Of a stretch of 64,000 nucleotides of DNA, positions 1 through 64,000 are shown piece by piece. The translations under genes were made by a program, and so were the position numbers. Numbering within the stretch: position 1 is the stretch's first letter; each line of letters opens with the position of its first letter. The DNA lies in NCBI GenBank assembly GCA_031370785.1, contig JANMQY010000058.1, forward strand, positions 78,612-142,611, read 5' to 3'. The notes beneath the pieces were generated by a model. The model did not search any database. It saw nothing but the letters and a program-made list of their open reading frames with translations, and was not told where the DNA came from. This stretch comes from Candidatus Eiseniibacteriota bacterium (lineage in GTDB: Bacteria > Eisenbacteria > RBG-16-71-46).

Positions 1-1353
1 GTCGATCGGCACACGCTTCGGTTCTACGAGCATTACTTCCCGGTCCAGTTCCCGGCCAACACCGTGGATATCGATCGCTACGGGTTCAGCACCGACGGTC
101 GGCAGAACGACGATTCCGGGCTCGACGGTCCGCGCCAGCCGCTCACCGCTTCGTACTACCTGCAGGACAAGTACGAGCGCGCGGGGCTGGTGGTGAATGC
201 CGGGGCGCGCTACGACTTCATCAACGTCGACGTTCAGGCGCTGAAGAGCGAGGACCTGCCGCTGGGCGGCGACGGCCAGCTGCGCAGCGACGATCTGGTC
301 CAGAACAAGAAGTACAGCCGCATCAGCCCGCGACTCGGCATCGGCTTCCCGGTCACGGACCGGACGGTGATGCACGTCAACTTCGGGCAGTTCTTCCAGC
401 AGCCGAACCTGCAGGACCTCTACGTCTCGTATCGGTTCCTCGAGCACAAGGTGCAGTCCGGCGGCTACTTCGTCGGCTTCGGCAATCCGAACCTGAAGCC
501 CGAGCAGACCACGGCGTACGAGGTCGGCATCGCACACCAGCTGAGTGACTACGCCAAGTTCGACATCACCACCTATTACAAGGACGTGAAGGACCTGGTC
601 GAGATCTCGAACATTGCGTCGTTCCCGAACAGCTTCGCGAGCTACCGGAACAAGGACTTCGCGACCATCAAGGGGATCGACCTCGGCTTCACGCTGCGTC
701 GGGTCAATCACATCCAGACTAATATCGCGTACAGCCTTTCGTACGCGGTCGGCACCGGCTCGGTCTCGAACACCCAGCGCAACATCGCCTGGACGGCAAG
801 CGATCCGCCCAAGCAGACCGCGCCGCTCGACTTCGACCAGCGCCACAAGGTCTCGATCAATGTCGACTACGCGCTGGGCAAGGGCGAGGGACCGAACGTG
901 GTCGGGCATAGCTGGCTCGGCAATCTCGACGTCAACCTGCTCTACAACATCGGCAGCGGGACGCCGTACACGCCGACCAACGTCTACGACGAACCGACGC
1001 TGGCGGCAGTCGCATCGCAGCCGGTGGGTCCGCTCAACTCGCGCTACGGTCCCTGGACTCAGAGCCTGGATCTCAAGGCGACCAAGTCCTTCACGGTGGC
1101 GGGACTCGACATGGGCGCATACGTGTGGGTGCTCAACGCGTTCGACGTCAAGAACGCGGTACAGGTCTTCACCAGCACCGGCTCGCCCCGCACCACCAGC
1201 TGGCTGAATACGCCTGAAGGCCAGAACGCGAGCGCGAACCTGAACACCAAGTACGGAATCGATGCTTCGCAGGCGTACGCGATGGCGCTGCAGAGCCCGT
1301 CGCTGTACAGCAACCCGAGAATGGTCCGCTTCGGCGTCCGGATGGGCTTCTAG
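1..1353 (+). CDS. TonB-dependent outer-membrane receptor, C-terminal portion (5' end lies outside the window)
   Basis: The ORF is open from the window edge. It has beta-barrel motifs typical of TonB-dependent receptors (GNPNLKPEQTTAYEVG) and a terminal RFGVRMGF ending in Phe. Confidence 0.8.
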   Translation, partial: VDRHTLRFYEHYFPVQFPANTVDIDRYGFSTDGRQNDDSGLDGPRQPLTASYYLQDKYERAGLVVNAGARYDFINVDVQALKSEDLPLGGDGQLRSDDLVQNKKYSRISPRLGIGFPVTDRTVMHVNFGQFFQQPNLQDLYVSYRFLEHKVQSGGYFVGFGNPNLKPEQTTAYEVGIAHQLSDYAKFDITTYYKDVKDLVEISNIASFPNSFASYRNKDFATIKGIDLGFTLRRVNHIQTNIAYSLSYAVGTGSVSNTQRNIAWTASDPPKQTAPLDFDQRHKVSINVDYALGKGEGPNVVGHSWLGNLDVNLLYNIGSGTPYTPTNVYDEPTLAAVASQPVGPLNSRYGPWTQSLDLKATKSFTVAGLDMGAYVWVLNAFDVKNAVQVFTSTGSPRTTSWLNTPEGQNASANLNTKYGIDASQAYAMALQSPSLYSNPRMVRFGVRMGF

Positions 1354-1391
1354 ACATGGCTCGACCCAACGGTGAACCAGAGGGGATTCGC

Positions 1392-4388
1392 ATGAATACG
1401 ACTCGTGTCCTGATGTGGATCGTTCTGATCTCGAGCCTGGCCGGCGTCGCTGCGGCGGCGCCGATCCGGGGATCTTCGCGCCGGGCCAAGCCGGCGAGCT
1501 CCAAGGTCGTGGACAACAGCCAGCGGATCGACATCAACAACGTGTCGATGGTGGTCACCAACACCGGTTCGTTTGCCTACGACAAGTCGACCGGCAACTC
1601 GGGTCTCGAGTTCCCCAAGGGCACCGGGAAAACCGCGGTGTTCGCTGCCGGTCTCTGGGTCGGCGCGACGGTCGGCGGCCAGACCCGCGTGGCCGTCTCG
1701 GAGTATTCCGACGATTACGCACCGGGACAGGCCGTGGGCGGGCTTGCCGATGATTTCACCAAGCCCGAGTACAAGGTCTACAAACTGGATCGGGTCTACG
1801 ACGATCTGGCGGTTCGAGATGCCGCGCTTGCCGACTACAACGCCGGCGCGGTTCCGCATGGCGCGCCGCCGGTGACGGTTCAGGGCGACGGTTCGCTCGA
1901 CATCCTTGGCGACCAGATGCTGTGGGCGGTCTACAACGACCGCAATCTGACCCCCCCGCGGCACACCAATCGTGCCGGCGACAATGGTTTACCGGTAGAC
2001 CAGCGATGGCTCGGACTCGAGATCCAGCAGACCACGTTCGCGTTCAACCGGCAGGGCGCGCTCGGCAACACCGTGTTCATCCGGTACAAGATCATCAATC
2101 GCGGGCCGAATCAGCTCGACAACATGTACGTGTCGCAGTGGAGCGATCCCGACCTCGGCGGGGCGACCGACGACCTGGTCGGCTGCGATCCATCGCTCGG
2201 CCTCGGCTACATCTACAACGCCTCGAACGCCGACGAGCAGTACGGCGGACAGCCCCCCGCGGTCGGCTACGACTTCTTCAAGGGACCGACGGTGGGAGCG
2301 ACGACGCTCGGCATGACGTCGTTCAACAAGTACATCAACGGAACCGACCCCAACACCGCGACCAAGTCCTACAACTACATGAAGGGTCTGGATGCCAACG
2401 GCAACGTCGTCATCAATCCGGTGACCGGACTGCCGACGACCTATCAGGTGTCGGGAGACCCGGTGACCGGCTCGGGCTGGCTGGACTCCAATCCCGCCGA
2501 CCGGCGTCTCATGCTCTCGAGCGGTCCCTTCTCGATGGCGCCAGGCACCGCCCTGGGAGCCGTAGACAGCCAGGAGGTCGTTGCCGCGATCGTCGTCGGG
2601 CAGAGCAAGAATCGCCTCGCGAGCATCTCGCTCATGAAGTTCTACGACACGTTCGCCCAGGCGGCGTTCGACGTGGACTTCAACCTGCCGAGTCCGCCGC
2701 AGTCGCCCAACGTGGTCGCGACCCCGCGACACGCTTCGGTGTTCCTCTCGTGGGACACGGTCGCCGAGAACTATAGTGAAGACCCATACCAGTTCGAAGG
2801 TTACGTGGTGTATCAGGGCGCCTCGATCGCCGGTCCGTTCGTTCGCATCGCCACCTTCGACAAGGTGAATGGGATCACGAACGTCATCGACAACGATTTC
2901 AACGAGGATCAGGGTCTGATCCTTCCGATCGGCAAGGCGTTCGGATCGGACGTCGGGCTCCGGCACTCGATCGAGATCGATCAGGACTACGTCCGCGGCG
3001 GCCCGCTGTACGACGGGCAGAGGTACTACTACGCGGTCACCGCGTACGCGGTCGACGTGAACAGCTTCCCAAAGGTGCTGGAATCCGCGTTCGAGGTCAT
3101 CCCGGTGGTTCCGCAGACGCCGCCCGCCGGGACCAACCTCGCGACCGCGACCGTGAGCGCGATCGTTCAGGGCCAGATCGTCCCGAACCCGAATCCGACC
3201 ACCGATGCGGTGACGGTGACCACGCTTGACCCGGCGACCGTCATCGACGCGAGCTGGTACATCGGATTCAAGCCGGCCGGTCCCGCCAGCACGCAGATCG
3301 TGTGGTACCTCGTGCGCACGGTGGGCACTCAGGTGGATACGGTAATCAACAACTGGCCCAACTTTTCGGGGGACGAGAACTACCCGGTCGTCAACGGCAT
3401 CCAGGTGAAGATCGTGAGTTATCCGCCGGGCCATCTCGCCCGGGCCGCGTACGTCGACACCGCCGGAGGAAGTCCGGCGGCGCTCGCCGGATATGACGGC
3501 GCCGGTCTGCCGTTCTGGGATGGTGGCGCGGGCTATGCAGCCGACCTGTTCGGGTCGTCGATCGCCTCGGGCACGCCCGGACCCAACGTTCAGGTTCGCT
3601 TCACCGGTGGCCCCGCCGGGCAGAAGGCCTACCGTTATCTGCGTTGCAACTGCTCGCCGCGTACCTACCTGATCCAGGACTACGTGGACGTGCCGTTCAC
3701 GGTGTACGACACCGACACCGACACCCAGCTCAATGCCGCGTTCCTGGAAAACGGGCCGGGGACCATCGACGATGGAGTCTGGAACCCGGACGACAGTCCG
3801 AACGGACAGCGCGAGATCGTGTGGGTGATGTCGAGCACCTATACCGGTGTCGCGGATCCGAATTACTTCAACGATCCAGCGCTCAAGGACGTCCTCGGCG
3901 GCAACATCGATTTCTGGTACGCGATGTGGCCGTATCGGGTGTCCGCGACTGCAGTCATCGATGCCGGCGACAAGTTCCTGTTCACCACCAGCATTCCGTC
4001 GACGGAGAACGACTACTTCACGTTCACGACCACCGCGGCCAACAAGGGCGATGTGGCAGCGGCCAAGTCGGAGATGTCGCGCATCCAGGCCGTCCCCAAC
4101 CCGTACTTCAGCCACTCGACATACGAGACCAATCAGTTCCACCGCATTCTCAAGTTCACGCACCTGCCGGAACGCTGCACGCTCAGGATCTTCAACCTCG
4201 CCGGCGACAAGGTGCGCACGCTCGAGAAGAACGACGCCACTTCGCAGCTGACCTGGGATCTCGAGACGGATCAGGGGCTGCCCGTGGGCAGCGGCATCTA
4301 CATCTTCCACGTCGATGCGCCCGGCTTCGGGACTCACGTGGGCAAGGTTGCGGTCTTCATGGAAAAGGAGCGCCTGAACAACTTCTAG
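1392..4388 (+). CDS. Large secreted protein (about 998 aa) with a C-terminal FlgD-Ig-like / T9SS-type sorting domain
   Basis: The start is placed at the ATG at 1392, preceded by GGAG and followed by a signal peptide (MNTTRVLMWIVLISSLAGVAAAAP). The last ~90 aa match the FlgD-Ig/T9SS C-terminal domain pattern (NPYFSH..LRIFNLAGDKVRTL..TWDL..GLPVGSGIYIFHV). Confidence 0.75.
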   Translation: MNTTRVLMWIVLISSLAGVAAAAPIRGSSRRAKPASSKVVDNSQRIDINNVSMVVTNTGSFAYDKSTGNSGLEFPKGTGKTAVFAAGLWVGATVGGQTRVAVSEYSDDYAPGQAVGGLADDFTKPEYKVYKLDRVYDDLAVRDAALADYNAGAVPHGAPPVTVQGDGSLDILGDQMLWAVYNDRNLTPPRHTNRAGDNGLPVDQRWLGLEIQQTTFAFNRQGALGNTVFIRYKIINRGPNQLDNMYVSQWSDPDLGGATDDLVGCDPSLGLGYIYNASNADEQYGGQPPAVGYDFFKGPTVGATTLGMTSFNKYINGTDPNTATKSYNYMKGLDANGNVVINPVTGLPTTYQVSGDPVTGSGWLDSNPADRRLMLSSGPFSMAPGTALGAVDSQEVVAAIVVGQSKNRLASISLMKFYDTFAQAAFDVDFNLPSPPQSPNVVATPRHASVFLSWDTVAENYSEDPYQFEGYVVYQGASIAGPFVRIATFDKVNGITNVIDNDFNEDQGLILPIGKAFGSDVGLRHSIEIDQDYVRGGPLYDGQRYYYAVTAYAVDVNSFPKVLESAFEVIPVVPQTPPAGTNLATATVSAIVQGQIVPNPNPTTDAVTVTTLDPATVIDASWYIGFKPAGPASTQIVWYLVRTVGTQVDTVINNWPNFSGDENYPVVNGIQVKIVSYPPGHLARAAYVDTAGGSPAALAGYDGAGLPFWDGGAGYAADLFGSSIASGTPGPNVQVRFTGGPAGQKAYRYLRCNCSPRTYLIQDYVDVPFTVYDTDTDTQLNAAFLENGPGTIDDGVWNPDDSPNGQREIVWVMSSTYTGVADPNYFNDPALKDVLGGNIDFWYAMWPYRVSATAVIDAGDKFLFTTSIPSTENDYFTFTTTAANKGDVAAAKSEMSRIQAVPNPYFSHSTYETNQFHRILKFTHLPERCTLRIFNLAGDKVRTLEKNDATSQLTWDLETDQGLPVGSGIYIFHVDAPGFGTHVGKVAVFMEKERLNNF

Positions 4389-4445
4389 TTGCCGGCGAAA
4401 ACCGACATGAACGATCCACTTTGCAACCGAGAGGAGCGCACAGCC

Positions 4446-5465
4446 ATGAAGGCCTATCGATGGATGGGGATGGCAGTCGCCGTCCTGATGATCACTGCCG
4501 GGGCGGCGTGGGCCGGGTCGTCACGACTCGGCACCGCGGGCGCACCCGAAATGAGACTCCCGGTCGGCGCCCGCAGCACGGCGCTTGCCGGGGCGAACGT
4601 CGGGGATGTTTCGGGGGTGGAGGCGCTGTACTTCAACCCCGCCGGGCTCGCCGCGACCGACAACGCGACCGAGATCATGTTCAGCCACACCGACTACCTG
4701 GCCGGGATGGGGCTCAACTACTTCGGCCTCGGACGCTCGATGGGCGGCCTCGGCATGATCGGAGTCAGCGTCAAGGTGCTGAGCGTCGGAGAGATCATGC
4801 GCACCAGCGAGGTCGCGCCGGACGGGACGGGCGAGACGTTTACGCCCACCTTCAGCACGCTCGGCCTGACCTATGCGAAGCGCATGACCGACCGGGTGAA
4901 TTTCGGCGGCACGGCGTACTACGTCTCCGAGCGCATCCTGCAGGAGACGGCGGCCGGAGCGGCGTTCGACTTCGGCTTCCAGTACGACACCGGCTACCAC
5001 GGCATGAAGCTCGGGATGGCGATGAAGAACTTCGGGTCCGCGCTCGGGTTCACGGGCAGCGATTTCGAGCTGAACCAGCGCCTCAACACCGATGACCCGC
5101 AGTCCGGCAACAAGACGCTGGCGCTGAGCTCGGCCAGCTTCGAGTTGCCTTCGACCTTCCAGCTCGCGCTGTCGCTGCCACTGATCCAGGGCATCAACGC
5201 TTTCTCGCTCCACGGGCTCTACCAGAACAACAGCTTCGACGTCGACGAGGGTCGGGTGGGCGCGGAGTTCGTGGCGCGCAAGGCGCTGGCGCTGCGTGCC
5301 GGCTACAAGATCACCTCGAACAAGGATGATCTGTTCGGGCTGAGCTACGGCGCCGGAGTGCGCGTGCCGCTTGGCGCGAATCACATGTGGGTGGAGTACG
5401 CAGGCCAGCAGGTCAGCGATTTCTTCGACAACGTTCAGCACATTTCGGTCAGCATGAGCTTCTGA
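4446..5465 (+). CDS. FadL/PorV-superfamily outer-membrane beta-barrel (PorV/PorQ-like)
   Basis: A GAGG RBS precedes the ATG at 4446, which is followed by a signal peptide. The N-terminal motif GARSTALAGANVGDVSGVEALYFNPAGLA is shared by the FadL and PorV families. The protein ends in Phe (SVSMSF). Confidence 0.7.
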   Translation: MKAYRWMGMAVAVLMITAGAAWAGSSRLGTAGAPEMRLPVGARSTALAGANVGDVSGVEALYFNPAGLAATDNATEIMFSHTDYLAGMGLNYFGLGRSMGGLGMIGVSVKVLSVGEIMRTSEVAPDGTGETFTPTFSTLGLTYAKRMTDRVNFGGTAYYVSERILQETAAGAAFDFGFQYDTGYHGMKLGMAMKNFGSALGFTGSDFELNQRLNTDDPQSGNKTLALSSASFELPSTFQLALSLPLIQGINAFSLHGLYQNNSFDVDEGRVGAEFVARKALALRAGYKITSNKDDLFGLSYGAGVRVPLGANHMWVEYAGQQVSDFFDNVQHISVSMSF

Positions 5466-5507
5466 TCCACGCGGGGAGCTCTGTCCTCGCGTCGACCGGA
5501 AAGCGAT

Positions 5508-5539
5508 CGGCCCGGTTCCCTGTCCAGGGAGCCGGGCCG
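5508..5539. terminator. GC-rich inverted repeat between convergent genes (possible bidirectional terminator)
   Basis: The sequence CGGCCCGGTTCCCTG-tc-CAGGGAGCCGGGCCG is a 15-bp stem with one mismatch. It lies between the PorV-like gene (+) and gdhA (-). Confidence 0.4.
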
Positions 5540-5569
5540 TCGTGCGTCAGGCGATCTGGCGCTACCGCA

Positions 5570-6838
5570 TCAGGCGTAGACGCCGCGCAGCATGATCACC
5601 TTGACCACGCGCCCGATCGCCACCATGAAGGCGGCCACACGCATGTTGACGTTGATCTCGACCGACTTGGCGAGCACGTCCTGGAAGGCCTGCACCATGG
5701 TGTGCTCGAGGCGCTCGTTCACTTCCTTCTCGGGCCAGTAGAGGCCCATCCGGTTCTGCACCCACTCGAAGTACGAGACCGTCACGCCGCCGCCGTTGCA
5801 CAGGATGTCGGGAATGATGAATACGCCCTTCTTCTCGAGGATCTTGTCGGCATCGGGCGTGGTCGGACCGTTCGCGCCCTCGGCGATGATCTTGGCCTTG
5901 ACCCGGTCTGCGTTCTCGACGGTGATCTGACTCTCGAGCGCCGCGGGGACCAGGATGTCGCAGTCGTGCTCGATGATCGAGGTAGTGAGCGGTTGCGCTC
6001 CCGGGAAGCCCTTCACTCCGCGATGGTCGGCGACCCAGCTGATGAGCGCGGGGACGTCGAGTCCATCCGGATTCTGGATCGCGCCCGAGATGTCCGAGGC
6101 GGCGACGATCCTGGCGCCCATCTTGGCGAGCAGGTCGGCCGAGACCGAGCCCACGTTGCCGAAGCCCTGGACCGCCACCCGCGCGCCTTTGAGCGGCATC
6201 TTGAGATGCTCGCACGCGTCGCGGACGCACAGCATCACGCCGCGCCCGGTGGCTTCGCGGCGCCCGGCGGATCCACCCACCTCGAGCGGCTTGCCGGTCA
6301 CCACCGCGTACTCGGTGCGACGCTCGTGCATCGAGTAGGTGTCCACGATCCACGCCATCACCTGCGCGTCGGTGTTCACGTCGGGCGCCGGAACGTCGCT
6401 TTCGGGGCCGAACAGGTCGCTCAGGTCTGCGGCGTAGCGGCGCGTCAGGCGCTCGAGCTCGCCGCGCGACAGCTTCGAGGGGTCGCACTCGATGCCGCCC
6501 TTGCCGCCGCCGAACGGGATGTTCATGACCGCGCACTTCCACGTCATCCACGCGGCCAGCGCCTCGACCTCTTCCAGGGTGACCTGCGGGTGATACCGGA
6601 TGCCGCCCTTGGCCGGCCCGCGCACGATCGAGTGTTGCACGCGATAGCCCTTGAACACCTTGATCGTGCCGTCGTCCATCTGGATCGGCAGGGAAACGAT
6701 CGTCGCCCGGCGCGGATTCTTGATGACGGCCTTGATGCCTTCGGCGAGGTTGAGCCGCGCGGCCGCTTCGTCGAACTGGCGCTCGGCGTTCGCGAGCGGG
6801 TTCAGATCCTTCTGGATGTTCGCGCCTTCTGCGGGCAT
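5570..6838 (-). CDS. gdhA: Glutamate dehydrogenase
   Basis: The 422-aa protein carries GDH signatures (GGIRYHP, MNIPFGGGKGG, GFGNVG). Confidence 0.95.
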   Translation of the reverse strand: MPAEGANIQKDLNPLANAERQFDEAAARLNLAEGIKAVIKNPRRATIVSLPIQMDDGTIKVFKGYRVQHSIVRGPAKGGIRYHPQVTLEEVEALAAWMTWKCAVMNIPFGGGKGGIECDPSKLSRGELERLTRRYAADLSDLFGPESDVPAPDVNTDAQVMAWIVDTYSMHERRTEYAVVTGKPLEVGGSAGRREATGRGVMLCVRDACEHLKMPLKGARVAVQGFGNVGSVSADLLAKMGARIVAASDISGAIQNPDGLDVPALISWVADHRGVKGFPGAQPLTTSIIEHDCDILVPAALESQITVENADRVKAKIIAEGANGPTTPDADKILEKKGVFIIPDILCNGGGVTVSYFEWVQNRMGLYWPEKEVNERLEHTMVQAFQDVLAKSVEINVNMRVAAFMVAIGRVVKVIMLRGVYA

Positions 6839-7027
6839 GAGGTTCCTCCGGCGAAGGAGCGACGGGCCCGATGCGGCCGGCGCGCGGTCGCGGTCCCTGA
6901 TCTCCCTCGCGGGTGCATGACGGATGGGAAGGTGTCGAAAAAGTGCGCGGCAGTATAGCCCCGGCTCGCGCCGATCAACAAGCGAGACCCGGCAGCGCAG
7001 GGTCCGGCGGCGTCAACTGATGGAGCC

Positions 7028-7813
7028 CTAGCGGAACCAGACCTTGAGGTGACCCCACATCATCTCGGGAGGGAGCGGGTCTCCAGGAAATGGCGCGGCC
7101 TGGCTGGTTCGATTGAGCCGCGCGGCCCGACTCGTTCCCGGTGCGGGACGCATCGCGTTCTGAGGGTTGCCGCTTTCGGGCGTGGTCTCGTCTTCCCAGC
7201 GCTCGATCCACCAGCGATTGGCGTCGGGCTTGAAGCCGCGGTCGACCAGCTCCTGAGGGATGGCCGCGGAATCGCCACGCACCAGGTAAAACAGGCCAGG
7301 TCCCTTGATCTCGGTGCTGCTCTCGCCGACGTTGATGCGCAGAAGCACCTGCGCGCGAATCTGCTTGTGCCATCCCGGGTCCTTGCCCGGGCGCGCATCG
7401 GGCACCGCGACCAGATCCGAGGTGTAGTCGAACGTGATGCTGGTCGCCGGTGGATCGGAGGCAGTGCCAGTGACGAACAGCTTTTCCGCGCTGAGCAGCT
7501 CGTCCTCGCGCCGCCACGGCTTGACGGTGGGATCGTAGGTGCTTCCGGACGAGTCGCGGACCGAGAACTTGAACAGGTAGTCGTCGGTGAAGATCTCGCG
7601 ATACTCGGTGATCGCGCGATTTCTCCAGCACCACTGGAACAGGCGCAGCACGCCGGCCGCACTGGTCGGTGCCGGAGGTGGAGTCGGAGGCGCGCCGCCG
7701 GCGGCGAGACGCGGCGAGAAGGGATTGAAGCAGCCGGTGGCCCCGAACGCGCCCAGCACCAGCGCCGCAAACACCACCACCTGCACTCCGAGAAGTCTCG
7801 AGCGAGCGCTCAT
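7028..7813 (-). CDS. Probable lipoprotein, paralog B (unknown family)
   Basis: A signal peptide is followed by Cys (LVLGAFGATGC). The start ATG overlaps the upstream stop as ATGA. It shares the C-terminal motif NRWWIERWEDETTPESGNPQN with the adjacent paralog. Confidence 0.7.
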   Translation of the reverse strand: MSARSRLLGVQVVVFAALVLGAFGATGCFNPFSPRLAAGGAPPTPPPAPTSAAGVLRLFQWCWRNRAITEYREIFTDDYLFKFSVRDSSGSTYDPTVKPWRREDELLSAEKLFVTGTASDPPATSITFDYTSDLVAVPDARPGKDPGWHKQIRAQVLLRINVGESSTEIKGPGLFYLVRGDSAAIPQELVDRGFKPDANRWWIERWEDETTPESGNPQNAMRPAPGTSRAARLNRTSQAAPFPGDPLPPEMMWGHLKVWFR

Positions 7814-8457
7814 CGAAAATCCATTCTGCGGGCCGAGAAGCTCTGGTCTTCCTGATTCTGCGGGGACACGCCGACTGCAGGGTCCACGTGATCGGTCCAG
7901 CGCGTCAGGAACCACCGCGTACCGACGTAAACGAAATCAAGATCCGCATATCCGACCGCGATGCGCTCGGCGTCGCCTTCCTGCGGCAGAGCATACACCT
8001 GATAGCGCCGGTGGAGGATGACGTGAGTAGTCTCGATGAAGTCGTTCTGGGTCGGGTCCGGTGACCACTGCATGTCGAAAGGCTGGCTGCGCACGTCCTG
8101 AACGAATCGGCTATAGAAGCGGCGCTCCTCGTCCACTCCCCAGACCGAGGGAGCCGGCTCGTTGCGAGCGTTGGGCACGGCCGGATCGAACGTGGCCGCG
8201 AACGCCGTTCCTCCACTGGTTGGAGTAGAAAGGGCCCCGATGTAGGCATCCAGTCCATTGCCCTGCGCCTTTGCTTCGAGCCCACGCGCCATTGTCTCGA
8301 GCGCCGAATCCGGGTCGGTGTAGTTGACGACGACGAACACTCCGCCGCTGCCCTGTTCCGGCACCGCCGGGCGAAACAGGTTGCAACCTCCGAACGCGCC
8401 GGTGCTGGCGCACCAGACGAGCGTGAGGAGCAGAACCAGCGTCAGTCGATTTCTCAT
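7810..8457 (-). CDS. Probable lipoprotein, paralog A (unknown family)
   Basis: The ATG at 8457 overlaps the stop of the upstream barrel gene as ATGA. A signal peptide and Cys follow (LVWCASTGAFGGC). The C-terminal motif TRWFLTRWTDHVDPAVGVSPQN is shared with paralog B. Confidence 0.7.
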   Translation of the reverse strand: MRNRLTLVLLLTLVWCASTGAFGGCNLFRPAVPEQGSGGVFVVVNYTDPDSALETMARGLEAKAQGNGLDAYIGALSTPTSGGTAFAATFDPAVPNARNEPAPSVWGVDEERRFYSRFVQDVRSQPFDMQWSPDPTQNDFIETTHVILHRRYQVYALPQEGDAERIAVGYADLDFVYVGTRWFLTRWTDHVDPAVGVSPQNQEDQSFSARRMDFR

Positions 8458-10592
8458 TGGAGTGCCCACGAGAGCTGCAGGGTGCCGTTCCAGTAGTCGG
8501 TCTCCGAGCGGGGAGTGGGCTGCGGCACGCCTGTGGTGTAAGTGATACTCCGGTCGGCGCGATAGGTTCGGCGAATATCGCCGGTGAGGCGCCCGCGCGC
8601 GCCGAGCGGCAGATTGACGCTCGCGCCGCCCGAGAAGTTCAGGGTCCTGCCCTTGCGTTGCGGGGCGCTCTCCCCGTTCTGAAAATTGTTGCGATTGGAC
8701 GCCTGGTAGTTGGGTTCCAGCACCAACGAGAGCTGCGGCGTCGGGGTGTACGAGATTCGCGAGGACAGCGTGTAGTTCTGGCTCTGGTCCGACTCGCCGA
8801 ACGCCTCGAGTCCGTCGAACTGGCGCACGAACGTGCCGCTCGGCTGGACCAGGGAGTTGTGGACCACATCGAGCGTGAGCCGGGGCGAGAGCACCGCATT
8901 GAGCGCGGTGTTGGTGCCATAGCTGAGCGAGAGCCGGTTGTTCTGGGGGAGGAAGGTGTAGAGGAGGTAGTCCGCGCTGATGCTGTTGCGCTGGTTGACG
9001 GTCAGCCCGCGCAGCAGGCGATAGCTCCATCGCCACTCAGAGCGATAGGTGCGGTCCTCGTTGTTGGCCGCGGTGCTCGAGCTCGGCAGGTTGATGAACA
9101 GCGTGCGCGTGACCTCGAGCACCACCGCGCTGTTGAACTTCTCGGACTGGGTGTAGAGCCCTTCCATCCGGTAGCTCTGGATGTACTGGTCATGGTCGAT
9201 CGGCGGCGTCCGGAAGTGTCCGAGCAGGAAGTACCGGAAAGAAGAGAGCGAGACCCGCCCGGTGGCCTTGGCCACGATCCGGGTCCCGATGTTGCGGCCG
9301 AGCGTGGCGCTGACCGAGCGCACGTAGAGCGACTCGCCGTAGCCCCCAGTGGTGTCGCGCAGCGGGAATTCCGAGCGCGAGCGCGTCAGCGTGAAGTCGT
9401 GGTCGATCGCCCATCCGGCGAGCGCATAGCGGGCAACGTAGCCGGCGCTCTGATCGTGGCGCCGGGTCTCGGCTCCGAACAGCTGACCGCTCAGCTGGCG
9501 GGTGCGCCCGTCACGCGCCTGCAGGTTGACGTACCGATCCGAATCCCTGCGGATCCGTGCGGTCGCATCGACGCCGTTGTTCTGGGTCCGGATCTGCTGG
9601 ATGCGCGTGCTGTCCTGCGGCGTTTCGACCAGCAGGTCCTTCAGGTTGAAATTGACCACGAGACCGGCTTGGGACCAGGGCTGCAACGTGAGCGTGCCGC
9701 GAGCGACCCGGGTGAGATCGTGCGTGTTCAGCTGGAACTGGGTGTTCGGCACCCGCGTGCGCGAGAGATTTCCGGCGAGCTGCCCGGTGAAATCCTGCGA
9801 CAGCCAGTCGCCCCGCGCGAAACGGACCCGACCGTTGAGGTCGCCGGAGATTCCGCGCTTCACCTGCAGCGGATTTGTCTGATCGATTACTCCGCTGAGC
9901 AGGTTCACATCGGAGCTGATGCCGTGGCCGGGCGACTGCCGGCTGCGCGCCGTGAGCTGCAGGTCGTTGTTCGAGCTGCTGAAATTGTTGCCCGGATCCG
10001 CGTTGTTGTAGCGCTCGAGATTGAGGCGCCCACCCAGCGAGAAGTCCTTCGAGAGCTTGTAGCCGCTCTCGGTGGTGGAGACGCGAGACTGCTGCAGGCT
10101 GAGCCGTCCCACGGATCGATATCGGTTCAGGCCGATGTTGGTCGTGTTGCGCAGGAACAACCCGCCCCGGATCACGTTGTAGTCCGACCCGTTGGTCCAG
10201 CCGCTCGAGGTCTGCTGGACGTTGTAGCTGCTGGTGTAGTTGAAGCTGGTGACCCGGGTGCCGGTCGCGGCCAGGGGGTTGTAGCGCTCGCGCTCGAGCA
10301 TGGCCCCCACGCTGTCCACCGGGATGGCGAGGCTGTCGGCCACCAGCACCAGCCGGTCGAGCGAGTAGCGGTACCGGATCGAGAGCGCACGCAGCGTGTC
10401 CGGGAGCATCCCCAGGCTGTCGGCCAGCGGAAACAGCCGGTTGAAGTGCAGTCCCAGCGTGTCCCGCAGCAGCGTCGTATCCGCGAACGCGAACCGCGAA
10501 GACGAGGTCTGGGCGCGGCCCGGGCCGGTCAAGGCGGCCAGCGCGAGTAGAAGTGGCAGCAGGAGGAGTGTGGCGCGTCGCAGCAGGGTCAT
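8454..10592 (-). CDS. Outer-membrane beta-barrel-like protein (712 aa, unknown family)
   Basis: It has a signal peptide (MTLLRRATLLLLPLLLALAALTGPGRAQ) and an apparently helical N-terminal ~100 aa. The remainder is rich in S/T/N/Q/R/Y/G with alternating polarity and has no hydrophobic helices. Confidence 0.7.
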   Translation of the reverse strand: MTLLRRATLLLLPLLLALAALTGPGRAQTSSSRFAFADTTLLRDTLGLHFNRLFPLADSLGMLPDTLRALSIRYRYSLDRLVLVADSLAIPVDSVGAMLERERYNPLAATGTRVTSFNYTSSYNVQQTSSGWTNGSDYNVIRGGLFLRNTTNIGLNRYRSVGRLSLQQSRVSTTESGYKLSKDFSLGGRLNLERYNNADPGNNFSSSNNDLQLTARSRQSPGHGISSDVNLLSGVIDQTNPLQVKRGISGDLNGRVRFARGDWLSQDFTGQLAGNLSRTRVPNTQFQLNTHDLTRVARGTLTLQPWSQAGLVVNFNLKDLLVETPQDSTRIQQIRTQNNGVDATARIRRDSDRYVNLQARDGRTRQLSGQLFGAETRRHDQSAGYVARYALAGWAIDHDFTLTRSRSEFPLRDTTGGYGESLYVRSVSATLGRNIGTRIVAKATGRVSLSSFRYFLLGHFRTPPIDHDQYIQSYRMEGLYTQSEKFNSAVVLEVTRTLFINLPSSSTAANNEDRTYRSEWRWSYRLLRGLTVNQRNSISADYLLYTFLPQNNRLSLSYGTNTALNAVLSPRLTLDVVHNSLVQPSGTFVRQFDGLEAFGESDQSQNYTLSSRISYTPTPQLSLVLEPNYQASNRNNFQNGESAPQRKGRTLNFSGGASVNLPLGARGRLTGDIRRTYRADRSITYTTGVPQPTPRSETDYWNGTLQLSWALQ

Positions 10593-10755
10593 TCGGGCAC
10601 GCGGTGGGGCGTGATCACGCGGGAAAGGCTAGCATCGGGCACGAAGCCGGGTCAACGACACGAGGTACGCGCGGGCGCACGCCTCGCCACGAGCGGCGGG
10701 TGGGGTGCGTAGCGGCGCGCAGATTGATACCCCGCCAGGTGTCCTCGAGAGCCAC

Positions 10756-10789
10756 GAAAAAGCGCCGGCGCCCATGAAGGGCGCCGGCG
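10756..10789 (-). terminator. Intrinsic-terminator-like hairpin oriented on the minus strand
   Basis: There is a perfect 11-bp stem (CGCCGGCGCCC / GGGCGCCGGCG) with loop ATGAA. On the minus strand the stem is followed by TTTTTCG; the plus strand has an A-run before the stem. Confidence 0.4.
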
Positions 10790-11056
10790 GGCGAGTGCGG
10801 CGACATGTCCTGACGTCGCGAAATCGTTGCCGAATCCGACGCCGCTCGAGCCTCACCACCTCGGCGGCCGGCGTCGTGGTTCCTCCTGCACGTCCTGCCC
10901 GTGGGGATTAGTCGCTTGCAGCGCTCAAGTTTGAGGTGCTAGCGTGCCGAAGCTTGGCGGGCAAGGACGCCCGATCGCCCTCCTCGCAAGACTCCTTTCC
11001 CGATATCAGAACCCTGCGTCACCCGCGTCCGCACTAAACCTACTGGAGAGGCACGG

Positions 11057-12094
11057 ATGTTCCTCGACAGCCTGATGGGTTTCTTTTCGACCGACGTTGC
11101 CATGGACCTCGGCACCGCCAATACCCTGGTCTTCGTCAAGGGCCGCGGCATCGTCCTGAACGAACCGTCCGTGGTGGCCGTGGACAAGGCGACCGGGAAG
11201 GTCCGGGCGGTGGGGAGCGAGGCCAAGCTCATGCTCGGCCGCACCCCGGATGAGATCAGCGCGGTACGCCCCCTCAAGGACGGCGTGATCGCCGATTTCG
11301 AGCTGACCGAGGACCTGATGCGGGAGTTCGTGCACCGGGTCCAGAAGCACAAGTTCCTGGTGCGGCCCCGGATCATCATCTGCGTGCCGTCGGGGATCAC
11401 CGAGGTCGAGAAGCGCGCGGTCATCGACTCGGCAGTCCGTGCCGGCGCCCGCGAGGTGCTGCTGGTGCCCGAACCCATCGCCGCGGCGATCGGGGTGGGA
11501 CTCCCGGTCGACACCCCGACCGGCAACATGGTCGTCGACATCGGGGGCGGCACCACCGAGATCGCGGTCATCGCCTTGAACGGCATCGTGACCAAGACCT
11601 CGATCCGCACCGGCGGCGACGAGATGGACGAAGCGATCATGACCTACGCCAAGAAGGCGTACAACATGCTCATCGGCGAACAGACCGCCGAGCGCATCAA
11701 GATCGAGATCGGCTCGGCCTTCCCGTTGCCTGAAGAGATGGACATGGAGATCAAGGGCCGCGATCTGGTGCGCGGCATCCCGCGCACACTGCGCGTCTCC
11801 AGCGTCGAGATCCGTGAGGCGCTGCAGGAACCGGTCGGACAGATCGTGAACGCATTGCGCGAGTGCCTGGAACGCACACCGCCCGAACTGGCCGCGGACA
11901 TCGTGGACCGGGGCATCTTCATGACGGGGGGCGGTGCGCTGCTGCGCGGCCTCGATCTGCTTCTGCGCGAAGTCACCAACCTCAACATCCGTGTCGCCCA
12001 GGACCCGCTCACCTGCGTAGTGCTCGGGGCCGGCAAGATCCTCGAGCAGATCGAGGACTTCGAAAAGGTGATCCTGAGCGGCCACAAGGACTGA
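11057..12094 (+). CDS. mreB: Rod shape-determining actin homolog MreB
   Basis: MreB motifs are present (DLGTANTLVFV, DIGGGTTEIAV). A GGAGAGG RBS precedes the start. Confidence 0.95.
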   Translation: MFLDSLMGFFSTDVAMDLGTANTLVFVKGRGIVLNEPSVVAVDKATGKVRAVGSEAKLMLGRTPDEISAVRPLKDGVIADFELTEDLMREFVHRVQKHKFLVRPRIIICVPSGITEVEKRAVIDSAVRAGAREVLLVPEPIAAAIGVGLPVDTPTGNMVVDIGGGTTEIAVIALNGIVTKTSIRTGGDEMDEAIMTYAKKAYNMLIGEQTAERIKIEIGSAFPLPEEMDMEIKGRDLVRGIPRTLRVSSVEIREALQEPVGQIVNALRECLERTPPELAADIVDRGIFMTGGGALLRGLDLLLREVTNLNIRVAQDPLTCVVLGAGKILEQIEDFEKVILSGHKD

Positions 12095-12097
12095 CGT

Positions 12098-12907
12098 ATG
12101 GGTGGCTTTCTGCCCCCCGCCCAGCGCCGCAGTAGCGCCCTTCTGGGACTCTACGCGGCGCTTTCGCTTCTGATGCTGATGACCGGAGACCGCCTGCCGC
12201 AGCCGCTGCTCCGCTCGGTCGGGGCGTTCCTGTTCGCGCCGTTCGATCGCGCGGTACAGACCGTGGACCGCGCAGCATCGGCGTGGCGCGACAACCAGCA
12301 GCTGCACCAGCGCATCGCGGAGCTCGAGATCGAGAACTCGCGACTGCGCGACGCCGGGGTCGAGAATGCGCGCCTTCGCGATCAGCTCCACCTCTCGACC
12401 TATCGCGGCTACCCGGTGAAGCCGGTCGAGGTTCTGGCGCTCTCGGGAGAAGCGGTTCCGGCCGCGGCGACCCTGAGCGCCGGATCGAAACAGGGCGTGC
12501 GCGAAGGAGACGGCGTGGTGACCAGCGACGGCCTGCTCGGGCGGATCGGCGAGAGCTACCCGGGGTACAGTCGGGTGGTGCTGCTCACCGATCTCAACTC
12601 GGCGGTTTCGTGCGCGGTCGAGAGCACCGGCGTGCTCGGCGTGTTGCGCTTCACCATCGCGCCCCATCCCCGGCTGGTGCTGACCGGCGTGCCGCTCACC
12701 GACACGGTGCGGATCGGGCAGCGCGTCATCACTTCGGGGCTCTCGCGCCGCTACCCGCGCGGGCTTCCGGTCGGCTCGGTGATCCGGCTCGGCCGCGACC
12801 CGAGCGGTCTGGTTCAGGACATCGAGGTCGAGCCGGCCGCGCGCCTTTCGCGCCTCCGGCACGCGTTCGTGCTGCCGCGCCCGGCCACCGCGGAGCTGCG
12901 CCCATGA
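12098..12907 (+). CDS. mreC: Rod shape-determining protein MreC
   Basis: It has a coiled-coil N-terminus and the MreC beta domain, and lies directly downstream of mreB. Confidence 0.9.
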   Translation: MGGFLPPAQRRSSALLGLYAALSLLMLMTGDRLPQPLLRSVGAFLFAPFDRAVQTVDRAASAWRDNQQLHQRIAELEIENSRLRDAGVENARLRDQLHLSTYRGYPVKPVEVLALSGEAVPAAATLSAGSKQGVREGDGVVTSDGLLGRIGESYPGYSRVVLLTDLNSAVSCAVESTGVLGVLRFTIAPHPRLVLTGVPLTDTVRIGQRVITSGLSRRYPRGLPVGSVIRLGRDPSGLVQDIEVEPAARLSRLRHAFVLPRPATAELRP

Positions 12908-13416
12908 AGAACGTCCTGGTGCTGATCACCGTGGCGATGATCGCGCTGCTGCTGCGCTCGACCGCGCTCACCGCGCTGACCGCGCGCGGACTGGTGCTCG
13001 ACGTGCTCGCCTTTGCGACCGTGGTCTGGGCGCTGCGCTCCGGGGAAACCTGGGGCAGCGGTTTCGGTTTCCTGGTGGGGCTGGCTGCGGACCTCGATGC
13101 TGCGCACTGGCTGGGCCGGCATGCGCTGATCCTGACGCTCACCGGCTACGCGGTAGGAAGGCTCGGCCGGACGCTGGTCCGTGACAGCGCACGCACCCAG
13201 TTCGTGCTGCTGCTCCTCGCGACGCTCGTGCACCAGGGCTGGGCGGTCGCGTTCGAGTTCGGAGGCATCCAGGGCTGGCCCTACCTGCTCATGCGCGTCG
13301 TGGTCGCCGCGGTCGCCAGCGCGACGCTCGGCACGCTGCTCCTCTCGCTGGCGCGCCTCGTCAGCGGTCAACCCCTGTTCGGACATGCTGTCCTCGAATC
13401 AAGTTCGTCGAGCTAG
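12904..13416 (+). CDS. mreD: Rod shape-determining protein MreD
   Basis: The ATG at 12904 overlaps the mreC stop as ATGA. The 170-aa polytopic membrane protein lies between mreC and mrdA. Confidence 0.8.
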   Translation: MKNVLVLITVAMIALLLRSTALTALTARGLVLDVLAFATVVWALRSGETWGSGFGFLVGLAADLDAAHWLGRHALILTLTGYAVGRLGRTLVRDSARTQFVLLLLATLVHQGWAVAFEFGGIQGWPYLLMRVVVAAVASATLGTLLLSLARLVSGQPLFGHAVLESSSSS

Positions 13417-15241
13417 GGAAGCGCGTTACGCGCTGCTCACCGGGATGGTCATGCTCGGATTCGGGCTCGTGGTCGCGGGACTGCTTCGCCTCCAGGTGTT
13501 CCAGCACGATCAGTACGTGGAGCTCTCCAAGGAGAACCGGGTCCGGCTCGAGGTGCTGCGCGCTCCGCGCGGCGCGATCTACGATCGAAGGGGAGAGCTG
13601 CTCGCGGACAGCGCGCCGAGCTTCAACGTCGTGTTCCGTCCTTTCCCGAGCGAGAGCGTCGCGTCGGCGCGCCTCACCGAGAGCCCGGGCTGGATCGCGC
13701 GGGTCGCCGAGATGGTCGAGCTCGACAGCGCCGAAGTGCGGGCCCGGGTGAAGGTGGCCAACGGCAGCGGTCAGAACGCATCGCTGCGCCGCAATGCGCC
13801 GCCGCCGGTGGTCGCGGCGGTGGAGGAGTGGCGCGCCGAGCTGCCCGGAATCGAAGTGCAGATCGAGCCGCTCCGCCACTACCCGAACGGGACCTTCGCG
13901 TCGCACCTGCTGGGCTACGCCGGCGAGATCAACACCGCCGAGCTGGATTCCTTGCAGCTTCAGGGCTATCGACCCGGGGACCTGATCGGGCGCACCGGAA
14001 TCGAGCGGCGCTACGAAGAGTCCTTGCGCGGGCGCGACGGCGCCGAGTACGTCGTGGTCAACGCGATGGGCAAGCGGGTGACGACGCTGAGCGAGGGCCC
14101 TCCGCTCAGGCCGGAAGCCGGTCACAACCTGCGCCTCACGCTCGACCTCAAGGTGCAGCGCGCGCTGGAAGAGGCGATGGCCGGCGTGGAGCGGGGCGGC
14201 GCGGTCGCGATCGACCCACGCGACGGCGGCGTTCTCGGCATGGTGAGCCGCCCGGCGTTCGATCCGAACGAGTTCTCGGCCGGTCTTTCGGTGGCGCGCT
14301 GGAAGCAGCTCTCGGGCGGCGATCTGAATCCGCTGCTCAACCGCGCGCTGCAGGGCGTCTATCCGCCGGGTTCGACGTTCAAGATCGTCTCGATGCTGGC
14401 CGCGCTGCGCTACGGAGTCGCCAGCGCCCGCACCACCCTGGCCCCGTGCACCGGCCACTGGATCTTCGGCGACCGCTCGTTCGGATGCTGGAAGGCAGCC
14501 GGGCACGGCGTGCTCGACTTCATCGGCGCCCTGCAGCATTCGTGCGACGTGTATTTCTATCAGATCGGGCCGCGCATCGGACTCCCGCATCTGGTGGAGA
14601 CCGCGCGCGCCCTCGGCCTCGGCGAGCGCACCGGCGTGGATCTGCCGCAGGAGAGCCGCGGGCTGATTCCGGACGACGCGTGGTACAACCGGCGCTGGGG
14701 CGAGGGAAGGTGGCGCAAGGGTATGATGCTGAACCTGGCGATCGGGCAGGGCGAGCTGCTGGTCACGCCGCTCCAGCTCGCGCTGATGGCCGCGCAGGTC
14801 GCCGAGAGCGGCCGCCCGATGCGCCCGCACGTGGTCGAGGACGTGGTCGGCGCGCCCGAGTTCAAGGTGGATCGGCCGGTCGAGCCCGGCCTGATCGCGG
14901 AACCGGCGGTGTGGAGCGCGGTCCAGCAGGCGATGGAGCGGGTGGTGGACTCGGGCACCGGCACCGCGGCCAGGGTCCAGGGGGTACGGGTCGGCGGCAA
15001 GACCGGCACCTCTCAGAACCCGCACGGAAAGGATCACGCCCTGTTCGTCTGCTACGCGCCGGTCAACGATCCGCAGATCGCGATCGCGGTGGTGATCGAG
15101 AACATCGGACACGGCGGCACGTTCGCGGCGCCGCCGGCGGCCGCGGTGATCCGCCGCCTGTTCCTGCCCGACTCGCTTCAGCCGAAACACGTGGTCGTCC
15201 TGCCGCTCCCGGACACCTCGGCGGTGCGCGATGCCGACTAG
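13385..15241 (+). CDS. mrdA: Penicillin-binding protein 2 (peptidoglycan D,D-transpeptidase)
   Basis: An N-terminal TM is followed by the PBP dimerisation domain and a transpeptidase with STFK and KTGT motifs. The start at 13385 gives a PBP2-like cytoplasmic tail; 13445 is an alternative. Confidence 0.9.
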   Translation: MLSSNQVRRAREARYALLTGMVMLGFGLVVAGLLRLQVFQHDQYVELSKENRVRLEVLRAPRGAIYDRRGELLADSAPSFNVVFRPFPSESVASARLTESPGWIARVAEMVELDSAEVRARVKVANGSGQNASLRRNAPPPVVAAVEEWRAELPGIEVQIEPLRHYPNGTFASHLLGYAGEINTAELDSLQLQGYRPGDLIGRTGIERRYEESLRGRDGAEYVVVNAMGKRVTTLSEGPPLRPEAGHNLRLTLDLKVQRALEEAMAGVERGGAVAIDPRDGGVLGMVSRPAFDPNEFSAGLSVARWKQLSGGDLNPLLNRALQGVYPPGSTFKIVSMLAALRYGVASARTTLAPCTGHWIFGDRSFGCWKAAGHGVLDFIGALQHSCDVYFYQIGPRIGLPHLVETARALGLGERTGVDLPQESRGLIPDDAWYNRRWGEGRWRKGMMLNLAIGQGELLVTPLQLALMAAQVAESGRPMRPHVVEDVVGAPEFKVDRPVEPGLIAEPAVWSAVQQAMERVVDSGTGTAARVQGVRVGGKTGTSQNPHGKDHALFVCYAPVNDPQIAIAVVIENIGHGGTFAAPPAAAVIRRLFLPDSLQPKHVVVLPLPDTSAVRDAD

Positions 15242-16457
15242 GTTCCGGCTGCGCCTGCCCGCCGTCGACGTTCCGCTCGCGCTTGCCGCGATCGCGCTGG
15301 TGACGTTCGGGCTGCTGGTGGTGTACAGCGCCACCTCGGTCCCGGGCGCGCACGAGGGGCTGTGGACCAAGCAGCTGATGTGGGCGCTGATCGCGCTGGC
15401 CGCCGCATGCGTGGCCGCGGCGATCCATCATCGCGCCTACGATTCGCTGGCCTATCCGTTCTACGGCATCTCACTGTTGATGCTGATCGCGGTGCTGGTG
15501 GCGGGATCGAGCGCGATGGGCGCCAGGCGCTGGCTCGACCTGGGTCCGATCCGATTCCAGCCCTCCGAGCTGGCGAAGCTGGCGACCGTGCTCATGCTGG
15601 CGCGCAGATTCGACAATCCCAAGCTCGACCTGACCCGGATGCGCTACTGGCTGCCGGCGCTGCTGCTCACCCTGGTGCCGTTCGCGCTGGTCGCGCGCGA
15701 GCCCGATCTGGGCACCGCGCTCTCGTTCCCGGTGATCCTCGTCACCATGTACTACTGGGCGGGGATGCCGCTGGGACGCCTGCTGCTCGGGCTGTCGCCG
15801 GTGTTCAACGCAGTGCTGTTCTTCGCGACCGGTTCGCTGTGGTGGTTCGCCGGCCTGCTCGCGGTGCTGCTCGCCGGGGTCCGTCCCCGCGTCACCGCGC
15901 TCGTGACCGTGCTCCTGCTCAATGGCGTGGTGGCGTACGCGCTGCCGCACGTTTGGAATCACATGCACGACTATCAGAAGCGGAGAATCGAGACCTTCAT
16001 GAATCCCGGCGCCGATCCCTACGGGGCGGGCTATCAGATCATCCAGTCGCAGATCGCGATCGGCTCGGGCGGCGCCGCGGGGAAGGGCTACCTCAAGGGC
16101 TCGCAGAAGGCGCTCTCGTTCCTGCCCATGCGTCACACCGACTTCATCTACTCGGTGGTCGGGGAGGAGCTGGGCTTCATTGGCGCGTTGACGGTGGTGT
16201 TACTGTACGCGGTCATCATCGTGCGCGGCATCCGGCTGGCGGCGGTGGTCCGCAATGGATTCGCGAGCCTGCTTGCGGTAGGGCTGGTTTCCGCGCTCTT
16301 CTTTCAGATCATGGTCAACATGCTCATGACCATCGGCTGGGCGCCGGTCACCGGTCTGCCCCTGCCGCTTCTGTCCTATGGCGGGACCGCGCTGCTCGTG
16401 AACGGCATTCAGATCGGCCTGCTCCAGAACGTGGCGCTGCGCCGCAAGGAGCTCTGA
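15231..16457 (+). CDS. rodA: Peptidoglycan glycosyltransferase RodA (SEDS family)
   Basis: This is a SEDS-family polytopic membrane protein. It overlaps the mrdA 3' end. Confidence 0.92.
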   Translation: MPTRFRLRLPAVDVPLALAAIALVTFGLLVVYSATSVPGAHEGLWTKQLMWALIALAAACVAAAIHHRAYDSLAYPFYGISLLMLIAVLVAGSSAMGARRWLDLGPIRFQPSELAKLATVLMLARRFDNPKLDLTRMRYWLPALLLTLVPFALVAREPDLGTALSFPVILVTMYYWAGMPLGRLLLGLSPVFNAVLFFATGSLWWFAGLLAVLLAGVRPRVTALVTVLLLNGVVAYALPHVWNHMHDYQKRRIETFMNPGADPYGAGYQIIQSQIAIGSGGAAGKGYLKGSQKALSFLPMRHTDFIYSVVGEELGFIGALTVVLLYAVIIVRGIRLAAVVRNGFASLLAVGLVSALFFQIMVNMLMTIGWAPVTGLPLPLLSYGGTALLVNGIQIGLLQNVALRRKEL

Positions 16458-16462
16458 CCCAG

Positions 16463-17245
16463 GTGCATCCCGAAATCCTTCATTGGGGATTTCTCCATAT
16501 CCGCTCGTACGGCCTGATGCTGGCCATCGCGTTCCTCGCCGGCACCTGGCTCGGCCTGAGCGAGGCGCGCCGGCGAGGTCTCGACGAGGACAAGATGGTC
16601 ACCGTGATCCTCGCGGCGCTGGTCGCCTCGATCGTCGGAGCGCGCGCTCTGTATGTGCTCGAGCACATCGGCGAGTTCCGTCGCGAGTGGGGAAGCGTGC
16701 TCGCGCTGTGGCAGGGCGGCCTGACCCTCTACGGCGGGGTGGTGCTCGGCACGGTGGTGGGGCTCTCGACCGCGCGCCAGATCGGGCTCCCGATGTGGAG
16801 TGTCGCCGATGCACTCACTCCCTCGCTCGCGCTCGGAACCATGTTCGGACGGGTCGGGTGCTATCTCAATGGGTGCTGCTATGGCCGGCCGACGCGGACG
16901 CCGTGGGGCGTGGTGTTTCCGGCCGACTCGTTCGCCGGACTCGAGTTCGGCAACGCTCCGATCCATCCTTCGCAGCTCTATTTCGCACTCGCCGGGCTCG
17001 CGCTGTTCCTGATCTGCTGGGCGTTGCGCCGAAGGCTGGGGGTGCCCGGAATGCTGTTCTGGCTGTTCATCGTGCTGTTCGCGCTGGTGCGCATTCCGCT
17101 CGACTTCACCCGAGCGTACGAGGCCGACGCGATGGTGCTGCGCCTCGGGGTGGTGGATCTCACCGAGAGCCAGCTGACCAGCATCGCCCTCGCGCTGTTC
17201 GGCGCGCTCATGATGGTGCGCCTGAAGCGCGAGAGCCGGGCTTGA
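16463..17245 (+). CDS. lgt: Prolipoprotein diacylglyceryl transferase
   Basis: The N-terminus aligns with Lgt (ILHWGFLHIRSYGLMLAIAF) and the protein is about 260 aa with a GTG start. Confidence 0.85.
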   Translation: MHPEILHWGFLHIRSYGLMLAIAFLAGTWLGLSEARRRGLDEDKMVTVILAALVASIVGARALYVLEHIGEFRREWGSVLALWQGGLTLYGGVVLGTVVGLSTARQIGLPMWSVADALTPSLALGTMFGRVGCYLNGCCYGRPTRTPWGVVFPADSFAGLEFGNAPIHPSQLYFALAGLALFLICWALRRRLGVPGMLFWLFIVLFALVRIPLDFTRAYEADAMVLRLGVVDLTESQLTSIALALFGALMMVRLKRESRA

Positions 17246-17249
17246 TCCG

Positions 17250-18065
17250 GTGGGATCGTTCTGCCGGCTCGGGGTGCTGGGCGATCCGCTCACCTTCACG
17301 CGCTCTCCGGATCTGCACCGCGCCGGGCTCGCGGCCATCGGCTGGAGCGGCGAGTCGGCGGCGCTGCGCACCGGTGTGGATGCGCTGGGCATGAGGCTGG
17401 CCGCGCTGGCCGCGCAGGGCTGGCGCGGGGTCAACCTGACCCACCCCCTCAAGAGTGCGGCGCTCGACCTTCTCGATCGGGTGGCGCCCTCCGCCGCGCT
17501 CGCACGCTCGGTCAACACGGTCGGCTTCGGACCCGACGGATGGTGGGGCGAGAGCACCGACGGCCCGGGCTTCATCGATCTGCTGGCGGCGCTCGACCGC
17601 GATCCCGCCGTCCAGCGCACCGTCCTTCTCGGCGCGGGTGGCGCTGCGCGCAGCGTCGGCCTCGCGCTCCTCGAGAAGGGCGGCCTCGGGCTGACCGTGA
17701 GCGCGCGCCGGCCCGAGAGCGCGCTCGAGGAATGGCGCGACGTGCCGGGCGCGACGATCGTGGGATGGCGGAGCGCGGAGGAGAAATTGGCGCTCGAGAG
17801 TGCGACGCTGGTGGTGAACGCGACGCCGCTCTCCGGGCGCGACTGGCCGGCGCCGCTCGATGGGCTCTCGCGCGGCACGCTGGTCGTGGATCTGGTCTAC
17901 GGCGAGGCGCCCACACCGTGGGTCGAGCAGGCGCGTGCGCGCGGGCTGGATGCGTGTGACGGACTGGGTCTGCTGGTGTTCCAGGCGCGCCGCTCGCTCG
18001 CGCTGTGGACCGGCGCCGAGATCCCGCTGGCTCCGCTGCTGCGCGCGGTCGGCTGGCCGAGATGA
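17250..18065 (+). CDS. aroE: Shikimate dehydrogenase
   Basis: The N-terminal substrate domain and the NADP-binding motif LLGAGGAARSV are present. The start is GTG. Confidence 0.88.
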   Translation: MGSFCRLGVLGDPLTFTRSPDLHRAGLAAIGWSGESAALRTGVDALGMRLAALAAQGWRGVNLTHPLKSAALDLLDRVAPSAALARSVNTVGFGPDGWWGESTDGPGFIDLLAALDRDPAVQRTVLLGAGGAARSVGLALLEKGGLGLTVSARRPESALEEWRDVPGATIVGWRSAEEKLALESATLVVNATPLSGRDWPAPLDGLSRGTLVVDLVYGEAPTPWVEQARARGLDACDGLGLLVFQARRSLALWTGAEIPLAPLLRAVGWPR

Positions 18066-18766
18066 GACCGGCCCACCTGGCCGCTCCGGCGACTGCGGCT
18101 CTCGATGCACTGGTCGCGCTGGCGTTGCCGCATCGCTGCCCCGAGTGCGCGGCGCCGTCGGATCCGGTGCGGGTGCTGTGCGAGGCGTGCTTCGCTTCGA
18201 TTCCGCGCCTCGCGCTTCCGCTGTGCGCGAAGTGCTCGGCGCGCGGGGCGAGTCCGGTCGGATGCGTTCGCCATCCCGGACATCAGGTGTGGCCGGCGTG
18301 GATCTATGACGAGGCCGTGGCCGCGGTGGTCGCGGCGCTCAAGTACGGCGAGCGTCCGGGCGTGGCCGCCTCTCTCGGCGGCGAGCTGGCGCGCGTGGTG
18401 CCGCGCGCGCGCCGGTGGGACCTGGTGCTGGCGGTGCCGCTCCATCGCGCGCGGCAGCGCGAGCGCGGGTACAATCAGGCCGCCTGCCTCGCGCAGGGGC
18501 TCGCATCCGCGATCGGCGCGCCGTTCTTCGAAGGCGTGCCGCAGCGGCTCCGGGCGACGGCCGCGCAGGCGCGGCTGGACGCGCACGAGCGCCGGCGCAA
18601 CCTGCGAGGGGCGTTCCGGGTGCGGAGCCCGCACCCGCTCGCCGGCAGGCGCGTGCTGCTGGTGGACGACGTGATGACCACCGGGGCGACGCTCGAGGCG
18701 TGTCTCGATACGTTGCACTCGGCCGGGGCGGAAACCGCCGCGGTCACCCTGGCCTGGGCGCAGTAG
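18062..18766 (+). CDS. ComF/GntX-family phosphoribosyltransferase-domain protein
   Basis: It has an N-terminal Cys-rich double zinc ribbon (CPEC..CEAC..CAKC) and a PRTase motif (VLLVDDVMTTGAT). The start overlaps the aroE stop as ATGA. Confidence 0.8.
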   Translation: MRPAHLAAPATAALDALVALALPHRCPECAAPSDPVRVLCEACFASIPRLALPLCAKCSARGASPVGCVRHPGHQVWPAWIYDEAVAAVVAALKYGERPGVAASLGGELARVVPRARRWDLVLAVPLHRARQRERGYNQAACLAQGLASAIGAPFFEGVPQRLRATAAQARLDAHERRRNLRGAFRVRSPHPLAGRRVLLVDDVMTTGATLEACLDTLHSAGAETAAVTLAWAQ

Positions 18767-18768
18767 CC

Positions 18769-19428
18769 ATGTCGCATCTGCACATTCCGGACGGCGTGCT
18801 GCCGTGGTGGGTGTGGGTGCCCGGGCTCGCGATCGCGCTCGTGCTGCTCGCGCTCGGCGCGCGCCGGGCGCGCGCCGAGTCCCAGTTGAACGTCGCGATC
18901 CGGGGCGCGCTGGGCGGTCTGGTGCTGGCGGCGATGGCGATCGAGCTTCCGCTCGGCCCGGTGGAATACCATCTGTGCCTGGTGGGCCCGGTCGGGGTGC
19001 TGCTCGGGGCGACCGGAGCATTTCAGGTGATGTTCGTGGTGAGCGCGATCCTCGCGTTCGCCGGACACGGAGGATTCACGGTGGTGGGATTGAACGCCCT
19101 GGTTCTGGCCGCGGGCGCCGCGATCGCGCGCCCGCTCTACCGGAGCCTCTCTTCGAAGCTCGCGCCCGGGCCGGCGCTGGCCCTGACTTCGGCCGGAGCG
19201 CAGGCGCTGTCCGGGCTCGCCTGGCTCGCGGTGGTCGCGCTCGCGCTGCGCTTCGGGATGGCGGCATCGCCGGCGCGGGTCGGAATGATCGGCGCGCTCA
19301 CTCTGCCGCTGTGGCTGCTCGGCATCACGGTCGAGGCGGCGGTGGGCTACGGACTGGCGCGCTTCCTCGCCCGGGTGCGGCCCGATCTGCTGCCCGCGCG
19401 GCAGATCGGGCAGGTGGAGGCGGCTTGA
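18769..19428 (+). CDS. cbiM: ECF-transporter substrate-specific component, CbiM/NikM-like
   Basis: The N-terminal motif MSHLHIPDGVLPWW resembles CbiM and the protein is polytopic. Confidence 0.78.
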   Translation: MSHLHIPDGVLPWWVWVPGLAIALVLLALGARRARAESQLNVAIRGALGGLVLAAMAIELPLGPVEYHLCLVGPVGVLLGATGAFQVMFVVSAILAFAGHGGFTVVGLNALVLAAGAAIARPLYRSLSSKLAPGPALALTSAGAQALSGLAWLAVVALALRFGMAASPARVGMIGALTLPLWLLGITVEAAVGYGLARFLARVRPDLLPARQIGQVEAA

Positions 19429-20144
19429 TCAACGTGCTCTCGCGCATCGATCATCTGGCGAGCGCTGGCGGAACCCCATGGCACCGCGCCAGTGCGCTCT
19501 CGAAGCTCGTGCTCGCGGCCGCGCTGATCGGGCTCGCGGTGGGCGCGCCGTCGTTGAGCCTGCTGGTCGCGCTCTACGCTTTTGCGTGGCTGCTCGCGCT
19601 CACCAGCCGGCTGCCGGCTCGGTTGATCGTGCTGGCGGCGGGCTACCCGATCGTGTTCTCGGGACTGTTCCTGCTCGGTGCGTGGGATGGCACCTGGCAG
19701 ACTCCGGTGCGCCTTCTGATTCGTCCGCTCACCGCGAGCCTGGTCGCGGTGTGGCTGGTTGGGACCACGCCCTATCCCGATCTGTTCGCCCCGCTCTCGC
19801 GGATTCTGCCGCGCAGCGTGGGGGACGGCCTGTTCCTCACCTATCGCGCCCTGTTCGATCTCATGGCGCGCGCGGATCGCCTGTGGCGCGCGCTCCGCCT
19901 GCGCGGCGGCGCGGCCGGTCCGCCGCGGCGGCGCCTGACGGTTGCCGGTGAAGGACTGGGCACGCTCGTGCTGTACGGGTTCGAGCGCAGCCGCCGGCAG
20001 TATGCGACCATGCTGCTGCGCGGCCACTCGGGACGCATCTGCGGCTGCCGCCACTATGCGGCGTGGACGAGTGCGGACCTGCTCGTGGCGATGGCCGCGC
20101 TCGGCGTGGGCGTGGCGGCAGCGGTCCTGTGGGGGAGAGCGTGA
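19425..20144 (+). CDS. cbiQ: ECF-transporter transmembrane T component (CbiQ)
   Basis: It is a CbiQ-like membrane protein. The start is uncertain: TTG at 19425 or GTG at 19434. Confidence 0.72.
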   Translation: MINVLSRIDHLASAGGTPWHRASALSKLVLAAALIGLAVGAPSLSLLVALYAFAWLLALTSRLPARLIVLAAGYPIVFSGLFLLGAWDGTWQTPVRLLIRPLTASLVAVWLVGTTPYPDLFAPLSRILPRSVGDGLFLTYRALFDLMARADRLWRALRLRGGAAGPPRRRLTVAGEGLGTLVLYGFERSRRQYATMLLRGHSGRICGCRHYAAWTSADLLVAMAALGVGVAAAVLWGRA

Positions 20145-21169
20145 ACGACCCGGCGGTGCGCGTCTCGTGCGTGCGCCATACCTATCCCGATCACACCCAG
20201 GTGCATCTGTGTGGTCTCGATTTCGTGGTCGAGGCCGGCACGCGGGTGGTGATTCTCGGGCCCAACGGCTGCGGCAAGACCACCCTTCTGTTCCACGTGC
20301 TCGGACTGCTCGAGCCGCAGGAGGGCGAGGTCAGCGTGTTCGGGGTGAATCCCGCGCGGCACTTCAACCGGATTCGCGAGCGGGTCGGCGTGCTGCTGCA
20401 GAATGCCGACGAGCAGATCATCGCGCCGACGGTGTGGGACGACGTCTCGTTCTCGCCACGCAGCTACGGCTACGCCGAGCCCGATGTGAACCGGCTGGTG
20501 CGCGAGGCGCTCGAGTGCGTGGGGATCGCCCATTTGCGCGACAAGGTGTGTCACCATCTGTCGGGCGGGGAGAAGCGCAAGGTCGCGCTGGCCGGCGCAC
20601 TCGTGCTCAAGCCGGAGCTGCTGGTTCTGGACGAGCCGTTCGAGGGGCTGGATCCTGCCTCGCGCACCGACCTGGTCGAGCTGCTCAACCGCCTGCACCG
20701 CGAACAGGGCGTCACGCTGGTGATGGCGACCCACGATGTGAACGTGGTCGCGGCGATGGCCGACATGGTGTACGTGCTGCTGCGCGGCGGCGAGATCGTC
20801 GCCCAGGGAGCCCCGCGCGAGATCTTCCGCGATCCGGGAATGCTCAGGCGCAGCAACATCGAGCCTCCGGTGCTGGCCGAGCTGTTCCAGCGCCTCGAGG
20901 ATGGCGGACTCCCGCTCGGCCGCCCGCAATCGCTGGACGAGGCGGCCCGGCTGCTCGCCACCGCATTCGCCCGGCGCGATCCGCGAGCCTCCGGGCCGGT
21001 GCACGAAGTCGCGGGCGACGATCTGTTCGCGGCGCCCAATCCGACGGCGGCGGCGGAGCCCGGCGCACCGGCCGCTCGTCCGGCCGACGCTCAAGGAACT
21101 GCCGATGCGCCACGGCCCACTGAAGCCGCGACGCCCGCGGCCGCGGCTCCCGGCTCCCGGCGACCGTGA
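20141..21169 (+). CDS. cbiO: ECF-transporter ATPase (CbiO) with an Ala/Pro-rich C-terminal tail
   Basis: Walker A (GPNGCGKTT), the ABC signature (LSGGEKRKV) and Walker B are present. The start overlaps the cbiQ stop as GTGA. The C-terminal ~100 aa are low-complexity (A/P-rich). Confidence 0.85.
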   Translation: MNDPAVRVSCVRHTYPDHTQVHLCGLDFVVEAGTRVVILGPNGCGKTTLLFHVLGLLEPQEGEVSVFGVNPARHFNRIRERVGVLLQNADEQIIAPTVWDDVSFSPRSYGYAEPDVNRLVREALECVGIAHLRDKVCHHLSGGEKRKVALAGALVLKPELLVLDEPFEGLDPASRTDLVELLNRLHREQGVTLVMATHDVNVVAAMADMVYVLLRGGEIVAQGAPREIFRDPGMLRRSNIEPPVLAELFQRLEDGGLPLGRPQSLDEAARLLATAFARRDPRASGPVHEVAGDDLFAAPNPTAAAEPGAPAARPADAQGTADAPRPTEAATPAAAAPGSRRP

Positions 21170-21196
21170 GCGGGTGGTTGCCCGCCCGCGCCGACC

Positions 21197-22549
21197 ATGA
21201 CCGATGACCTGTTCGGCCCGGCGCCCGTCAAGGGCGGCGCGCCCGCACCCGGCGAAGGACCGCTCGCGGACCGCATGCGCCCGCGCACCTTCGAAGAGCT
21301 GGTCGGACAGGACGCGCTGTTCGAGCAGGGTGCGCCGCTCGCGCTGATGCGCGACGGGCGTCACCTGAGCTCGGCCATCCTGTGGGGACCGCCCGGAACC
21401 GGCAAGACCACGCTGGCGAGACTGATCGCGTCCCAGGTCAAGGTTCCGTTCGTCTCCTTCAGCGCCGTGCTATCGGGCGTCCGCGAAGTGCGAGAGACCC
21501 TGCACCGGGCCGCCGCCGAGCGAAAGCGCAGCGGCCGTCCGACCCTGCTGTTCGTGGACGAGATCCATCGATTCAACAAGTCGCAGCAGGATGCGTTCCT
21601 CTCGCACGTCGAATCCGGAGACATCATCCTGATCGGAGCCACCACCGAGAACCCTTCGTTCGAGGTGAACTCCGCGCTGCTCTCACGCGCGCGGGTAGTG
21701 GTGCTGAAGGAACTCGGGCCAAAGGATCTGCGCGTGCTGCTCGATCGTGCCCTCGCCGACCGCGAACGCGGTCTGCCGCGTGCGGTCGAGGCCGATCCGG
21801 AGGCGCTCGATCTGATCGCCCAGGGCGCGGACGGCGATGCGCGCCGCGCGCTGAATGCGCTCGAGATCGCGGCGGCCGCGGGCGGGCGCATCACGCGCGA
21901 AGCCGCCGAGCGGGCGCTGACTCATCGGCACCTGCGCTACGATCGCGTCGGCGAAGAGCACTACAACCTGATCTCGGCGTTGCACAAGTCGCTGCGCGAC
22001 TCCGATCCGCACGCCGGGCTGTACTGGCTCGCGCGGATGCTGGCCGCGGGCGAGGATCCGCTGTACGTCGCGCGACGCATGGTGCGCTTCGCGAGTGAGG
22101 ACGTCGGCAACGCCGACCCGCGCGCGCTGACCATCGCGGTTGCCGCGTTTCAGGCGTACCACCAGCTCGGGTCCCCGGAGGGTGAGCTGGCGCTGGCGCA
22201 GTGCTGCGCCTACCTCGCGACCGCGCCCAAGAGCAACGCGGTGTATGAAGGGTTCGGGCGCGCGATCGCCGAGGTGGAATCCAGCGGCAGCCTGCCGCCG
22301 CCGCTCGTGATCCGGAACGCCCCTACCCGCCTGATGAAGGACCTGGGCTACGGTGCGGGCTACCGCTATGCCCATGACCAGCCGGGCGCGATCGCCGATC
22401 AGCAGCATCTGCCCGATGCACTGGCTGGCCGGCGTTTCTACGAGCCCGTCGAGCGCGGCGAAGAGGCGGAAATCGCCCGTCGCATGCGGGAGTGGGAGCG
22501 CCTGATCTCGCCGCCCGGGGACGACCCGAAGGGCGGGGCGACGTCCTAG
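21197..22549 (+). CDS. rarA: Replication-associated recombination protein A (AAA+ ATPase)
   Basis: The AAA+ fold (GPPGTGKTT) and the MgsA C-terminal domain are present. Confidence 0.92.
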   Translation: MTDDLFGPAPVKGGAPAPGEGPLADRMRPRTFEELVGQDALFEQGAPLALMRDGRHLSSAILWGPPGTGKTTLARLIASQVKVPFVSFSAVLSGVREVRETLHRAAAERKRSGRPTLLFVDEIHRFNKSQQDAFLSHVESGDIILIGATTENPSFEVNSALLSRARVVVLKELGPKDLRVLLDRALADRERGLPRAVEADPEALDLIAQGADGDARRALNALEIAAAAGGRITREAAERALTHRHLRYDRVGEEHYNLISALHKSLRDSDPHAGLYWLARMLAAGEDPLYVARRMVRFASEDVGNADPRALTIAVAAFQAYHQLGSPEGELALAQCCAYLATAPKSNAVYEGFGRAIAEVESSGSLPPPLVIRNAPTRLMKDLGYGAGYRYAHDQPGAIADQQHLPDALAGRRFYEPVERGEEAEIARRMREWERLISPPGDDPKGGATS

Positions 22550-22582
22550 GGATGGCGCCCCGGGGTGCTGTCCCGCCCCGCC
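22531..22582 (+). terminator. Possible rarA terminator (long GC-rich imperfect hairpin)
   Basis: The arms GGGCGGGGCGAC ... GTCCCGCCCCGCCC enclose an inner CCCCGGGG palindrome. An AT-richer stretch follows. Confidence 0.3.
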
Positions 22583-22709
22583 CCAGATGTGTTCTTGAGT
22601 CTTCGCATGTGAAATATCTATGCTTCCGCCGTCCGGTTGCCTGAATTGCTCGCAGGGTTGTGCCCTTCACGCTCGCATCCCCCGAAGTCTGCCAGTCAGG
22701 GAAACAAAA

Positions 22710-23771
22710 ATGACGATTCCAACCGAACCCATCGGCAGCATTCCTCGACCGCTCCACCTGATCGAAGCGTTCTCGGAGCGGGACAGCGAAGACCCGAGCC
22801 TGGGTCCGCTCTACGAGGAAGCGATACGAGACACCATCGAGCGTTTCGAGGCCACCGGGTCACCCGTGATCACCGACGGCGAACAGAGGAAGTTTCATAA
22901 TTTCTGGACCTACAGTGTTCACGCGCTTCCGAACACCTCACCCGATGGCTTCAAGATCCCTTTCGCGGCGGGTCACACGCGCCGCATGCTGCGGCTCACG
23001 AAGGGCCCGTTCCGTTACCGGCGCTACGCGGACGAGTACCTCGAGTACGCACAACGACATACGCATCGGCCGGTCAAGCAGGCGGTCATCTCGCCGTCGG
23101 CATTGAGCCTCATGTATCCCCCCGAGGGGATTCCCGGTTATTCGCGCGAACAGTTCCTCGACGATCTGCTCAACGAGCACGAGACGGAAGTCCGTCGCTG
23201 CCTCAAGAAGGGAGCTCACGCGGTTCAGATCGATTTCACCGAGGGGCGGCTGGCGATGAAGGTCGATCCCACGGGGAATCTGCTCAACAGCTTCATCGAT
23301 CTGAACAACCTCGCGCTGTCACGCTTCTCCGCGCAGGACCGCGCCCGCCTGGGGGTGCACACCTGCCCCGGTGGCGATCGCGATTCGACCCACAGCGCGG
23401 ACGTCGACTACGCCGAGTTGCTGCCCAGCCTGTTCGAACTGAGGGTCGGTAATTTCTACATCGCGCTCGCGTGCGAGAAGAACCCGGTCGAAGTACTGAA
23501 AATCATCCGGAAACACATGAAGCCTGACCAGCGGGTGTTCGTCGGCGTTGTGGAGACGATCAACCCGCGCATCGAGACTCGCGAAGAAGTCCGTGACCGT
23601 ATTCTCGAGGCAGCCGAGTACCTCCCGCTCGATCGGCTGGGCACCACCGACGATTGCGGTTACGCGCCGTTCAGCGACGATGTGTCCACCAGCCGCGACA
23701 CTGCGTTCGCCAAGATCCAGGCGCGCGTGGAGGGCACCGCGCTTGCGTCGGAGGCGATCGGAGACAGGTAG
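22710..23771 (+). CDS. Cobalamin-independent methionine synthase (MetE) C-terminal-domain-like methyltransferase (short form)
   Basis: The 353-aa protein has UROD/MetE-like fold motifs. It is preceded by the only markedly AT-richer intergenic patch in this part of the window. Confidence 0.75.
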   Translation: MTIPTEPIGSIPRPLHLIEAFSERDSEDPSLGPLYEEAIRDTIERFEATGSPVITDGEQRKFHNFWTYSVHALPNTSPDGFKIPFAAGHTRRMLRLTKGPFRYRRYADEYLEYAQRHTHRPVKQAVISPSALSLMYPPEGIPGYSREQFLDDLLNEHETEVRRCLKKGAHAVQIDFTEGRLAMKVDPTGNLLNSFIDLNNLALSRFSAQDRARLGVHTCPGGDRDSTHSADVDYAELLPSLFELRVGNFYIALACEKNPVEVLKIIRKHMKPDQRVFVGVVETINPRIETREEVRDRILEAAEYLPLDRLGTTDDCGYAPFSDDVSTSRDTAFAKIQARVEGTALASEAIGDR

Positions 23772-26092
23772 TGGATAGTCACGACGAAGAACTCGAGCGG
23801 CTGCGGTCGGTAGCGCTTCAGAATGCCAACAGCATTCTCATCGCGCGCCAGCGCGCCGAGAACGAGCTGATCCAGGCAAAGGAAGCCCTCGAGCAGAAGA
23901 CCGCCGAGCTCGCCGACTCGCTTTCGATGATGCGCGCGACGCTGGAGTCCACCACGGACGGGATCCTGGTGACGGACGCCGCCGCCCGGGTAACGGGCTT
24001 CAACGAAAACTACGTGTCGATGTGGGGAATGCCTCGCGAGCTCATCGATTCGCGAGACCACAGGCTGCTCATCGACTTCATCTCGAAGCGAGTCGTGGAG
24101 CCGGAGAAGTATCTCGCGCGAATGGCGGAGATCTACGCGACCTCGCCGCCGGAAAGCTTCGACGTCCTGCGTCTGCTCGATGGAAAGGTGCTGGAGCGAT
24201 ATTCGAGGATCCAGTTCCTCAGAGAGCGAAACATCGGGCGCGTCTGGAGCTTCCGCGACGTCACCGAGCGCAGGCGCGCCGAGGAAGCCGTGCGCGAGGA
24301 GAGCCGCCTTCTCGAGCTGCTGAACCGGACCGGGACCACGCTGGCCTCGCAGCTCGAGCTGCAATCGCTCGCGCAGGCGGTGACCGATGCGGGCACCGAG
24401 CTGAGCGGCGCCACGTTCGGAGCGTTCTTCTACAACCCGAAGGATGCGAAACGCGAGGGGTACGTGCTCTACGCGGTTTCCGGCGCGCCGGGAGAGGTTC
24501 TGGACAAGAGGGGGCAGCCGCCGCGGATCGGTTCCGCGTTCGACGGCGAAGCTCCGGTGCGCTGCGACGATGTTCTCAACGATCCGCGCCCCGGCGACAT
24601 GGCGCCATTCGCCGGGACCGCGTCGGATGCATCGCCGGTTCGAAGCATCCTGGCGGTTCCGGTGATGTCGCGCTCCGGCTCCGTGATCGGCCGGCTGTTC
24701 TTCGGGCATCCCAACCCAGGCGTGTTCATCGAGCGCACCGAGCGGATCATCGTGGGAATCGCCGCTCAGGCGGCGATCGCGATCGACAACGCCCGCCTGT
24801 ACGAGGCAGCGCAGAACGCGGCCGAAGAGCGCAGGAAGCTCCTCGAGAGGGAACGGTCGGCGCGCGCCGATGCGGAGCGCAGCAACGAGCTGAAGGACGA
24901 GTTCCTCGCGACCGTCTCCCACGAGCTTCGGACCCCGCTGAGCGCCATTCTCGGGTGGGCCACGATTCTCCGTCGCGATGGGTCGGACGAGGTCCAGCTG
25001 AAGCAGGGACTCGAGGTCATCGAGCGAAACGCCCGCGTCCAGGCCCAGCTGATCGAAGACCTTCTCGACATGAGCCGGATCAACTCCGGGAAGATGCGGC
25101 TCGAGATCCAGCTGGTGGAACCGACCCTGTTCATCGAGGCCGCGATCGAAACCGTGAGGCCCGCTGCCGACGCGAAGGGAATCCGGCTCGAGAAGCTGCT
25201 GGATCCGCTGGCCGGCCCGGTCCTCGGCGATCCCAGCCGGCTGCAGCAGGTCGTCTGGAATCTTCTCTCGAACGCGATCAAGTTCACGCCCAGGGATGGG
25301 AGGGTGCAGGTCGTTCTGGAGCGAGTGAACTCGCACATCGAGATCAGCGTCGCCGACACGGGGCTCGGCATCGAGCCCGACTTTCTCCCGCAGGTATTCG
25401 ATCGCTTCCTGCAGGCGGATGCTTCGGCCTCCCGGACGCAGGGAGGGCTCGGCCTCGGCCTGTCCATCGTGAAGAACCTGGTCGAGCTGCACGGAGGCAC
25501 GGTGCAGGTCGCGAGCCCCGGGATCGGGCACGGCACGACCTTCGCGGTAAAGCTTCCCCTGACCGTGGTCCACCGGAACCTTCACGGAGAAGAGCGCCTG
25601 CACCCGAAGACGCCCAAAGCGATCTCAGGGGGCTTCCAGCGCTACGATCTCTCCGGACTCAAGGTGCTGGTCGTCGATGACGAAGCGGATGCGCGCGATC
25701 TCATCAGCCGGGTGCTCGAAGACTGCGATGCCGAGGTGATCACGGCCGCGAACGCCGATGAGGCGATGGTGCTTCTCGAGAAGAAGAGACCCCACGTGCT
25801 GGTGAGCGACATCGGCATGCCCAACGTCGATGGCTACGAGCTCCTCAGGCGCGTGCGGGCGCTCCCGTCCTATGCGGGCGGGAAGATACCGGCGATCGCG
25901 CTCACCGCATTCGCCAGGTCCGAGGACCGCACCCGGGCGCTCGGGGCCGGCTTCCAGGTCCATGTCTCGAAGCCGGTCGAGCCCTCCGAGCTGGTCGTCA
26001 CCATCGCGAGTGTCGCCGGGCGCACCGCGCAGCCGGGCGTCGAGAGATCGGGCGAACGATCGACCTGGTCTCCCGACAAGGGCGGCGCCTAG
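23771..26092 (+). CDS. Hybrid sensor histidine kinase (PAS/GAF - HisKA - HATPase - REC)
   Basis: It has an H-box (VSHELRTPL), HATPase G-boxes, and a C-terminal receiver domain (VLVVDDEAD..DIGMP). The start is GTG directly after the upstream stop. Confidence 0.85.
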   Translation: MDSHDEELERLRSVALQNANSILIARQRAENELIQAKEALEQKTAELADSLSMMRATLESTTDGILVTDAAARVTGFNENYVSMWGMPRELIDSRDHRLLIDFISKRVVEPEKYLARMAEIYATSPPESFDVLRLLDGKVLERYSRIQFLRERNIGRVWSFRDVTERRRAEEAVREESRLLELLNRTGTTLASQLELQSLAQAVTDAGTELSGATFGAFFYNPKDAKREGYVLYAVSGAPGEVLDKRGQPPRIGSAFDGEAPVRCDDVLNDPRPGDMAPFAGTASDASPVRSILAVPVMSRSGSVIGRLFFGHPNPGVFIERTERIIVGIAAQAAIAIDNARLYEAAQNAAEERRKLLERERSARADAERSNELKDEFLATVSHELRTPLSAILGWATILRRDGSDEVQLKQGLEVIERNARVQAQLIEDLLDMSRINSGKMRLEIQLVEPTLFIEAAIETVRPAADAKGIRLEKLLDPLAGPVLGDPSRLQQVVWNLLSNAIKFTPRDGRVQVVLERVNSHIEISVADTGLGIEPDFLPQVFDRFLQADASASRTQGGLGLGLSIVKNLVELHGGTVQVASPGIGHGTTFAVKLPLTVVHRNLHGEERLHPKTPKAISGGFQRYDLSGLKVLVVDDEADARDLISRVLEDCDAEVITAANADEAMVLLEKKRPHVLVSDIGMPNVDGYELLRRVRALPSYAGGKIPAIALTAFARSEDRTRALGAGFQVHVSKPVEPSELVVTIASVAGRTAQPGVERSGERSTWSPDKGGA

Positions 26093-26865
26093 TACCGACC
26101 ACGGCGGCGCTCCTTCGCCGGGAGATTCTCGAGGCAGGTCGTCCACCATCCGGTGCGGATCGTGGTCACGAACTCGGGTGGCAGCGCCTCCGCTTCCATC
26201 TCCCGCGCCAGCGCCTCGTGGTCGTAAGAGGCCCGACGGAACTCGACTCGAACCTCTGCGCCGACGCTCAGCATCGCGTAGCACACGTCGGTGCGTCCGT
26301 CGTTGGCCGGTCGCCCGATCGCACCGACGTTCAGCACGTGCCGGCCGGACGGCAGCTCACGATGCCACGGCAGCCCGGTGTGCGTGCAGGCGATGACCTC
26401 GACGCCGTGCGTCTCGCACAGCCATTCGAGGAACGCGTCCGAGCACGTGCTCTCCCACAGGAATTCGTTTACGCGCCGCGGCGACCCGTGGCACAGCAGG
26501 ATGCGGCGGCCGCCGGCGTCGAGCCGGTGCTGTTCCGGCCGGGACCCCATCCAGGCGCGATGCGTGGCAGAAGTGCGCGCCAATGTGTAGTCGTACGAGA
26601 TCTGGGCGAACCGGTTGTCGAGCGGATCGGTGTAGCCGCATCCGCAGTCGGGAAGGCCCTCGCCGATCGATGCGTCGTAGTTGCCGCGCAGCATGCCGAC
26701 CTCCGCCGCACGCAGCAGATCGGCGGCGCGGTCGGGGTGGGGCCCGAAGCCGCCCAGATCACCGAGGCACCACGTCGAGTCCGCTCCGCTCTGCGCCACG
26801 TCTTCGAGAACGCGCTCGAGCGCCAGGTGGTTGCTGTACACGCCGCCGAACAGTGCGAGCTTCAT
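26089..26865 (-). CDS. Calcineurin-like metallophosphoesterase (YfcE/MJ0936-like)
   Basis: It carries the phosphoesterase metal-binding motifs (GDLGG, GNYD, CHG, GH). Confidence 0.8.
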   Translation of the reverse strand: MKLALFGGVYSNHLALERVLEDVAQSGADSTWCLGDLGGFGPHPDRAADLLRAAEVGMLRGNYDASIGEGLPDCGCGYTDPLDNRFAQISYDYTLARTSATHRAWMGSRPEQHRLDAGGRRILLCHGSPRRVNEFLWESTCSDAFLEWLCETHGVEVIACTHTGLPWHRELPSGRHVLNVGAIGRPANDGRTDVCYAMLSVGAEVRVEFRRASYDHEALAREMEAEALPPEFVTTIRTGWWTTCLENLPAKERRRGRY

Positions 26866-26873
26866 CCCGAGCC

Positions 26874-27779
26874 TCATCCGTTGGCGCAGGTCATGCCGGT
26901 CACGTAACAGGTGAAGCATGCGCCGTGGTCAAGCCGGTAGGGAGCCTGGGCGTCGATCAGGCGCTCTCCGAGCCGGCCGCCCGGCTCGTCCACCAGCAGC
27001 GGGCATACGAACACGCCCTTGGCGGTCACCGCGCGGCAGTGACCGCACTGCAGCCGCTGTGGATCGAATCCTTCGGCCGGAAGATCGCGAAGGCTCTCGA
27101 AGGCCTCGTAGCCGCGCGAGCGTGCGGTCTCGCGGCCGAGCCGGAACATGGGCAGCACCTTGAGTCGCGGGCGGGCGAGACCGGCCGCGCGCAGCATGAC
27201 GAGATAGCGCGCGCGGAACGAGAGATCGTCCTCGTCGGTGGAATGGGTCGCGGTGACGATCGGGAGCAGCCCGCTCGCCTCGAGGCCACGCAGCCCATCC
27301 AGGGCGCGCTCGAAGCTGCCGGGGCCCCGGAATCGATCGTGCTCCGCGGCGGTCGCGCCGTCGAGGCTCACCCGGATCTCGAGCGTGTAGCGCGTGGCTT
27401 CATCCAGTCGGCGCAGGTCCGCGAGCCGCTCGGATGTGAACAGTGTTCCATTGGTGAGCACGGTGCACGGGGCGAGAGGAAGGGTGTCCTCAAGGATCTC
27501 GAGCAGCGCGGGGTGCATGAACGGCTCGCCGCCGGTGAAGTAGAACTCCCTGACCCCGAGCGCGAGCCCTTCGCACACGCGCGCGCCCACCTCCTCGCGC
27601 GACATCAGCCCGTGGTGCAGATCACCCGGCCCACACGACACGAAGCAGTGCGTGCACGTCAGATTGCACAGCGTGCCCGCCACCTGGATCCACAGCGCAT
27701 CGAGATGATGGAGCGGCTGCGCGGGCCAGGCCGGATCCGCTCCGGGGAGAATCGTGTGTGGAGAAGCGAACGACGTCAT
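26874..27779 (-). CDS. Radical SAM enzyme with C-terminal SPASM-type auxiliary cluster domain
   Basis: The CNLTCTHC (CxxxCxxC) motif is near the N-terminus. The C-terminal 7-Cys pattern (CGHC..VFVC..GACFTCYVTGMTC) is typical of SPASM. Confidence 0.85.
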   Translation of the reverse strand: MTSFASPHTILPGADPAWPAQPLHHLDALWIQVAGTLCNLTCTHCFVSCGPGDLHHGLMSREEVGARVCEGLALGVREFYFTGGEPFMHPALLEILEDTLPLAPCTVLTNGTLFTSERLADLRRLDEATRYTLEIRVSLDGATAAEHDRFRGPGSFERALDGLRGLEASGLLPIVTATHSTDEDDLSFRARYLVMLRAAGLARPRLKVLPMFRLGRETARSRGYEAFESLRDLPAEGFDPQRLQCGHCRAVTAKGVFVCPLLVDEPGGRLGERLIDAQAPYRLDHGACFTCYVTGMTCANG

Positions 27780-27926
27780 GAGACTCCTCGTGCTGGGCTA
27801 GGGAGAAACGCCGTTCCGGCGCGGGAGCGTGGTTTGACCGCCCGCGCGCCGCCGCCTATCCTGATCCGTTCGGTTCCGGCCACCGGGCCGCCCCCGCACC
27901 GGGCGCGGGCCCTAGAGCGAGGGAGC

Positions 27927-29093
27927 ATGATGCGCGAACCCGCCGGGAAAAGCACATCCGGTCGCGAGTCCCGCTTCGGCCGCGAGCGCGGGTCGGACCC
28001 CAACCTGACGGGAATCGGAATGTCCCAGATCCAGACCAGAGACGTCCTCGCAGCGCTCGGCACCGTGCAGGATCCGGACCTTCACCGGGACCTGGTCACC
28101 CTCGGCATGATCGAGGAGGTAGTGATCGCGGACGGGCGCGTATCGTTCCGTCTGGTGCTCACCACCTCGGCCTGCCCGCTCAAGGGCCAGATCGAGGACG
28201 AGGCGCGCGCCGCGGTGGGTGCGCTGCCCGGAGTGCGTGAAGTGGTGATCGAAACCACCTCCCGGGTGCGCAAGGCCAAGGATCCGACCGCGGATCGCAA
28301 GGCGCTCGAGGGCGTGGGCCACGTGATCGCGATCGGATCGGGCAAGGGCGGCGTGGGCAAGTCCACCGTGAGCGCGAATCTCGCGGTGGCGCTGGCCATG
28401 ACCGGCGCCAGGGTCGGGCTGCTCGACGGGGACATCTACGGTCCCAACCTGCCGCGCATGCTCGGCGTGCATCGCCAGCCCTCGCAGCGCAACGGCAAGA
28501 TCGTTCCGGTCGAGGCGTGGGGCCTGCACTTCATGTCGATGGGCCTGCTGGTGGACCAGGGTGAAGCGGTGGTGTGGCGGGGCCCGATGCTGCACGGCGC
28601 GATCAAGAGCTTCCTGCACGACGTGGACTGGGGCGACCTCGACTACCTGCTCGTCGACCTTCCGCCCGGCACCGGCGACGTGCAGCTCTCGCTGATCCAG
28701 CAGACCCACATCGCCGGCGCGGTGGTGGTGACCACGCCCTCGATGGTCGCGATCGAGGATGCGGTCAAGGCGGTGAACATGTTCTCCAAGCTGCAGGTGC
28801 CGGTGCTCGGAGTGGTCGAGAACATGAGCTACTTCGAGTGTCCCAACTGCCACGAGCGCCACTCGATCTTCAGCACCGGAGATGCGGAGACCCGCGCGCT
28901 GGCCATGGGGCTTCCGTTCCTCGGCGCAATCCCGCTCCATCCCGACGTGCGCAGCGGCGGGGATACCGGGCGCCCGGTCGTAGTCGAGAAACCCGACAGC
29001 GAGTACGCGCGCGCGCTGAGCCGAATCGCCGGACACCTGGCGCAGCGCGTCTCGATCCAGACCCTTGGGGTCGCGGAGGATCTCCATGCGTGA
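27927..29093 (+). CDS. apbC: Fe-S cluster carrier ATPase Mrp/ApbC/NBP35 with N-terminal DUF59 (MIP18) domain
   Basis: It has the deviant Walker A GKGGVGKST and a CPxC-type motif (FECPNCH). A GGAG RBS precedes the ATG. Confidence 0.9.
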   Translation: MMREPAGKSTSGRESRFGRERGSDPNLTGIGMSQIQTRDVLAALGTVQDPDLHRDLVTLGMIEEVVIADGRVSFRLVLTTSACPLKGQIEDEARAAVGALPGVREVVIETTSRVRKAKDPTADRKALEGVGHVIAIGSGKGGVGKSTVSANLAVALAMTGARVGLLDGDIYGPNLPRMLGVHRQPSQRNGKIVPVEAWGLHFMSMGLLVDQGEAVVWRGPMLHGAIKSFLHDVDWGDLDYLLVDLPPGTGDVQLSLIQQTHIAGAVVVTTPSMVAIEDAVKAVNMFSKLQVPVLGVVENMSYFECPNCHERHSIFSTGDAETRALAMGLPFLGAIPLHPDVRSGGDTGRPVVVEKPDSEYARALSRIAGHLAQRVSIQTLGVAEDLHA

Positions 29094-30249
29094 GATCTAC
29101 GCCGATCACGCGGCCACCACGCCGCCGCTGCCGGAGGCGATCGAGGCAATGCGGCCGTTTCTCGGCGAGTCTTTCGGCAACGCTTCGTCGGTGCATCGAC
29201 GTGGAGAAGCCGCGCGCGATGCGATCGATCGGGCGCGCACCGAGGTGGCGCACCTGATCGGAGCTCTGCCGGAGGAGATCGTCTTCACCGCTTCCGGTTC
29301 CGAGGGCAACAATCTCGCGCTGCAGGGCGTGCTGGCCGGTGCGACCGGCGAGCGCCGCCGGCTCGTGATCTCGGCCATCGAGCACCCATCCGTGCTGGAG
29401 ACCGCGCGCCATCTCGAGTCACGCGGAGTGCCGCTCACCATCGTGCCGGTCGAACCCAACGGGATCGTGGATCTGGCGCGGGTTGCCTCTGCGCTCGGCC
29501 CCGATGTCGCGCTGGTCTCGATCATGTTCGTCAACAACGAGATCGGAACGGTGCAGCCGATCGCCGAGATCGCGGCCCTGGCCAGGGCCGCCGGCGCGCG
29601 CATGCACTGCGATGCGGTGCAGGCCGCGGGCAAGCTGCCGATCGACGTGAACGCGCTTGGCGTAGACCTGCTGACTCTCGCCGGACACAAGCTGGGCGGC
29701 CCGCTCGGAGCTGCCGCGCTCTACGTCCGGCGGCGGACGCGCCTGGTGCCGCTGGTCCATGGGGGACATCAGGAGCGATCGCGGCGCGCGGGCACCGAGA
29801 ATCTTCCGGCGATCGTGGGGCTTGGAGTCGCGGCCAGGGCTGCGGCGGGGCGGGTCCAGGGAGCTCGCCGGCTCGCCGCGCTCGCGAAACGGCTCGAGAC
29901 CGGGCTGCTCGCGATCGAGGGAACGAAGCTCAACGGAGATGCGGAACGGCGCGCGCCCGGAATCGTCAACCTTTGCTTCACGGGCGTGGACGGGGAAGCG
30001 GTGCTGCACGAGCTGGACCGCGAAGGCGTCACGGTGTCGACCGGCTCGGCATGCAGTGCGGCGACTCCGGGACCATCGCACGTGCTGCTCTCGCTCGGGC
30101 TTCGCCCGGAAGATGCGCATGCCAGCGTGCGATTCTCGCTGGGCGAAGGGAACGAGGCGGCGGACGTGGAATCCATTCTGGCCATCACACCGATCGTGAT
30201 CGAGAGGCTGCGCGCGCTCGATCGTCGTCCGGTCGAGCGCAGCGCGTAG
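29086..30249 (+). CDS. iscS: Cysteine desulfurase (IscS/NifS class)
   Basis: It is PLP-dependent with the motif SGHKLGGP and the active-site Cys SACSAA. It overlaps apbC by 8 bp. Confidence 0.88.
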
Positions 30250-30269
30250 GCTCGGGAGAGGAGCGGGGC

Positions 30270-31184
30270 GTGAATCAGCAGGAACAGTTCCGCCTGAAGG
30301 TAGGCCTGGCGGAGATGCTCAAGGGCGCGGTGATCATGGACGTAATGAGTGCGGACCAGGCCGAGATCGCGCAGGAGGCGGGAGCGGCGGCGGTGATGGC
30401 GCTCGAGCGGATCCCCTCGGAGATCCGGCGCCACGGCGGCGTCGCGCGTATGAGCGACCCGCAGATGATCCGCGCGATCCAGAAGGTGGTGGACATCCCG
30501 GTGATGGCGAAATGCCGGATCGGGCACATGGCCGAGGCGCAGATCCTCGAGGCGCTGGAAATCGACTTCGTGGACGAGAGCGAAGTGCTGACCCCCGCCG
30601 ACGAGGAGCATCACGTGTGGAAGCACGCGTTCAAGGTGCCGTTCGTGTGCGGCTGCCGGGATCTGGGCGAGGCGCTGCGCCGCATCGGTGAAGGCGCGGC
30701 GCTGATCCGGACCAAGGGCGAAGCCGGGACCGGAAACATCGTGGAGGCGGTGCGGCACATGCGCGCGGTGCAGAAGCACCTGAAGCGGCTGACTACGCTG
30801 CGCGACGACGAGCTGATGGCCGAGGCCAAGACTCTCGGGGCGCCGTTCGAGCTGGTGAAGCAGATCGCGAAGACCGGCCGGTTGCCGGTGCCGAATTTCG
30901 CGGCGGGAGGAGTGGCACTGCCGGCCGACGCGTCACTGATGATGCAGCTCGGGGCCGAGGCGGTATTCGTGGGCTCGGGGATCTTCGAGGTCGGAAAGGA
31001 TCTGTCGGCGCCTGAACAGCGCCGCGCGCAGCTCAGGATGGCGAGCGCGATCGTCAAGGCGGTGGCGAACTACGACAAGCCCGAGGTGCTGGCGGAAATC
31101 AGCACCGGGCTGCCTTCGGCGATGCGCGGGATCTCGCTCGAGACCCTGTCCGAAGAGCAGCTGCTCGCGAAGCGTGGATGGTGA
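30270..31184 (+). CDS. pdxS: Pyridoxal 5'-phosphate synthase lyase subunit PdxS
   Basis: It is a near-full-length match to the PdxS/SNZ family. The start is GTG after a GGGAGAGGAG RBS. Confidence 0.93.
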
Positions 31185-31187
31185 AGC

Positions 31188-31841
31188 GTGGACGGTGAGC
31201 CGGTGTCACGCGCACGCGTCGGAGTGTTGAGCCTGCAGGGCGACTTCGCCCTGCACGCCGCCGCGCTCCAGACGCTCGGGATCGAGCCGGTGCGCGTCAC
31301 GCTGCCCGAGCATCTTGACGGGCTCGAGGCGCTGGTGCTGCCCGGCGGCGAATCCAGCACCATGCTGCGCCTGCTCGAAAGCACAGGCCTGCGCGCGCCT
31401 CTCGAGCGGTTCGTCGCCGGGAAGCCGGTGCTCGCTACCTGCGCCGGGCTGATTCTGCTCGCGCGCGAGGCGGATCGGCTGCCGCTGCCGACCCTGGGGG
31501 CGCTCGACATCAAGGTCGTGCGCAACGGCTACGGCCGCCAGATCCACTCGTTCAGCGGACCGGTCGAATTCGCGCCGTCCCCGGGCCCCGTGAACGGAGT
31601 GTTCATCCGCGCGCCGCGAATCCTCGAGGTGGGCAAGGGGGTCACGGTGGTCGCCCACCGCCCTGCCGGAGAGGGCGCAGCCCGCGAGCCGGTCGGTGTG
31701 CAGGCCGGGCGCATCCTGGGCCTCGCGTTCCATCCCGAGCTGACCGGCGATCTGCGTTTCCATCGCTGGTTCCTTTCCGAGCTGGCCGGCCTCGCCGTGC
31801 CTCGCGCCGAGAGCTCCCGGACTTCCTCGGAGGCGGCATGA
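31188..31841 (+). CDS. pdxT: Pyridoxal 5'-phosphate synthase glutaminase subunit PdxT
   Basis: It is a class I glutamine amidotransferase (LPGGESST, ATCAG) directly after pdxS. Confidence 0.9.
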   Translation: MDGEPVSRARVGVLSLQGDFALHAAALQTLGIEPVRVTLPEHLDGLEALVLPGGESSTMLRLLESTGLRAPLERFVAGKPVLATCAGLILLAREADRLPLPTLGALDIKVVRNGYGRQIHSFSGPVEFAPSPGPVNGVFIRAPRILEVGKGVTVVAHRPAGEGAAREPVGVQAGRILGLAFHPELTGDLRFHRWFLSELAGLAVPRAESSRTSSEAA

Positions 31842-32866
31842 CGCCCGCTTCGACCGAGCGGCGCGCCCTGCACGACTTCGTCGCGAAGCATCAGCGCTTT
31901 CTGCTCACCACCCACCTCAATCCCGATGGAGACGCGATCGGCAGTGAGGTGGCCTTCGCCCGCTGGTTGCGCGCGATGGGAAAGACGGTACGCATCCTGA
32001 ACGACTCGGTGACTCCGACCGCGTTCCTGTTCCTCACCGAGGAAGATCCGATCGAGGTCTACGAGCTGGCGCTTGCGGAACAGCGCTTTGCCGAGGCCGA
32101 CGCGCTGGTGGTCCTCGACACCAGCAACCGCCAGCGCATCGGGCGGCTCGCCGCGGTGATCGACCGCCACGCGATCGCGGTCGCGGTGGTGGACCATCAC
32201 GTCTCGCATGCGAGCGGATTCGGACAGGTGAACCTGATCGAGCCGGAGGTGGCCGCGACCGGCGAGCTGGTGTACGACCTGATGCGCGAGTCGGATTGCC
32301 CGATCGATCGCATCACCGCCGAGGCGCTCTACGTCGCACTGATGACCGACACCGGCGGATTCCGCTATTCCAACACCGACAGCCACGCACATCATATGGC
32401 GGCCGAGCTGCTCGGGCTGGGCCTCGATCCGCAGGTGATCCACGCCAAGGTCCACTCCAACGCGCCGGCGGGTCGGCTGCGGTTCTTCGGCGAGGTGCTG
32501 GCCAGGCTCGAAATGCTCGGCGAGGGCAGGCTCGCGGTGCTGGAAGCCTCTCCCGAGCAGTTCCAGCGCCACGGACTGGTGGGCGCCGACACCGAGGGGC
32601 TGGTGGACCTGCCGCGCAGCATCGCGGGAGTCGAAGCGGTCGCGCTCTTCTCGGAAGTCGAGCCGGGCAAGGTGAAGGTCAGCCTGCGCTCGACCGGCCG
32701 CATCGCGATCGATCAGGTGTGCACCCGGCTCGGAGGCGGCGGGCATCCGCACGCCGCGGGTGTGCTGCTGCGCGCCACCCGCGAGCAGGCGCGGGCCAGG
32801 GTCCTGCCGGAGATCGAGGCGCTGCTGGCGCGCCGCGACCCCGCCGCGGCGCGGCCCGGCCCATGA
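31838..32866 (+). CDS. nrnA: DHH-family bifunctional oligoribonuclease / pAp phosphatase NrnA
   Basis: DHH and DHHA1 motifs are present (NPDGDAIGS, DHH). The start overlaps the pdxT stop as ATGA. Confidence 0.85.
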   Translation: MTPASTERRALHDFVAKHQRFLLTTHLNPDGDAIGSEVAFARWLRAMGKTVRILNDSVTPTAFLFLTEEDPIEVYELALAEQRFAEADALVVLDTSNRQRIGRLAAVIDRHAIAVAVVDHHVSHASGFGQVNLIEPEVAATGELVYDLMRESDCPIDRITAEALYVALMTDTGGFRYSNTDSHAHHMAAELLGLGLDPQVIHAKVHSNAPAGRLRFFGEVLARLEMLGEGRLAVLEASPEQFQRHGLVGADTEGLVDLPRSIAGVEAVALFSEVEPGKVKVSLRSTGRIAIDQVCTRLGGGGHPHAAGVLLRATREQARARVLPEIEALLARRDPAAARPGP

Positions 32867-33534
32867 GCGTCGCCGCCGCTCCGCTCGCGGTGTGCGCGCT
32901 CTCGCTCGAGGCTCGCTCGCTCGCGCATCGCTACGGGAGCCGCCGCGCGCTCGAGCGCATCGACTTCACGCTCGAGGGCAACGGGGTCACCGCGGTGACC
33001 GGACCGAACGGCTCGGGCAAGAGCACGCTGCTTCGCATCATCGCAGGACTCCTCCGCCCGAGCGAGGGTGAGGCGCGGCTCGCGGTTCACGGGCGAACGC
33101 TCTGCGCGGGAGAGAGGCGCCTGGGCGTCGGTCTGGCTGCGCCCGAGATGGCGTTCTACGAGGAGCTGAGCGTTGAGGAGAACCTGCGCTTCGCCGCCGA
33201 GGCCCGCGCGCTGAGCGGCGCGGCGGCGCGGGTCGCGACCGCGCTCCAGCGGGTCGGGCTCACCGCCCGTGCCGACGATCGGGTCGCGGCGCTGTCGAGC
33301 GGCATGCAGCAGCGCCTGCGCGTGGCGTTCGCGATCCTGCACGCGCCGCCGCTGCTGCTGCTCGACGAGCCGGGCGGGCACCTGGACGACGAGGGCCGCG
33401 CCGCGATCGAGCGCGTCATTGCCGAACATGCGCAGAGCGGTCACGTGCTGCTGGCCACCAACGACGAAAGGGAGTGGCGACTTGCCGGGCGACGCATCCC
33501 GCTCCGCGGCCGCGGTCTGGGCGATCCTTCGTAA
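32863..33534 (+). CDS. ccmA: Heme exporter ABC ATPase CcmA
   Basis: Walker A (GPNGSGKST) and the ABC signature are present. It is the first gene of the ccm cluster and overlaps the nrnA stop as ATGA. Confidence 0.85.
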   Translation: MSVAAAPLAVCALSLEARSLAHRYGSRRALERIDFTLEGNGVTAVTGPNGSGKSTLLRIIAGLLRPSEGEARLAVHGRTLCAGERRLGVGLAAPEMAFYEELSVEENLRFAAEARALSGAAARVATALQRVGLTARADDRVAALSSGMQQRLRVAFAILHAPPLLLLDEPGGHLDDEGRAAIERVIAEHAQSGHVLLATNDEREWRLAGRRIPLRGRGLGDPS

Positions 33535-34156
33535 GGAATGCCGCAGCGAGTGGCGCACACGCTGGGGGCTCAATGCCGCATTGCTGTTTTCGGTGACGAC
33601 CCTGACCGCGGTGAGCTTCGCGGTCGGACGCATGCCGGATCGGTCCGACGTGCTTTCCGCGCTGCTGTGGATCGTGCTGCTGTTCGCCTCCCTGGCTTCA
33701 CTCGCGCATGCGTTCGTGCGCGAGGTCGAGGGCCACACTCTGAGTGTGCTCAGGCTGGTCGCCTCACCGACCGAGATCGCGCTCGGGAAACTGCTGTTCA
33801 ATCTGGTGTTCCTGCTGGTGCTCGAGATCGTGACCGTGCCTCTGTTCCTGACGCTGATGGGTGCGCCGCCGCCGCGCTGGGGAGCGTTCACTTCGGTCCT
33901 GCTGCTCGGCACCGTGGGTCTGGCCGCGGCTGGCACGCTGATCGGCGCGCTCATCGCGCAGACCCGGAGCCGGGGCGCGCTGTTCGCTGCGGTGTCGCTG
34001 CCGCTGCTCCTTCCGGTGCTCGCGGCGGCGGTGAGCGGCACGCGCGCGCAGTGGGCGGGCGGCGCGATCGACGCGCAGGTCCGCATGCTCGCGTCCTACG
34101 CGCTCGGCGTCATCGCGGTGAGCCTGATGCTCTACGACCATCTGTGGGAGGAGTGA
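33482..34156 (+). CDS. ccmB: Heme exporter permease CcmB
   Basis: The N-terminus aligns with CcmB (WAILRKECRSEW versus WRIFRLELRVAF in E. coli). The start is uncertain (TTG at 33482) and overlaps the ccmA 3' end. Confidence 0.72.
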   Translation: MPGDASRSAAAVWAILRKECRSEWRTRWGLNAALLFSVTTLTAVSFAVGRMPDRSDVLSALLWIVLLFASLASLAHAFVREVEGHTLSVLRLVASPTEIALGKLLFNLVFLLVLEIVTVPLFLTLMGAPPPRWGAFTSVLLLGTVGLAAAGTLIGALIAQTRSRGALFAAVSLPLLLPVLAAAVSGTRAQWAGGAIDAQVRMLASYALGVIAVSLMLYDHLWEE

Positions 34157-34157
34157 C

Positions 34158-34811
34158 GTGATCGCGAGGGCCCTGCTGTTCGTGTGGATCGCGTGCGCCA
34201 TCACTGCGGGTTTCCTGTGGGCGCCGCTGGTGCCCGTGCTCGGAGAAACCACGCGGGTGTTCTACTTCCACTTTCCGGCGGCGCTGGTGACCTGCCTCGC
34301 GCTCGGCTGGTCGATGGTGCACAGCGTGCTGTATCTTCGGTCGCGCGATCTCGTTCACGACGATCATGCGGCGGCCGCAGCCGAGCTGGGGCTGCTGTTC
34401 TGCGTCGCTGCGACGGTCAGCGGCTCGATGTGGGCGAAGGCGATGTGGGGCGCCTACTGGAACTGGGATCCGCGCGAGACGTCGATCTTCTTCCTGATGC
34501 TGATCTACGGAGCCTATCTCGCGCTTCGCGCCAGCATCGAGGATCCGGTGCGCCGGGCGCGGCTCGCCGCGATCTATTCGTCGATCGCGTTCGTGGCCGT
34601 GCCGTTTCTCGTGTTCGTGGTGCCGCGCATCTACTTCTCGCTGCATCCGGACCCGCTGATCAACGCACGCGGCAAGCCGGACATGGACTGGCGTATCATG
34701 GTGTCCGCGGGCGCGATGTTGGTGGGGTTCACCGCGCTGTTCTTCTGGATGCTGACCTTGCGGGTGCGCGTGGGACGGCTCGCGCGCAGGCTCGAGGACG
34801 AGGCGGCGTGA
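34158..34811 (+). CDS. ccmC: Heme exporter protein CcmC
   Basis: The WWD motif (WGAYWNWDPRE) and conserved His residues are present. The start is GTG. Confidence 0.9.
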   Translation: MIARALLFVWIACAITAGFLWAPLVPVLGETTRVFYFHFPAALVTCLALGWSMVHSVLYLRSRDLVHDDHAAAAAELGLLFCVAATVSGSMWAKAMWGAYWNWDPRETSIFFLMLIYGAYLALRASIEDPVRRARLAAIYSSIAFVAVPFLVFVVPRIYFSLHPDPLINARGKPDMDWRIMVSAGAMLVGFTALFFWMLTLRVRVGRLARRLEDEAA

Positions 34812-34830
34812 GCCGCGTGAGGAGCGAGGG

Positions 34831-34938
34831 TTGAGCGGAAACCTGGTGGTGCTGGGAGTCGCCCTGCTGGTGTGGGGCCTGCTGTTCCTGTATCTCATCC
34901 GTCTGGAGCGCCGCATCCAGGACTTGGAGAAGTCATGA
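34831..34938 (+). CDS. ccmD: Heme exporter protein CcmD (35 aa, single TM)
   Basis: A small TM ORF (LSGNLVVLGVALLVWGLLFLYLIRLERRIQDLEKS) lies between ccmC and ccmE. Its stop overlaps the ccmE ATG as ATGA. The start codon is uncertain (TTG or GTG). Confidence 0.55.
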   Translation: MSGNLVVLGVALLVWGLLFLYLIRLERRIQDLEKS

Positions 34939-35324
34939 ACATCAAGCTGGTGCTGGCGATGGTGCTGCTCGCGGTGGCGGTCGGAATCGGTGTGACCAGC
35001 TTCCAGAAATCGGTCACTCCCTACATCTCGTTCGCCGAGGCGCGCCACACCACGGGACTGGTGCAGGTCAACGGAGTGCTCGCCGACAAGAACTACGTGC
35101 TCAAGCCCGACGAGCAGTTCCTCGAGTTCAGGCTCAAGGACGCGAAGAGCGAAGTGATGGACGTGAAGTATCGCGGAGTGATCCCCGGCAACTTCGACCA
35201 GGCGGTCTCGGTGGTGGCGATCGGCCGCTATCAGGGCGATCACTTCGAGGCCGAGCAGCTGCTGGTCAAGTGCCCATCCAAGTATCAGGCGGAGGCCGAG
35301 CGGCAGCAGGGGAAGACTTCGTGA
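34935..35324 (+). CDS. ccmE: Cytochrome c maturation heme chaperone CcmE, CxxxY variant
   Basis: It has an N-terminal TM and an OB-fold. At the position of the E. coli heme-binding motif LAKHDENY it has LVKCPSKY, so Cys replaces His130. Confidence 0.88.
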   Translation: MNIKLVLAMVLLAVAVGIGVTSFQKSVTPYISFAEARHTTGLVQVNGVLADKNYVLKPDEQFLEFRLKDAKSEVMDVKYRGVIPGNFDQAVSVVAIGRYQGDHFEAEQLLVKCPSKYQAEAERQQGKTS

Positions 35325-37600
35325 CCCTTCGCCCGCTGCTGCGGGGCGTCGGGTTGCTGATCGCCCTTTCGGTAGTGCCGGCGGCGCTGAGCGCGGCCGG
35401 CGCGCTCAACCCGGGACAGGCCATCACCTGGGTCGCGTTCCTCGCCTCCCTGGTGGCCGCGCTCGGATTCCTGGCCGCGACCGGCGGGCGCGAGGGCGCA
35501 CTGCCGATCGCGCGCACCGCGTACCGCATCCAGTGGTTCGCCTACCTCGCCGGAGCCGCCTACCTCTGGCAGATCCTGTTCGCTCACGACTTCCGCTTCC
35601 AGTACGTGGCCTCCTACTCCTCGCTTGCCATGCCGGCGCGCTACGTCTACGCGGCGTTCTGGGGTGGGCAGGAGGGCACCTTCATGCTGTGGGCGCTCAT
35701 CACCTGCACCCTGGGCCTGGTGCTGCTGCGGGTGAAGCATGGGCTGACCGTGCCGGCGATGTTCTTCTTGAACCTGCCGCTGGTCATGCTCGGGCTGGTC
35801 ACCGTGATGCGCGGGCCGTTCCTCGAGTTTCCGGCCGCGCGCATACCGCTCGACGGCAATGGGTTGAATCCGCTGCTGCAGGACCCGTGGATGACGATTC
35901 ATCCGCCGGTGCTGTTCACCGGATTCTCGTCCCTGGTCGTGCCGTTCGCGATCGCGATGGCGGCGCTGGTGAAGCGCGAGTACGACGCGTGGATCAAGCT
36001 GGCGCTGCCGTGGGTCGTGCTCAGCGCCGCAGTGCTGTCCATGGGATTCATCATGGGCGGGGTATGGGCGTACAAGGTGCTGGGCTGGGGAGGCTACTGG
36101 GGCTGGGATCCGGTCGAGAACGGCTCGCTGATTCCGTGGCTCTCGAACATCGCGCTGCTGCACGGGCTGCTGGTTCAGCGCGTGACCGGAAGCCTTCGCC
36201 GGACCAACTTCTTCCTCGCGATCACCTCGTACGTGCTGGTGCTGTACGCCTCGTTCCTGACCCGCAGCGGTGTGCTCGCGGATTTCTCCGTGCACTCGTT
36301 CGTGAACCTCGGGCTCAACGGGTTCCTGCTCACCTTCCTCGGAACGATCGCGGTGGTCGGCTATGGAACGCTGCTGTGGCGCCTGCGCGACATCCCGGCG
36401 CCGAAGCAACCGCTCGGAAACTTCTCGCGCGAGTCCATGATGTGGCTCGGACAGCTGGTGTTCATGCTGATGTGCGCGCTGACCGCGGTCGGCATGAGTG
36501 CGCCGCTGCTCACCCGGCTGTTCGGTCCGCCCTCCAACGTGCAGACCTCGTACTACAACCTGGTGAACGCGCCGCTGGCGATCGCGATGGGCCTGCTGCT
36601 CGGCATCGCTCCACTGATGCGCTGGCGCGAGCACGAGCCGCGCGCGTTGCTGCGCGCGGCGCTTCCCTCGCTGGTGATCGCGCTGCTGGTGACGCTCACC
36701 GCGATCGCGATGGGAATGCGCGAGGCGATTCCGGCGCTGGTGGTGTTCGGCGCGGCGTTCGCGCTCGCCTCCAACGCGGTGGTGACGGTTCGTGGCTTCC
36801 GCGCCGGGTGGAAGCATGGCGTCGCCTTTCTCGGGCACATGGGGGTCGCGCTGCTGCTGATCGGCGTGGTCGCATCGTCGCACTACGGCAACGCGGTGCA
36901 GGTTCAACTGCCGCGTGGCGAGCAGCGCTCGGCGCTCGGCTACCGCCTGACCTATCAGGGCGTGCGGCAGGAGAGCGATGGGAAGAACCGGGTGATGATC
37001 GCGGTGGATGCGCCGGAGCGGAAGTTCGAGGCGGTGCCCGCGCTCTACTGGAGTCCGTTCAACCAGGGCTACATGAAGAAGCCGCACATCGAGCGCTTCC
37101 TCACCCACGACATCTACATCTCGCCGCTCGAGATGGTGGGCGAGGGCGACGACGCGGCAGGCGCGGTGTGGCTGGCGAAGGGCGAGAGCCGCAAGATCGG
37201 GCAGGTCACCTACACGTTCGTGGATTTCGATCCGCAGATGGGCGAGGTGGTGCGGATCGCGGCGCGGCTGCGTGCGGAGATCGGCGGGCGCACCGTTCCC
37301 GTCCGGCCGGTGCTCGAGATGAACCTGAAGACCGGCACCCGCAACTCGATCCCGGACTACCTGCCGGGCGGCGGCTCGGTCGAGATCGTGAAGGTCGATC
37401 CCAACACCGGGCGGGTCGCGTTGAACCTGCCTGGCGCCGCGTCCACGGCGCACCCGGCCGATGTGCTCGCGGTCGAAGTGAGCACCAAGCCGCTCATCAA
37501 TCTGGTCTGGCTGGGGGCCATCGTGATGCTGGTCAGCACGTTCCTGAGTGTTGCGCGCCGTGCGATGGATCTGGGGGAAAAGCGATCCGCGCGCACTTGA
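35321..37600 (+). CDS. ccmF: Cytochrome c-type biogenesis heme lyase component CcmF
   Basis: It is a large polytopic protein with a WWD domain. The GTG start overlaps the ccmE stop as GTGA. Confidence 0.9.
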   Translation: MTLRPLLRGVGLLIALSVVPAALSAAGALNPGQAITWVAFLASLVAALGFLAATGGREGALPIARTAYRIQWFAYLAGAAYLWQILFAHDFRFQYVASYSSLAMPARYVYAAFWGGQEGTFMLWALITCTLGLVLLRVKHGLTVPAMFFLNLPLVMLGLVTVMRGPFLEFPAARIPLDGNGLNPLLQDPWMTIHPPVLFTGFSSLVVPFAIAMAALVKREYDAWIKLALPWVVLSAAVLSMGFIMGGVWAYKVLGWGGYWGWDPVENGSLIPWLSNIALLHGLLVQRVTGSLRRTNFFLAITSYVLVLYASFLTRSGVLADFSVHSFVNLGLNGFLLTFLGTIAVVGYGTLLWRLRDIPAPKQPLGNFSRESMMWLGQLVFMLMCALTAVGMSAPLLTRLFGPPSNVQTSYYNLVNAPLAIAMGLLLGIAPLMRWREHEPRALLRAALPSLVIALLVTLTAIAMGMREAIPALVVFGAAFALASNAVVTVRGFRAGWKHGVAFLGHMGVALLLIGVVASSHYGNAVQVQLPRGEQRSALGYRLTYQGVRQESDGKNRVMIAVDAPERKFEAVPALYWSPFNQGYMKKPHIERFLTHDIYISPLEMVGEGDDAAGAVWLAKGESRKIGQVTYTFVDFDPQMGEVVRIAARLRAEIGGRTVPVRPVLEMNLKTGTRNSIPDYLPGGGSVEIVKVDPNTGRVALNLPGAASTAHPADVLAVEVSTKPLINLVWLGAIVMLVSTFLSVARRAMDLGEKRSART

Positions 37601-37694
37601 AGCTGCACAGTGGAGTATCATGCCGGTCGGCTCCCCCCGATTTCCTTGGCCGGCGTGCGGTTTGCCGAAATTCGCCGCATCCCGGAGTGGCCTC

Positions 37695-38720
37695 ATGCAA
37701 TCCAAACCCATCGTGCATCCCATTGTCTCGGGCGCTATGCGAATCAAGGATCCCGCCGGGCGTGTCCTGATCGTCGAAGATGACGAGCAGGTTCGCACGC
37801 TCCTCGCCTACCTGCTCGGCCAGAGCGGCTACGCGGCGATCACCGCCGAATCCGGCGAAGAGGCGCTCGAGCGCATGAACGAGTCCGCGCCGGATCTCGT
37901 GCTGCTCGATGTCCATCTCCCCGGGCTCAGCGGCCACGAAATCCTGAGGCAGATCCGCGCGCGCGAGCACGGCCAGCTGCTCCCGGTCGTGATGATGACC
38001 GGCTGGGTGAGCCGCCAGGAAAAGCTGGAGGCGATCGCCGCCGGTGTCACCGACTTCATCGTGAAACCATTCGATCCCGAAGAGATGGTGGCGCGCGTGC
38101 GATCACTGGTGCGGCTCAAGGGTCTGACCGACGTGCTCGAAGAAGCGACCGAGGTGGTCATCGCACTGGCCAAGAGCATCGATGCGCGCGATGCCTACAC
38201 CGCCGGGCACAGCGAACGGGTTTCATTCTTCGCAACCATGCTCGGCGAGCGGGTCGGACTGTCCGAGACCGATCTCAGGGTGGTGCGCGAGGGCGGGCTG
38301 TTCCACGACATCGGGAAGATCGCGATGCGAGACTCGATCCTGCACAAGGGCGGACCGCTCAGCGCCGTCGAGTACGAGGAGATCAAGCGCCATCCGGTGC
38401 TGGGGCGCGACCTGATCGGCCACATGAAGACCCTGGCTCCGACACTGCCGGTGGTCTATCACCATCACGAGCACTGCGACGGATCCGGTTATCCGGATGG
38501 AATCACGGCCGAGGCCATTCCGCTCATGGCGCGCATCACCTCGGTGGCCGACATCTACGACGGCATGACCTCGCAGCGTCCCTACCGGCGCGCGATGCAG
38601 CGCGACGAAGCGATCGGGATCATGCGTGGCGAGGTAAAGAAGGGGTGGTGGGATCCGGAGCTCGTGGACGAGTTCTGCGGCATGATGGGGGAGATGACCG
38701 AGGCGCATATCGTCGGCTGA
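37695..38720 (+). CDS. Response regulator with HD-GYP phosphodiesterase output domain (RpfG-like)
   Basis: A REC domain (LIVEDDE..LLDVHLP) is followed by HD-GYP motifs (HSERV, HHHEHCDGSGYP). Confidence 0.88.
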   Translation: MQSKPIVHPIVSGAMRIKDPAGRVLIVEDDEQVRTLLAYLLGQSGYAAITAESGEEALERMNESAPDLVLLDVHLPGLSGHEILRQIRAREHGQLLPVVMMTGWVSRQEKLEAIAAGVTDFIVKPFDPEEMVARVRSLVRLKGLTDVLEEATEVVIALAKSIDARDAYTAGHSERVSFFATMLGERVGLSETDLRVVREGGLFHDIGKIAMRDSILHKGGPLSAVEYEEIKRHPVLGRDLIGHMKTLAPTLPVVYHHHEHCDGSGYPDGITAEAIPLMARITSVADIYDGMTSQRPYRRAMQRDEAIGIMRGEVKKGWWDPELVDEFCGMMGEMTEAHIVG

Positions 38721-38777
38721 GCTCCTGGGGCGTGAAGCAGGCGGCGCGGGAGGCAGGCCCGGATCGTGAATGAGAAT

Positions 38778-38809
38778 CGGGCGGGCGCATTCTGGCGCCG
38801 GCCTTTTTT
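38778..38809 (+). terminator. Probable rho-independent terminator of the ccm/RR operon
   Basis: A GC-rich imperfect stem (CGGGCGGGCGC .. GCGCCGGCC) is followed by TTTTTTC. Confidence 0.45.
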
Positions 38810-38822
38810 CTTGCTTGGCGTG

Positions 38823-38836
38823 TGCACGTTTGTGCA
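38823..38836 (+). promoter_or_regulatory. Candidate LexA/SOS operator (Fibrobacter-type TGCNC-N4-GNGCA-like palindrome)
   Basis: The sequence TGCAC-GTTT-GTGCA lies 30 bp upstream of the small ORF that precedes dinB. It also reads as a direct repeat TGTGCA-N4-TGTGCA. Confidence 0.3.
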
Positions 38837-38865
38837 GTAGGCTGCGTCGTGGTGCCGGAACCTTC

Positions 38866-39114
38866 ATGTTCGAATCGCTCAACGATCCCGTGGACGTGCT
38901 GACCGCATTCGTCGAGGGCAGGGTGGAGCCTCTGCGCTTTCGCTGGAAAGGGCGGGTGGTGCGCGTGACCCGGATCACCGGACGCTGGACAAGGCGGGAA
39001 GGCCAGGCCCGGATCCAGTGCTTCGCGGTCGAGAACTCCGCGGCGGACAGCTACGAGCTGTGCTACGACCCGCGCGGTCAGCGCTGGCTGCTGAGCCGGG
39101 CATGGATGAAGTGA
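38866..39114 (+). CDS. Hypothetical small protein (82 aa) upstream of dinB
   Basis: An ATG ORF downstream of the terminator and the candidate operator ends 16 bp before dinB. No homology was recognised. Confidence 0.45.
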   Translation: MFESLNDPVDVLTAFVEGRVEPLRFRWKGRVVRVTRITGRWTRREGQARIQCFAVENSAADSYELCYDPRGQRWLLSRAWMK

Positions 39115-39130
39115 GGGAGGAGCGCGCGCG

Positions 39131-40363
39131 ATGATCCTGCTGGTGGACATGGATGCGTTCTTTGCATCGGTCGAGCAGGCGCACCATCCGCAGCTGCGCG
39201 GACGCCCGCTGATCGTGTGCGGAGATCCTTCGCGACGCGGAGTGGTGACCGCGGCTTCCTACGAAGCGCGACCGTTCGGGGTGCGCGCCGGAATGCCGCT
39301 CGCCGAAGCGCGCCGGCTCTGCCCGGACGCCGAATACGTGGAGGGAAATCCCGAGAAGTACGTCGCGCTCTCGCTGCGCCTGCTCGACCTGTACCTCACC
39401 TTCACGCCCGATGTCGAGCCGTTCAGCGTAGACGAGGCGTTCGTGGGGCTCGACCGGCGGCTCTCGCTCGAGGAAGCGTCCACGGTCGCGCGCCGCATCC
39501 AGAAGGAGATCGACGAACGCTTTCAGCTCGGCGCCTCGATTGGCGTCGGCCCCAACAAACTGATCGCCAAGATGGCCTCGGGAGTGAACAAGCCGCGTGG
39601 TCTGACCGCGCTCGATGAGGATGGATTCTGTCGCGCGTTCTGGTCGCGCGACGTGCAGGAGATGTGGGGTGTGGGACCCAGGCTCGCCGAGCGCATGCGG
39701 TCACTCGGGATCGAGACCGTCGGCGGACTGGCCCACGCCCCCGAAGTGACGCTCAAGGCTGCCTTCGGCGTGATCGGTCCGCAACTGCGCAAGGCGGCGT
39801 GGGGGCGCGACGACACGCCGCTCGTGCCCTACACCCAAGGCGTCGACGCGAAATCCACGGGTCACGAGGTCACGCTCGAGCGCGACAGCCGCGATCCCAC
39901 GTTCCTCGATGGGACTCTTCTTCGGCTCTCGGACCAGGTCGGGAGGCGCCTGAGGGGGGAAGGCTATGTCGGGCGCACCGTGACCCTCAAGCTGCGCAAC
40001 GAGAAATTCGAAACCATCACCCGGCAGCGCGCACTGGCCGGGTCCACCGCGGACCACCAGCGCATCTACGAGGTCGCGCGCGCGCTCTTCGCCGAGTACT
40101 GGCGTGGCGATGCGGTGCGCCTGATCGGAGTGAGCGTGTCGAGCCTCGCGCGATCGGGCGGCGCCGATCAGGTCGAGCTGTTCGAGGGCGATCGGCGCGA
40201 TCGAAAGCTGACCGAAGCGCTGGATGGCATCCGCGACCGGCTGGGCGAAGCGAGCGTGGTTCCCGCCGGATCGCTCACTCATCGCCACGAACTCGGCCAC
40301 GTGCCGTTCGGAGCGCTGTCGGGAGCGGTCGCGATTCGCTCACGCAAGCGTCCTGTCCGATGA
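39131..40363 (+). CDS. dinB: DNA polymerase IV (Y-family)
   Basis: It has the N-terminal motif MILLVDMDAFFASVE and the UmuC/DinB fold. Confidence 0.92.
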   Translation: MILLVDMDAFFASVEQAHHPQLRGRPLIVCGDPSRRGVVTAASYEARPFGVRAGMPLAEARRLCPDAEYVEGNPEKYVALSLRLLDLYLTFTPDVEPFSVDEAFVGLDRRLSLEEASTVARRIQKEIDERFQLGASIGVGPNKLIAKMASGVNKPRGLTALDEDGFCRAFWSRDVQEMWGVGPRLAERMRSLGIETVGGLAHAPEVTLKAAFGVIGPQLRKAAWGRDDTPLVPYTQGVDAKSTGHEVTLERDSRDPTFLDGTLLRLSDQVGRRLRGEGYVGRTVTLKLRNEKFETITRQRALAGSTADHQRIYEVARALFAEYWRGDAVRLIGVSVSSLARSGGADQVELFEGDRRDRKLTEALDGIRDRLGEASVVPAGSLTHRHELGHVPFGALSGAVAIRSRKRPVR

Positions 40364-41214
40364 GCGAGGTCTCGGCCGAGCGCGGCGGGGTCACGCCACA
40401 GCCTCGAGAAGCCCGGATCCGGATCGGCACCTCGGGCTATTCGTTTCCCGACTGGGTCGGTCCGTTCTATCCGCCCGGCACGCGCTCCGGCGATTTTCTC
40501 GCCTGGTACGCGCGCCACTTCGATATCGTCGAAATCAATTCCACGTACTACGGCATTCCACACCCGCGCGTGCTCGAGCAGATGGAGCGGAAGACTCCCG
40601 ATCACTTCCGCTTCATCGCCAAGCTGCACCGCTCCATGACCCACGAGTCGAGCCTGGTTCCCTCCGCGGTCACGGAATTCCGCGCCGCTCTCGAGCCGCT
40701 GCGGGCCGCGCGCAAGCTGGATGGTCTGCTCGCCCAGTTCCCGTGGGCTTTCCGGCGAACTCCTCAGGCGCTGTCCCATCTCGAACGGCTGCGCGATGCC
40801 CTGCCCGGGGACCCGCTGTTCGTGGAGTTCCGTCACGATTCGTGGAACACCCCGGATCTCGCCCAGGTGCTGCGCGAACGTTTCCTCGGATACTGCGCGG
40901 TGGATGAGCCCAGCCTGCTTGGCCTGATGCCGCCGATCGCTCCGCTCACCGCCGATGACGCCTACGTCCGCTTCCACGGGCGCAACGCGAAGAACTGGTG
41001 GGCGTCGGGCGGACCGCGCGAGCGCGGCTCCGGCGATCGCTACGACTGGGAGTACACCGCCGCCGAGCTCGGCGAATGGGTGGAGAAGATCGCGGAGCTG
41101 TCGCGCAAGGCGCGGAGCACCTACCTGTTCTTCAACAACTGTCACGCCGGGCAGGCCGCACGCAGCGCGAAGCTCATGCAGGAGATGCTGCGCCAGCAGG
41201 GCCTTCCGGCGTGA
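40360..41214 (+). CDS. DUF72 (YecE-like) family protein
   Basis: DUF72 motifs are present (GTSGYSFPDW, YYG). The start overlaps the dinB stop as ATGA. Confidence 0.85.
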   Translation: MSEVSAERGGVTPQPREARIRIGTSGYSFPDWVGPFYPPGTRSGDFLAWYARHFDIVEINSTYYGIPHPRVLEQMERKTPDHFRFIAKLHRSMTHESSLVPSAVTEFRAALEPLRAARKLDGLLAQFPWAFRRTPQALSHLERLRDALPGDPLFVEFRHDSWNTPDLAQVLRERFLGYCAVDEPSLLGLMPPIAPLTADDAYVRFHGRNAKNWWASGGPRERGSGDRYDWEYTAAELGEWVEKIAELSRKARSTYLFFNNCHAGQAARSAKLMQEMLRQQGLPA

Positions 41215-41314
41215 CCGCGCGCGGCGCAGCGGGAGTTGCCGGTCGCGCGGGTCCTCGGCTAGTTTCCCTGGAGGAGTGCCGTACCGCCGCCTGTCCACTG
41301 GAGACCGACAGTCC

Positions 41315-41764
41315 ATGAGCGAAGCCCCGCGTCCGCCCGCCTTCATCACCGCCCCACCCCGGCGCGTGCTCTTCCTGTGCGTGCACAACTCGGCGCGCAG
41401 CCAGATGGCCGAAGGCTTCGCGCGCGCCATGGCTCCGCCCGATTCCGCGGTCTGGAGTGCGGGCAGCGAGCCGGCGAAGGTGCATCCGCTCGCGATCGAG
41501 GTGATGAAGGAGGCGGGCATCGACATCAGCGCCCAGCGCTCGCAACGGATCGACGAGGTGCCGTGGCGCGAGGCGGACACGGTGGTCACGCTGTGCGGCG
41601 AGGCGGAGCAGGCCTGCCCGGCGGTGTCGGGCGAAGTGCGCCGTGCGTACTGGCCGCTGCCGGATCCGGCCGCCGCGCCCGAGAAGGACCGGCTCGCGGC
41701 GTTCCGCGAAACCCGCGACGAGATCCGCTGGCGGGTCTCCTCGCTGTGGCCGCGCGGAGACTAG
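41315..41764 (+). CDS. arsC: Arsenate reductase / LMW protein-tyrosine-phosphatase family (thioredoxin-coupled ArsC type)
   Basis: It has the CVHNSARSQMAE P-loop motif of the LMW-PTP family and further Cys residues. Confidence 0.85.
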   Translation: MSEAPRPPAFITAPPRRVLFLCVHNSARSQMAEGFARAMAPPDSAVWSAGSEPAKVHPLAIEVMKEAGIDISAQRSQRIDEVPWREADTVVTLCGEAEQACPAVSGEVRRAYWPLPDPAAAPEKDRLAAFRETRDEIRWRVSSLWPRGD

Positions 41765-42858
41765 GCTTGCCCTGAGCGCGGCGTCCGTTCGTATGGCGCG
41801 GGCTGGCCCTGTGCCGGGACTCCCGAGCGCGTGCGGCGCTCCGCGGTGATCGCCGGATTGGCGCCCTGGACGAAGGTCTCGCACTCGCGCACGTCCTCGG
41901 CGCTGCCGAGGAACAAGGGGGTGCGTTCGTGGAGCGTTCCGGGAACGATCTCGAGGATGCGCCGGTAGCCGTCGCAGGCCGCACCGCCCGCCTCCTCGAC
42001 GATCAGCGCGAGCGGCGCGGCCTCGTACAGCACGCGCAGCTTGCCGCGCGGGTTCTTGAAATCGCCCGGGTAGAGAAAGATCCCGCCGTACAGAAGGTTG
42101 CGGTGGAAGTCGGCGACCAGTGATCCCACGTAGCGCGAGCTGTACGGCCGGTTGGTCGCGGTGTCGTCCATCTTGAGATAGTCGACGTAGCGCTTGACGC
42201 CTTCCGACCACTGCGTGTAGTTGCCTTCGTTCACGCTGTAGATGTGGCCGCGCAAGGGCGTCCGGATGTCCGGGTGCGAGAGCAGGTACTCGCCGATGCT
42301 GGGCTCGTAGGTGAAGCCGTGCACGCCGTGCCCGGTGGTGTAGACCAGCATGGTGCTCGACCCGTACATCACGTAGCCCGCACACAGCTGGCGATCTCCA
42401 GCCTGCAGGCAGTCGGTGAGCGTGCCGCCGCCCTTGCGCGTGATTCGTGGCAGCACCGAGAAGATGGTTCCGATGTTGACGTTGGCGTTGATGTTCGAGG
42501 AGCCGTCGAGCGGATCGAAGTTGACGACGTACTTGCCGACCGGCTGTCCCTCCGGGACCGGGATGACGTTCTCGTCCTCCTCGGATGCCAGAACCGCCAG
42601 CTGCCCGGTCGAGCTGAGCACGCGATACAGCGTCTGGTGCGCGAACACATCCAGCTTCTGCACCTTCTCGCCGTGCACGTTCTGGGATCCGGTGTAGCCG
42701 AGCACATCGACCAGTCCGGCCCGGATGACCTCGCGGTTGATCATCTTCGAAGCCAGTGCGATATCCATCAGCACGCTCGTGAACTCGCCGGTCGCCTCCG
42801 GATGCTTGCGCTCCTCCTGTTCGAGGAACTGCGACAGCGTGATCGCGCGGCTGTACAT
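41761..42858 (-). CDS. fbp: Fructose-1,6-bisphosphatase class 1
   Basis: FBPase motifs are present (EEDE, DPLDGSSN, GKLRVLYE). The start at 42858 is followed by an approximately 35-aa C-terminal tail. Confidence 0.88.
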   Translation of the reverse strand: MYSRAITLSQFLEQEERKHPEATGEFTSVLMDIALASKMINREVIRAGLVDVLGYTGSQNVHGEKVQKLDVFAHQTLYRVLSSTGQLAVLASEEDENVIPVPEGQPVGKYVVNFDPLDGSSNINANVNIGTIFSVLPRITRKGGGTLTDCLQAGDRQLCAGYVMYGSSTMLVYTTGHGVHGFTYEPSIGEYLLSHPDIRTPLRGHIYSVNEGNYTQWSEGVKRYVDYLKMDDTATNRPYSSRYVGSLVADFHRNLLYGGIFLYPGDFKNPRGKLRVLYEAAPLALIVEEAGGAACDGYRRILEIVPGTLHERTPLFLGSAEDVRECETFVQGANPAITAERRTRSGVPAQGQPAPYERTPRSGQA

Positions 42859-42866
42859 GGGGCTCC

Positions 42867-44261
42867 CTAGTCCGAGAGACCCGAGACGTCCTCGGGGCCC
42901 TGCATCGCGGTAACCCCCGCGCCTGGGTTCGGGAACGAGCCCGGCACGAACGGCGCGTATTTCTCTGCGAGCGCGCGGGTTCCGGCGGCGCGCAGCTTCT
43001 GGATCAGGAAGTGGAACTTGTTCTCGAGCGACTGGCCGATCGCGGCGCGCACCGAAGGCGCCATTCCCCACAGCTCACGCTTGTAGGCTCCGAGCGCCTT
43101 CTTCCGTGTCTTGTAGAAGAACTGCTCGTCGCTGTCGGTGCTCTTGCGCTCGGCGGCCTCGGTGACACGCAGCTTCTGGTAGATCTCGCGCTTGAGGTCA
43201 GCGGGGAAGGAGGGATGATCGAAGATCATGTTCTGGAACTCGGTGGCCAGGTGGATCTCGCACGCCCCCAGCGCCGGGAAGCGATCGAAGAGCTCGGCCG
43301 GCAGCGTCGATGCGCCGTGCTGAACCGCTCCCGCCATCCCGTAGGCCTCGCGCGCCAGTTTCGAGAGCGTCTCGAGCGCCGCGAAATCGATCTGGACCTG
43401 AGCGATCGAGCCGTCGGGAAGCGGAACGCCGCCGTGTGAGGTGCCGGTCTGGATCGAGATCTTGCTCAGGCCCGCCACGCCCGGCGCGAGCCTGCTCGAC
43501 TCCGCGCGGTACACCTTCATGAACGCGTGCAGCTCCTCGGGCGTGGAGTTCCGGCTGCCCACCTCGCCGATCTCGCCGCCCACCGAGATGGTGACGCCGT
43601 GCGGTTGCTGGCCGCGGATGAACGCGGTCAGCTCGGCGCAGCGCTCGCCGTTGGCGGCCTGCTGCGCCTCGTGCCCCTCCTTCGACAGGTCGACCAGGGT
43701 CGAGGTGTCGACGTCGATGTTGTAGAAGCCGGCGTGGATCGCCTCCGCGGTGAGATCCTTCACCGCCTTGAGCTCGGGCGCCGGATCCGACAGGAACTTC
43801 TTCGCATTGATCTGGAAGTGGTCGCCCTGCACGAACACCGGGCCCTTCCACTTCTCGCGCAGCGCAGCGGCCAGCACCACGAAGGTGTACTCGGCGGGGC
43901 GCTGGTCGGTGTAGCTGATCTCGGAGCGCGCGATCTCGCAGATCACCGCTCCGGCGTCCAGCGCGCGCCTCGCGCGGAACAGCGCGCGCGCGGTGTCGTA
44001 GCTCATGCCGCGGATGTTGAACGCCGGCACGGTGAAGTCGTGCGGCGCCTCGCCCCGGCCGCGTGCGAGGTAGAGCTCGTTGATCGAAGCCGGATAGATC
44101 CCCTGGGATTGCGCCTGCCCGAGCACGGCGGCGCGCGCCGATTCACGCACCTCCGCCTCGCCGAATACGCCAGTCCATACCAGCCGATCGAGCGCGTCGC
44201 CGTTGCCGCTCGCGAGCGCCGCGACGGCGTGACGCAGGTCATCCAGACTCTTGAGTTCCAT
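42867..44261 (-). CDS. Class II fructose-bisphosphate aldolase family protein (long form, 464 aa)
   Basis: It has class II aldolase-like metal-ligand motifs (VFVQGDHFQ, GTSHGG, HGAS). It lies 8 bp upstream of fbp on the same strand. Confidence 0.7.
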   Translation of the reverse strand: MELKSLDDLRHAVAALASGNGDALDRLVWTGVFGEAEVRESARAAVLGQAQSQGIYPASINELYLARGRGEAPHDFTVPAFNIRGMSYDTARALFRARRALDAGAVICEIARSEISYTDQRPAEYTFVVLAAALREKWKGPVFVQGDHFQINAKKFLSDPAPELKAVKDLTAEAIHAGFYNIDVDTSTLVDLSKEGHEAQQAANGERCAELTAFIRGQQPHGVTISVGGEIGEVGSRNSTPEELHAFMKVYRAESSRLAPGVAGLSKISIQTGTSHGGVPLPDGSIAQVQIDFAALETLSKLAREAYGMAGAVQHGASTLPAELFDRFPALGACEIHLATEFQNMIFDHPSFPADLKREIYQKLRVTEAAERKSTDSDEQFFYKTRKKALGAYKRELWGMAPSVRAAIGQSLENKFHFLIQKLRAAGTRALAEKYAPFVPGSFPNPGAGVTAMQGPEDVSGLSD

Positions 44262-44404
44262 TGGGTTTCGCGGGCTCCCAGGCGCACCGTGCTGCGCCCT
44301 GCGAGGGGGTCGTGGGATGTACGGAAGGCGTTCGGAGTATAGCCCGGCGCGCGGGCTTGGGACCAGTCCCTCGAGCAGACTGACTGCGTTGCCTTCGCAG
44401 CTTC

Positions 44405-45658
44405 CTACTCGGCAGCGACCCCGAGCGCGGTGATGCCGTCCGCGACCTTGCGCAGCTCCGGGAAGCGCGCCGGATCGAAACTCGCGATCGCCGGTGCGGT
44501 GCGAAACGCGAGCAGGCGCGCCAGGTCGAGCGTGCACGCCGCGGCCATGCCCATGCCGTGGCCGGTGTATCCGGCGCACAGGGCCAGGTGATGATCGGCG
44601 TCGAGCCACCCCACCAGCGGCCGGCCGTCACGCGCGAACGCCATGGTCCCGGCCCAGCGGTATTCGATCGCCGCGCCCTCGGGCACGAGCTCGGCGAGTC
44701 CCTTCTCGATGCCCTGCTGGATGTGCGGGGTGGGCTCGATGTCGAACCCGACCTCGTGGTCGGGATCGAGGTCGCGCCAGCCGCCGATCACGAGCCGTCC
44801 GTCTTTGGTTTGCCGCCAGTACTGGTAGCCCCAGTGCGCGTAGGTCGGATGCGGTGCGACCGTGCGCGTGAGCGGAGCGGTCGCCAGCATCTGGCCGCGG
44901 CGCGGCGCGATCAAGGGCTCCAGCGCGGGCACGAGCTTCGGTGCCTGCGCATTGTTGGCGAGCACCAGGGTGCGGGCCTTGACTGTTCCCGTGGCGGTGC
45001 GCGCCTCCCACTCTCCGCCGCGCCAGCTCGCGCCCTCGATCGGTGAGCGCGCGTAGATCTTCGCGCCGAGCTCGATCGCGGCGCGCGCGAGGCCGATCAG
45101 GAAGCGCACCGGGTGGAGCTCGCCGTCCTCCTCGGTGAAGAACGCGGCGACGAAGCGGTCGTGTGTCCCGCCGGGCAGAGCATCGGCAGGCTGCACTTCG
45201 ACCGACTGGAATCCGTCGGCGCGCATCAACGGCAGCGAGGCGCGCTGCTCTTCGGCCTCGTCCTCGGTTCGCGCCAGGCGCATGCTGCCGAGCCCGCGGT
45301 AGTCGCACTCGATCTCCAGCGTCTCGATCAGCTCGCGGACGCGCTGGTGGGAGCGGCGTCCGGTTTCCAGCACCGCGCGGGCGCCATCGCGGCCCCACAG
45401 CGCGACCGCCTCGGTATAGGGCTCGGCCGGCGCCACCAGCAGGAATCCAGCATTGCGTCCGCTCGCCGCGCCCGCCGGGATTCCGGATTCGAGCACGGCC
45501 ACCGATGCGCCCTGCTGTGCGAGCGTGTAGGCAAGGGTCAGTCCGGTGATGCCGCCGCCGACGATCAGCGTCTCGGTTTCGAGCTCGCCTTCGAAGCTCG
45601 GAAACTCGGGGCCGGGTTCGGTCCACCACAGCGGCAAAGATGACGAGCGGGGTTCCAT
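44405..45658 (-). CDS. FAD-dependent oxidoreductase (DAO family)
   Basis: It has an N-terminal FAD-binding GxGxxG motif (IVGGGITGLTLA). Confidence 0.8.
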   Translation of the reverse strand: MEPRSSSLPLWWTEPGPEFPSFEGELETETLIVGGGITGLTLAYTLAQQGASVAVLESGIPAGAASGRNAGFLLVAPAEPYTEAVALWGRDGARAVLETGRRSHQRVRELIETLEIECDYRGLGSMRLARTEDEAEEQRASLPLMRADGFQSVEVQPADALPGGTHDRFVAAFFTEEDGELHPVRFLIGLARAAIELGAKIYARSPIEGASWRGGEWEARTATGTVKARTLVLANNAQAPKLVPALEPLIAPRRGQMLATAPLTRTVAPHPTYAHWGYQYWRQTKDGRLVIGGWRDLDPDHEVGFDIEPTPHIQQGIEKGLAELVPEGAAIEYRWAGTMAFARDGRPLVGWLDADHHLALCAGYTGHGMGMAAACTLDLARLLAFRTAPAIASFDPARFPELRKVADGITALGVAAE

Positions 45659-45717
45659 GTGCGCGTATCATGCCCTGCGCGACTCTCCGCGACAAGCGCA
45701 TCACACCGCGCATCGGT

Positions 45718-45746
45718 TGACAGTCCGAGATGAAGGGGCTTCAATC
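45718..45746 (+). promoter_or_regulatory. Candidate sigma70-like promoter for the coxS operon
   Basis: TTGACA is followed by 17 bp and then TTCAAT, about 35 bp upstream of the coxS start in a divergent intergenic region. Confidence 0.3.
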
Positions 45747-45781
45747 GCGGCGGTCGTTCCATTCTTCAATGCACGTGAAAC

Positions 45782-46297
45782 ATGGGAGCTCCGGTGAACC
45801 CTCCTGCCCAGGTGGTGTGCCGTTTCCAGGTGAATGGCGACGTGCGCGAATGCGCGGTCGCGCCCAACACCACCCTGCTCGAAGCGCTCCGCTACGGACT
45901 CGGGCTGACCGGCTCCAAGCAGGGCTGCGACAAGGGCGATTGCGGCGCCTGCACCGTGGTGATGGACGGCGCGCCGGTGCTGGCCTGCATCACGCTGGCG
46001 CTGGCCTGCGAAGGCCGCCTGATCACCACCGTGGAGGGGCTGGCCCACGGAGCGACGCCCCACCCGCTGCAGGACGCCTTCGATGTGTGCGGCGGGGCGC
46101 AGTGCGGCTTCTGCACCCCGGGCGTGCTGATGAGCGCGTGGGCGCTGCTCGAGCACAATCCCAGCCCGACCCGCGCCGAGATCGCGCTGGCGCTCTCGGG
46201 AAACCTGTGTCGCTGCACCGGCTACACCAAGATCTTCGAAGCCGTCGAGCTGGCCGCGACGCGCCGGAGCGTCGCGACCGCGGACGGGAAGTCATGA
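45782..46297 (+). CDS. Molybdenum hydroxylase small subunit, [2Fe-2S]-binding (CoxS/XdhC-small-like)
   Basis: It has two 2Fe-2S Cys clusters (CDKGDCGACTV and CGFCTPG..CRCTGY). Confidence 0.9.
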   Translation: MGAPVNPPAQVVCRFQVNGDVRECAVAPNTTLLEALRYGLGLTGSKQGCDKGDCGACTVVMDGAPVLACITLALACEGRLITTVEGLAHGATPHPLQDAFDVCGGAQCGFCTPGVLMSAWALLEHNPSPTRAEIALALSGNLCRCTGYTKIFEAVELAATRRSVATADGKS

Positions 46298-48783
46298 GCC
46301 GCGCGAAGGACGAAGCCGCGCGCGTGCCCGACCCCAGGGTTCCCTCAGGTCGCCAGATGCCCGAAGAGAACCGGCTGACCCCTCCGGTGTGGCCCGGCGG
46401 GCGGACCGCGGCGCCGGGTACGGATTTCTCGGTGATCGGGCGGCGCAACCGGAAGCTCGAAGGTCTGGCCAAGGTCACCGGCCGCGCGGTATTCGCGGAC
46501 GACCTGAGCCTGCCGCGCATGCTGCACGGCAAGCTGCTGCGCAGCATCCACGCGCACGCGCGCATCCGCTCGATCGATCCGAGCGCGGCGCTGGCGATGC
46601 CCGGCGTGCACGCCGTGATCACCGGCCGCGACCTGCCCGCCTGGTTCGGCATCATCCCCTGGACCGAAGACGAGCAGGCGCTGTGCGAGGAGAAGGCCCG
46701 CTACGTGGGGGATGCGATCGCGGCGGTGGCCGCCGACACCGAGCTCGCGGCCGAGGAAGCGCTGCGACTGATCCGCGTCGAATACGAAGTCCTGCCCGCG
46801 GTGACCTCGATCGACGAAGCGCTCGAGCATCCGGAGTGGAAGGTGAACGAGAAGGCGCGCGAGGGGAACATCTCCAAGCACGTTCACCTCGAGTTCGGCG
46901 ACGTGGACGCGCGGATCGCCGACAGCGACGAGGTGATCGAAGGCGAGTACTGGTACGAGGGCTCGACCCACGCGCCGATCGAGCCCCACTGCGCGATCGC
47001 AGACTTCGATGCGACCGGATTCCTCACCCTATACTCGAGCACGCAGGTCGCGCACTACCTGCACCGGGATCTGGCCAGGGTGCTCGGGCTCCCCACCCAG
47101 CGCGTGCGCGTGATCCAGCCGGTGGTCGGCGGCGCGTTCGGCGGCAAGAGCGAGCCGTTCTCGCTCGAGTTCTGCGCGGCCCGGCTCTCGATGGACTTGG
47201 GCCGACCGGTCAAGATCCTCTACACGCGTGAGGAAGTCTTCTACGCGCATCGCGGACGGCACCCGATGCGAATGCGCTATCGCACCGGCATCCGGCGTGA
47301 CGGCACGCTCACAGGGGTGGACGCGAAGATCCACATCGATGGCGGCGCCTACTCCTCGTTCGGCCTCGTGACCACCTACTACTCGGGCCAGTTGCTCAGC
47401 GCCCCTTACAAGATGGAGGCGTACCGCTTCGATTCGACGCGCGTGTTCACCAACAAGCCGTGCTGCGGACCCAAGCGCGGGCATGGCTCGGTGCAGCCGC
47501 GGTTCGCGTTCGAGTGCCAGATCGACAAGCTCGCCGAGGCGGTAGGGCTGGATCCGATCGAGGTGCGGCGGCGCAACTTCATCGGTGAGAATTCGCGCAC
47601 CGTGAACGGCATGCGCGTGACCTCGAACGGATTCCTCGAATGCCTGGAACAGGTGGAGCGCGCCTCCGCCTGGAAGGAGCGCTTCCGGCGCATGCCTTAC
47701 GGCCGTGGAGTCGGCGTCGCCGGCAGCATGTACATCAGCGGCACCAACTACTGCATCTACCCGAACGAGATGCCGCAATCCGGCGTCCAGCTGAAGCTCG
47801 ACCGCAGCGGCCGCGCCACGGTGTTCTGCGGAGCGAGCGACATCGGGCAGGGCGTGGAGTCGGTGCTCGCGTACATCGTGGCCGAGGAGCTGGGCCTGAC
47901 CCTGGGAGACATCCGCGTGGTCGCGGCCGACACCGACCTGACCCCGGTGGACCTGGGCTCGTATTCGAGCCGCGAGACTTTCATGGTCGGCAACGCCTGC
48001 CTCGATGCCGCGCGCCGCCTGCGCGGGCTGGTGGTCGGGACGCTGGCCGAGGCATGGGGCTGCGCACCCGCGGAGGTGAAGCTCGCCGGCGGCATCGCGA
48101 GCACCGCGCGCGACGCGGAGCGCGAGCGCATGAGCGTGAAGGAGGCGTTCCAGCGCACCGAGGCGCGCCATGGGACGCTGGGATCGGTGGGCTGGTACCA
48201 GACGCCCAGGCTCGGGGGCGACTATCGCGGCGGCACCATCGGGGCATCCCCGGCCTACTCGTTCACCGCCCACGTCGCCGAAGTCGATTGCGATCCCGAG
48301 ACTGGTTTCATTCAGGTCAAGAAGATCTGGGTGGCGCACGACTGCGGCCGTGCACTCAATCCGGTCGCGGTCGAGGGCCAGATGGAGGGCAGCGCCTACA
48401 TGGGCTTCGCCGAGGCGCTGTTCGAAGAGCAGGTCTTCAAGCCCGCCACCGCGGCACATGGCGCGGGGCTTCATCACGGTCCCTCGCTGCTCGACTATCG
48501 CATTCCAACCTCGCTCGACACGCCGGAGCTGGAGTCGCTCATCGTCGAGTCGGTGGATCCCGAGGGGCCCTACGGCGCGAAGGAGGCGGGAGAGGGGCCG
48601 CTCCATCCGAGCGTGCCCGCGATCGCGAACGCCATCTACGACGCGCTCGGAATCCGCTGCGACCGGCTTCCGTTCAGCCCCCCTCACGTGCTGCGCCTGC
48701 TCCGTGCCGGCGACGCGCGTGCGGTCTGGCAGAAGGCGCGCGGCCAGCGATCAGGCCACGTCCCGGCCGGCGCGAGAGGGTAG
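46294..48783 (+). CDS. Molybdenum hydroxylase large subunit, molybdopterin-binding (CoxL / xanthine dehydrogenase family)
   Basis: The 829-aa protein has aldehyde oxidase/xanthine dehydrogenase a/b-hammerhead and MPT-binding domains. The start overlaps the small-subunit stop as ATGA. Confidence 0.9.
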   Translation: MSRAKDEAARVPDPRVPSGRQMPEENRLTPPVWPGGRTAAPGTDFSVIGRRNRKLEGLAKVTGRAVFADDLSLPRMLHGKLLRSIHAHARIRSIDPSAALAMPGVHAVITGRDLPAWFGIIPWTEDEQALCEEKARYVGDAIAAVAADTELAAEEALRLIRVEYEVLPAVTSIDEALEHPEWKVNEKAREGNISKHVHLEFGDVDARIADSDEVIEGEYWYEGSTHAPIEPHCAIADFDATGFLTLYSSTQVAHYLHRDLARVLGLPTQRVRVIQPVVGGAFGGKSEPFSLEFCAARLSMDLGRPVKILYTREEVFYAHRGRHPMRMRYRTGIRRDGTLTGVDAKIHIDGGAYSSFGLVTTYYSGQLLSAPYKMEAYRFDSTRVFTNKPCCGPKRGHGSVQPRFAFECQIDKLAEAVGLDPIEVRRRNFIGENSRTVNGMRVTSNGFLECLEQVERASAWKERFRRMPYGRGVGVAGSMYISGTNYCIYPNEMPQSGVQLKLDRSGRATVFCGASDIGQGVESVLAYIVAEELGLTLGDIRVVAADTDLTPVDLGSYSSRETFMVGNACLDAARRLRGLVVGTLAEAWGCAPAEVKLAGGIASTARDAERERMSVKEAFQRTEARHGTLGSVGWYQTPRLGGDYRGGTIGASPAYSFTAHVAEVDCDPETGFIQVKKIWVAHDCGRALNPVAVEGQMEGSAYMGFAEALFEEQVFKPATAAHGAGLHHGPSLLDYRIPTSLDTPELESLIVESVDPEGPYGAKEAGEGPLHPSVPAIANAIYDALGIRCDRLPFSPPHVLRLLRAGDARAVWQKARGQRSGHVPAGARG

Positions 48784-48789
48784 GGCGCC

Positions 48790-49782
48790 ATGCTGACCCT
48801 CCCCGCATTCGAGTGGGTCCGGCCCCGGACGCTGGAAGAGGCGCTCGAGTTCCTGGCCGCGCATGCTGGCCAGTGTCTGATCGTGGCCGGAGGCACGGAT
48901 GCCGTTCCGAACCTCAAGCATCGTCTCCACGATCCCGCCTACGTCGTGCACCTTTCGGGAATCCGCGAGCTGGCGTTCGTGCGCGAGAGCGCCGATGGGC
49001 TGGAGCTCGGCCCGCTGGTGACGTTGACCGCGCTCTCGGGCGATGCGCGGGTGCGGCGCGACTACCCATCGCTCGCTCGCGCGGCCTCGCTGGTCGCCTC
49101 CCCCCAGATCCGCAACATGGGCACGCTCGGCGGGAACCTTTGCCTGGACACCCGCTGCACCTACTACAACCAGACCTTCTTCTGGCGTGAGGCGCTCGGG
49201 TTCTGCCTCAAGAAGGAGGGCACGGTCTGCCACGTCGTGCCACAGGGCAGGCGCTGCGTCGCGGCGCACTCCTCGGACGTGGCTCCGGTGCTGATCTCGC
49301 TCGGCGCCTCGGTCGAGATCGCGCGCTCAGGCGGGAGGAGAAGCATCAGCCTCGATGAGTTCTTCGTGGGAGACGGCATCCACAACAACGTGCTCGAGCC
49401 GGGCGAGATGATCGTGCGCGTGAGCGTGCCGGCGCGCGCGCGCGGACTGCGCGTCGGCTATCAGAAGCTTCGTCCGCGCGCGGCGATCGACTTTCCCATG
49501 CTGTCGGTGGCGTTCACTGCGAGGGTGGACGGAGCGCGCTGCGAGGAGGCCCGGCTGGTGGTGAGCGCGCTCGGAGCCAAGCCGCGTGTCATCGGCGGGG
49601 TGGATGCGCTGGTCAAGGGCCAACCGCTGGACGAGGCGCTGGCCGAGAGTCTCGCGCAGGTGGCCTATCGCCAGTGCCGTCCGCTCACCAACGTGGCCTA
49701 CGACGACGACTGGCGTCACGAGATGGTCCCGGTCTTCGTACGACGCGCGGTGCGCGACGCGATCGCGGGCGGAGTGTCGTGA
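48790..49782 (+). CDS. Molybdenum hydroxylase medium subunit, FAD-binding (CoxM-like)
   Basis: It has an FAD-binding PCMH domain (AGGTDAVPNLK, GTLGGNL). Confidence 0.88.
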   Translation: MLTLPAFEWVRPRTLEEALEFLAAHAGQCLIVAGGTDAVPNLKHRLHDPAYVVHLSGIRELAFVRESADGLELGPLVTLTALSGDARVRRDYPSLARAASLVASPQIRNMGTLGGNLCLDTRCTYYNQTFFWREALGFCLKKEGTVCHVVPQGRRCVAAHSSDVAPVLISLGASVEIARSGGRRSISLDEFFVGDGIHNNVLEPGEMIVRVSVPARARGLRVGYQKLRPRAAIDFPMLSVAFTARVDGARCEEARLVVSALGAKPRVIGGVDALVKGQPLDEALAESLAQVAYRQCRPLTNVAYDDDWRHEMVPVFVRRAVRDAIAGGVS

Positions 49783-50759
49783 GCGGCCCCGACCGCGAAT
49801 TCGAGGGCCCGGAGCCTGGCTCTGGAGACGCTGGCGCTCCGCGTCCCGACAAGCCCGGCCCGACGCGCGATGCCGACGTATGGAACGCGCTCGAACGTTG
49901 GCGCGTCGAGCGGCGGCGCTTCGTGATGGCCACGGTCACCGCCGCGCGCGGGTTCACCCCGCGCAAGCCGGGAGCGCACATGCTCATCGGGGAGGCGGGA
50001 GCGAGCGTGGGCACAATCGGCGGCGGCGCGATCGAACAGGCGGTGCGCAACGAGGCGGCGGCTCTCCTGCTGCGCGGCGGGACTTCCGAGGTGAGCCGCC
50101 ACCTCACGCAGGAGCTGGGCATGTGCTGCGGCGGTGAGATGACCGTGTTCCTCGAGGTGGTCGAACCGGAGCCCCGCCTGTGGCTGTTCGGCGCCGGGTA
50201 CATCGCCAAGCCACTCGCCGCGATCGCCGCGGGCTGCGGATTCGAGGTGACGGTGGTGGACGCGCGCGCCGACTGGGCGAATCCCGAGCGATTCCCGACC
50301 TCGGCGCTGCGCGTGCAGGCGCCCGACGATGCGCTCGCGAGCCTTCCGATCGAAGAGGCCGACTACGCGGTGGTGGTCACGCACGATCACGCGCTGGATC
50401 AGCGGCTGGTGCAGGGTCTGCTGCCGCGCCGGCTGCGCTTCACCGGCATGATCGGAAGCATCCCGAAGCAACGGAAGTTCGCGCTGCGCCTGCGCGCGCG
50501 TGGGTTTTCCGATGCGGACATCGCGCGGCTGCGCACTCCGCTCGGGCTCGCGATCGGCGCGCAGACCCCCGAGGAGATCGCGGTCAGCGTGATGGCCGAG
50601 ATCGTCGCCGCGCGTCGCGGCGCCGAAGCGTCGGCCGGCTGGACGCCACCGTTGCCACGCGCGGCACGCGAAGCGGACTTGTCCGCGTTGGACACCGACG
50701 CGGAATCCGCTTCAGACACCGATGCCACTTCGGCCCCCACGGAAGGGAGCACTCGATGA
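49779..50759 (+). CDS. xdhC: XdhC/CoxI-family molybdenum-cofactor insertion accessory protein
   Basis: It has the XdhC N-terminal domain and a Rossmann-like domain. The GTG start overlaps the previous stop as GTGA. Confidence 0.85.
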   Translation: MSGPDREFEGPEPGSGDAGAPRPDKPGPTRDADVWNALERWRVERRRFVMATVTAARGFTPRKPGAHMLIGEAGASVGTIGGGAIEQAVRNEAAALLLRGGTSEVSRHLTQELGMCCGGEMTVFLEVVEPEPRLWLFGAGYIAKPLAAIAAGCGFEVTVVDARADWANPERFPTSALRVQAPDDALASLPIEEADYAVVVTHDHALDQRLVQGLLPRRLRFTGMIGSIPKQRKFALRLRARGFSDADIARLRTPLGLAIGAQTPEEIAVSVMAEIVAARRGAEASAGWTPPLPRAAREADLSALDTDAESASDTDATSAPTEGSTR

Positions 50760-51424
50760 TTGCGGGCGTGCTGCTGGCGGCGGGAGCTTCGACGCGCATG
50801 GGGAAGGACAAGGCGCTGGTGCGCGCGGGCCGCTCGTCGTTCCTGGTGCACGGCGTGCGCCACCTATGGGTGGCATGCGGCAGCGTGATCGTCGTGCTCG
50901 GCGCGAATGCGGCCGAGATCCGCCGCCGCGCCGAGAGCGAGTTCGAGGCGCTGGTCGAGGCTGGAGCGCTGCGCGAAGACCTGCAGTACGCCCACCGCCA
51001 TGGGGCGGGCGGGCTCGAGGTGCACTTCGTGGTCAACACGCGCTGGAAGCGCGGCATGTACTCCTCGGTGCGTCTCGGGCTGCGCGAGGCCCTGGCGCTG
51101 GAGCCGGCCGGCGTGATGGTGCTCCCGGTGGACCATCCGGACGTGAAGCCCGTGACCGTGGCGAGTATCGCGCAGGTGATGCTGCAGGCGATTGTCGCGT
51201 GTCGCGCAAAAGAGCGCGCGGCGTTCTCCTACGCGCTGGTGCCGCGCCACGCGCGGCGCCGCGGCCACCCGCTCGCGCTTTCCCCGGCGCTCGCCCACGC
51301 GATCGCGGGCGATGACGGGGCCGAGGATCTGAGCGATTCGGTGCGGCGCCACGCGCGCCTCGTCGGCTACCTCGACGTGTCCGACCCCGGCGTGGTGCGC
51401 AACCACAACACGCCGCGCCGCTGA
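50756..51424 (+). CDS. mocA: MobA-like NTP transferase (molybdenum cofactor cytidylyltransferase MocA-like)
   Basis: The N-terminal motif LLAAGASTRMG resembles MobA/MocA. The start overlaps the previous stop as ATGA. Confidence 0.8.
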   Translation: MIAGVLLAAGASTRMGKDKALVRAGRSSFLVHGVRHLWVACGSVIVVLGANAAEIRRRAESEFEALVEAGALREDLQYAHRHGAGGLEVHFVVNTRWKRGMYSSVRLGLREALALEPAGVMVLPVDHPDVKPVTVASIAQVMLQAIVACRAKERAAFSYALVPRHARRRGHPLALSPALAHAIAGDDGAEDLSDSVRRHARLVGYLDVSDPGVVRNHNTPRR

Positions 51425-51476
51425 AGGCGCAGCGGCGGATCGCAACGTCTCCTCCACGCGCGCCTCGGTGCGTCGA

Positions 51477-51845
51477 TCAGATTCCTTGGGCGCGACGCCC
51501 CACGCACCACAGAGCGTGGCCGCGCTGCTCGAGCGCGAGCGGGGTCAGGCGGCTGCCGACGCACGGGCCTTCCACGCATTCGCCGCTGTCCGGCCGGTAG
51601 CGCGCGCCGTGGTGACAGCACACCAGAGCGTCGAACTCCTCGTCGAAGAAGTGCGCGTCTCCGAAGTCGAGAGGCAGCAGCTGGTGGCGGCAGCGGTTCA
51701 CGTAGGCATGCCACGCTCCGTGCCAGCGTACCGCGAGCGCCGGGACCTCGATCCCATCGAGCGTGATCCGGAACGCAACTCCCGCGCCCTCGCCGTGACG
51801 GCGCACATCCGCGGTCACGGCCACATCCCTCGGCTCCTCACTCAT
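51477..51845 (-). CDS. Rieske [2Fe-2S] domain protein (about 122 aa)
   Basis: It has the CxH (CRHQ) and CxxH (CCHHG) Rieske ligand boxes. Confidence 0.7.
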   Translation of the reverse strand: MSEEPRDVAVTADVRRHGEGAGVAFRITLDGIEVPALAVRWHGAWHAYVNRCRHQLLPLDFGDAHFFDEEFDALVCCHHGARYRPDSGECVEGPCVGSRLTPLALEQRGHALWCVGRRAQGI

Positions 51846-51962
51846 GAGCTTTCTCCATCGTGATCCGGCCGTCGAGCCAAGGAGTATACGCGAGGGTGGC
51901 GGCGCGGCCGGCGTTTCTGTCACAATCGCCGCTCGTCCTCAAGCGCATCCCCTGGAGCCTTC

Positions 51963-52505
51963 ATGAAGCGACCGCTCATCGCCGTGTTCGGCAGCAGCAC
52001 GCTGGTCGAATCCGATTCCGCATACGTGTTGAGCCGCGCGCTCGGGCGCGAGCTGGCGCTGGCCGGCGCCGACGTGATGACCGGTGGATACGGCGGCGCG
52101 ATGGCGGCCTGCTCGCGCGGCTGCCGGGAGGGTGGGGGCCACGTGGTCGGCGTCACGGTCGAGTTGTTCGAAAAGCGCGGGCCCGCCAATCCCTGGGTTC
52201 TCGAGCGCGTCCATACCCCGGATCTGTTCGAGCGCCTGCGCACCATCGTGGATCGCGCCGACGGATTCGTCGCCGTGCCGGGCAGCATCGGCACGCTGAC
52301 CGAGGTCTTCCTGGTCTGGACCCTGCTCAGCGTCGAGGGACGCGCGCCGGCGCCGCTGGTCCTGCTCGGCGCGCACTGGAACGCATGGCTGGAAGCCCAT
52401 CGCCACCCCGACCTGGTGCGCCCCGATCTGTTCCGCTGGGTGCGCACCAGCGCAGACCCGGCCGAGGCCGCGAAGCTGGTCCTCGATCCGGTCGCCGCCC
52501 GATGA
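51963..52505 (+). CDS. LOG-family protein (cytokinin riboside 5'-monophosphate phosphoribohydrolase-like; TIGR00730)
   Basis: The PGGxGTxxE motif is present (VPGSIGTLTE). Confidence 0.85.
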   Translation: MKRPLIAVFGSSTLVESDSAYVLSRALGRELALAGADVMTGGYGGAMAACSRGCREGGGHVVGVTVELFEKRGPANPWVLERVHTPDLFERLRTIVDRADGFVAVPGSIGTLTEVFLVWTLLSVEGRAPAPLVLLGAHWNAWLEAHRHPDLVRPDLFRWVRTSADPAEAAKLVLDPVAAR

Positions 52506-53692
52506 GCCCGGCCTCGACGTCGTCCGCTCACGATCCGCTGATCGACTGGCGCCGCGAGTTCCCGACCGCCGAATCCACCCTGCACTTCATCTCGCATTCG
52601 CTCGGCGCGATGCCGCGTACCGTGGACGCGGCGCTGGCGCACTACGCTCAGACCTGGAAGACGCGAGGCATCCGGGCATGGGAAGAGGAGTGGTTCCAGC
52701 TGCCGACCGAGGTGGGTGACGTTCTGGCTTCGATCCTCAATGCAGCCGCGGGGTCGGTCTCGATGTTCGAGAACGAGACCATGGCCCAGGCGGTGGCTCT
52801 GTCCGCGATCGATTTCAGCGGCTCCCGCAACCGGGTGGTGTGCACGGTCGAGGATTTCCCTTCGGAGCTGTATCTGTACGAGGGACTCGCGCGCCGGGGC
52901 GCTGAGATCGTGCGGGTGCGCTCGCGCAAGGGCCGGCGCATGGAGGAGGCGGACATTCTCGCCGCGATTGACGAGCGCACCGCGGTGGTCGCGATCTCGC
53001 ACACGCTGTTCCGGACCGCTCAGGTGCTCGATGCCGCTCCGATCGTCGCGTGTGCACGCGAGGCCGGCGCGTGGACCCTGCTGGATGCCTACCAGAGCGC
53101 CGGCACGGTCCCGGTCGACGCTGAGGCCATCGGCGCGGATTTCATCGCCGGAGGCTCGGTGAAATGGCTGTGCGGAGGTCCGGGTGCGGGCTGGCTCTAC
53201 GCGAATCCGAAAACGACCGCCGCGCTCGAGCCCGCGATCACCGGCTGGATGGCGCACCAGAATCCATTCGCGTTCGACCCGGGCCCGATTCGCCGCGACC
53301 CGGGCCCGCGCCGGTTCTGGACCGGCACTCCGGCGGTGCCGGCGTTCATGGCCGCGCGCTGCGGATACGACGTGATCGCCCGCATCGGCGTGCCTCCGAT
53401 CCGGACGAAGTCGCTGCGCCTCACCGGGCGCATGCTCGCGCTGGCCGACGAGTACGGCTTCGCGGTCAGCTCGGAGAGAGACTCGGGGAAGCGCGGCGGC
53501 ACGGTATGCCTCGACGTTCCGCATGCCGAAGCGGTGTGCGCCGACCTGCTGGCGAGCGACGTGCTGCTCGACTACCGGCCCGGAGTCGGGCTGCGACTTG
53601 CGCCACATTTCTACACCCGGGACGACGAAGTGGACGAGGTGATGCGCCGGGTGCGCGAGTCGGTGCGGCGCCACGAGAGCGCGGGGCGCTGA
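52502..53692 (+). CDS. Aminotransferase class V-fold PLP enzyme (kynureninase-like)
   Basis: A 396-aa PLP-fold protein. The start overlaps the LOG stop as ATGA. Confidence 0.7.
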   Translation: MSPASTSSAHDPLIDWRREFPTAESTLHFISHSLGAMPRTVDAALAHYAQTWKTRGIRAWEEEWFQLPTEVGDVLASILNAAAGSVSMFENETMAQAVALSAIDFSGSRNRVVCTVEDFPSELYLYEGLARRGAEIVRVRSRKGRRMEEADILAAIDERTAVVAISHTLFRTAQVLDAAPIVACAREAGAWTLLDAYQSAGTVPVDAEAIGADFIAGGSVKWLCGGPGAGWLYANPKTTAALEPAITGWMAHQNPFAFDPGPIRRDPGPRRFWTGTPAVPAFMAARCGYDVIARIGVPPIRTKSLRLTGRMLALADEYGFAVSSERDSGKRGGTVCLDVPHAEAVCADLLASDVLLDYRPGVGLRLAPHFYTRDDEVDEVMRRVRESVRRHESAGR

Positions 53693-53698
53693 GCGGCC

Positions 53699-54115
53699 AT
53701 GTTCCTCGTTCTGCTGGCGCTCACGCTTGGGGTCTCCCTGCTCACCGCGGGCCTGGTGGTCCTGCTCTTCCGTCGCCCGATCGGACAGATCCTCGATCGC
53801 ATCGTCGGCGAATCCATCGCCGGCGCGTGGCAGCGCTATCTGGTGTTCGCGCTGTTCGTGGTCGGAGTGTCGGCGGGCGCGCAGATCTGGAAGCTCGAGC
53901 AGTACGTGCACCCCGAGCAGGTCGGCCCTAACGGCGCCGTGCGCACGCTCACCCTCGACACCGCTTCGCTCGCGCTCGAGGTGTACCGCACGATCATCCA
54001 GGTGCTGCAGGGCATGGCCTGGGCGCTGCTCGTGTTCTTCGCGGTCGCGCTGATCGCGTTCGCGGTCGTGCGCCGCGCCGAGACTCGCAACGCCCCGCCG
54101 GCGGCAAGGGACTGA
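53699..54115 (+). CDS. Hypothetical membrane protein (about 3 TM)
   Basis: It has hydrophobic helices. No homology was recognised. Confidence 0.5.
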   Translation: MFLVLLALTLGVSLLTAGLVVLLFRRPIGQILDRIVGESIAGAWQRYLVFALFVVGVSAGAQIWKLEQYVHPEQVGPNGAVRTLTLDTASLALEVYRTIIQVLQGMAWALLVFFAVALIAFAVVRRAETRNAPPAARD

Positions 54116-54375
54116 CCGCGTCCCGCTCTGCGCCGGGCCAGATTCTTGCCGCAGCCCGGCGGCTTCCACAAACTCTCCGACCACAACGATCTCTCGGTGA
54201 AGCCGGCGATGGCCGGCTGCAACCGGCTGTCGAATGAACGCTTGAGCGTGCGGACAGAAGACGGCGGTCTCGCGCGTCGAGCCGGTGGCAGGCTTGATGC
54301 GACATGCGCTCTTGAGGCTCGCCCGGTCGGGCAATGTCCGGATGACGTCTTCGTGACGGCGAACCAGCGGAGGAT

Positions 54376-54627
54376 ATGGTGGAGAGCAGGTACGCGGTCT
54401 CATGGGAGCGCGCGAATGGCGAGAAAGTCGCCATCGAGAGGATGGCGCACGTCGAGCTCGAAGTGGCGCTGCATCTTCTCGAACGCGACGTGTCGACCGA
54501 CCCGGTCGCTGATGCGCTGCGCGACGCGATCTCTCAGGAGCTGATGCGACGCCAGGCGCGGATCATCGCGCTCCCGCTGCCTCCGCCGCGGGCCGATGAG
54601 GGCGATGGAGAGCGCCGCGCAGCCTGA
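54376..54627 (+). CDS. Small hypothetical protein, paralog 1 (83 aa)
   Basis: A GGAGGA RBS 4 nt upstream of the ATG. It is followed by its own intrinsic terminator and is paralogous to the ORF at 54993. Confidence 0.55.
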   Translation: MVESRYAVSWERANGEKVAIERMAHVELEVALHLLERDVSTDPVADALRDAISQELMRRQARIIALPLPPPRADEGDGERRAA

Positions 54628-54650
54628 GATCTCGCATTCCGCGCCTTCCG

Positions 54651-54683
54651 CGCCGCGCCACGACCCAGGTGACGCGGCTTTTT
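54651..54683 (+). terminator. Rho-independent terminator after small paralog 1
   Basis: The stem CGCCGCGCCAC-gacccag-GTGACGCGGC (one mismatch) is followed by TTTTT. Confidence 0.5.
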
Positions 54684-54992
54684 CATGGCCGGGCCCGGGC
54701 AACGGCCGGCCGAAGATCGACCGGACGACGCCGCGGGCGGTGACTGCCCGATGCAGAGAGCAGCTCCCGTAAGTTGCGAGGTACCGGACAGAACTCGCAT
54801 GCGGTCAATCGGTTTGCCACACGCCTTCGCGACGAGTCCGCGCGTCCACCGGGCCTTTGGCAAGGAAGATGCGATGCACTTCGCCCGGAGTTGCCCGGGT
54901 GAACGCAGGGAGAAACGCGCTTCCGCCTGCTCGAGCGACCCGCACGCCGGAGATTCGGCCCCGAAACACAACATGTAGCTGGAGGATCAGCC

Positions 54993-55241
54993 ATGGTCAG
55001 CAGGTATCCGGTGCAGTGGACGCGGGCCGACGGCTCGTGCATTCCCATCGAGCTTCTGAATTTCCCCGAGCTGGTCGCGGCGCATCAGGTCCTCGAAGCC
55101 GAGAACATGGATGACCCGACGTCGCTCGTGCTGCTGGACGCAATCGAATCCGAGCTGATCCTGCGCTGGACGCAGAAGACCCGCGGCGCGCAGGAATCCG
55201 AGACCTATGTCCCGAAGAACTTCCTGAATCGGGCAGCCTGA
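54993..55241 (+). CDS. Small hypothetical protein, paralog 2 (82 aa)
   Basis: A GGAGGA RBS 7 nt upstream of the ATG. It shares about 35% identity with paralog 1 (MVxSRYxVxWxRAxG..IE..EL..DP..LxDAIxxEL..RAA). Confidence 0.55.
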   Translation: MVSRYPVQWTRADGSCIPIELLNFPELVAAHQVLEAENMDDPTSLVLLDAIESELILRWTQKTRGAQESETYVPKNFLNRAA

Positions 55242-55341
55242 CGCCTCGCCGCTCCTTCCCTCTAGTTTCCGGGGAACCGAAGCGAAGACGAGGCGAAGTT
55301 CTCCTGAAGCCCAGCGACTTCAGGAAGCGGCGGCGGTGTCA

Positions 55342-55357
55342 GACGCATGGATGCGTC
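55342..55357. repeat. Perfect 7-2-7 inverted repeat GACGCATggATGCGTC within a longer GC stem, upstream of thyX
   Basis: It is seen directly in the sequence. It is flanked by GGCGGCGG .. CCGCCGCC, and a second 7-bp stem (CCCGCAA-N9-TTGCGGG) follows at about 55380-55402. Confidence 0.5.
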
Positions 55358-55542
55358 CGGCGCCGCCGTTCGCATGACCCCCGCAATCTGATATGTTGCG
55401 GGCGTGATGCGATCCGCTCCGGCCCACGCCGAAGACGGCACTCGCGCTCTCAACGAACGTACAGCGACGCGTCTCTCGAGCGGCGCCGTCCCGGCACCTC
55501 ATGGAAGCGCGCGGCGTCCGACGCCGGGCGGGGGAGAGTTCT

Positions 55543-56343
55543 ATGGAAACGGCGCAGGAGATGCAGGCGCGACCGCTCGGAATCGTGCGCGAGCCCAAGC
55601 TCCACCTGGTCGGGCGCCAGGCCCTCGATCCCGCCGCGATCGACGCGTTCTTGGGCGATCACGGCGTCACCTGGACCACCGATACCGAGGTCGGCGGCGA
55701 AGCCCTGGCCGAGATGGCCGGGCGGGTGTGCTACATGTCCTACGGCAAGGGACGCCGGACCAATCGCGAGTTCATCGAGCACATCGTCGAGGTGGGTCAC
55801 GGCTCGGTCCTGGAGCACGCGGTCTGGAGCTTCGTCATCACCGGCGTGTCCCGCTCTTTCACCCATGAGCTGATCCGCCACCGGCACTTCTCTTACTCGC
55901 AGCTCTCGCAGCGCTACGTGGACGAGTCCAGGTCGGACTTCGTCGAGCCCGACGTGATCGCCGACGACCCCGAGCTGCACGCGGTGTGGTGCGAAGCGGT
56001 GAACGCGACCCGCGCCGCCTACGACCGGCTGGTGGCGGGGCTCGAGAAGCACTTTACCGAGGTGCCCGAGAAGACCCTGCGCCGCAAGCTCGCTCGTCAG
56101 GCGGCGCGCTCGGTGCTGCCCAATGCGACCGAGACCAAGATCTTCATGACCGGCAATGCGCGCGCGCTGCGCCACTTCATCGAGTTGCGCGGAAGCGAGC
56201 ACGCCGACGTCGAGATCCGCAAGGTCGCGGTGGAGATGCTGCGCATCCTGCAGCACGAGGCGCCCGGAATCTTCGGCGACTACACGCTGGTGCCGCTCGC
56301 GGACGGCAGCCAGGCCACTCACACCGGACATCCCAAGGTGTGA
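55543..56343 (+). CDS. thyX: FAD-dependent thymidylate synthase ThyX
   Basis: The ThyX signature RHRHFSYSQLSQRY (RHR-X7-S) is present. The preferred start at 55543 has a GGGGGAG RBS; 55501 is an alternative. Confidence 0.88.
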   Translation: METAQEMQARPLGIVREPKLHLVGRQALDPAAIDAFLGDHGVTWTTDTEVGGEALAEMAGRVCYMSYGKGRRTNREFIEHIVEVGHGSVLEHAVWSFVITGVSRSFTHELIRHRHFSYSQLSQRYVDESRSDFVEPDVIADDPELHAVWCEAVNATRAAYDRLVAGLEKHFTEVPEKTLRRKLARQAARSVLPNATETKIFMTGNARALRHFIELRGSEHADVEIRKVAVEMLRILQHEAPGIFGDYTLVPLADGSQATHTGHPKV

Positions 56344-56356
56344 CGGGACGGAGCTC

Positions 56357-57175
56357 ATGAGCAGAGAGAAGCTCACCCGACGGCCGGTCACGCGCGTGAC
56401 CGGCCGTTCGCGTGAGCGGGTCGAGGACGCGGTCGCGGTCGAGGGCGCGCTCGAGATGCGCGTGGAGGGCAGGGCGCTGGCGGTCACGCTGCGCACGCCG
56501 GGCGAGGACGAGGAGCTGGTGCGGGGCTTTCTTGCCTCGGAGGGACTGATCCGCTCCTCCGCCGACCTGGCAGCGCTCGAACTGGTGAGCGCCGACTGCA
56601 CCGATCAGCCCGATCTCGCGAACGTACGGCTCGCTCCCGGTGTGTCGCTCGACTGGTCGAAGCTCGAGCGGCACTTCGCCGCGACCGCCGCATGCGGGCT
56701 GTGCGGCCGCGCGCATCTCGAATCGCTGCGCGCCGGGCTCACGCCGGTTGCGAGCGGGGCACGCTTCGCGCCTGAGGCCCTGCTCGGGCTGCCGGATCGG
56801 CTGCGCGCCGCTCAGGAGACTTTTCAGGCGACTGGCGGACTGCACGCGGCGGCGTGGTGCGAGGGAAAAGACCTCGAGGTGCGAGTCGTGCGCGAGGACG
56901 TCGGCCGCCACAATGCGGTGGACAAGATCGCCGGATGGCTCATCGAGCGGGACCGCTATCCGGCGAGCGGCGGCGCGCTGTGGGTGAGCGGGCGCGCGGG
57001 CGCCGAGATCGTGCTCAAGGCGGCGCGAGCCCGGTTTCCGGTGCTGGCCGCGGTCGGCGCGCCGAGCTCGCTGGCGGTGGATCTCGCCGAGGCGGCGGGA
57101 ATGACCCTGATCGGATTCCTGCGCGAGGGCAGAATGAACGTGTACACGGGAGTGGAGCGGGTCGAAGGAGCCTAG
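56357..57175 (+). CDS. fdhD: Formate dehydrogenase accessory sulfurtransferase FdhD
   Basis: It is FdhD-family (GRHNAVDK, conserved Cys in ACGLCG). Confidence 0.88.
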   Translation: MSREKLTRRPVTRVTGRSRERVEDAVAVEGALEMRVEGRALAVTLRTPGEDEELVRGFLASEGLIRSSADLAALELVSADCTDQPDLANVRLAPGVSLDWSKLERHFAATAACGLCGRAHLESLRAGLTPVASGARFAPEALLGLPDRLRAAQETFQATGGLHAAAWCEGKDLEVRVVREDVGRHNAVDKIAGWLIERDRYPASGGALWVSGRAGAEIVLKAARARFPVLAAVGAPSSLAVDLAEAAGMTLIGFLREGRMNVYTGVERVEGA

Positions 57176-58521
57176 TGACCCGCGCGCCCAGGGTGGCCGG
57201 TCTGATCGTCGCCAGTCCCGGCGGAGGCGTGCGCCCTGGGCCGCGCGTTCCACAGCGCGAGCATCAGCACCCCGCCGAGTGCGGCAAAGCCGATCATGCT
57301 CGGCGCCCAGGCATCCCAGCCGAAGCGGTCGAGCAGCCAGCCCATGCCGAAGCCGGTGAGCGAGCCCCCGATGTACTGCATCCCGTCGAACATTCCCGCC
57401 GCACTGGCGGCGGCGCGCTTGCCGCCGAAGTCCATCGAGGCGGTGCCGGAGAGCATCGAGTGCACCATCGAGATCGCCATCGAGTTGACCGCGAACGCGG
57501 TGATCAGCATGGGCAGCGAGGGGTGGTGCCAGATCACCCACAGGCACGCCGAGATGAGCACGTACCCGATGAACGCCACCGGCGGGCGGCGTGAGCCGAA
57601 CACCCAGTCCGAGAGCGTTCCGGCGACGAAGGCGCCGAGGATTCCGGCGAGCACGACCGCGAGCGCGCCGGTCTTGAAGATCGGATTGTCGAGCTTCAGG
57701 CCCTGCGCCTCCTGCATGTAGCGCGGGAACCACTCTTCGAATCCCTTGCGCACGAGGCCGGTGCAGAACTCGGCCGCCGCGATCGTGATCGCGATCGGAT
57801 TTGTGAACACCTTGCGCGCGACGTAGCCGAGCGTGACCTTCTCGGTGTCGCCGCTGGTCGCATCCTGCGGGTCGAAATCGGCGAGTCCCGCATCGGACGG
57901 CGAATCGCGCACGACCAGGAAGGTCATGACCGCCATCACCGCCACCGCGATCGCTGGCAGGAAGAACCTCCATTGCCACGGCAGCGCCACGACGAACGAC
58001 GCGGTGAGCAGCGCGAATACGGCGGCGCGCCCGCTCTGGATCATGGAGCCGAAGATCGCCGAGAAAACACCGCGTTCGCTGACGTGAAACCAGCCGGCGT
58101 TTACCTTGATGAGCGCGAGCGCGCTGTACGACTGGAAGTACATGTTCAGCGTCCACACCGTCGCGAAGTATCCGAGCAGCAGCGGGCCGGTGCCGAGGAA
58201 CCCGAGGTAGGCGCCCAGCCCGAACATCACGTTGAACACGAACGCGCCGCACGCGCCGATCAGCATGGCGCGGCGCCCGCCGAATCGATCGGCGATCGGA
58301 CCGTTGAACAGGGCGGAGATGCCGTAGATCAACGTCGCGGTCGAGATGATCGCGCCGATCTGGGTCTTGCTCCAGCCGTAGGTGTCCGACAGCGACTTGT
58401 TCGCGAACGAGAAGTTGTACCGCGCCATGTACATCGCGGCGTAGGTCAGGCCGAGCACCAGCCAGTTCTGGGTGCGGCGCAGGTGAAACGCGGGACTGTG
58501 GTCGGGACGGGCCAGGGCCAT
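57172..58521 (-). CDS. MFS transporter (organophosphate:Pi antiporter / sugar-phosphate-like)
   Basis: It has 12 TM helices and MFS motifs and resembles the GlpT/UhpC family. Confidence 0.8.
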   Translation of the reverse strand: MALARPDHSPAFHLRRTQNWLVLGLTYAAMYMARYNFSFANKSLSDTYGWSKTQIGAIISTATLIYGISALFNGPIADRFGGRRAMLIGACGAFVFNVMFGLGAYLGFLGTGPLLLGYFATVWTLNMYFQSYSALALIKVNAGWFHVSERGVFSAIFGSMIQSGRAAVFALLTASFVVALPWQWRFFLPAIAVAVMAVMTFLVVRDSPSDAGLADFDPQDATSGDTEKVTLGYVARKVFTNPIAITIAAAEFCTGLVRKGFEEWFPRYMQEAQGLKLDNPIFKTGALAVVLAGILGAFVAGTLSDWVFGSRRPPVAFIGYVLISACLWVIWHHPSLPMLITAFAVNSMAISMVHSMLSGTASMDFGGKRAAASAAGMFDGMQYIGGSLTGFGMGWLLDRFGWDAWAPSMIGFAALGGVLMLALWNARPRAHASAGTGDDQTGHPGRAGH

Positions 58522-58714
58522 GCGCTCTCCTCGTCAGGTGCGAACCGAAGCCATCCGGCAGGGGGGCAGCGTGAACCCGAGCTTCTTACCCCGTGAACCC
58601 TGCGGGGTCAAGGATGTAGCATGCGGGCCTCGTCTCGCGACGCCCGATCCTCCCCCACGTCGTGACGACCGCTGCCCGCGGTCGCTCCCGGTGCGGGTCC
58701 CCGCGAGGCCGCGC

Positions 58715-59482
58715 TCAGGCTCCGAGGCGCTCCCGGAGCACACGCGCCCGTGCCCGGCTCACCGGCACCTCGCTGCGCGCTGCGTCGCGCATCTGCAGCC
58801 GCCACGTGCCCGCGAAGCCCGGGCGCAGGGCTGCCGCCCAGTCCAGGTTCGCGATCGCTGCCCGGTGCACGCGCACGAAGCGCGCGGGGTCGAGGCGCTT
58901 CTCCAACTGGTCGAGGGTGAAGTGCACGTAGTGCCGGTTACCCTCGACCGCGGCGAACACCAGCTTTTCCTCGGCGCCGAACCACAGCACCTCGTCGATC
59001 TTGAGGATCAGCTGCTTCGCGCCGAGGCGCACGGTCAGGCGCTCGAGGTGAGGCGAGCGTCCGGCGTCGAGTCCGCCGAGCAGCGCGGCCAGCCGGCGCG
59101 ACAGCTCCTCCGGGCGGGCCAGGTCGGTGCGCGCGCGCTCGACCGCCTCGGTGAGGCGCTCGCGACGGTAGGGCTTGAGCAGGTAGTCGACCGCGTTCTC
59201 TTCGAACGCGCGCACCGCGTAGTGATCGTAGGCGGTGACGAACACCACCGCCGGGCGGGGGATAAGACTCTCGAGCAGCGCGAAGCCGTCCTCGCCCGGC
59301 ATCTGGATGTCGAGCAGCAGCAGGTGCGGATGCGTGGTGGCGACCACTCGGCGCGCCTCTTCGGCCGAGCCGGCTTCGCCGGCCACCGTCACCCCGGGCA
59401 GGTCGATGAGCAGTCGGCGGGCGCGGGCCCGCGCCAGCGGCTCATCGTCCACGATCACCAGCCGAAGCTCGTTTCCACTCAT
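58715..59482 (-). CDS. LytTR-family response regulator
   Basis: It has a REC domain (LVIVDDE..LLLLDIQMP) and a C-terminal LytTR DNA-binding domain. Confidence 0.9.
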   Translation of the reverse strand: MSGNELRLVIVDDEPLARARARRLLIDLPGVTVAGEAGSAEEARRVVATTHPHLLLLDIQMPGEDGFALLESLIPRPAVVFVTAYDHYAVRAFEENAVDYLLKPYRRERLTEAVERARTDLARPEELSRRLAALLGGLDAGRSPHLERLTVRLGAKQLILKIDEVLWFGAEEKLVFAAVEGNRHYVHFTLDQLEKRLDPARFVRVHRAAIANLDWAAALRPGFAGTWRLQMRDAARSEVPVSRARARVLRERLGA

Positions 59483-59492
59483 CCGCGCAGCA

Positions 59493-61709
59493 TTACCACG
59501 TCAGTGCGACGCCGGCCACGAGGAAGCGGCGGCTGAAGTAGGAGTCACGCGTGTAGCGCCGACTGTAGTCGCTGTTGTACACGTACTCGAGCGGATTGCG
59601 GATGGCGAGCACGTTTATGGCTTCGACGTAGGCGGCGCACACGCTGCTCGCCGGCATTCCGGCGCCTCTGGGCAACGAGAACAGGCGGGTGGCCCGCACG
59701 TCGAGCCGATGATAGTCGGGCATCGGGGCCGAGTTGTGCTCGCCGAACACCGGCCGCCAGATCGCGCGTGCGGGATCCCAGGTTCGATCCACGACCGGCG
59801 TCCAGGGACGGCCGGTCGAGAATCCGTAGCGCGCGCCCACCTGCCACGCCGAGGTGAGCTGGCACTGACTGACCAGCGTCACGCTGTGCTTGACGCCCCA
59901 CGCGGTGGGCACCTCGTGCGGATCGTCCAGTTCCTTGCGCCGCGCATCCAGATATCCGTAGGAGACCCATCCCGAAAGCGAACGCCAGGTGCCGCGGGTG
60001 AACACGTCGAGCCCGCGCGCGTACCCGGTGCCGCGATTGGCGTAGTAGCTGGTCGAGTCGTTGGTCACCAGGCCGTGATAGTCCTTGCGGTATGCTTCGA
60101 TCCGCACGTTGCCGAACTCGCTCAGCCACTCGTAGCCCGCGATCACGTGATCCGCGGCCATCGGGCTGAGGTCGGGATTGCCGTAGACCGGATCGAGATA
60201 GCGCACGTTGGCGAGCTGATGGTAGCGGCCGGTGGCCACGCGCACGGTCTGGTGCTCGTCCACGCGCCATGCGATCGCCGCGCGCGGATCGGCGGTCCAC
60301 ACTCCGGGCAGCGAGGCGTAGTCGAAGCGTCCGCCGAGCGTCGCGTAGAACGGGCCCCACACCCGTAGCTTGTCCTCGAGGTAGACGCCCGGGTGGTCCA
60401 CCGAGGGGTGGGTGTTCAGGGTCCGGGTCGGCGCGCCGCTGCCGTAGTCGGTGCTGTCCGCCCCGACCGTGCCGAGGTTCTCGTGCTCGGTGCGTCCGAG
60501 GTTCAAGCCGAACGACAGCTCGTGCCGCGAATTCACCGGCCATACCGCGTCGAGATTGCCCTGCGCCACGCGCTCGACCTCATCGCCGCCGAACGACGCG
60601 AAGCTCCACGCGGTGTGATAGCGCTGGAGCGACGCCTGTCCGCGCAATGCCACCCTGCCGAGCAGGGCGTCCGAGAACTGGAGCGCTCCGAACCGATTGC
60701 GTGCCCGCCCGGAATAGAGGCCCTTGAAGTTGAGTACATTGGCCTGAAGCGCGGTGTGGTCCCCGGAGTCCAGCCAGGTGAAGGAGAGCTTGCCGCTCTT
60801 CGAATACCGATAGAGCAGCCGGCCTGCCGCATCGTCGCTGGTCGGGGCCTCTTCGTATTCGGTGGCGGAGCCGTAGAGCTTGAACAGCACCGCCGGATAG
60901 CTGTGGCGGATCGAGGCGATCAGCGAGAGCCGGTCGGGGATCAGCGCCCAGCTGGTGGAGAGCCCCGAGCCGACCACGTTCGCGCTCAAGGAAACGGTCT
61001 TGAGATTGAAGGGATCCTGCGTCTCCACGTCGAGCACGCCCGAGAGCACGCCCCCGTACTTGGCCGAGAAGCCGCCGCTCGAGAAGAATGCGCTCTTGAT
61101 CATGTATGCATCGAGCGTGCTGAACAGGCCGCCCGAGGCGCGCTCGTAATGGTAGGGGTGCCCGATCGAGCCGCCGTCGAGGCGGATCAGGGTTTCCTCG
61201 GGCTTGCCGCCGCGCACGTAGAGCGCCGCGCCTTCGGTCGGCGCGTTGATGCCGGGCAGTGCCCTCAACGACTGGAACAGGTCGGCCGCACCGCCCGGGG
61301 TGGTATAGATGTCCATGCGCCGCAGCGTCGCGCCTTCGCTCTTTCCCGTCCTGCCAAAGCTCGAGGCGGCGACCGTGACTTCAGAGAGCTCGACCGGCTG
61401 CTCGCGCAGGGTCACGCGCAGCTCAGGTGTGCCTTCGGCCACGACGATGTTGAGCCGCCGCGCCTCGTAGCCCATCTCGCTCACCACCAGCTGGGTCTGG
61501 CCCGCCGGCAGGTCGAGGGTGAAACGGCCGTGCTCGTCGGTCGAAGTGCCCTGCCTGTAGGCGGGCGCGGCCACGGTCGCGAGCTCGACCGGCTTGCCCG
61601 CCGCGTCCACCACGACGCCAGTGACGCGCGCTGCCCGGGCTGCGCCGGCCGCGGCGCTCAGCGCGATGGCGCCGGCGAGCGCCCACCGGGCGACCCGAAA
61701 CGATCTCAC
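59493..61709 (-). CDS. TonB-dependent receptor with N-terminal carboxypeptidase-regulatory-like domain
   Basis: It has a signal peptide, a CarbopepD_reg-like N-domain, a plug, and a barrel ending in aromatic residues (VALTW). Confidence 0.88.
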   Translation of the reverse strand: MRSFRVARWALAGAIALSAAAGAARAARVTGVVVDAAGKPVELATVAAPAYRQGTSTDEHGRFTLDLPAGQTQLVVSEMGYEARRLNIVVAEGTPELRVTLREQPVELSEVTVAASSFGRTGKSEGATLRRMDIYTTPGGAADLFQSLRALPGINAPTEGAALYVRGGKPEETLIRLDGGSIGHPYHYERASGGLFSTLDAYMIKSAFFSSGGFSAKYGGVLSGVLDVETQDPFNLKTVSLSANVVGSGLSTSWALIPDRLSLIASIRHSYPAVLFKLYGSATEYEEAPTSDDAAGRLLYRYSKSGKLSFTWLDSGDHTALQANVLNFKGLYSGRARNRFGALQFSDALLGRVALRGQASLQRYHTAWSFASFGGDEVERVAQGNLDAVWPVNSRHELSFGLNLGRTEHENLGTVGADSTDYGSGAPTRTLNTHPSVDHPGVYLEDKLRVWGPFYATLGGRFDYASLPGVWTADPRAAIAWRVDEHQTVRVATGRYHQLANVRYLDPVYGNPDLSPMAADHVIAGYEWLSEFGNVRIEAYRKDYHGLVTNDSTSYYANRGTGYARGLDVFTRGTWRSLSGWVSYGYLDARRKELDDPHEVPTAWGVKHSVTLVSQCQLTSAWQVGARYGFSTGRPWTPVVDRTWDPARAIWRPVFGEHNSAPMPDYHRLDVRATRLFSLPRGAGMPASSVCAAYVEAINVLAIRNPLEYVYNSDYSRRYTRDSYFSRRFLVAGVALTW

Positions 61710-62497
61710 GGCTTGACCTCAGCCGAATCCACCAGCGCCTTCTCGGCCTCAGGCAACAGGCGGGCTCGGACCCAGCCGTTGCCCGGATTGAGGGCGAGCG
61801 CCTTGGAAAAGTCCTCACGCGCCGAGGCGTAGTCCTTGCGCATCATCGCGGCGCGTCCCGCCCACAGGAACGCGTCGTCGTGTCCCCAGTCGGGAGCGGC
61901 CGAATCGGCGCTCGAGTCGGCCGCGGCCAGCGCGGCGGCGCGGTCGAGCGTTTCTCCCGCGGGCACGGCGCCACCGCCAAACCGCTCGGGCTTGTTGAGC
62001 GTGCCGAGCCCGTCGAGCAGCCACACCCGCGGGCTGTTCGGGGCCAGCGTGATCGCGCGACGCGTGTTGGCCACGCTCTGCGGCCCGAGCGTCATCATCG
62101 ATCCGGGCTCGAACTGGATCGACATGCCCTGCAGGCCACCCTTGAGCGCGATCGCTTCGCCGAACCTGGGATCGAGCGCGATCGCCTTGTCGCAATGGTC
62201 GATCCCATCCTTGCAGTAGCGAGCCGCCTTCACCTTGTCCGTGCCGGAGAGAAACGGCGTCAGCCTCCAGTCGGCGACCGCGACCCAGTAGTGAAGCAGC
62301 GCGGAGCCGGGCTCGGCCGCAGACATCGCCTCGAAGCGCGAGCGCGCCTTCAGCATCTCGTCGGGCGCGGCGTGATTGACCGCGCTCTGCAACGCGCGCT
62401 TGGCCTCGAGCACGGCCCTGGGGTCGGCAGCACGCGCGACCGGTGCCGCGAACGCGACGCACAGGAACAGCCAGGCAAACATCGAAGAAGGACGCAT
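61706..62497 (-). CDS. Secreted TPR-like hypothetical protein
   Basis: It has a signal peptide (MFAWLFLCVAFAAPVARA) and helical-repeat-like segments. It overlaps the receptor start by 4 bp. Confidence 0.6.
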   Translation of the reverse strand: MRPSSMFAWLFLCVAFAAPVARAADPRAVLEAKRALQSAVNHAAPDEMLKARSRFEAMSAAEPGSALLHYWVAVADWRLTPFLSGTDKVKAARYCKDGIDHCDKAIALDPRFGEAIALKGGLQGMSIQFEPGSMMTLGPQSVANTRRAITLAPNSPRVWLLDGLGTLNKPERFGGGAVPAGETLDRAAALAAADSSADSAAPDWGHDDAFLWAGRAAMMRKDYASAREDFSKALALNPGNGWVRARLLPEAEKALVDSAEVKP

Positions 62498-62506
62498 GGT
62501 TCTCCT

Positions 62507-63628
62507 TTAGGGCTGCGGCGACGAGGAGGTCGCCGGAGTGGGAATGGGAAGGGTGAGGCGAATGACGGTGCCACGGTCAGCGACCGAATCGATCTCCAGC
62601 GCATGGGGCGGGCCGGCCAGCTGGATGCGCTCGCGCACCGAGCGCAGGCCAAAGCCGGTGCCCGCGGGCGCGCCTTCGCTGAAGCCCGGTCCGTCGTCGG
62701 CGATCTCGATCACCAGCGTCGGGCCCGAGCCGTTCACGCTCTCGGCGCGGCGCGCGGTGAGGCGCACGGTTCCCCCTTCGGCCCGCGGCGCGATCGCGTG
62801 ATGCACCGCGTTCTCGACCAGCGGCTGGAGCAGCAGGCTCGGGATCGAGATGTTCTCGAGGCCGGGCTCGACTTGCTCTTCGAGGCGCAGTCGATCGCGA
62901 AACCGGGTGCGCTCGATCTCGAGGTAGTCGCGTACGAACTGCAGCTCGTCGGCGAAGCGCGCGTGCTCGTGATCCGAGGCCCGCAGGGTGTAGCGGAACA
63001 CTTCGGCCAGCCGGGTGGTGGTGTCCTCGGCTCCCGAGGGATCCTCATGGATCAGCGCGGCGATGGTGTTGAGCGTGTTGAACAGGAAGTGCGGATGGAT
63101 CTGGGCGCGCAGGGCGCGCAGCTCGGCTTCGGCCAGCTCGGCGCGAATGCTCTCGACCTGGCGCGCGCGCGCCAGCGACTGGCGATGGAAGCTGACTGCG
63201 AACGAGATCCCGCTGAACAGCGCCGTGAACAGCAGCGTGAACATGCCCGAGACCAGCACCTGGCGCGCGCCGCCGAGGAAGCCGGGCTTGAGCGTGAAAT
63301 GGATGATCGCGGAGGCGATATAGGCGGGAATCAGGGCGCACGCCGCGTAGGTGATCGCGAGACGCAGCACCGGAGTCTCGCTCTCGGTGACGTCGCATGC
63401 GTAGTAGTCGCGCAGCAGGACGTAACGCGCGACCCAGAGACCCAGCCCGATCAGGTACGCAAAGACCAGCGACATCTTGTAGGCGAGGACGTAGGAGGCG
63501 AGCCCGGAGCCAAACATGGTGCCGAAGAACAGCGCGAAGGGGAACGCCCACAGTGCCTGACGCCACAGCATGTGGAGGAGCGCCATCGAGGCGGAAGGTG
63601 CGGTGGGTCGTGTCGGCTCGGGTGTCAT
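62507..63628 (-). CDS. LytS/YehU-type sensor histidine kinase (membrane-embedded sensor + His_kinase + HATPase)
   Basis: It has an N-terminal polytopic domain, the His_kinase family motif QIHPHFLFNTLN, and a HATPase domain. The start could be 63628 or 63586. Confidence 0.82.
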   Translation of the reverse strand: MTPEPTRPTAPSASMALLHMLWRQALWAFPFALFFGTMFGSGLASYVLAYKMSLVFAYLIGLGLWVARYVLLRDYYACDVTESETPVLRLAITYAACALIPAYIASAIIHFTLKPGFLGGARQVLVSGMFTLLFTALFSGISFAVSFHRQSLARARQVESIRAELAEAELRALRAQIHPHFLFNTLNTIAALIHEDPSGAEDTTTRLAEVFRYTLRASDHEHARFADELQFVRDYLEIERTRFRDRLRLEEQVEPGLENISIPSLLLQPLVENAVHHAIAPRAEGGTVRLTARRAESVNGSGPTLVIEIADDGPGFSEGAPAGTGFGLRSVRERIQLAGPPHALEIDSVADRGTVIRLTLPIPTPATSSSPQP

Positions 63629-63719
63629 GCCTGGAGTCTCGTGCGTGAAGGGAGGGAGCGCCACGCCACGCAGGATGAACGGTCGCGTGAGTGGGATGAA
63701 CGGTCCACGGAGCACAGGA

Positions 63720-64000
63720 TCAGGCCTGGGGCGCCTCGAGCACGCGCAGCACCATCACCGTGATGTCGTCCCCGGGCTCGACCCCGGCGAGGAACGAGCG
63801 CACCCCCTCGAGGATGCGGTCGACCACCTCGCGCGAGGTGAGATGCTCGGGCAGCGACTCGACCAGCGCGTACAGCCTGTCCTCGCCGAACAGGTCGCCG
63901 CTCGCGTTCGCGGCCTCGCTCACCCCGTCGGTGTAGAGCACGACGCGGTCGCCGGCGCGCAGCTCGAGGCTGTCCTCCTCGTACTCGGCGTGCTCGAGGA
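63720..64000 (-). CDS. PP2C-type (SpoIIE/RsbU-like) serine phosphatase, C-terminal end (gene continues beyond window)
   Basis: The C-terminal PP2C motif DDITVMVLRV is present. The ORF is open to the window edge. Confidence 0.6.
   Translation of the reverse strand, partial: LEHAEYEEDSLELRAGDRVVLYTDGVSEAANASGDLFGEDRLYALVESLPEHLTSREVVDRILEGVRSFLAGVEPGDDITVMVLRVLEAPQA

Follow-up and report, generated by a model that had tools for sequence, protein, structure and literature searches.

What kind of envelope system is encoded by a three-gene operon (A-B-C) of Candidatus Eisenbacteria (Eiseniibacteriota) whose products are annotated as hypothetical proteins only? The operon lies in the window, the 64,000-nucleotide stretch of DNA analyzed here. 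The initial annotation was mistaken in looking to Gemmatimonadota as the source lineage, and its judgment that A, B, and C belong to no named family stands after sequence searches of Pfam, NCBIfam, and the PDB. None of the three proteins has a Pfam match at E ≤ 1. NCBIfam returns nothing for A and B and a single sub-threshold match for C, to MRP, which is taken as chance (18.5 bits, cutoff 1470). PDB sequence profiles yield nothing meaningful for A, B, or C, with significance set at E ≤ 0.001; the best of their matches, that of B to RBBP4 (22.6 bits, E 5.7e-4), is rejected, no single stretch of it passing alone. Since none of the proteins matches a named family, A-B-C is probably an undescribed envelope complex. 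The reading favored here, at a probability of roughly 40%, is that the three proteins together form a single housekeeping complex of the outer membrane, a barrel with plugs on the working principle of LptDE.

Operon organization and translational coupling

The three minus-strand genes encode a predicted 712-aa secreted outer-membrane protein (A, 8454-10592), a 215-aa acidic lipoprotein that is a distant paralog of C (B, 7810-8457), and a 261-aa lipoprotein whose NTF2/SnoaL-like core is accompanied by flexible linkers and a tail conserved at the C-terminus (C, 7028-7813). The ATGA joins reported in the initial annotation are borne out by the sequence: on the minus strand, the A/B stop/start overlap falls at 8454-8457, with the B ATG at 8457, and the B/C overlap at 7810-7813, with the C ATG at 7813. 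An in-frame GTG at 8469 provides an alternative B start that fits the (M/V)GT... starts of most relatives. Translational coupling of A-B-C is conserved, as the A/B overlap is 13 nt at most orthologous junctions and a 4-nt overlap is the commonest arrangement at the B/C junction across loci. Overlaps here and in relatives support the proposed co-translated operon of a barrel and two paralogous lipoproteins.

A promoter-like element, TTGACC-N18-TAGCCT (10626-10655, minus strand), precedes the start codon of A by about 35 nt and is kept in loci L076 and L003, but it is considered tentative because a consensus promoter scanner made no call at this site. Upstream of it, an 11-bp GC hairpin with a T-run (10763-10789, minus strand) lies on the A strand. 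The hairpin is conserved, with the stem kept and the loop differing in L003. It has no Rfam match, and may serve as a leader or small-transcript terminator.

A wide predicted barrel with a conserved N-terminal domain

An AlphaFold2 model of A (mean pLDDT 85.7, pTM 0.67) confirms the helical N-terminus and the barrel of about 600 aa that had been proposed from the sequence. The model comprises a signal-peptide helix (residues 3-21), short helices (39-102), and 28 long strands (114-710). Cleavage of the signal peptide (aa 1-27; 10512-10592, minus strand) is predicted after PGRA, ahead of invariant Gln28; P24, G25, A27, and Q28 vary little or not at all in 60 homologs. The predicted periplasmic helical domain that follows (aa 28-110; 10263-10511, minus strand) is modeled with pLDDT 56-76 and contains repeated (A)D(S/T)(L/V) motifs, with DS-type repeats present in distant relatives too. 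It is the best-conserved part of A, with a mean majority fraction of 0.78 versus 0.63 for the barrel.

The predicted 28-stranded beta-barrel (aa 114-710; 8463-10253, minus strand) has strand connections of 2-9 residues and no in-chain plug domain in the model. Its backbone radius, estimated geometrically at about 25 Å, exceeds that of 26-strand LptD or MtrB. A crude parity analysis finds lumen-facing positions no better conserved than lipid-facing ones. Mature A has a pI of about 10 and a net charge of +23, and basicity holds in 60/60 homologs (pI 8.5-10.6). At least 373 homologs of A exist, every one without a name.

Paralogous lipoproteins with conserved terminal motifs

The lipoprotein signatures first noted in B and C are upheld. 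Each protein has a signal peptide and a lipobox (AFGG before C25 in B, GATG before C28 in C) whose Cys varies in neither family alignment, marking B and C as predicted SPase II substrates. A lipobox is found in all but two of 60 detected C orthologs and in 17 of 18 downstream genes examined from five distant operons; among B orthologs, it is found in 44/61, the misses probably reflecting start-codon assignment and the regex search.

A post-Cys motif, C-x-N-P/L-F-x-P, is common to both families. The form in B is C-N-L-F-R-P-A-V-P-E (8356-8385, minus strand), in which C25, F28, and P33 never vary and P30 hardly does; many orthologs have C-x-N-P-F-x-P-A-x-P instead. The form in C is C-F-N-P-F-x-P (7712-7732, minus strand), with C28 invariant, F29, N30, P31, F32, and P34 nearly invariant, and consensus residues present in 46-50 of 58 loci. 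Beyond a variable linker, C carries the tail motif W-G-H-L-K-V-W-F-R (7031-7057, minus strand), for which the family alignment gives the pattern [ST][WF]Gx[LMV][KR]xx[YFW], i.e., WGxLKxx(Y/F). This motif recurs in the C-type lipoproteins of distant operons and, within about 1 Mb of related loci, is confined to the C-type genes of these operons. The presence of conserved peptides at both ends of flexible linkers suggests docking.

The description of B and C as clear paralogs holds in part. Profile-profile comparison indicates that the paralogy is real (probability 96%, E 4e-9, 178 columns), but "clear" is too strong because BLASTP aligns the C-terminal 41 aa alone (E 5e-5) and profile identity is 17%. 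C is modeled as an NTF2-like cone, an alpha+beta arrangement of three helices on a curved antiparallel sheet characteristic of the NTF2-like superfamily, and B, as a distant paralog, is inferred to share the fold. By sequence, only weak SnoaL_2 matches emerge, in 5 of 55 members. Mature B is acidic (pI 4.65), as are 43/43 orthologs (pI 4.4-5.5).

Conservation and genomic context

A-B-C is divergent from a cell-shape operon, as initially described; Pfam matches, with tblastn for MreD and Lgt, resolve it as mreB-mreC-mreD-PBP2-rodA-lgt (11057-17242, plus strand). Every Eisenbacteria locus that includes upstream sequence has MreB divergent to A, at A identities as low as 38%, and so do two deeper relatives. 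The rest of the operon is seen in L001, L002, L074, and L076. A gdh gene and a PorV-like gene are likewise syntenic, so gene order is generally conserved.

A scan of 71 genome loci finds the A-B-C order at all Eisenbacteria loci whose downstream sequence is long enough, and three full-length locus look-ups agree. All Eisenbacteria genomes with a match in the scan carry A, generally as a single copy. Nine distant relatives match the A profile at E-values of 1e-27 to 1e-46, with about 20% identity where they were aligned, and in all nine a barrel gene is followed by 2-5 lipoprotein genes. Most of these lipoproteins score against the B or C profile and a few show a lipobox alone, in a scan that covered loci other than L080-L082. 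B-type copies are single wherever typing is possible. C-type copy number ranges from one here to as many as four in relatives, beside a constant barrel and single B-type gene. The barrel-lipoprotein linkage is thereby kept in all related loci that reach far enough and in distant relatives, and neither outcome that the initial annotation had named as counting against it, a known-family match or an unconserved linkage, was observed.

In another deep clade, A lies behind metG-tatD-rsmA and has no mreB linkage. In five loci rsmA lies immediately upstream of A, as it probably does in a sixth, whose upstream gene is unannotated; A overlaps rsmA, and one locus also has surA and pdxA upstream. E. coli carries surA, pdxA, lptD, and rsmA in one operon (PMC10495129). 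The contexts of A-B-C are all housekeeping, either beside mreBCD-pbp2-rodA-lgt or co-transcribed with metG-tatD-rsmA. Synteny with mreB or rsmA may represent conserved housekeeping gene order and nothing more.

A proposed barrel-and-plug complex and its rivals

From gene order, coupling, predicted folds, conservation, charge pattern, and motifs, all drawn from sequence and structure prediction, the favored reading infers physical association, plugging, orientation, and a transported substrate. A would be a very wide 28-strand barrel, plugless in itself and with nothing but tight turns at either face, and as such could not sit open in the membrane. Acidic, NTF2-like B, the one constant partner, would close the A lumen or its periplasmic mouth, probably with help from the conserved N-terminal helical domain of A. 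The charges of basic A (60/60) and acidic B (43/43) are complementary and conserved, which we count as a sign of assembly. C-type lipoproteins would dock through their conserved ends, C-x-N-P-F-x-P beside the anchoring lipid and WGxLKxx(Y/F) at the tail. Plugging by all the lipoproteins is argued against by their number, which reaches five for a barrel that keeps its size; five cannot fit the lumen together, so at least the C-type copies would lie outside it or be cargo. Most likely, what the complex would pass or insert into the outer membrane is an amphipathic envelope component (lipid, glycolipid, LPS, or lipoprotein), with the NTF2-like cones as putative hydrophobic-ligand holders. In MlaC, the same fold class provides a phospholipid-binding pocket and carries phospholipid through the periplasm (PMC12153054). 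A bolder and rather doubtful form of this proposal makes A-B-C a previously unrecognised machine of the Eisenbacteria lineage, in which a 28-strand barrel closed and served by NTF2-like lipoproteins stands in place of a canonical envelope-biogenesis translocon. Its role might be LPS or glycolipid insertion without the Lpt jellyroll bridge, or lipoprotein flipping to the surface, and A would then be the widest single-chain barrel apart from SprA.

The translocation or anchoring module for lipoproteins suggested in the initial annotation is one putative rival. A dedicated Slam/T11SS-like exporter, in which A moves its own C-type lipoproteins to the cell surface, is unlikely. The post-Cys motif and WGxLK tail would be export signals and the displayed NTF2-like proteins the end product, consistent with the variation in C-type copies (1 to 4) beside a constant barrel and single B-type, with disordered linkers that separate the conserved terminal peptides from the fold, and with the restriction of the tail motif to these genes across about 1 Mb of related DNA. 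Yet A has no Slam similarity, TPR region, or 14-strand DUF560 barrel, its 28-strand pore far exceeds the need of unfolded or small cargo, and the operon context is housekeeping and single-copy. Known Slam cargo has a C-terminal beta-barrel domain, whereas B and C are NTF2-like. It is improbable that A and B/C are instead extremely diverged true orthologs of LptD and LptE, with A as the LPS insertase of the phylum. The OstA/LptD_N jellyroll and the PF04453 and PF04390 signals are absent, the A profile picks up no LptD chain in the PDB even at E ≤ 10, the model has 28 strands rather than 26, and the partners are NTF2-like rather than LptE-like. In favor of orthology are membership of A in the largest barrel class after SprA, its lipoprotein partners, its presence, generally once, in all Eisenbacteria genomes with a scan match, and a neighborhood (rsmA overlap, with surA and pdxA in one locus) that mirrors lptD-surA-pdxA-rsmA of E. 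coli (PMC10495129).

NTF2-like cones bind small ligands, which would suit a channel for uptake, large, gated, TonB-independent, and analogous to SusCD, RagAB, or BtuBG, in which the lipoproteins would act as substrate-binding lids. There is little to recommend this reading given that A has no plug domain and no match to a TonB-dependent receptor or plug family, that catabolic or regulatory genes are not linked to it, and that it occurs as one copy per genome in housekeeping contexts. Slimmer still are the chances of an envelope tether or coordinator, in which the complex would tie the growth of the outer membrane to wall synthesis directed by MreB while the N-terminal helical domain of A makes contact with peptidoglycan or the elongasome. 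Such a role accords with the divergent mreBCD-pbp2-rodA-lgt operon in all Eisenbacteria loci with upstream sequence and in two deeper relatives, and with the N-terminal domain as the most conserved region of A, but the other deep clade has rsmA in place of mreB upstream (five loci, probably six), the synteny of gdh and the PorV-like gene reflects gene order conserved in general, and Pfam finds no known peptidoglycan-binding domain.

To our knowledge, almost everything known of the machines of outer-membrane biogenesis comes from Proteobacteria and a few Bacteroidota, and we know of no NTF2-like lipoprotein that partners a barrel. The novelty of A-B-C lies in a predicted barrel wider than LptD, combined with NTF2-like lipoproteins, in every genome hit of an uncultured phylum. 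If it is truly an LptDE-like or lipoprotein-export device, it would represent a second, non-homologous way of moving amphipathic molecules to the outer leaflet. It would also offer a handle on surface-lipoprotein export in the FCB superphylum, for which we know of no described mechanism. Even a merely plugged structural complex would comprise three new protein families and two putative short docking motifs.

Comparison with known systems

The LptDE/Slam/SusCD analogy drawn in the initial annotation is reasonable as a working principle but fails as a claim of membership, with no jellyroll, TPR, plug, or TonB box. Pfam and NCBIfam give no LptD, LptE, DUF560, or SusD family match for A, B, or C. 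Assignment of A to the TonB-dependent transporters or SusC is rejected, as PF07715 and PF00593 are not matched and the model is plugless with 28 strands, not 22; the same Pfam scan does detect these families in a genuine TonB-dependent receptor fragment of the window. SusC-SusD, RagAB, and BtuB-BtuG also differ in their lipoproteins, B and C being neither SusD-like nor beta-propeller, and single-copy, housekeeping A-B-C does not lie in a polysaccharide-utilisation locus of the SusC-SusD kind. A is likewise not MtrB/PioB (no MtrB_PioB Pfam match; CxxCH heme motifs absent from B and C), and A-B-C differs from MtrCAB in having no linked cytochrome genes. Omp85/BamA-TamA identity fails on the lack of a POTRA or Omp85-family Pfam match and on 28 strands versus 16.

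Slam resembles A-B-C in placing a barrel gene beside lipoprotein genes that it may serve and that vary in number. The lipoprotein fold is not alike, and Slam joins an N-terminal TPR region to a 14-strand barrel, whereas A has a short helical domain and 28 predicted strands. With neither TPR repeats nor a DUF560 barrel, A is not Slam/T11SS; two chance-level TPR_Slam signals (E 0.24) fall in C-family members and none in A. MlaC shares its alpha+beta cone with C and, given the profile paralogy, probably with B. It differs from B and C in sequence, with no detectable similarity, and in that B and C are lipid-anchored with family-specific terminal motifs.

The N-terminal OstA/LptD_N beta-jellyroll of LptD receives LPS from LptA. 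A has no such jellyroll, just short helices (39-102) ahead of the modeled barrel, and shows no sequence or specific fold similarity to LptD: PF04453 is found in 0/60 members at E ≤ 1, the PDB search yields no LptD chain at E ≤ 10, and A does not resolve as a 26-stranded barrel specifically similar to solved LptD. Neither the 64-kb window nor the related loci that were retrieved show a canonical LptD. B and C are not LptE by sequence family (PF04390) or fold; the partners of A are NTF2-like and 2-5 in number, versus a single LptE, and the A barrel is strongly basic, unlike LptD. The likeness to LptD-LptE resides in the very large size of a monomeric barrel (26 strands for LptD, 28 predicted for A), a cognate lipoprotein presumed to fill the lumen, and an essential, housekeeping character that is putative for A-B-C. 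It extends to the neighborhood, for A of the distant clade adjoins rsmA and, at one locus, has surA and pdxA nearby too, like lptD in E. coli (PMC10495129).

Genomic context of A, B and C

From their sequences, genes A, B and C are classed as encoding a putative barrel-lipoprotein outer-membrane complex drawn from three undescribed families. A (8454..10592, 712 aa), B (7810..8457, 215 aa) and C (7028..7813, 261 aa) are minus-strand open reading frames. Read on that strand, an ATGA at 8457-8454 makes the stop codon of A overlap the start codon of B, and another at 7813-7810 does so for B and C; the three-gene layout of the initial annotation is found just as described. An alternative in-frame GTG start for B at 8469 (minus strand) matches the (M/V)GT... 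start of most orthologs, in which the A/B overlap is 13 nt. Third-position GC is high in all three frames, as for real genes of this 65% GC genome.

The cell-shape operon said to lie divergent to these genes is indeed there, with mreB, mreC, mreD, PBP2, rodA and lgt identified as plus-strand neighbours. The lgt gene (prolipoprotein diacylglyceryl transferase, 16517-17242, plus strand) directly follows rodA in this mreBCD-pbp2-rodA operon, and thus the first enzyme of lipoprotein maturation is encoded in an operon divergent to two lipoprotein genes. The same position of lgt is seen in the related loci L002, L074 and L076; in L001 a short LGT fragment occurs nearby.

The other flank holds gdh, a PorV/PorQ-family outer-membrane protein (4389-5465, plus strand; NF033709 at 139.8 bits, cutoff 90) and a secreted protein of 1010 aa that carries a T9SS-type C-terminal domain ('...AVPNPYF...'; 1356-4388, plus strand), with a partial TonB-dependent receptor (64-1353, plus strand) just before it. 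The PorV-like and 1010-aa proteins suggest that this phylum has a T9SS-like pair of cargo and shuttle. Many Eisenbacteria loci also have the PorV-like gene and gdh downstream of A-B-C, and the full trio is present in L076. A cytochrome c maturation cluster with CcmB-like, CcmC-like and CcmF-like genes (33269-37600, plus strand), the pyridoxal-phosphate synthase pair SOR/SNZ and SNO (29973-31841) and a xanthine-dehydrogenase-type molybdoenzyme cluster (45730-50759) are ordinary housekeeping content without a link to A-B-C.

The mreB/A intergenic region (10593-11056) contains a promoter-like element of A, TTGACC-N18-TAGCCT (10655-10626, minus strand). Upstream of it on the A strand lies an 11-bp all-GC hairpin followed by CTTTTTCG (10763-10789, minus strand), whose stem is kept, with a differing loop, in L076 and L003. 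No gene lies upstream of the hairpin on its strand, and Rfam does not match it; it could belong to a leader or attenuator, or mark where a small transcript ends. Across the window, scans for Rfam families and tRNAs were negative.

Conservation and family searches

The proposal that none of the three proteins belongs to a named family is borne out by HMM searches of Pfam and NCBIfam, which gave no meaningful match. At E <= 1, Pfam has no match to A, B or C and NCBIfam none to A or B; the sole NCBIfam match, of C to MRP (18.5 bits, cutoff 1470), is at chance level and was rejected. Pfam searches over whole family alignments return only weak generic barrel matches for A and weak SnoaL_2 matches for C. 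The three family profiles find nothing meaningful among PDB sequences, the matches to RBBP4, a lectin and a tautomerase being chance-level. Public records of A, B and C are labelled 'hypothetical' or uncharacterised and assigned to Candidatus Eisenbacteria or Eiseniibacteriota. Literature searches returned no relevant paper on 28-stranded outer-membrane barrels, NTF2-like lipoproteins paired with barrels, Eisenbacteria LptD, the Eisenbacteria outer membrane, or LptE with NTF2.

Homologs of A number at least 373 by word index and 320 at E <= 1e-3 when the profile was searched exhaustively against 1.84 billion cluster representatives. A scan that took one genome from each GTDB species found 71 loci, mostly labelled Candidatus Eisenbacteria and otherwise generically, as in 'uncultured bacterium'; three bear other taxon names, taken to be binning errors. 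Because the scan used two motifs of A's N-terminal domain, it sampled the main clade alone. Here B and C homologs directly follow A in every locus with enough sequence, mreB is divergent to A in every locus with upstream sequence, and gdh and the PorV-like gene are often downstream too. In the Eisenbacteria loci examined there is in general one A-B-C locus per genome, and the carriers are uncultured organisms.

In distant full-length relatives the match to the A profile is confined to the barrel (E 1e-46 to 1e-27). They retain DS-type repeats at the N-terminus and have no Pfam domain; those aligned are about 20% identical to each other. The mreB-divergent context persists in L074, with two lipoprotein genes, and in L079, with four. 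In a deep clade (L075, L077, L078, L080, L081 and L082), PSP1-metG-tatD-rsmA lies upstream of the barrel and two to five lipoprotein genes lie downstream. L080 and L081 carry a YibQ-like (polysaccharide) deacetylase and pdxJ after the lipoprotein genes, followed in L081 by secDF. Across five distant operons, 17 of the 18 downstream genes examined have a lipobox, the other being truncated by the edge of L078. Most are matched by the B or C profile, with exactly one B-type copy, placed first, and one to four C-type copies. The barrel and its lipoproteins stay together in both the mreB and the rsmA contexts; hence their linkage, which the initial annotation proposed to test in related genomes and which holds wherever sequence suffices, is invariant, and the linkage to mreB is not.

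Predicted structure of A

AlphaFold2, with a 60-sequence alignment, gives a model (mean pLDDT 85.7, pTM 0.67) in which a signal peptide is followed by five short helices within residues 39-102 (pLDDT 56-76) and then by 28 long strands spanning 114-710; the model agrees with the helical N-terminus and barrel anticipated from the sequence. The predicted strands average 17.6 residues, all connections are 2-9 residues, and the alternate turns, presumed periplasmic, are 2-4 residues. The model has no plug, jellyroll, POTRA or TPR domain. Geometric estimation from the predicted strands gives a backbone radius of about 25 A, compared with about 24 A if there were 26 strands and 20 A if there were 22.

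Conservation within A is highest in the N-terminal helical domain (majority fraction 0.78 versus 0.63 for the barrel). In a parity-based comparison, lumen-facing positions are no more conserved than lipid-facing ones, which says little because the strands reach far past the membrane. All 60 homologs of A are basic (pI 8.5-10.6; net charge +23 here), an uncommon trait among outer-membrane barrels. Cleavage of the signal peptide falls in PGRA|Q (residues 24-28; window 10509-10523, minus strand), a stretch that is invariant or nearly so, and mature A starts with Gln. Pyroglutamate N-termini, the 'Q-rule', are described for secreted proteins of Bacteroidota, and the Gln start presumably fits this rule.

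Lipoproteins B and C

As claimed, B and C each have a signal peptide and lipobox, with a Cys that is invariant in the family alignments. Their designation as clear paralogs stands as to paralogy (hhalign probability 96%, E 4e-9, 178 columns, 17% identity) but overstates its closeness: BLASTP reaches only the common C-terminal RW..RW.D block. Both are predicted to adopt an NTF2-like fold, C by modelling and B by profile. B is acidic in 43 of 43 homologs (pI 4.4-5.5), and the pI of C is variable.

Directly after the lipidated Cys, the C family has C-F-N-P-F-x-P and the B family C-x-(N)-(P/L)-F-x-P-A-x-P. This C-x-N-P-F-x-P (7712-7732 and 8356-8385, minus strand) recalls the 'PNP(F/Y)' that opens T9SS C-terminal domains, such as that ending the 1010-aa protein; the likeness may be chance, since just three or four residues are common to both. 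C-type proteins end in [ST][WF]Gx[LMV][KR]xx[YFW], preceded by a variable linker rich in Pro, Ala and Thr. Across about 1 Mb of related DNA this tail is confined to C-type genes, and the idea of a general WGxLK sorting signal was therefore rejected.

Proposed function and comparison with known systems

The three genes are tightly coupled, and A is a very wide predicted barrel that, in the model, has neither occluding loops nor plug. Judged from sequences and models, the lipoproteins carry conserved terminal peptides on flexible linkers, and the charges of A and B are complementary. No living cell could carry so wide a barrel unfilled, and co-occurrence with A in every locus examined limits the candidates for the filling to B, the C-type copies and the N-terminal domain of A itself. 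The lumen would have room for one NTF2 domain, perhaps two, and five could not fit; the most economical model would thus make B the constant plug and the C-type copies peripheral subunits, docked through their end motifs, or cargo. NTF2-like cones hold hydrophobic ligands, as in MlaC (PMC12153054), and this fold, together with the envelope and housekeeping contexts, favours the idea that A-B-C passes on a lipidic envelope component. The joint reading, that A, B and C may form one complex and may pass such a component to the outer membrane, is tentative, with a probability of roughly 0.4.

Several other readings would use the same parts. Were the C-type copies cargo, the barrel might be a Slam-like exporter of its own lipoproteins, which is unlikely. 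NTF2-like cones bind small ligands, as the lipoprotein lids of a TonB-independent uptake channel would; the model lacks a plug domain and the operon is seen in housekeeping contexts only, and such a channel is improbable. A tether linked to the elongasome would draw on the divergent mreB, a linkage absent from the loci with rsmA upstream, and is very improbable. That A-B-C is a new envelope-biogenesis or lipoprotein-export machine has about the same low probability as the Slam-like exporter. None of the tests run for membership in LptD, LptE, Slam, TonB-dependent transporters/SusC, MtrB or Omp85 was passed.

A likeness to LptD is found in gene order. In L077, L080 and L082 rsmA and the barrel gene share 4 nt, the stop of the former overlapping the start of the latter, and L078 adds surA and pdxA upstream of the barrel, which echoes the E. 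coli operon in which lptD lies with surA, pdxA and rsmA (PMC10495129). A diverged true LptDE would account for this order, and, as A-B-C passed none of the membership tests run for LptD and LptE, it has little probability. In working principle, the proposed complex, known from sequence and models, most resembles LptD-LptE or other pairs of a barrel and a lipoprotein.
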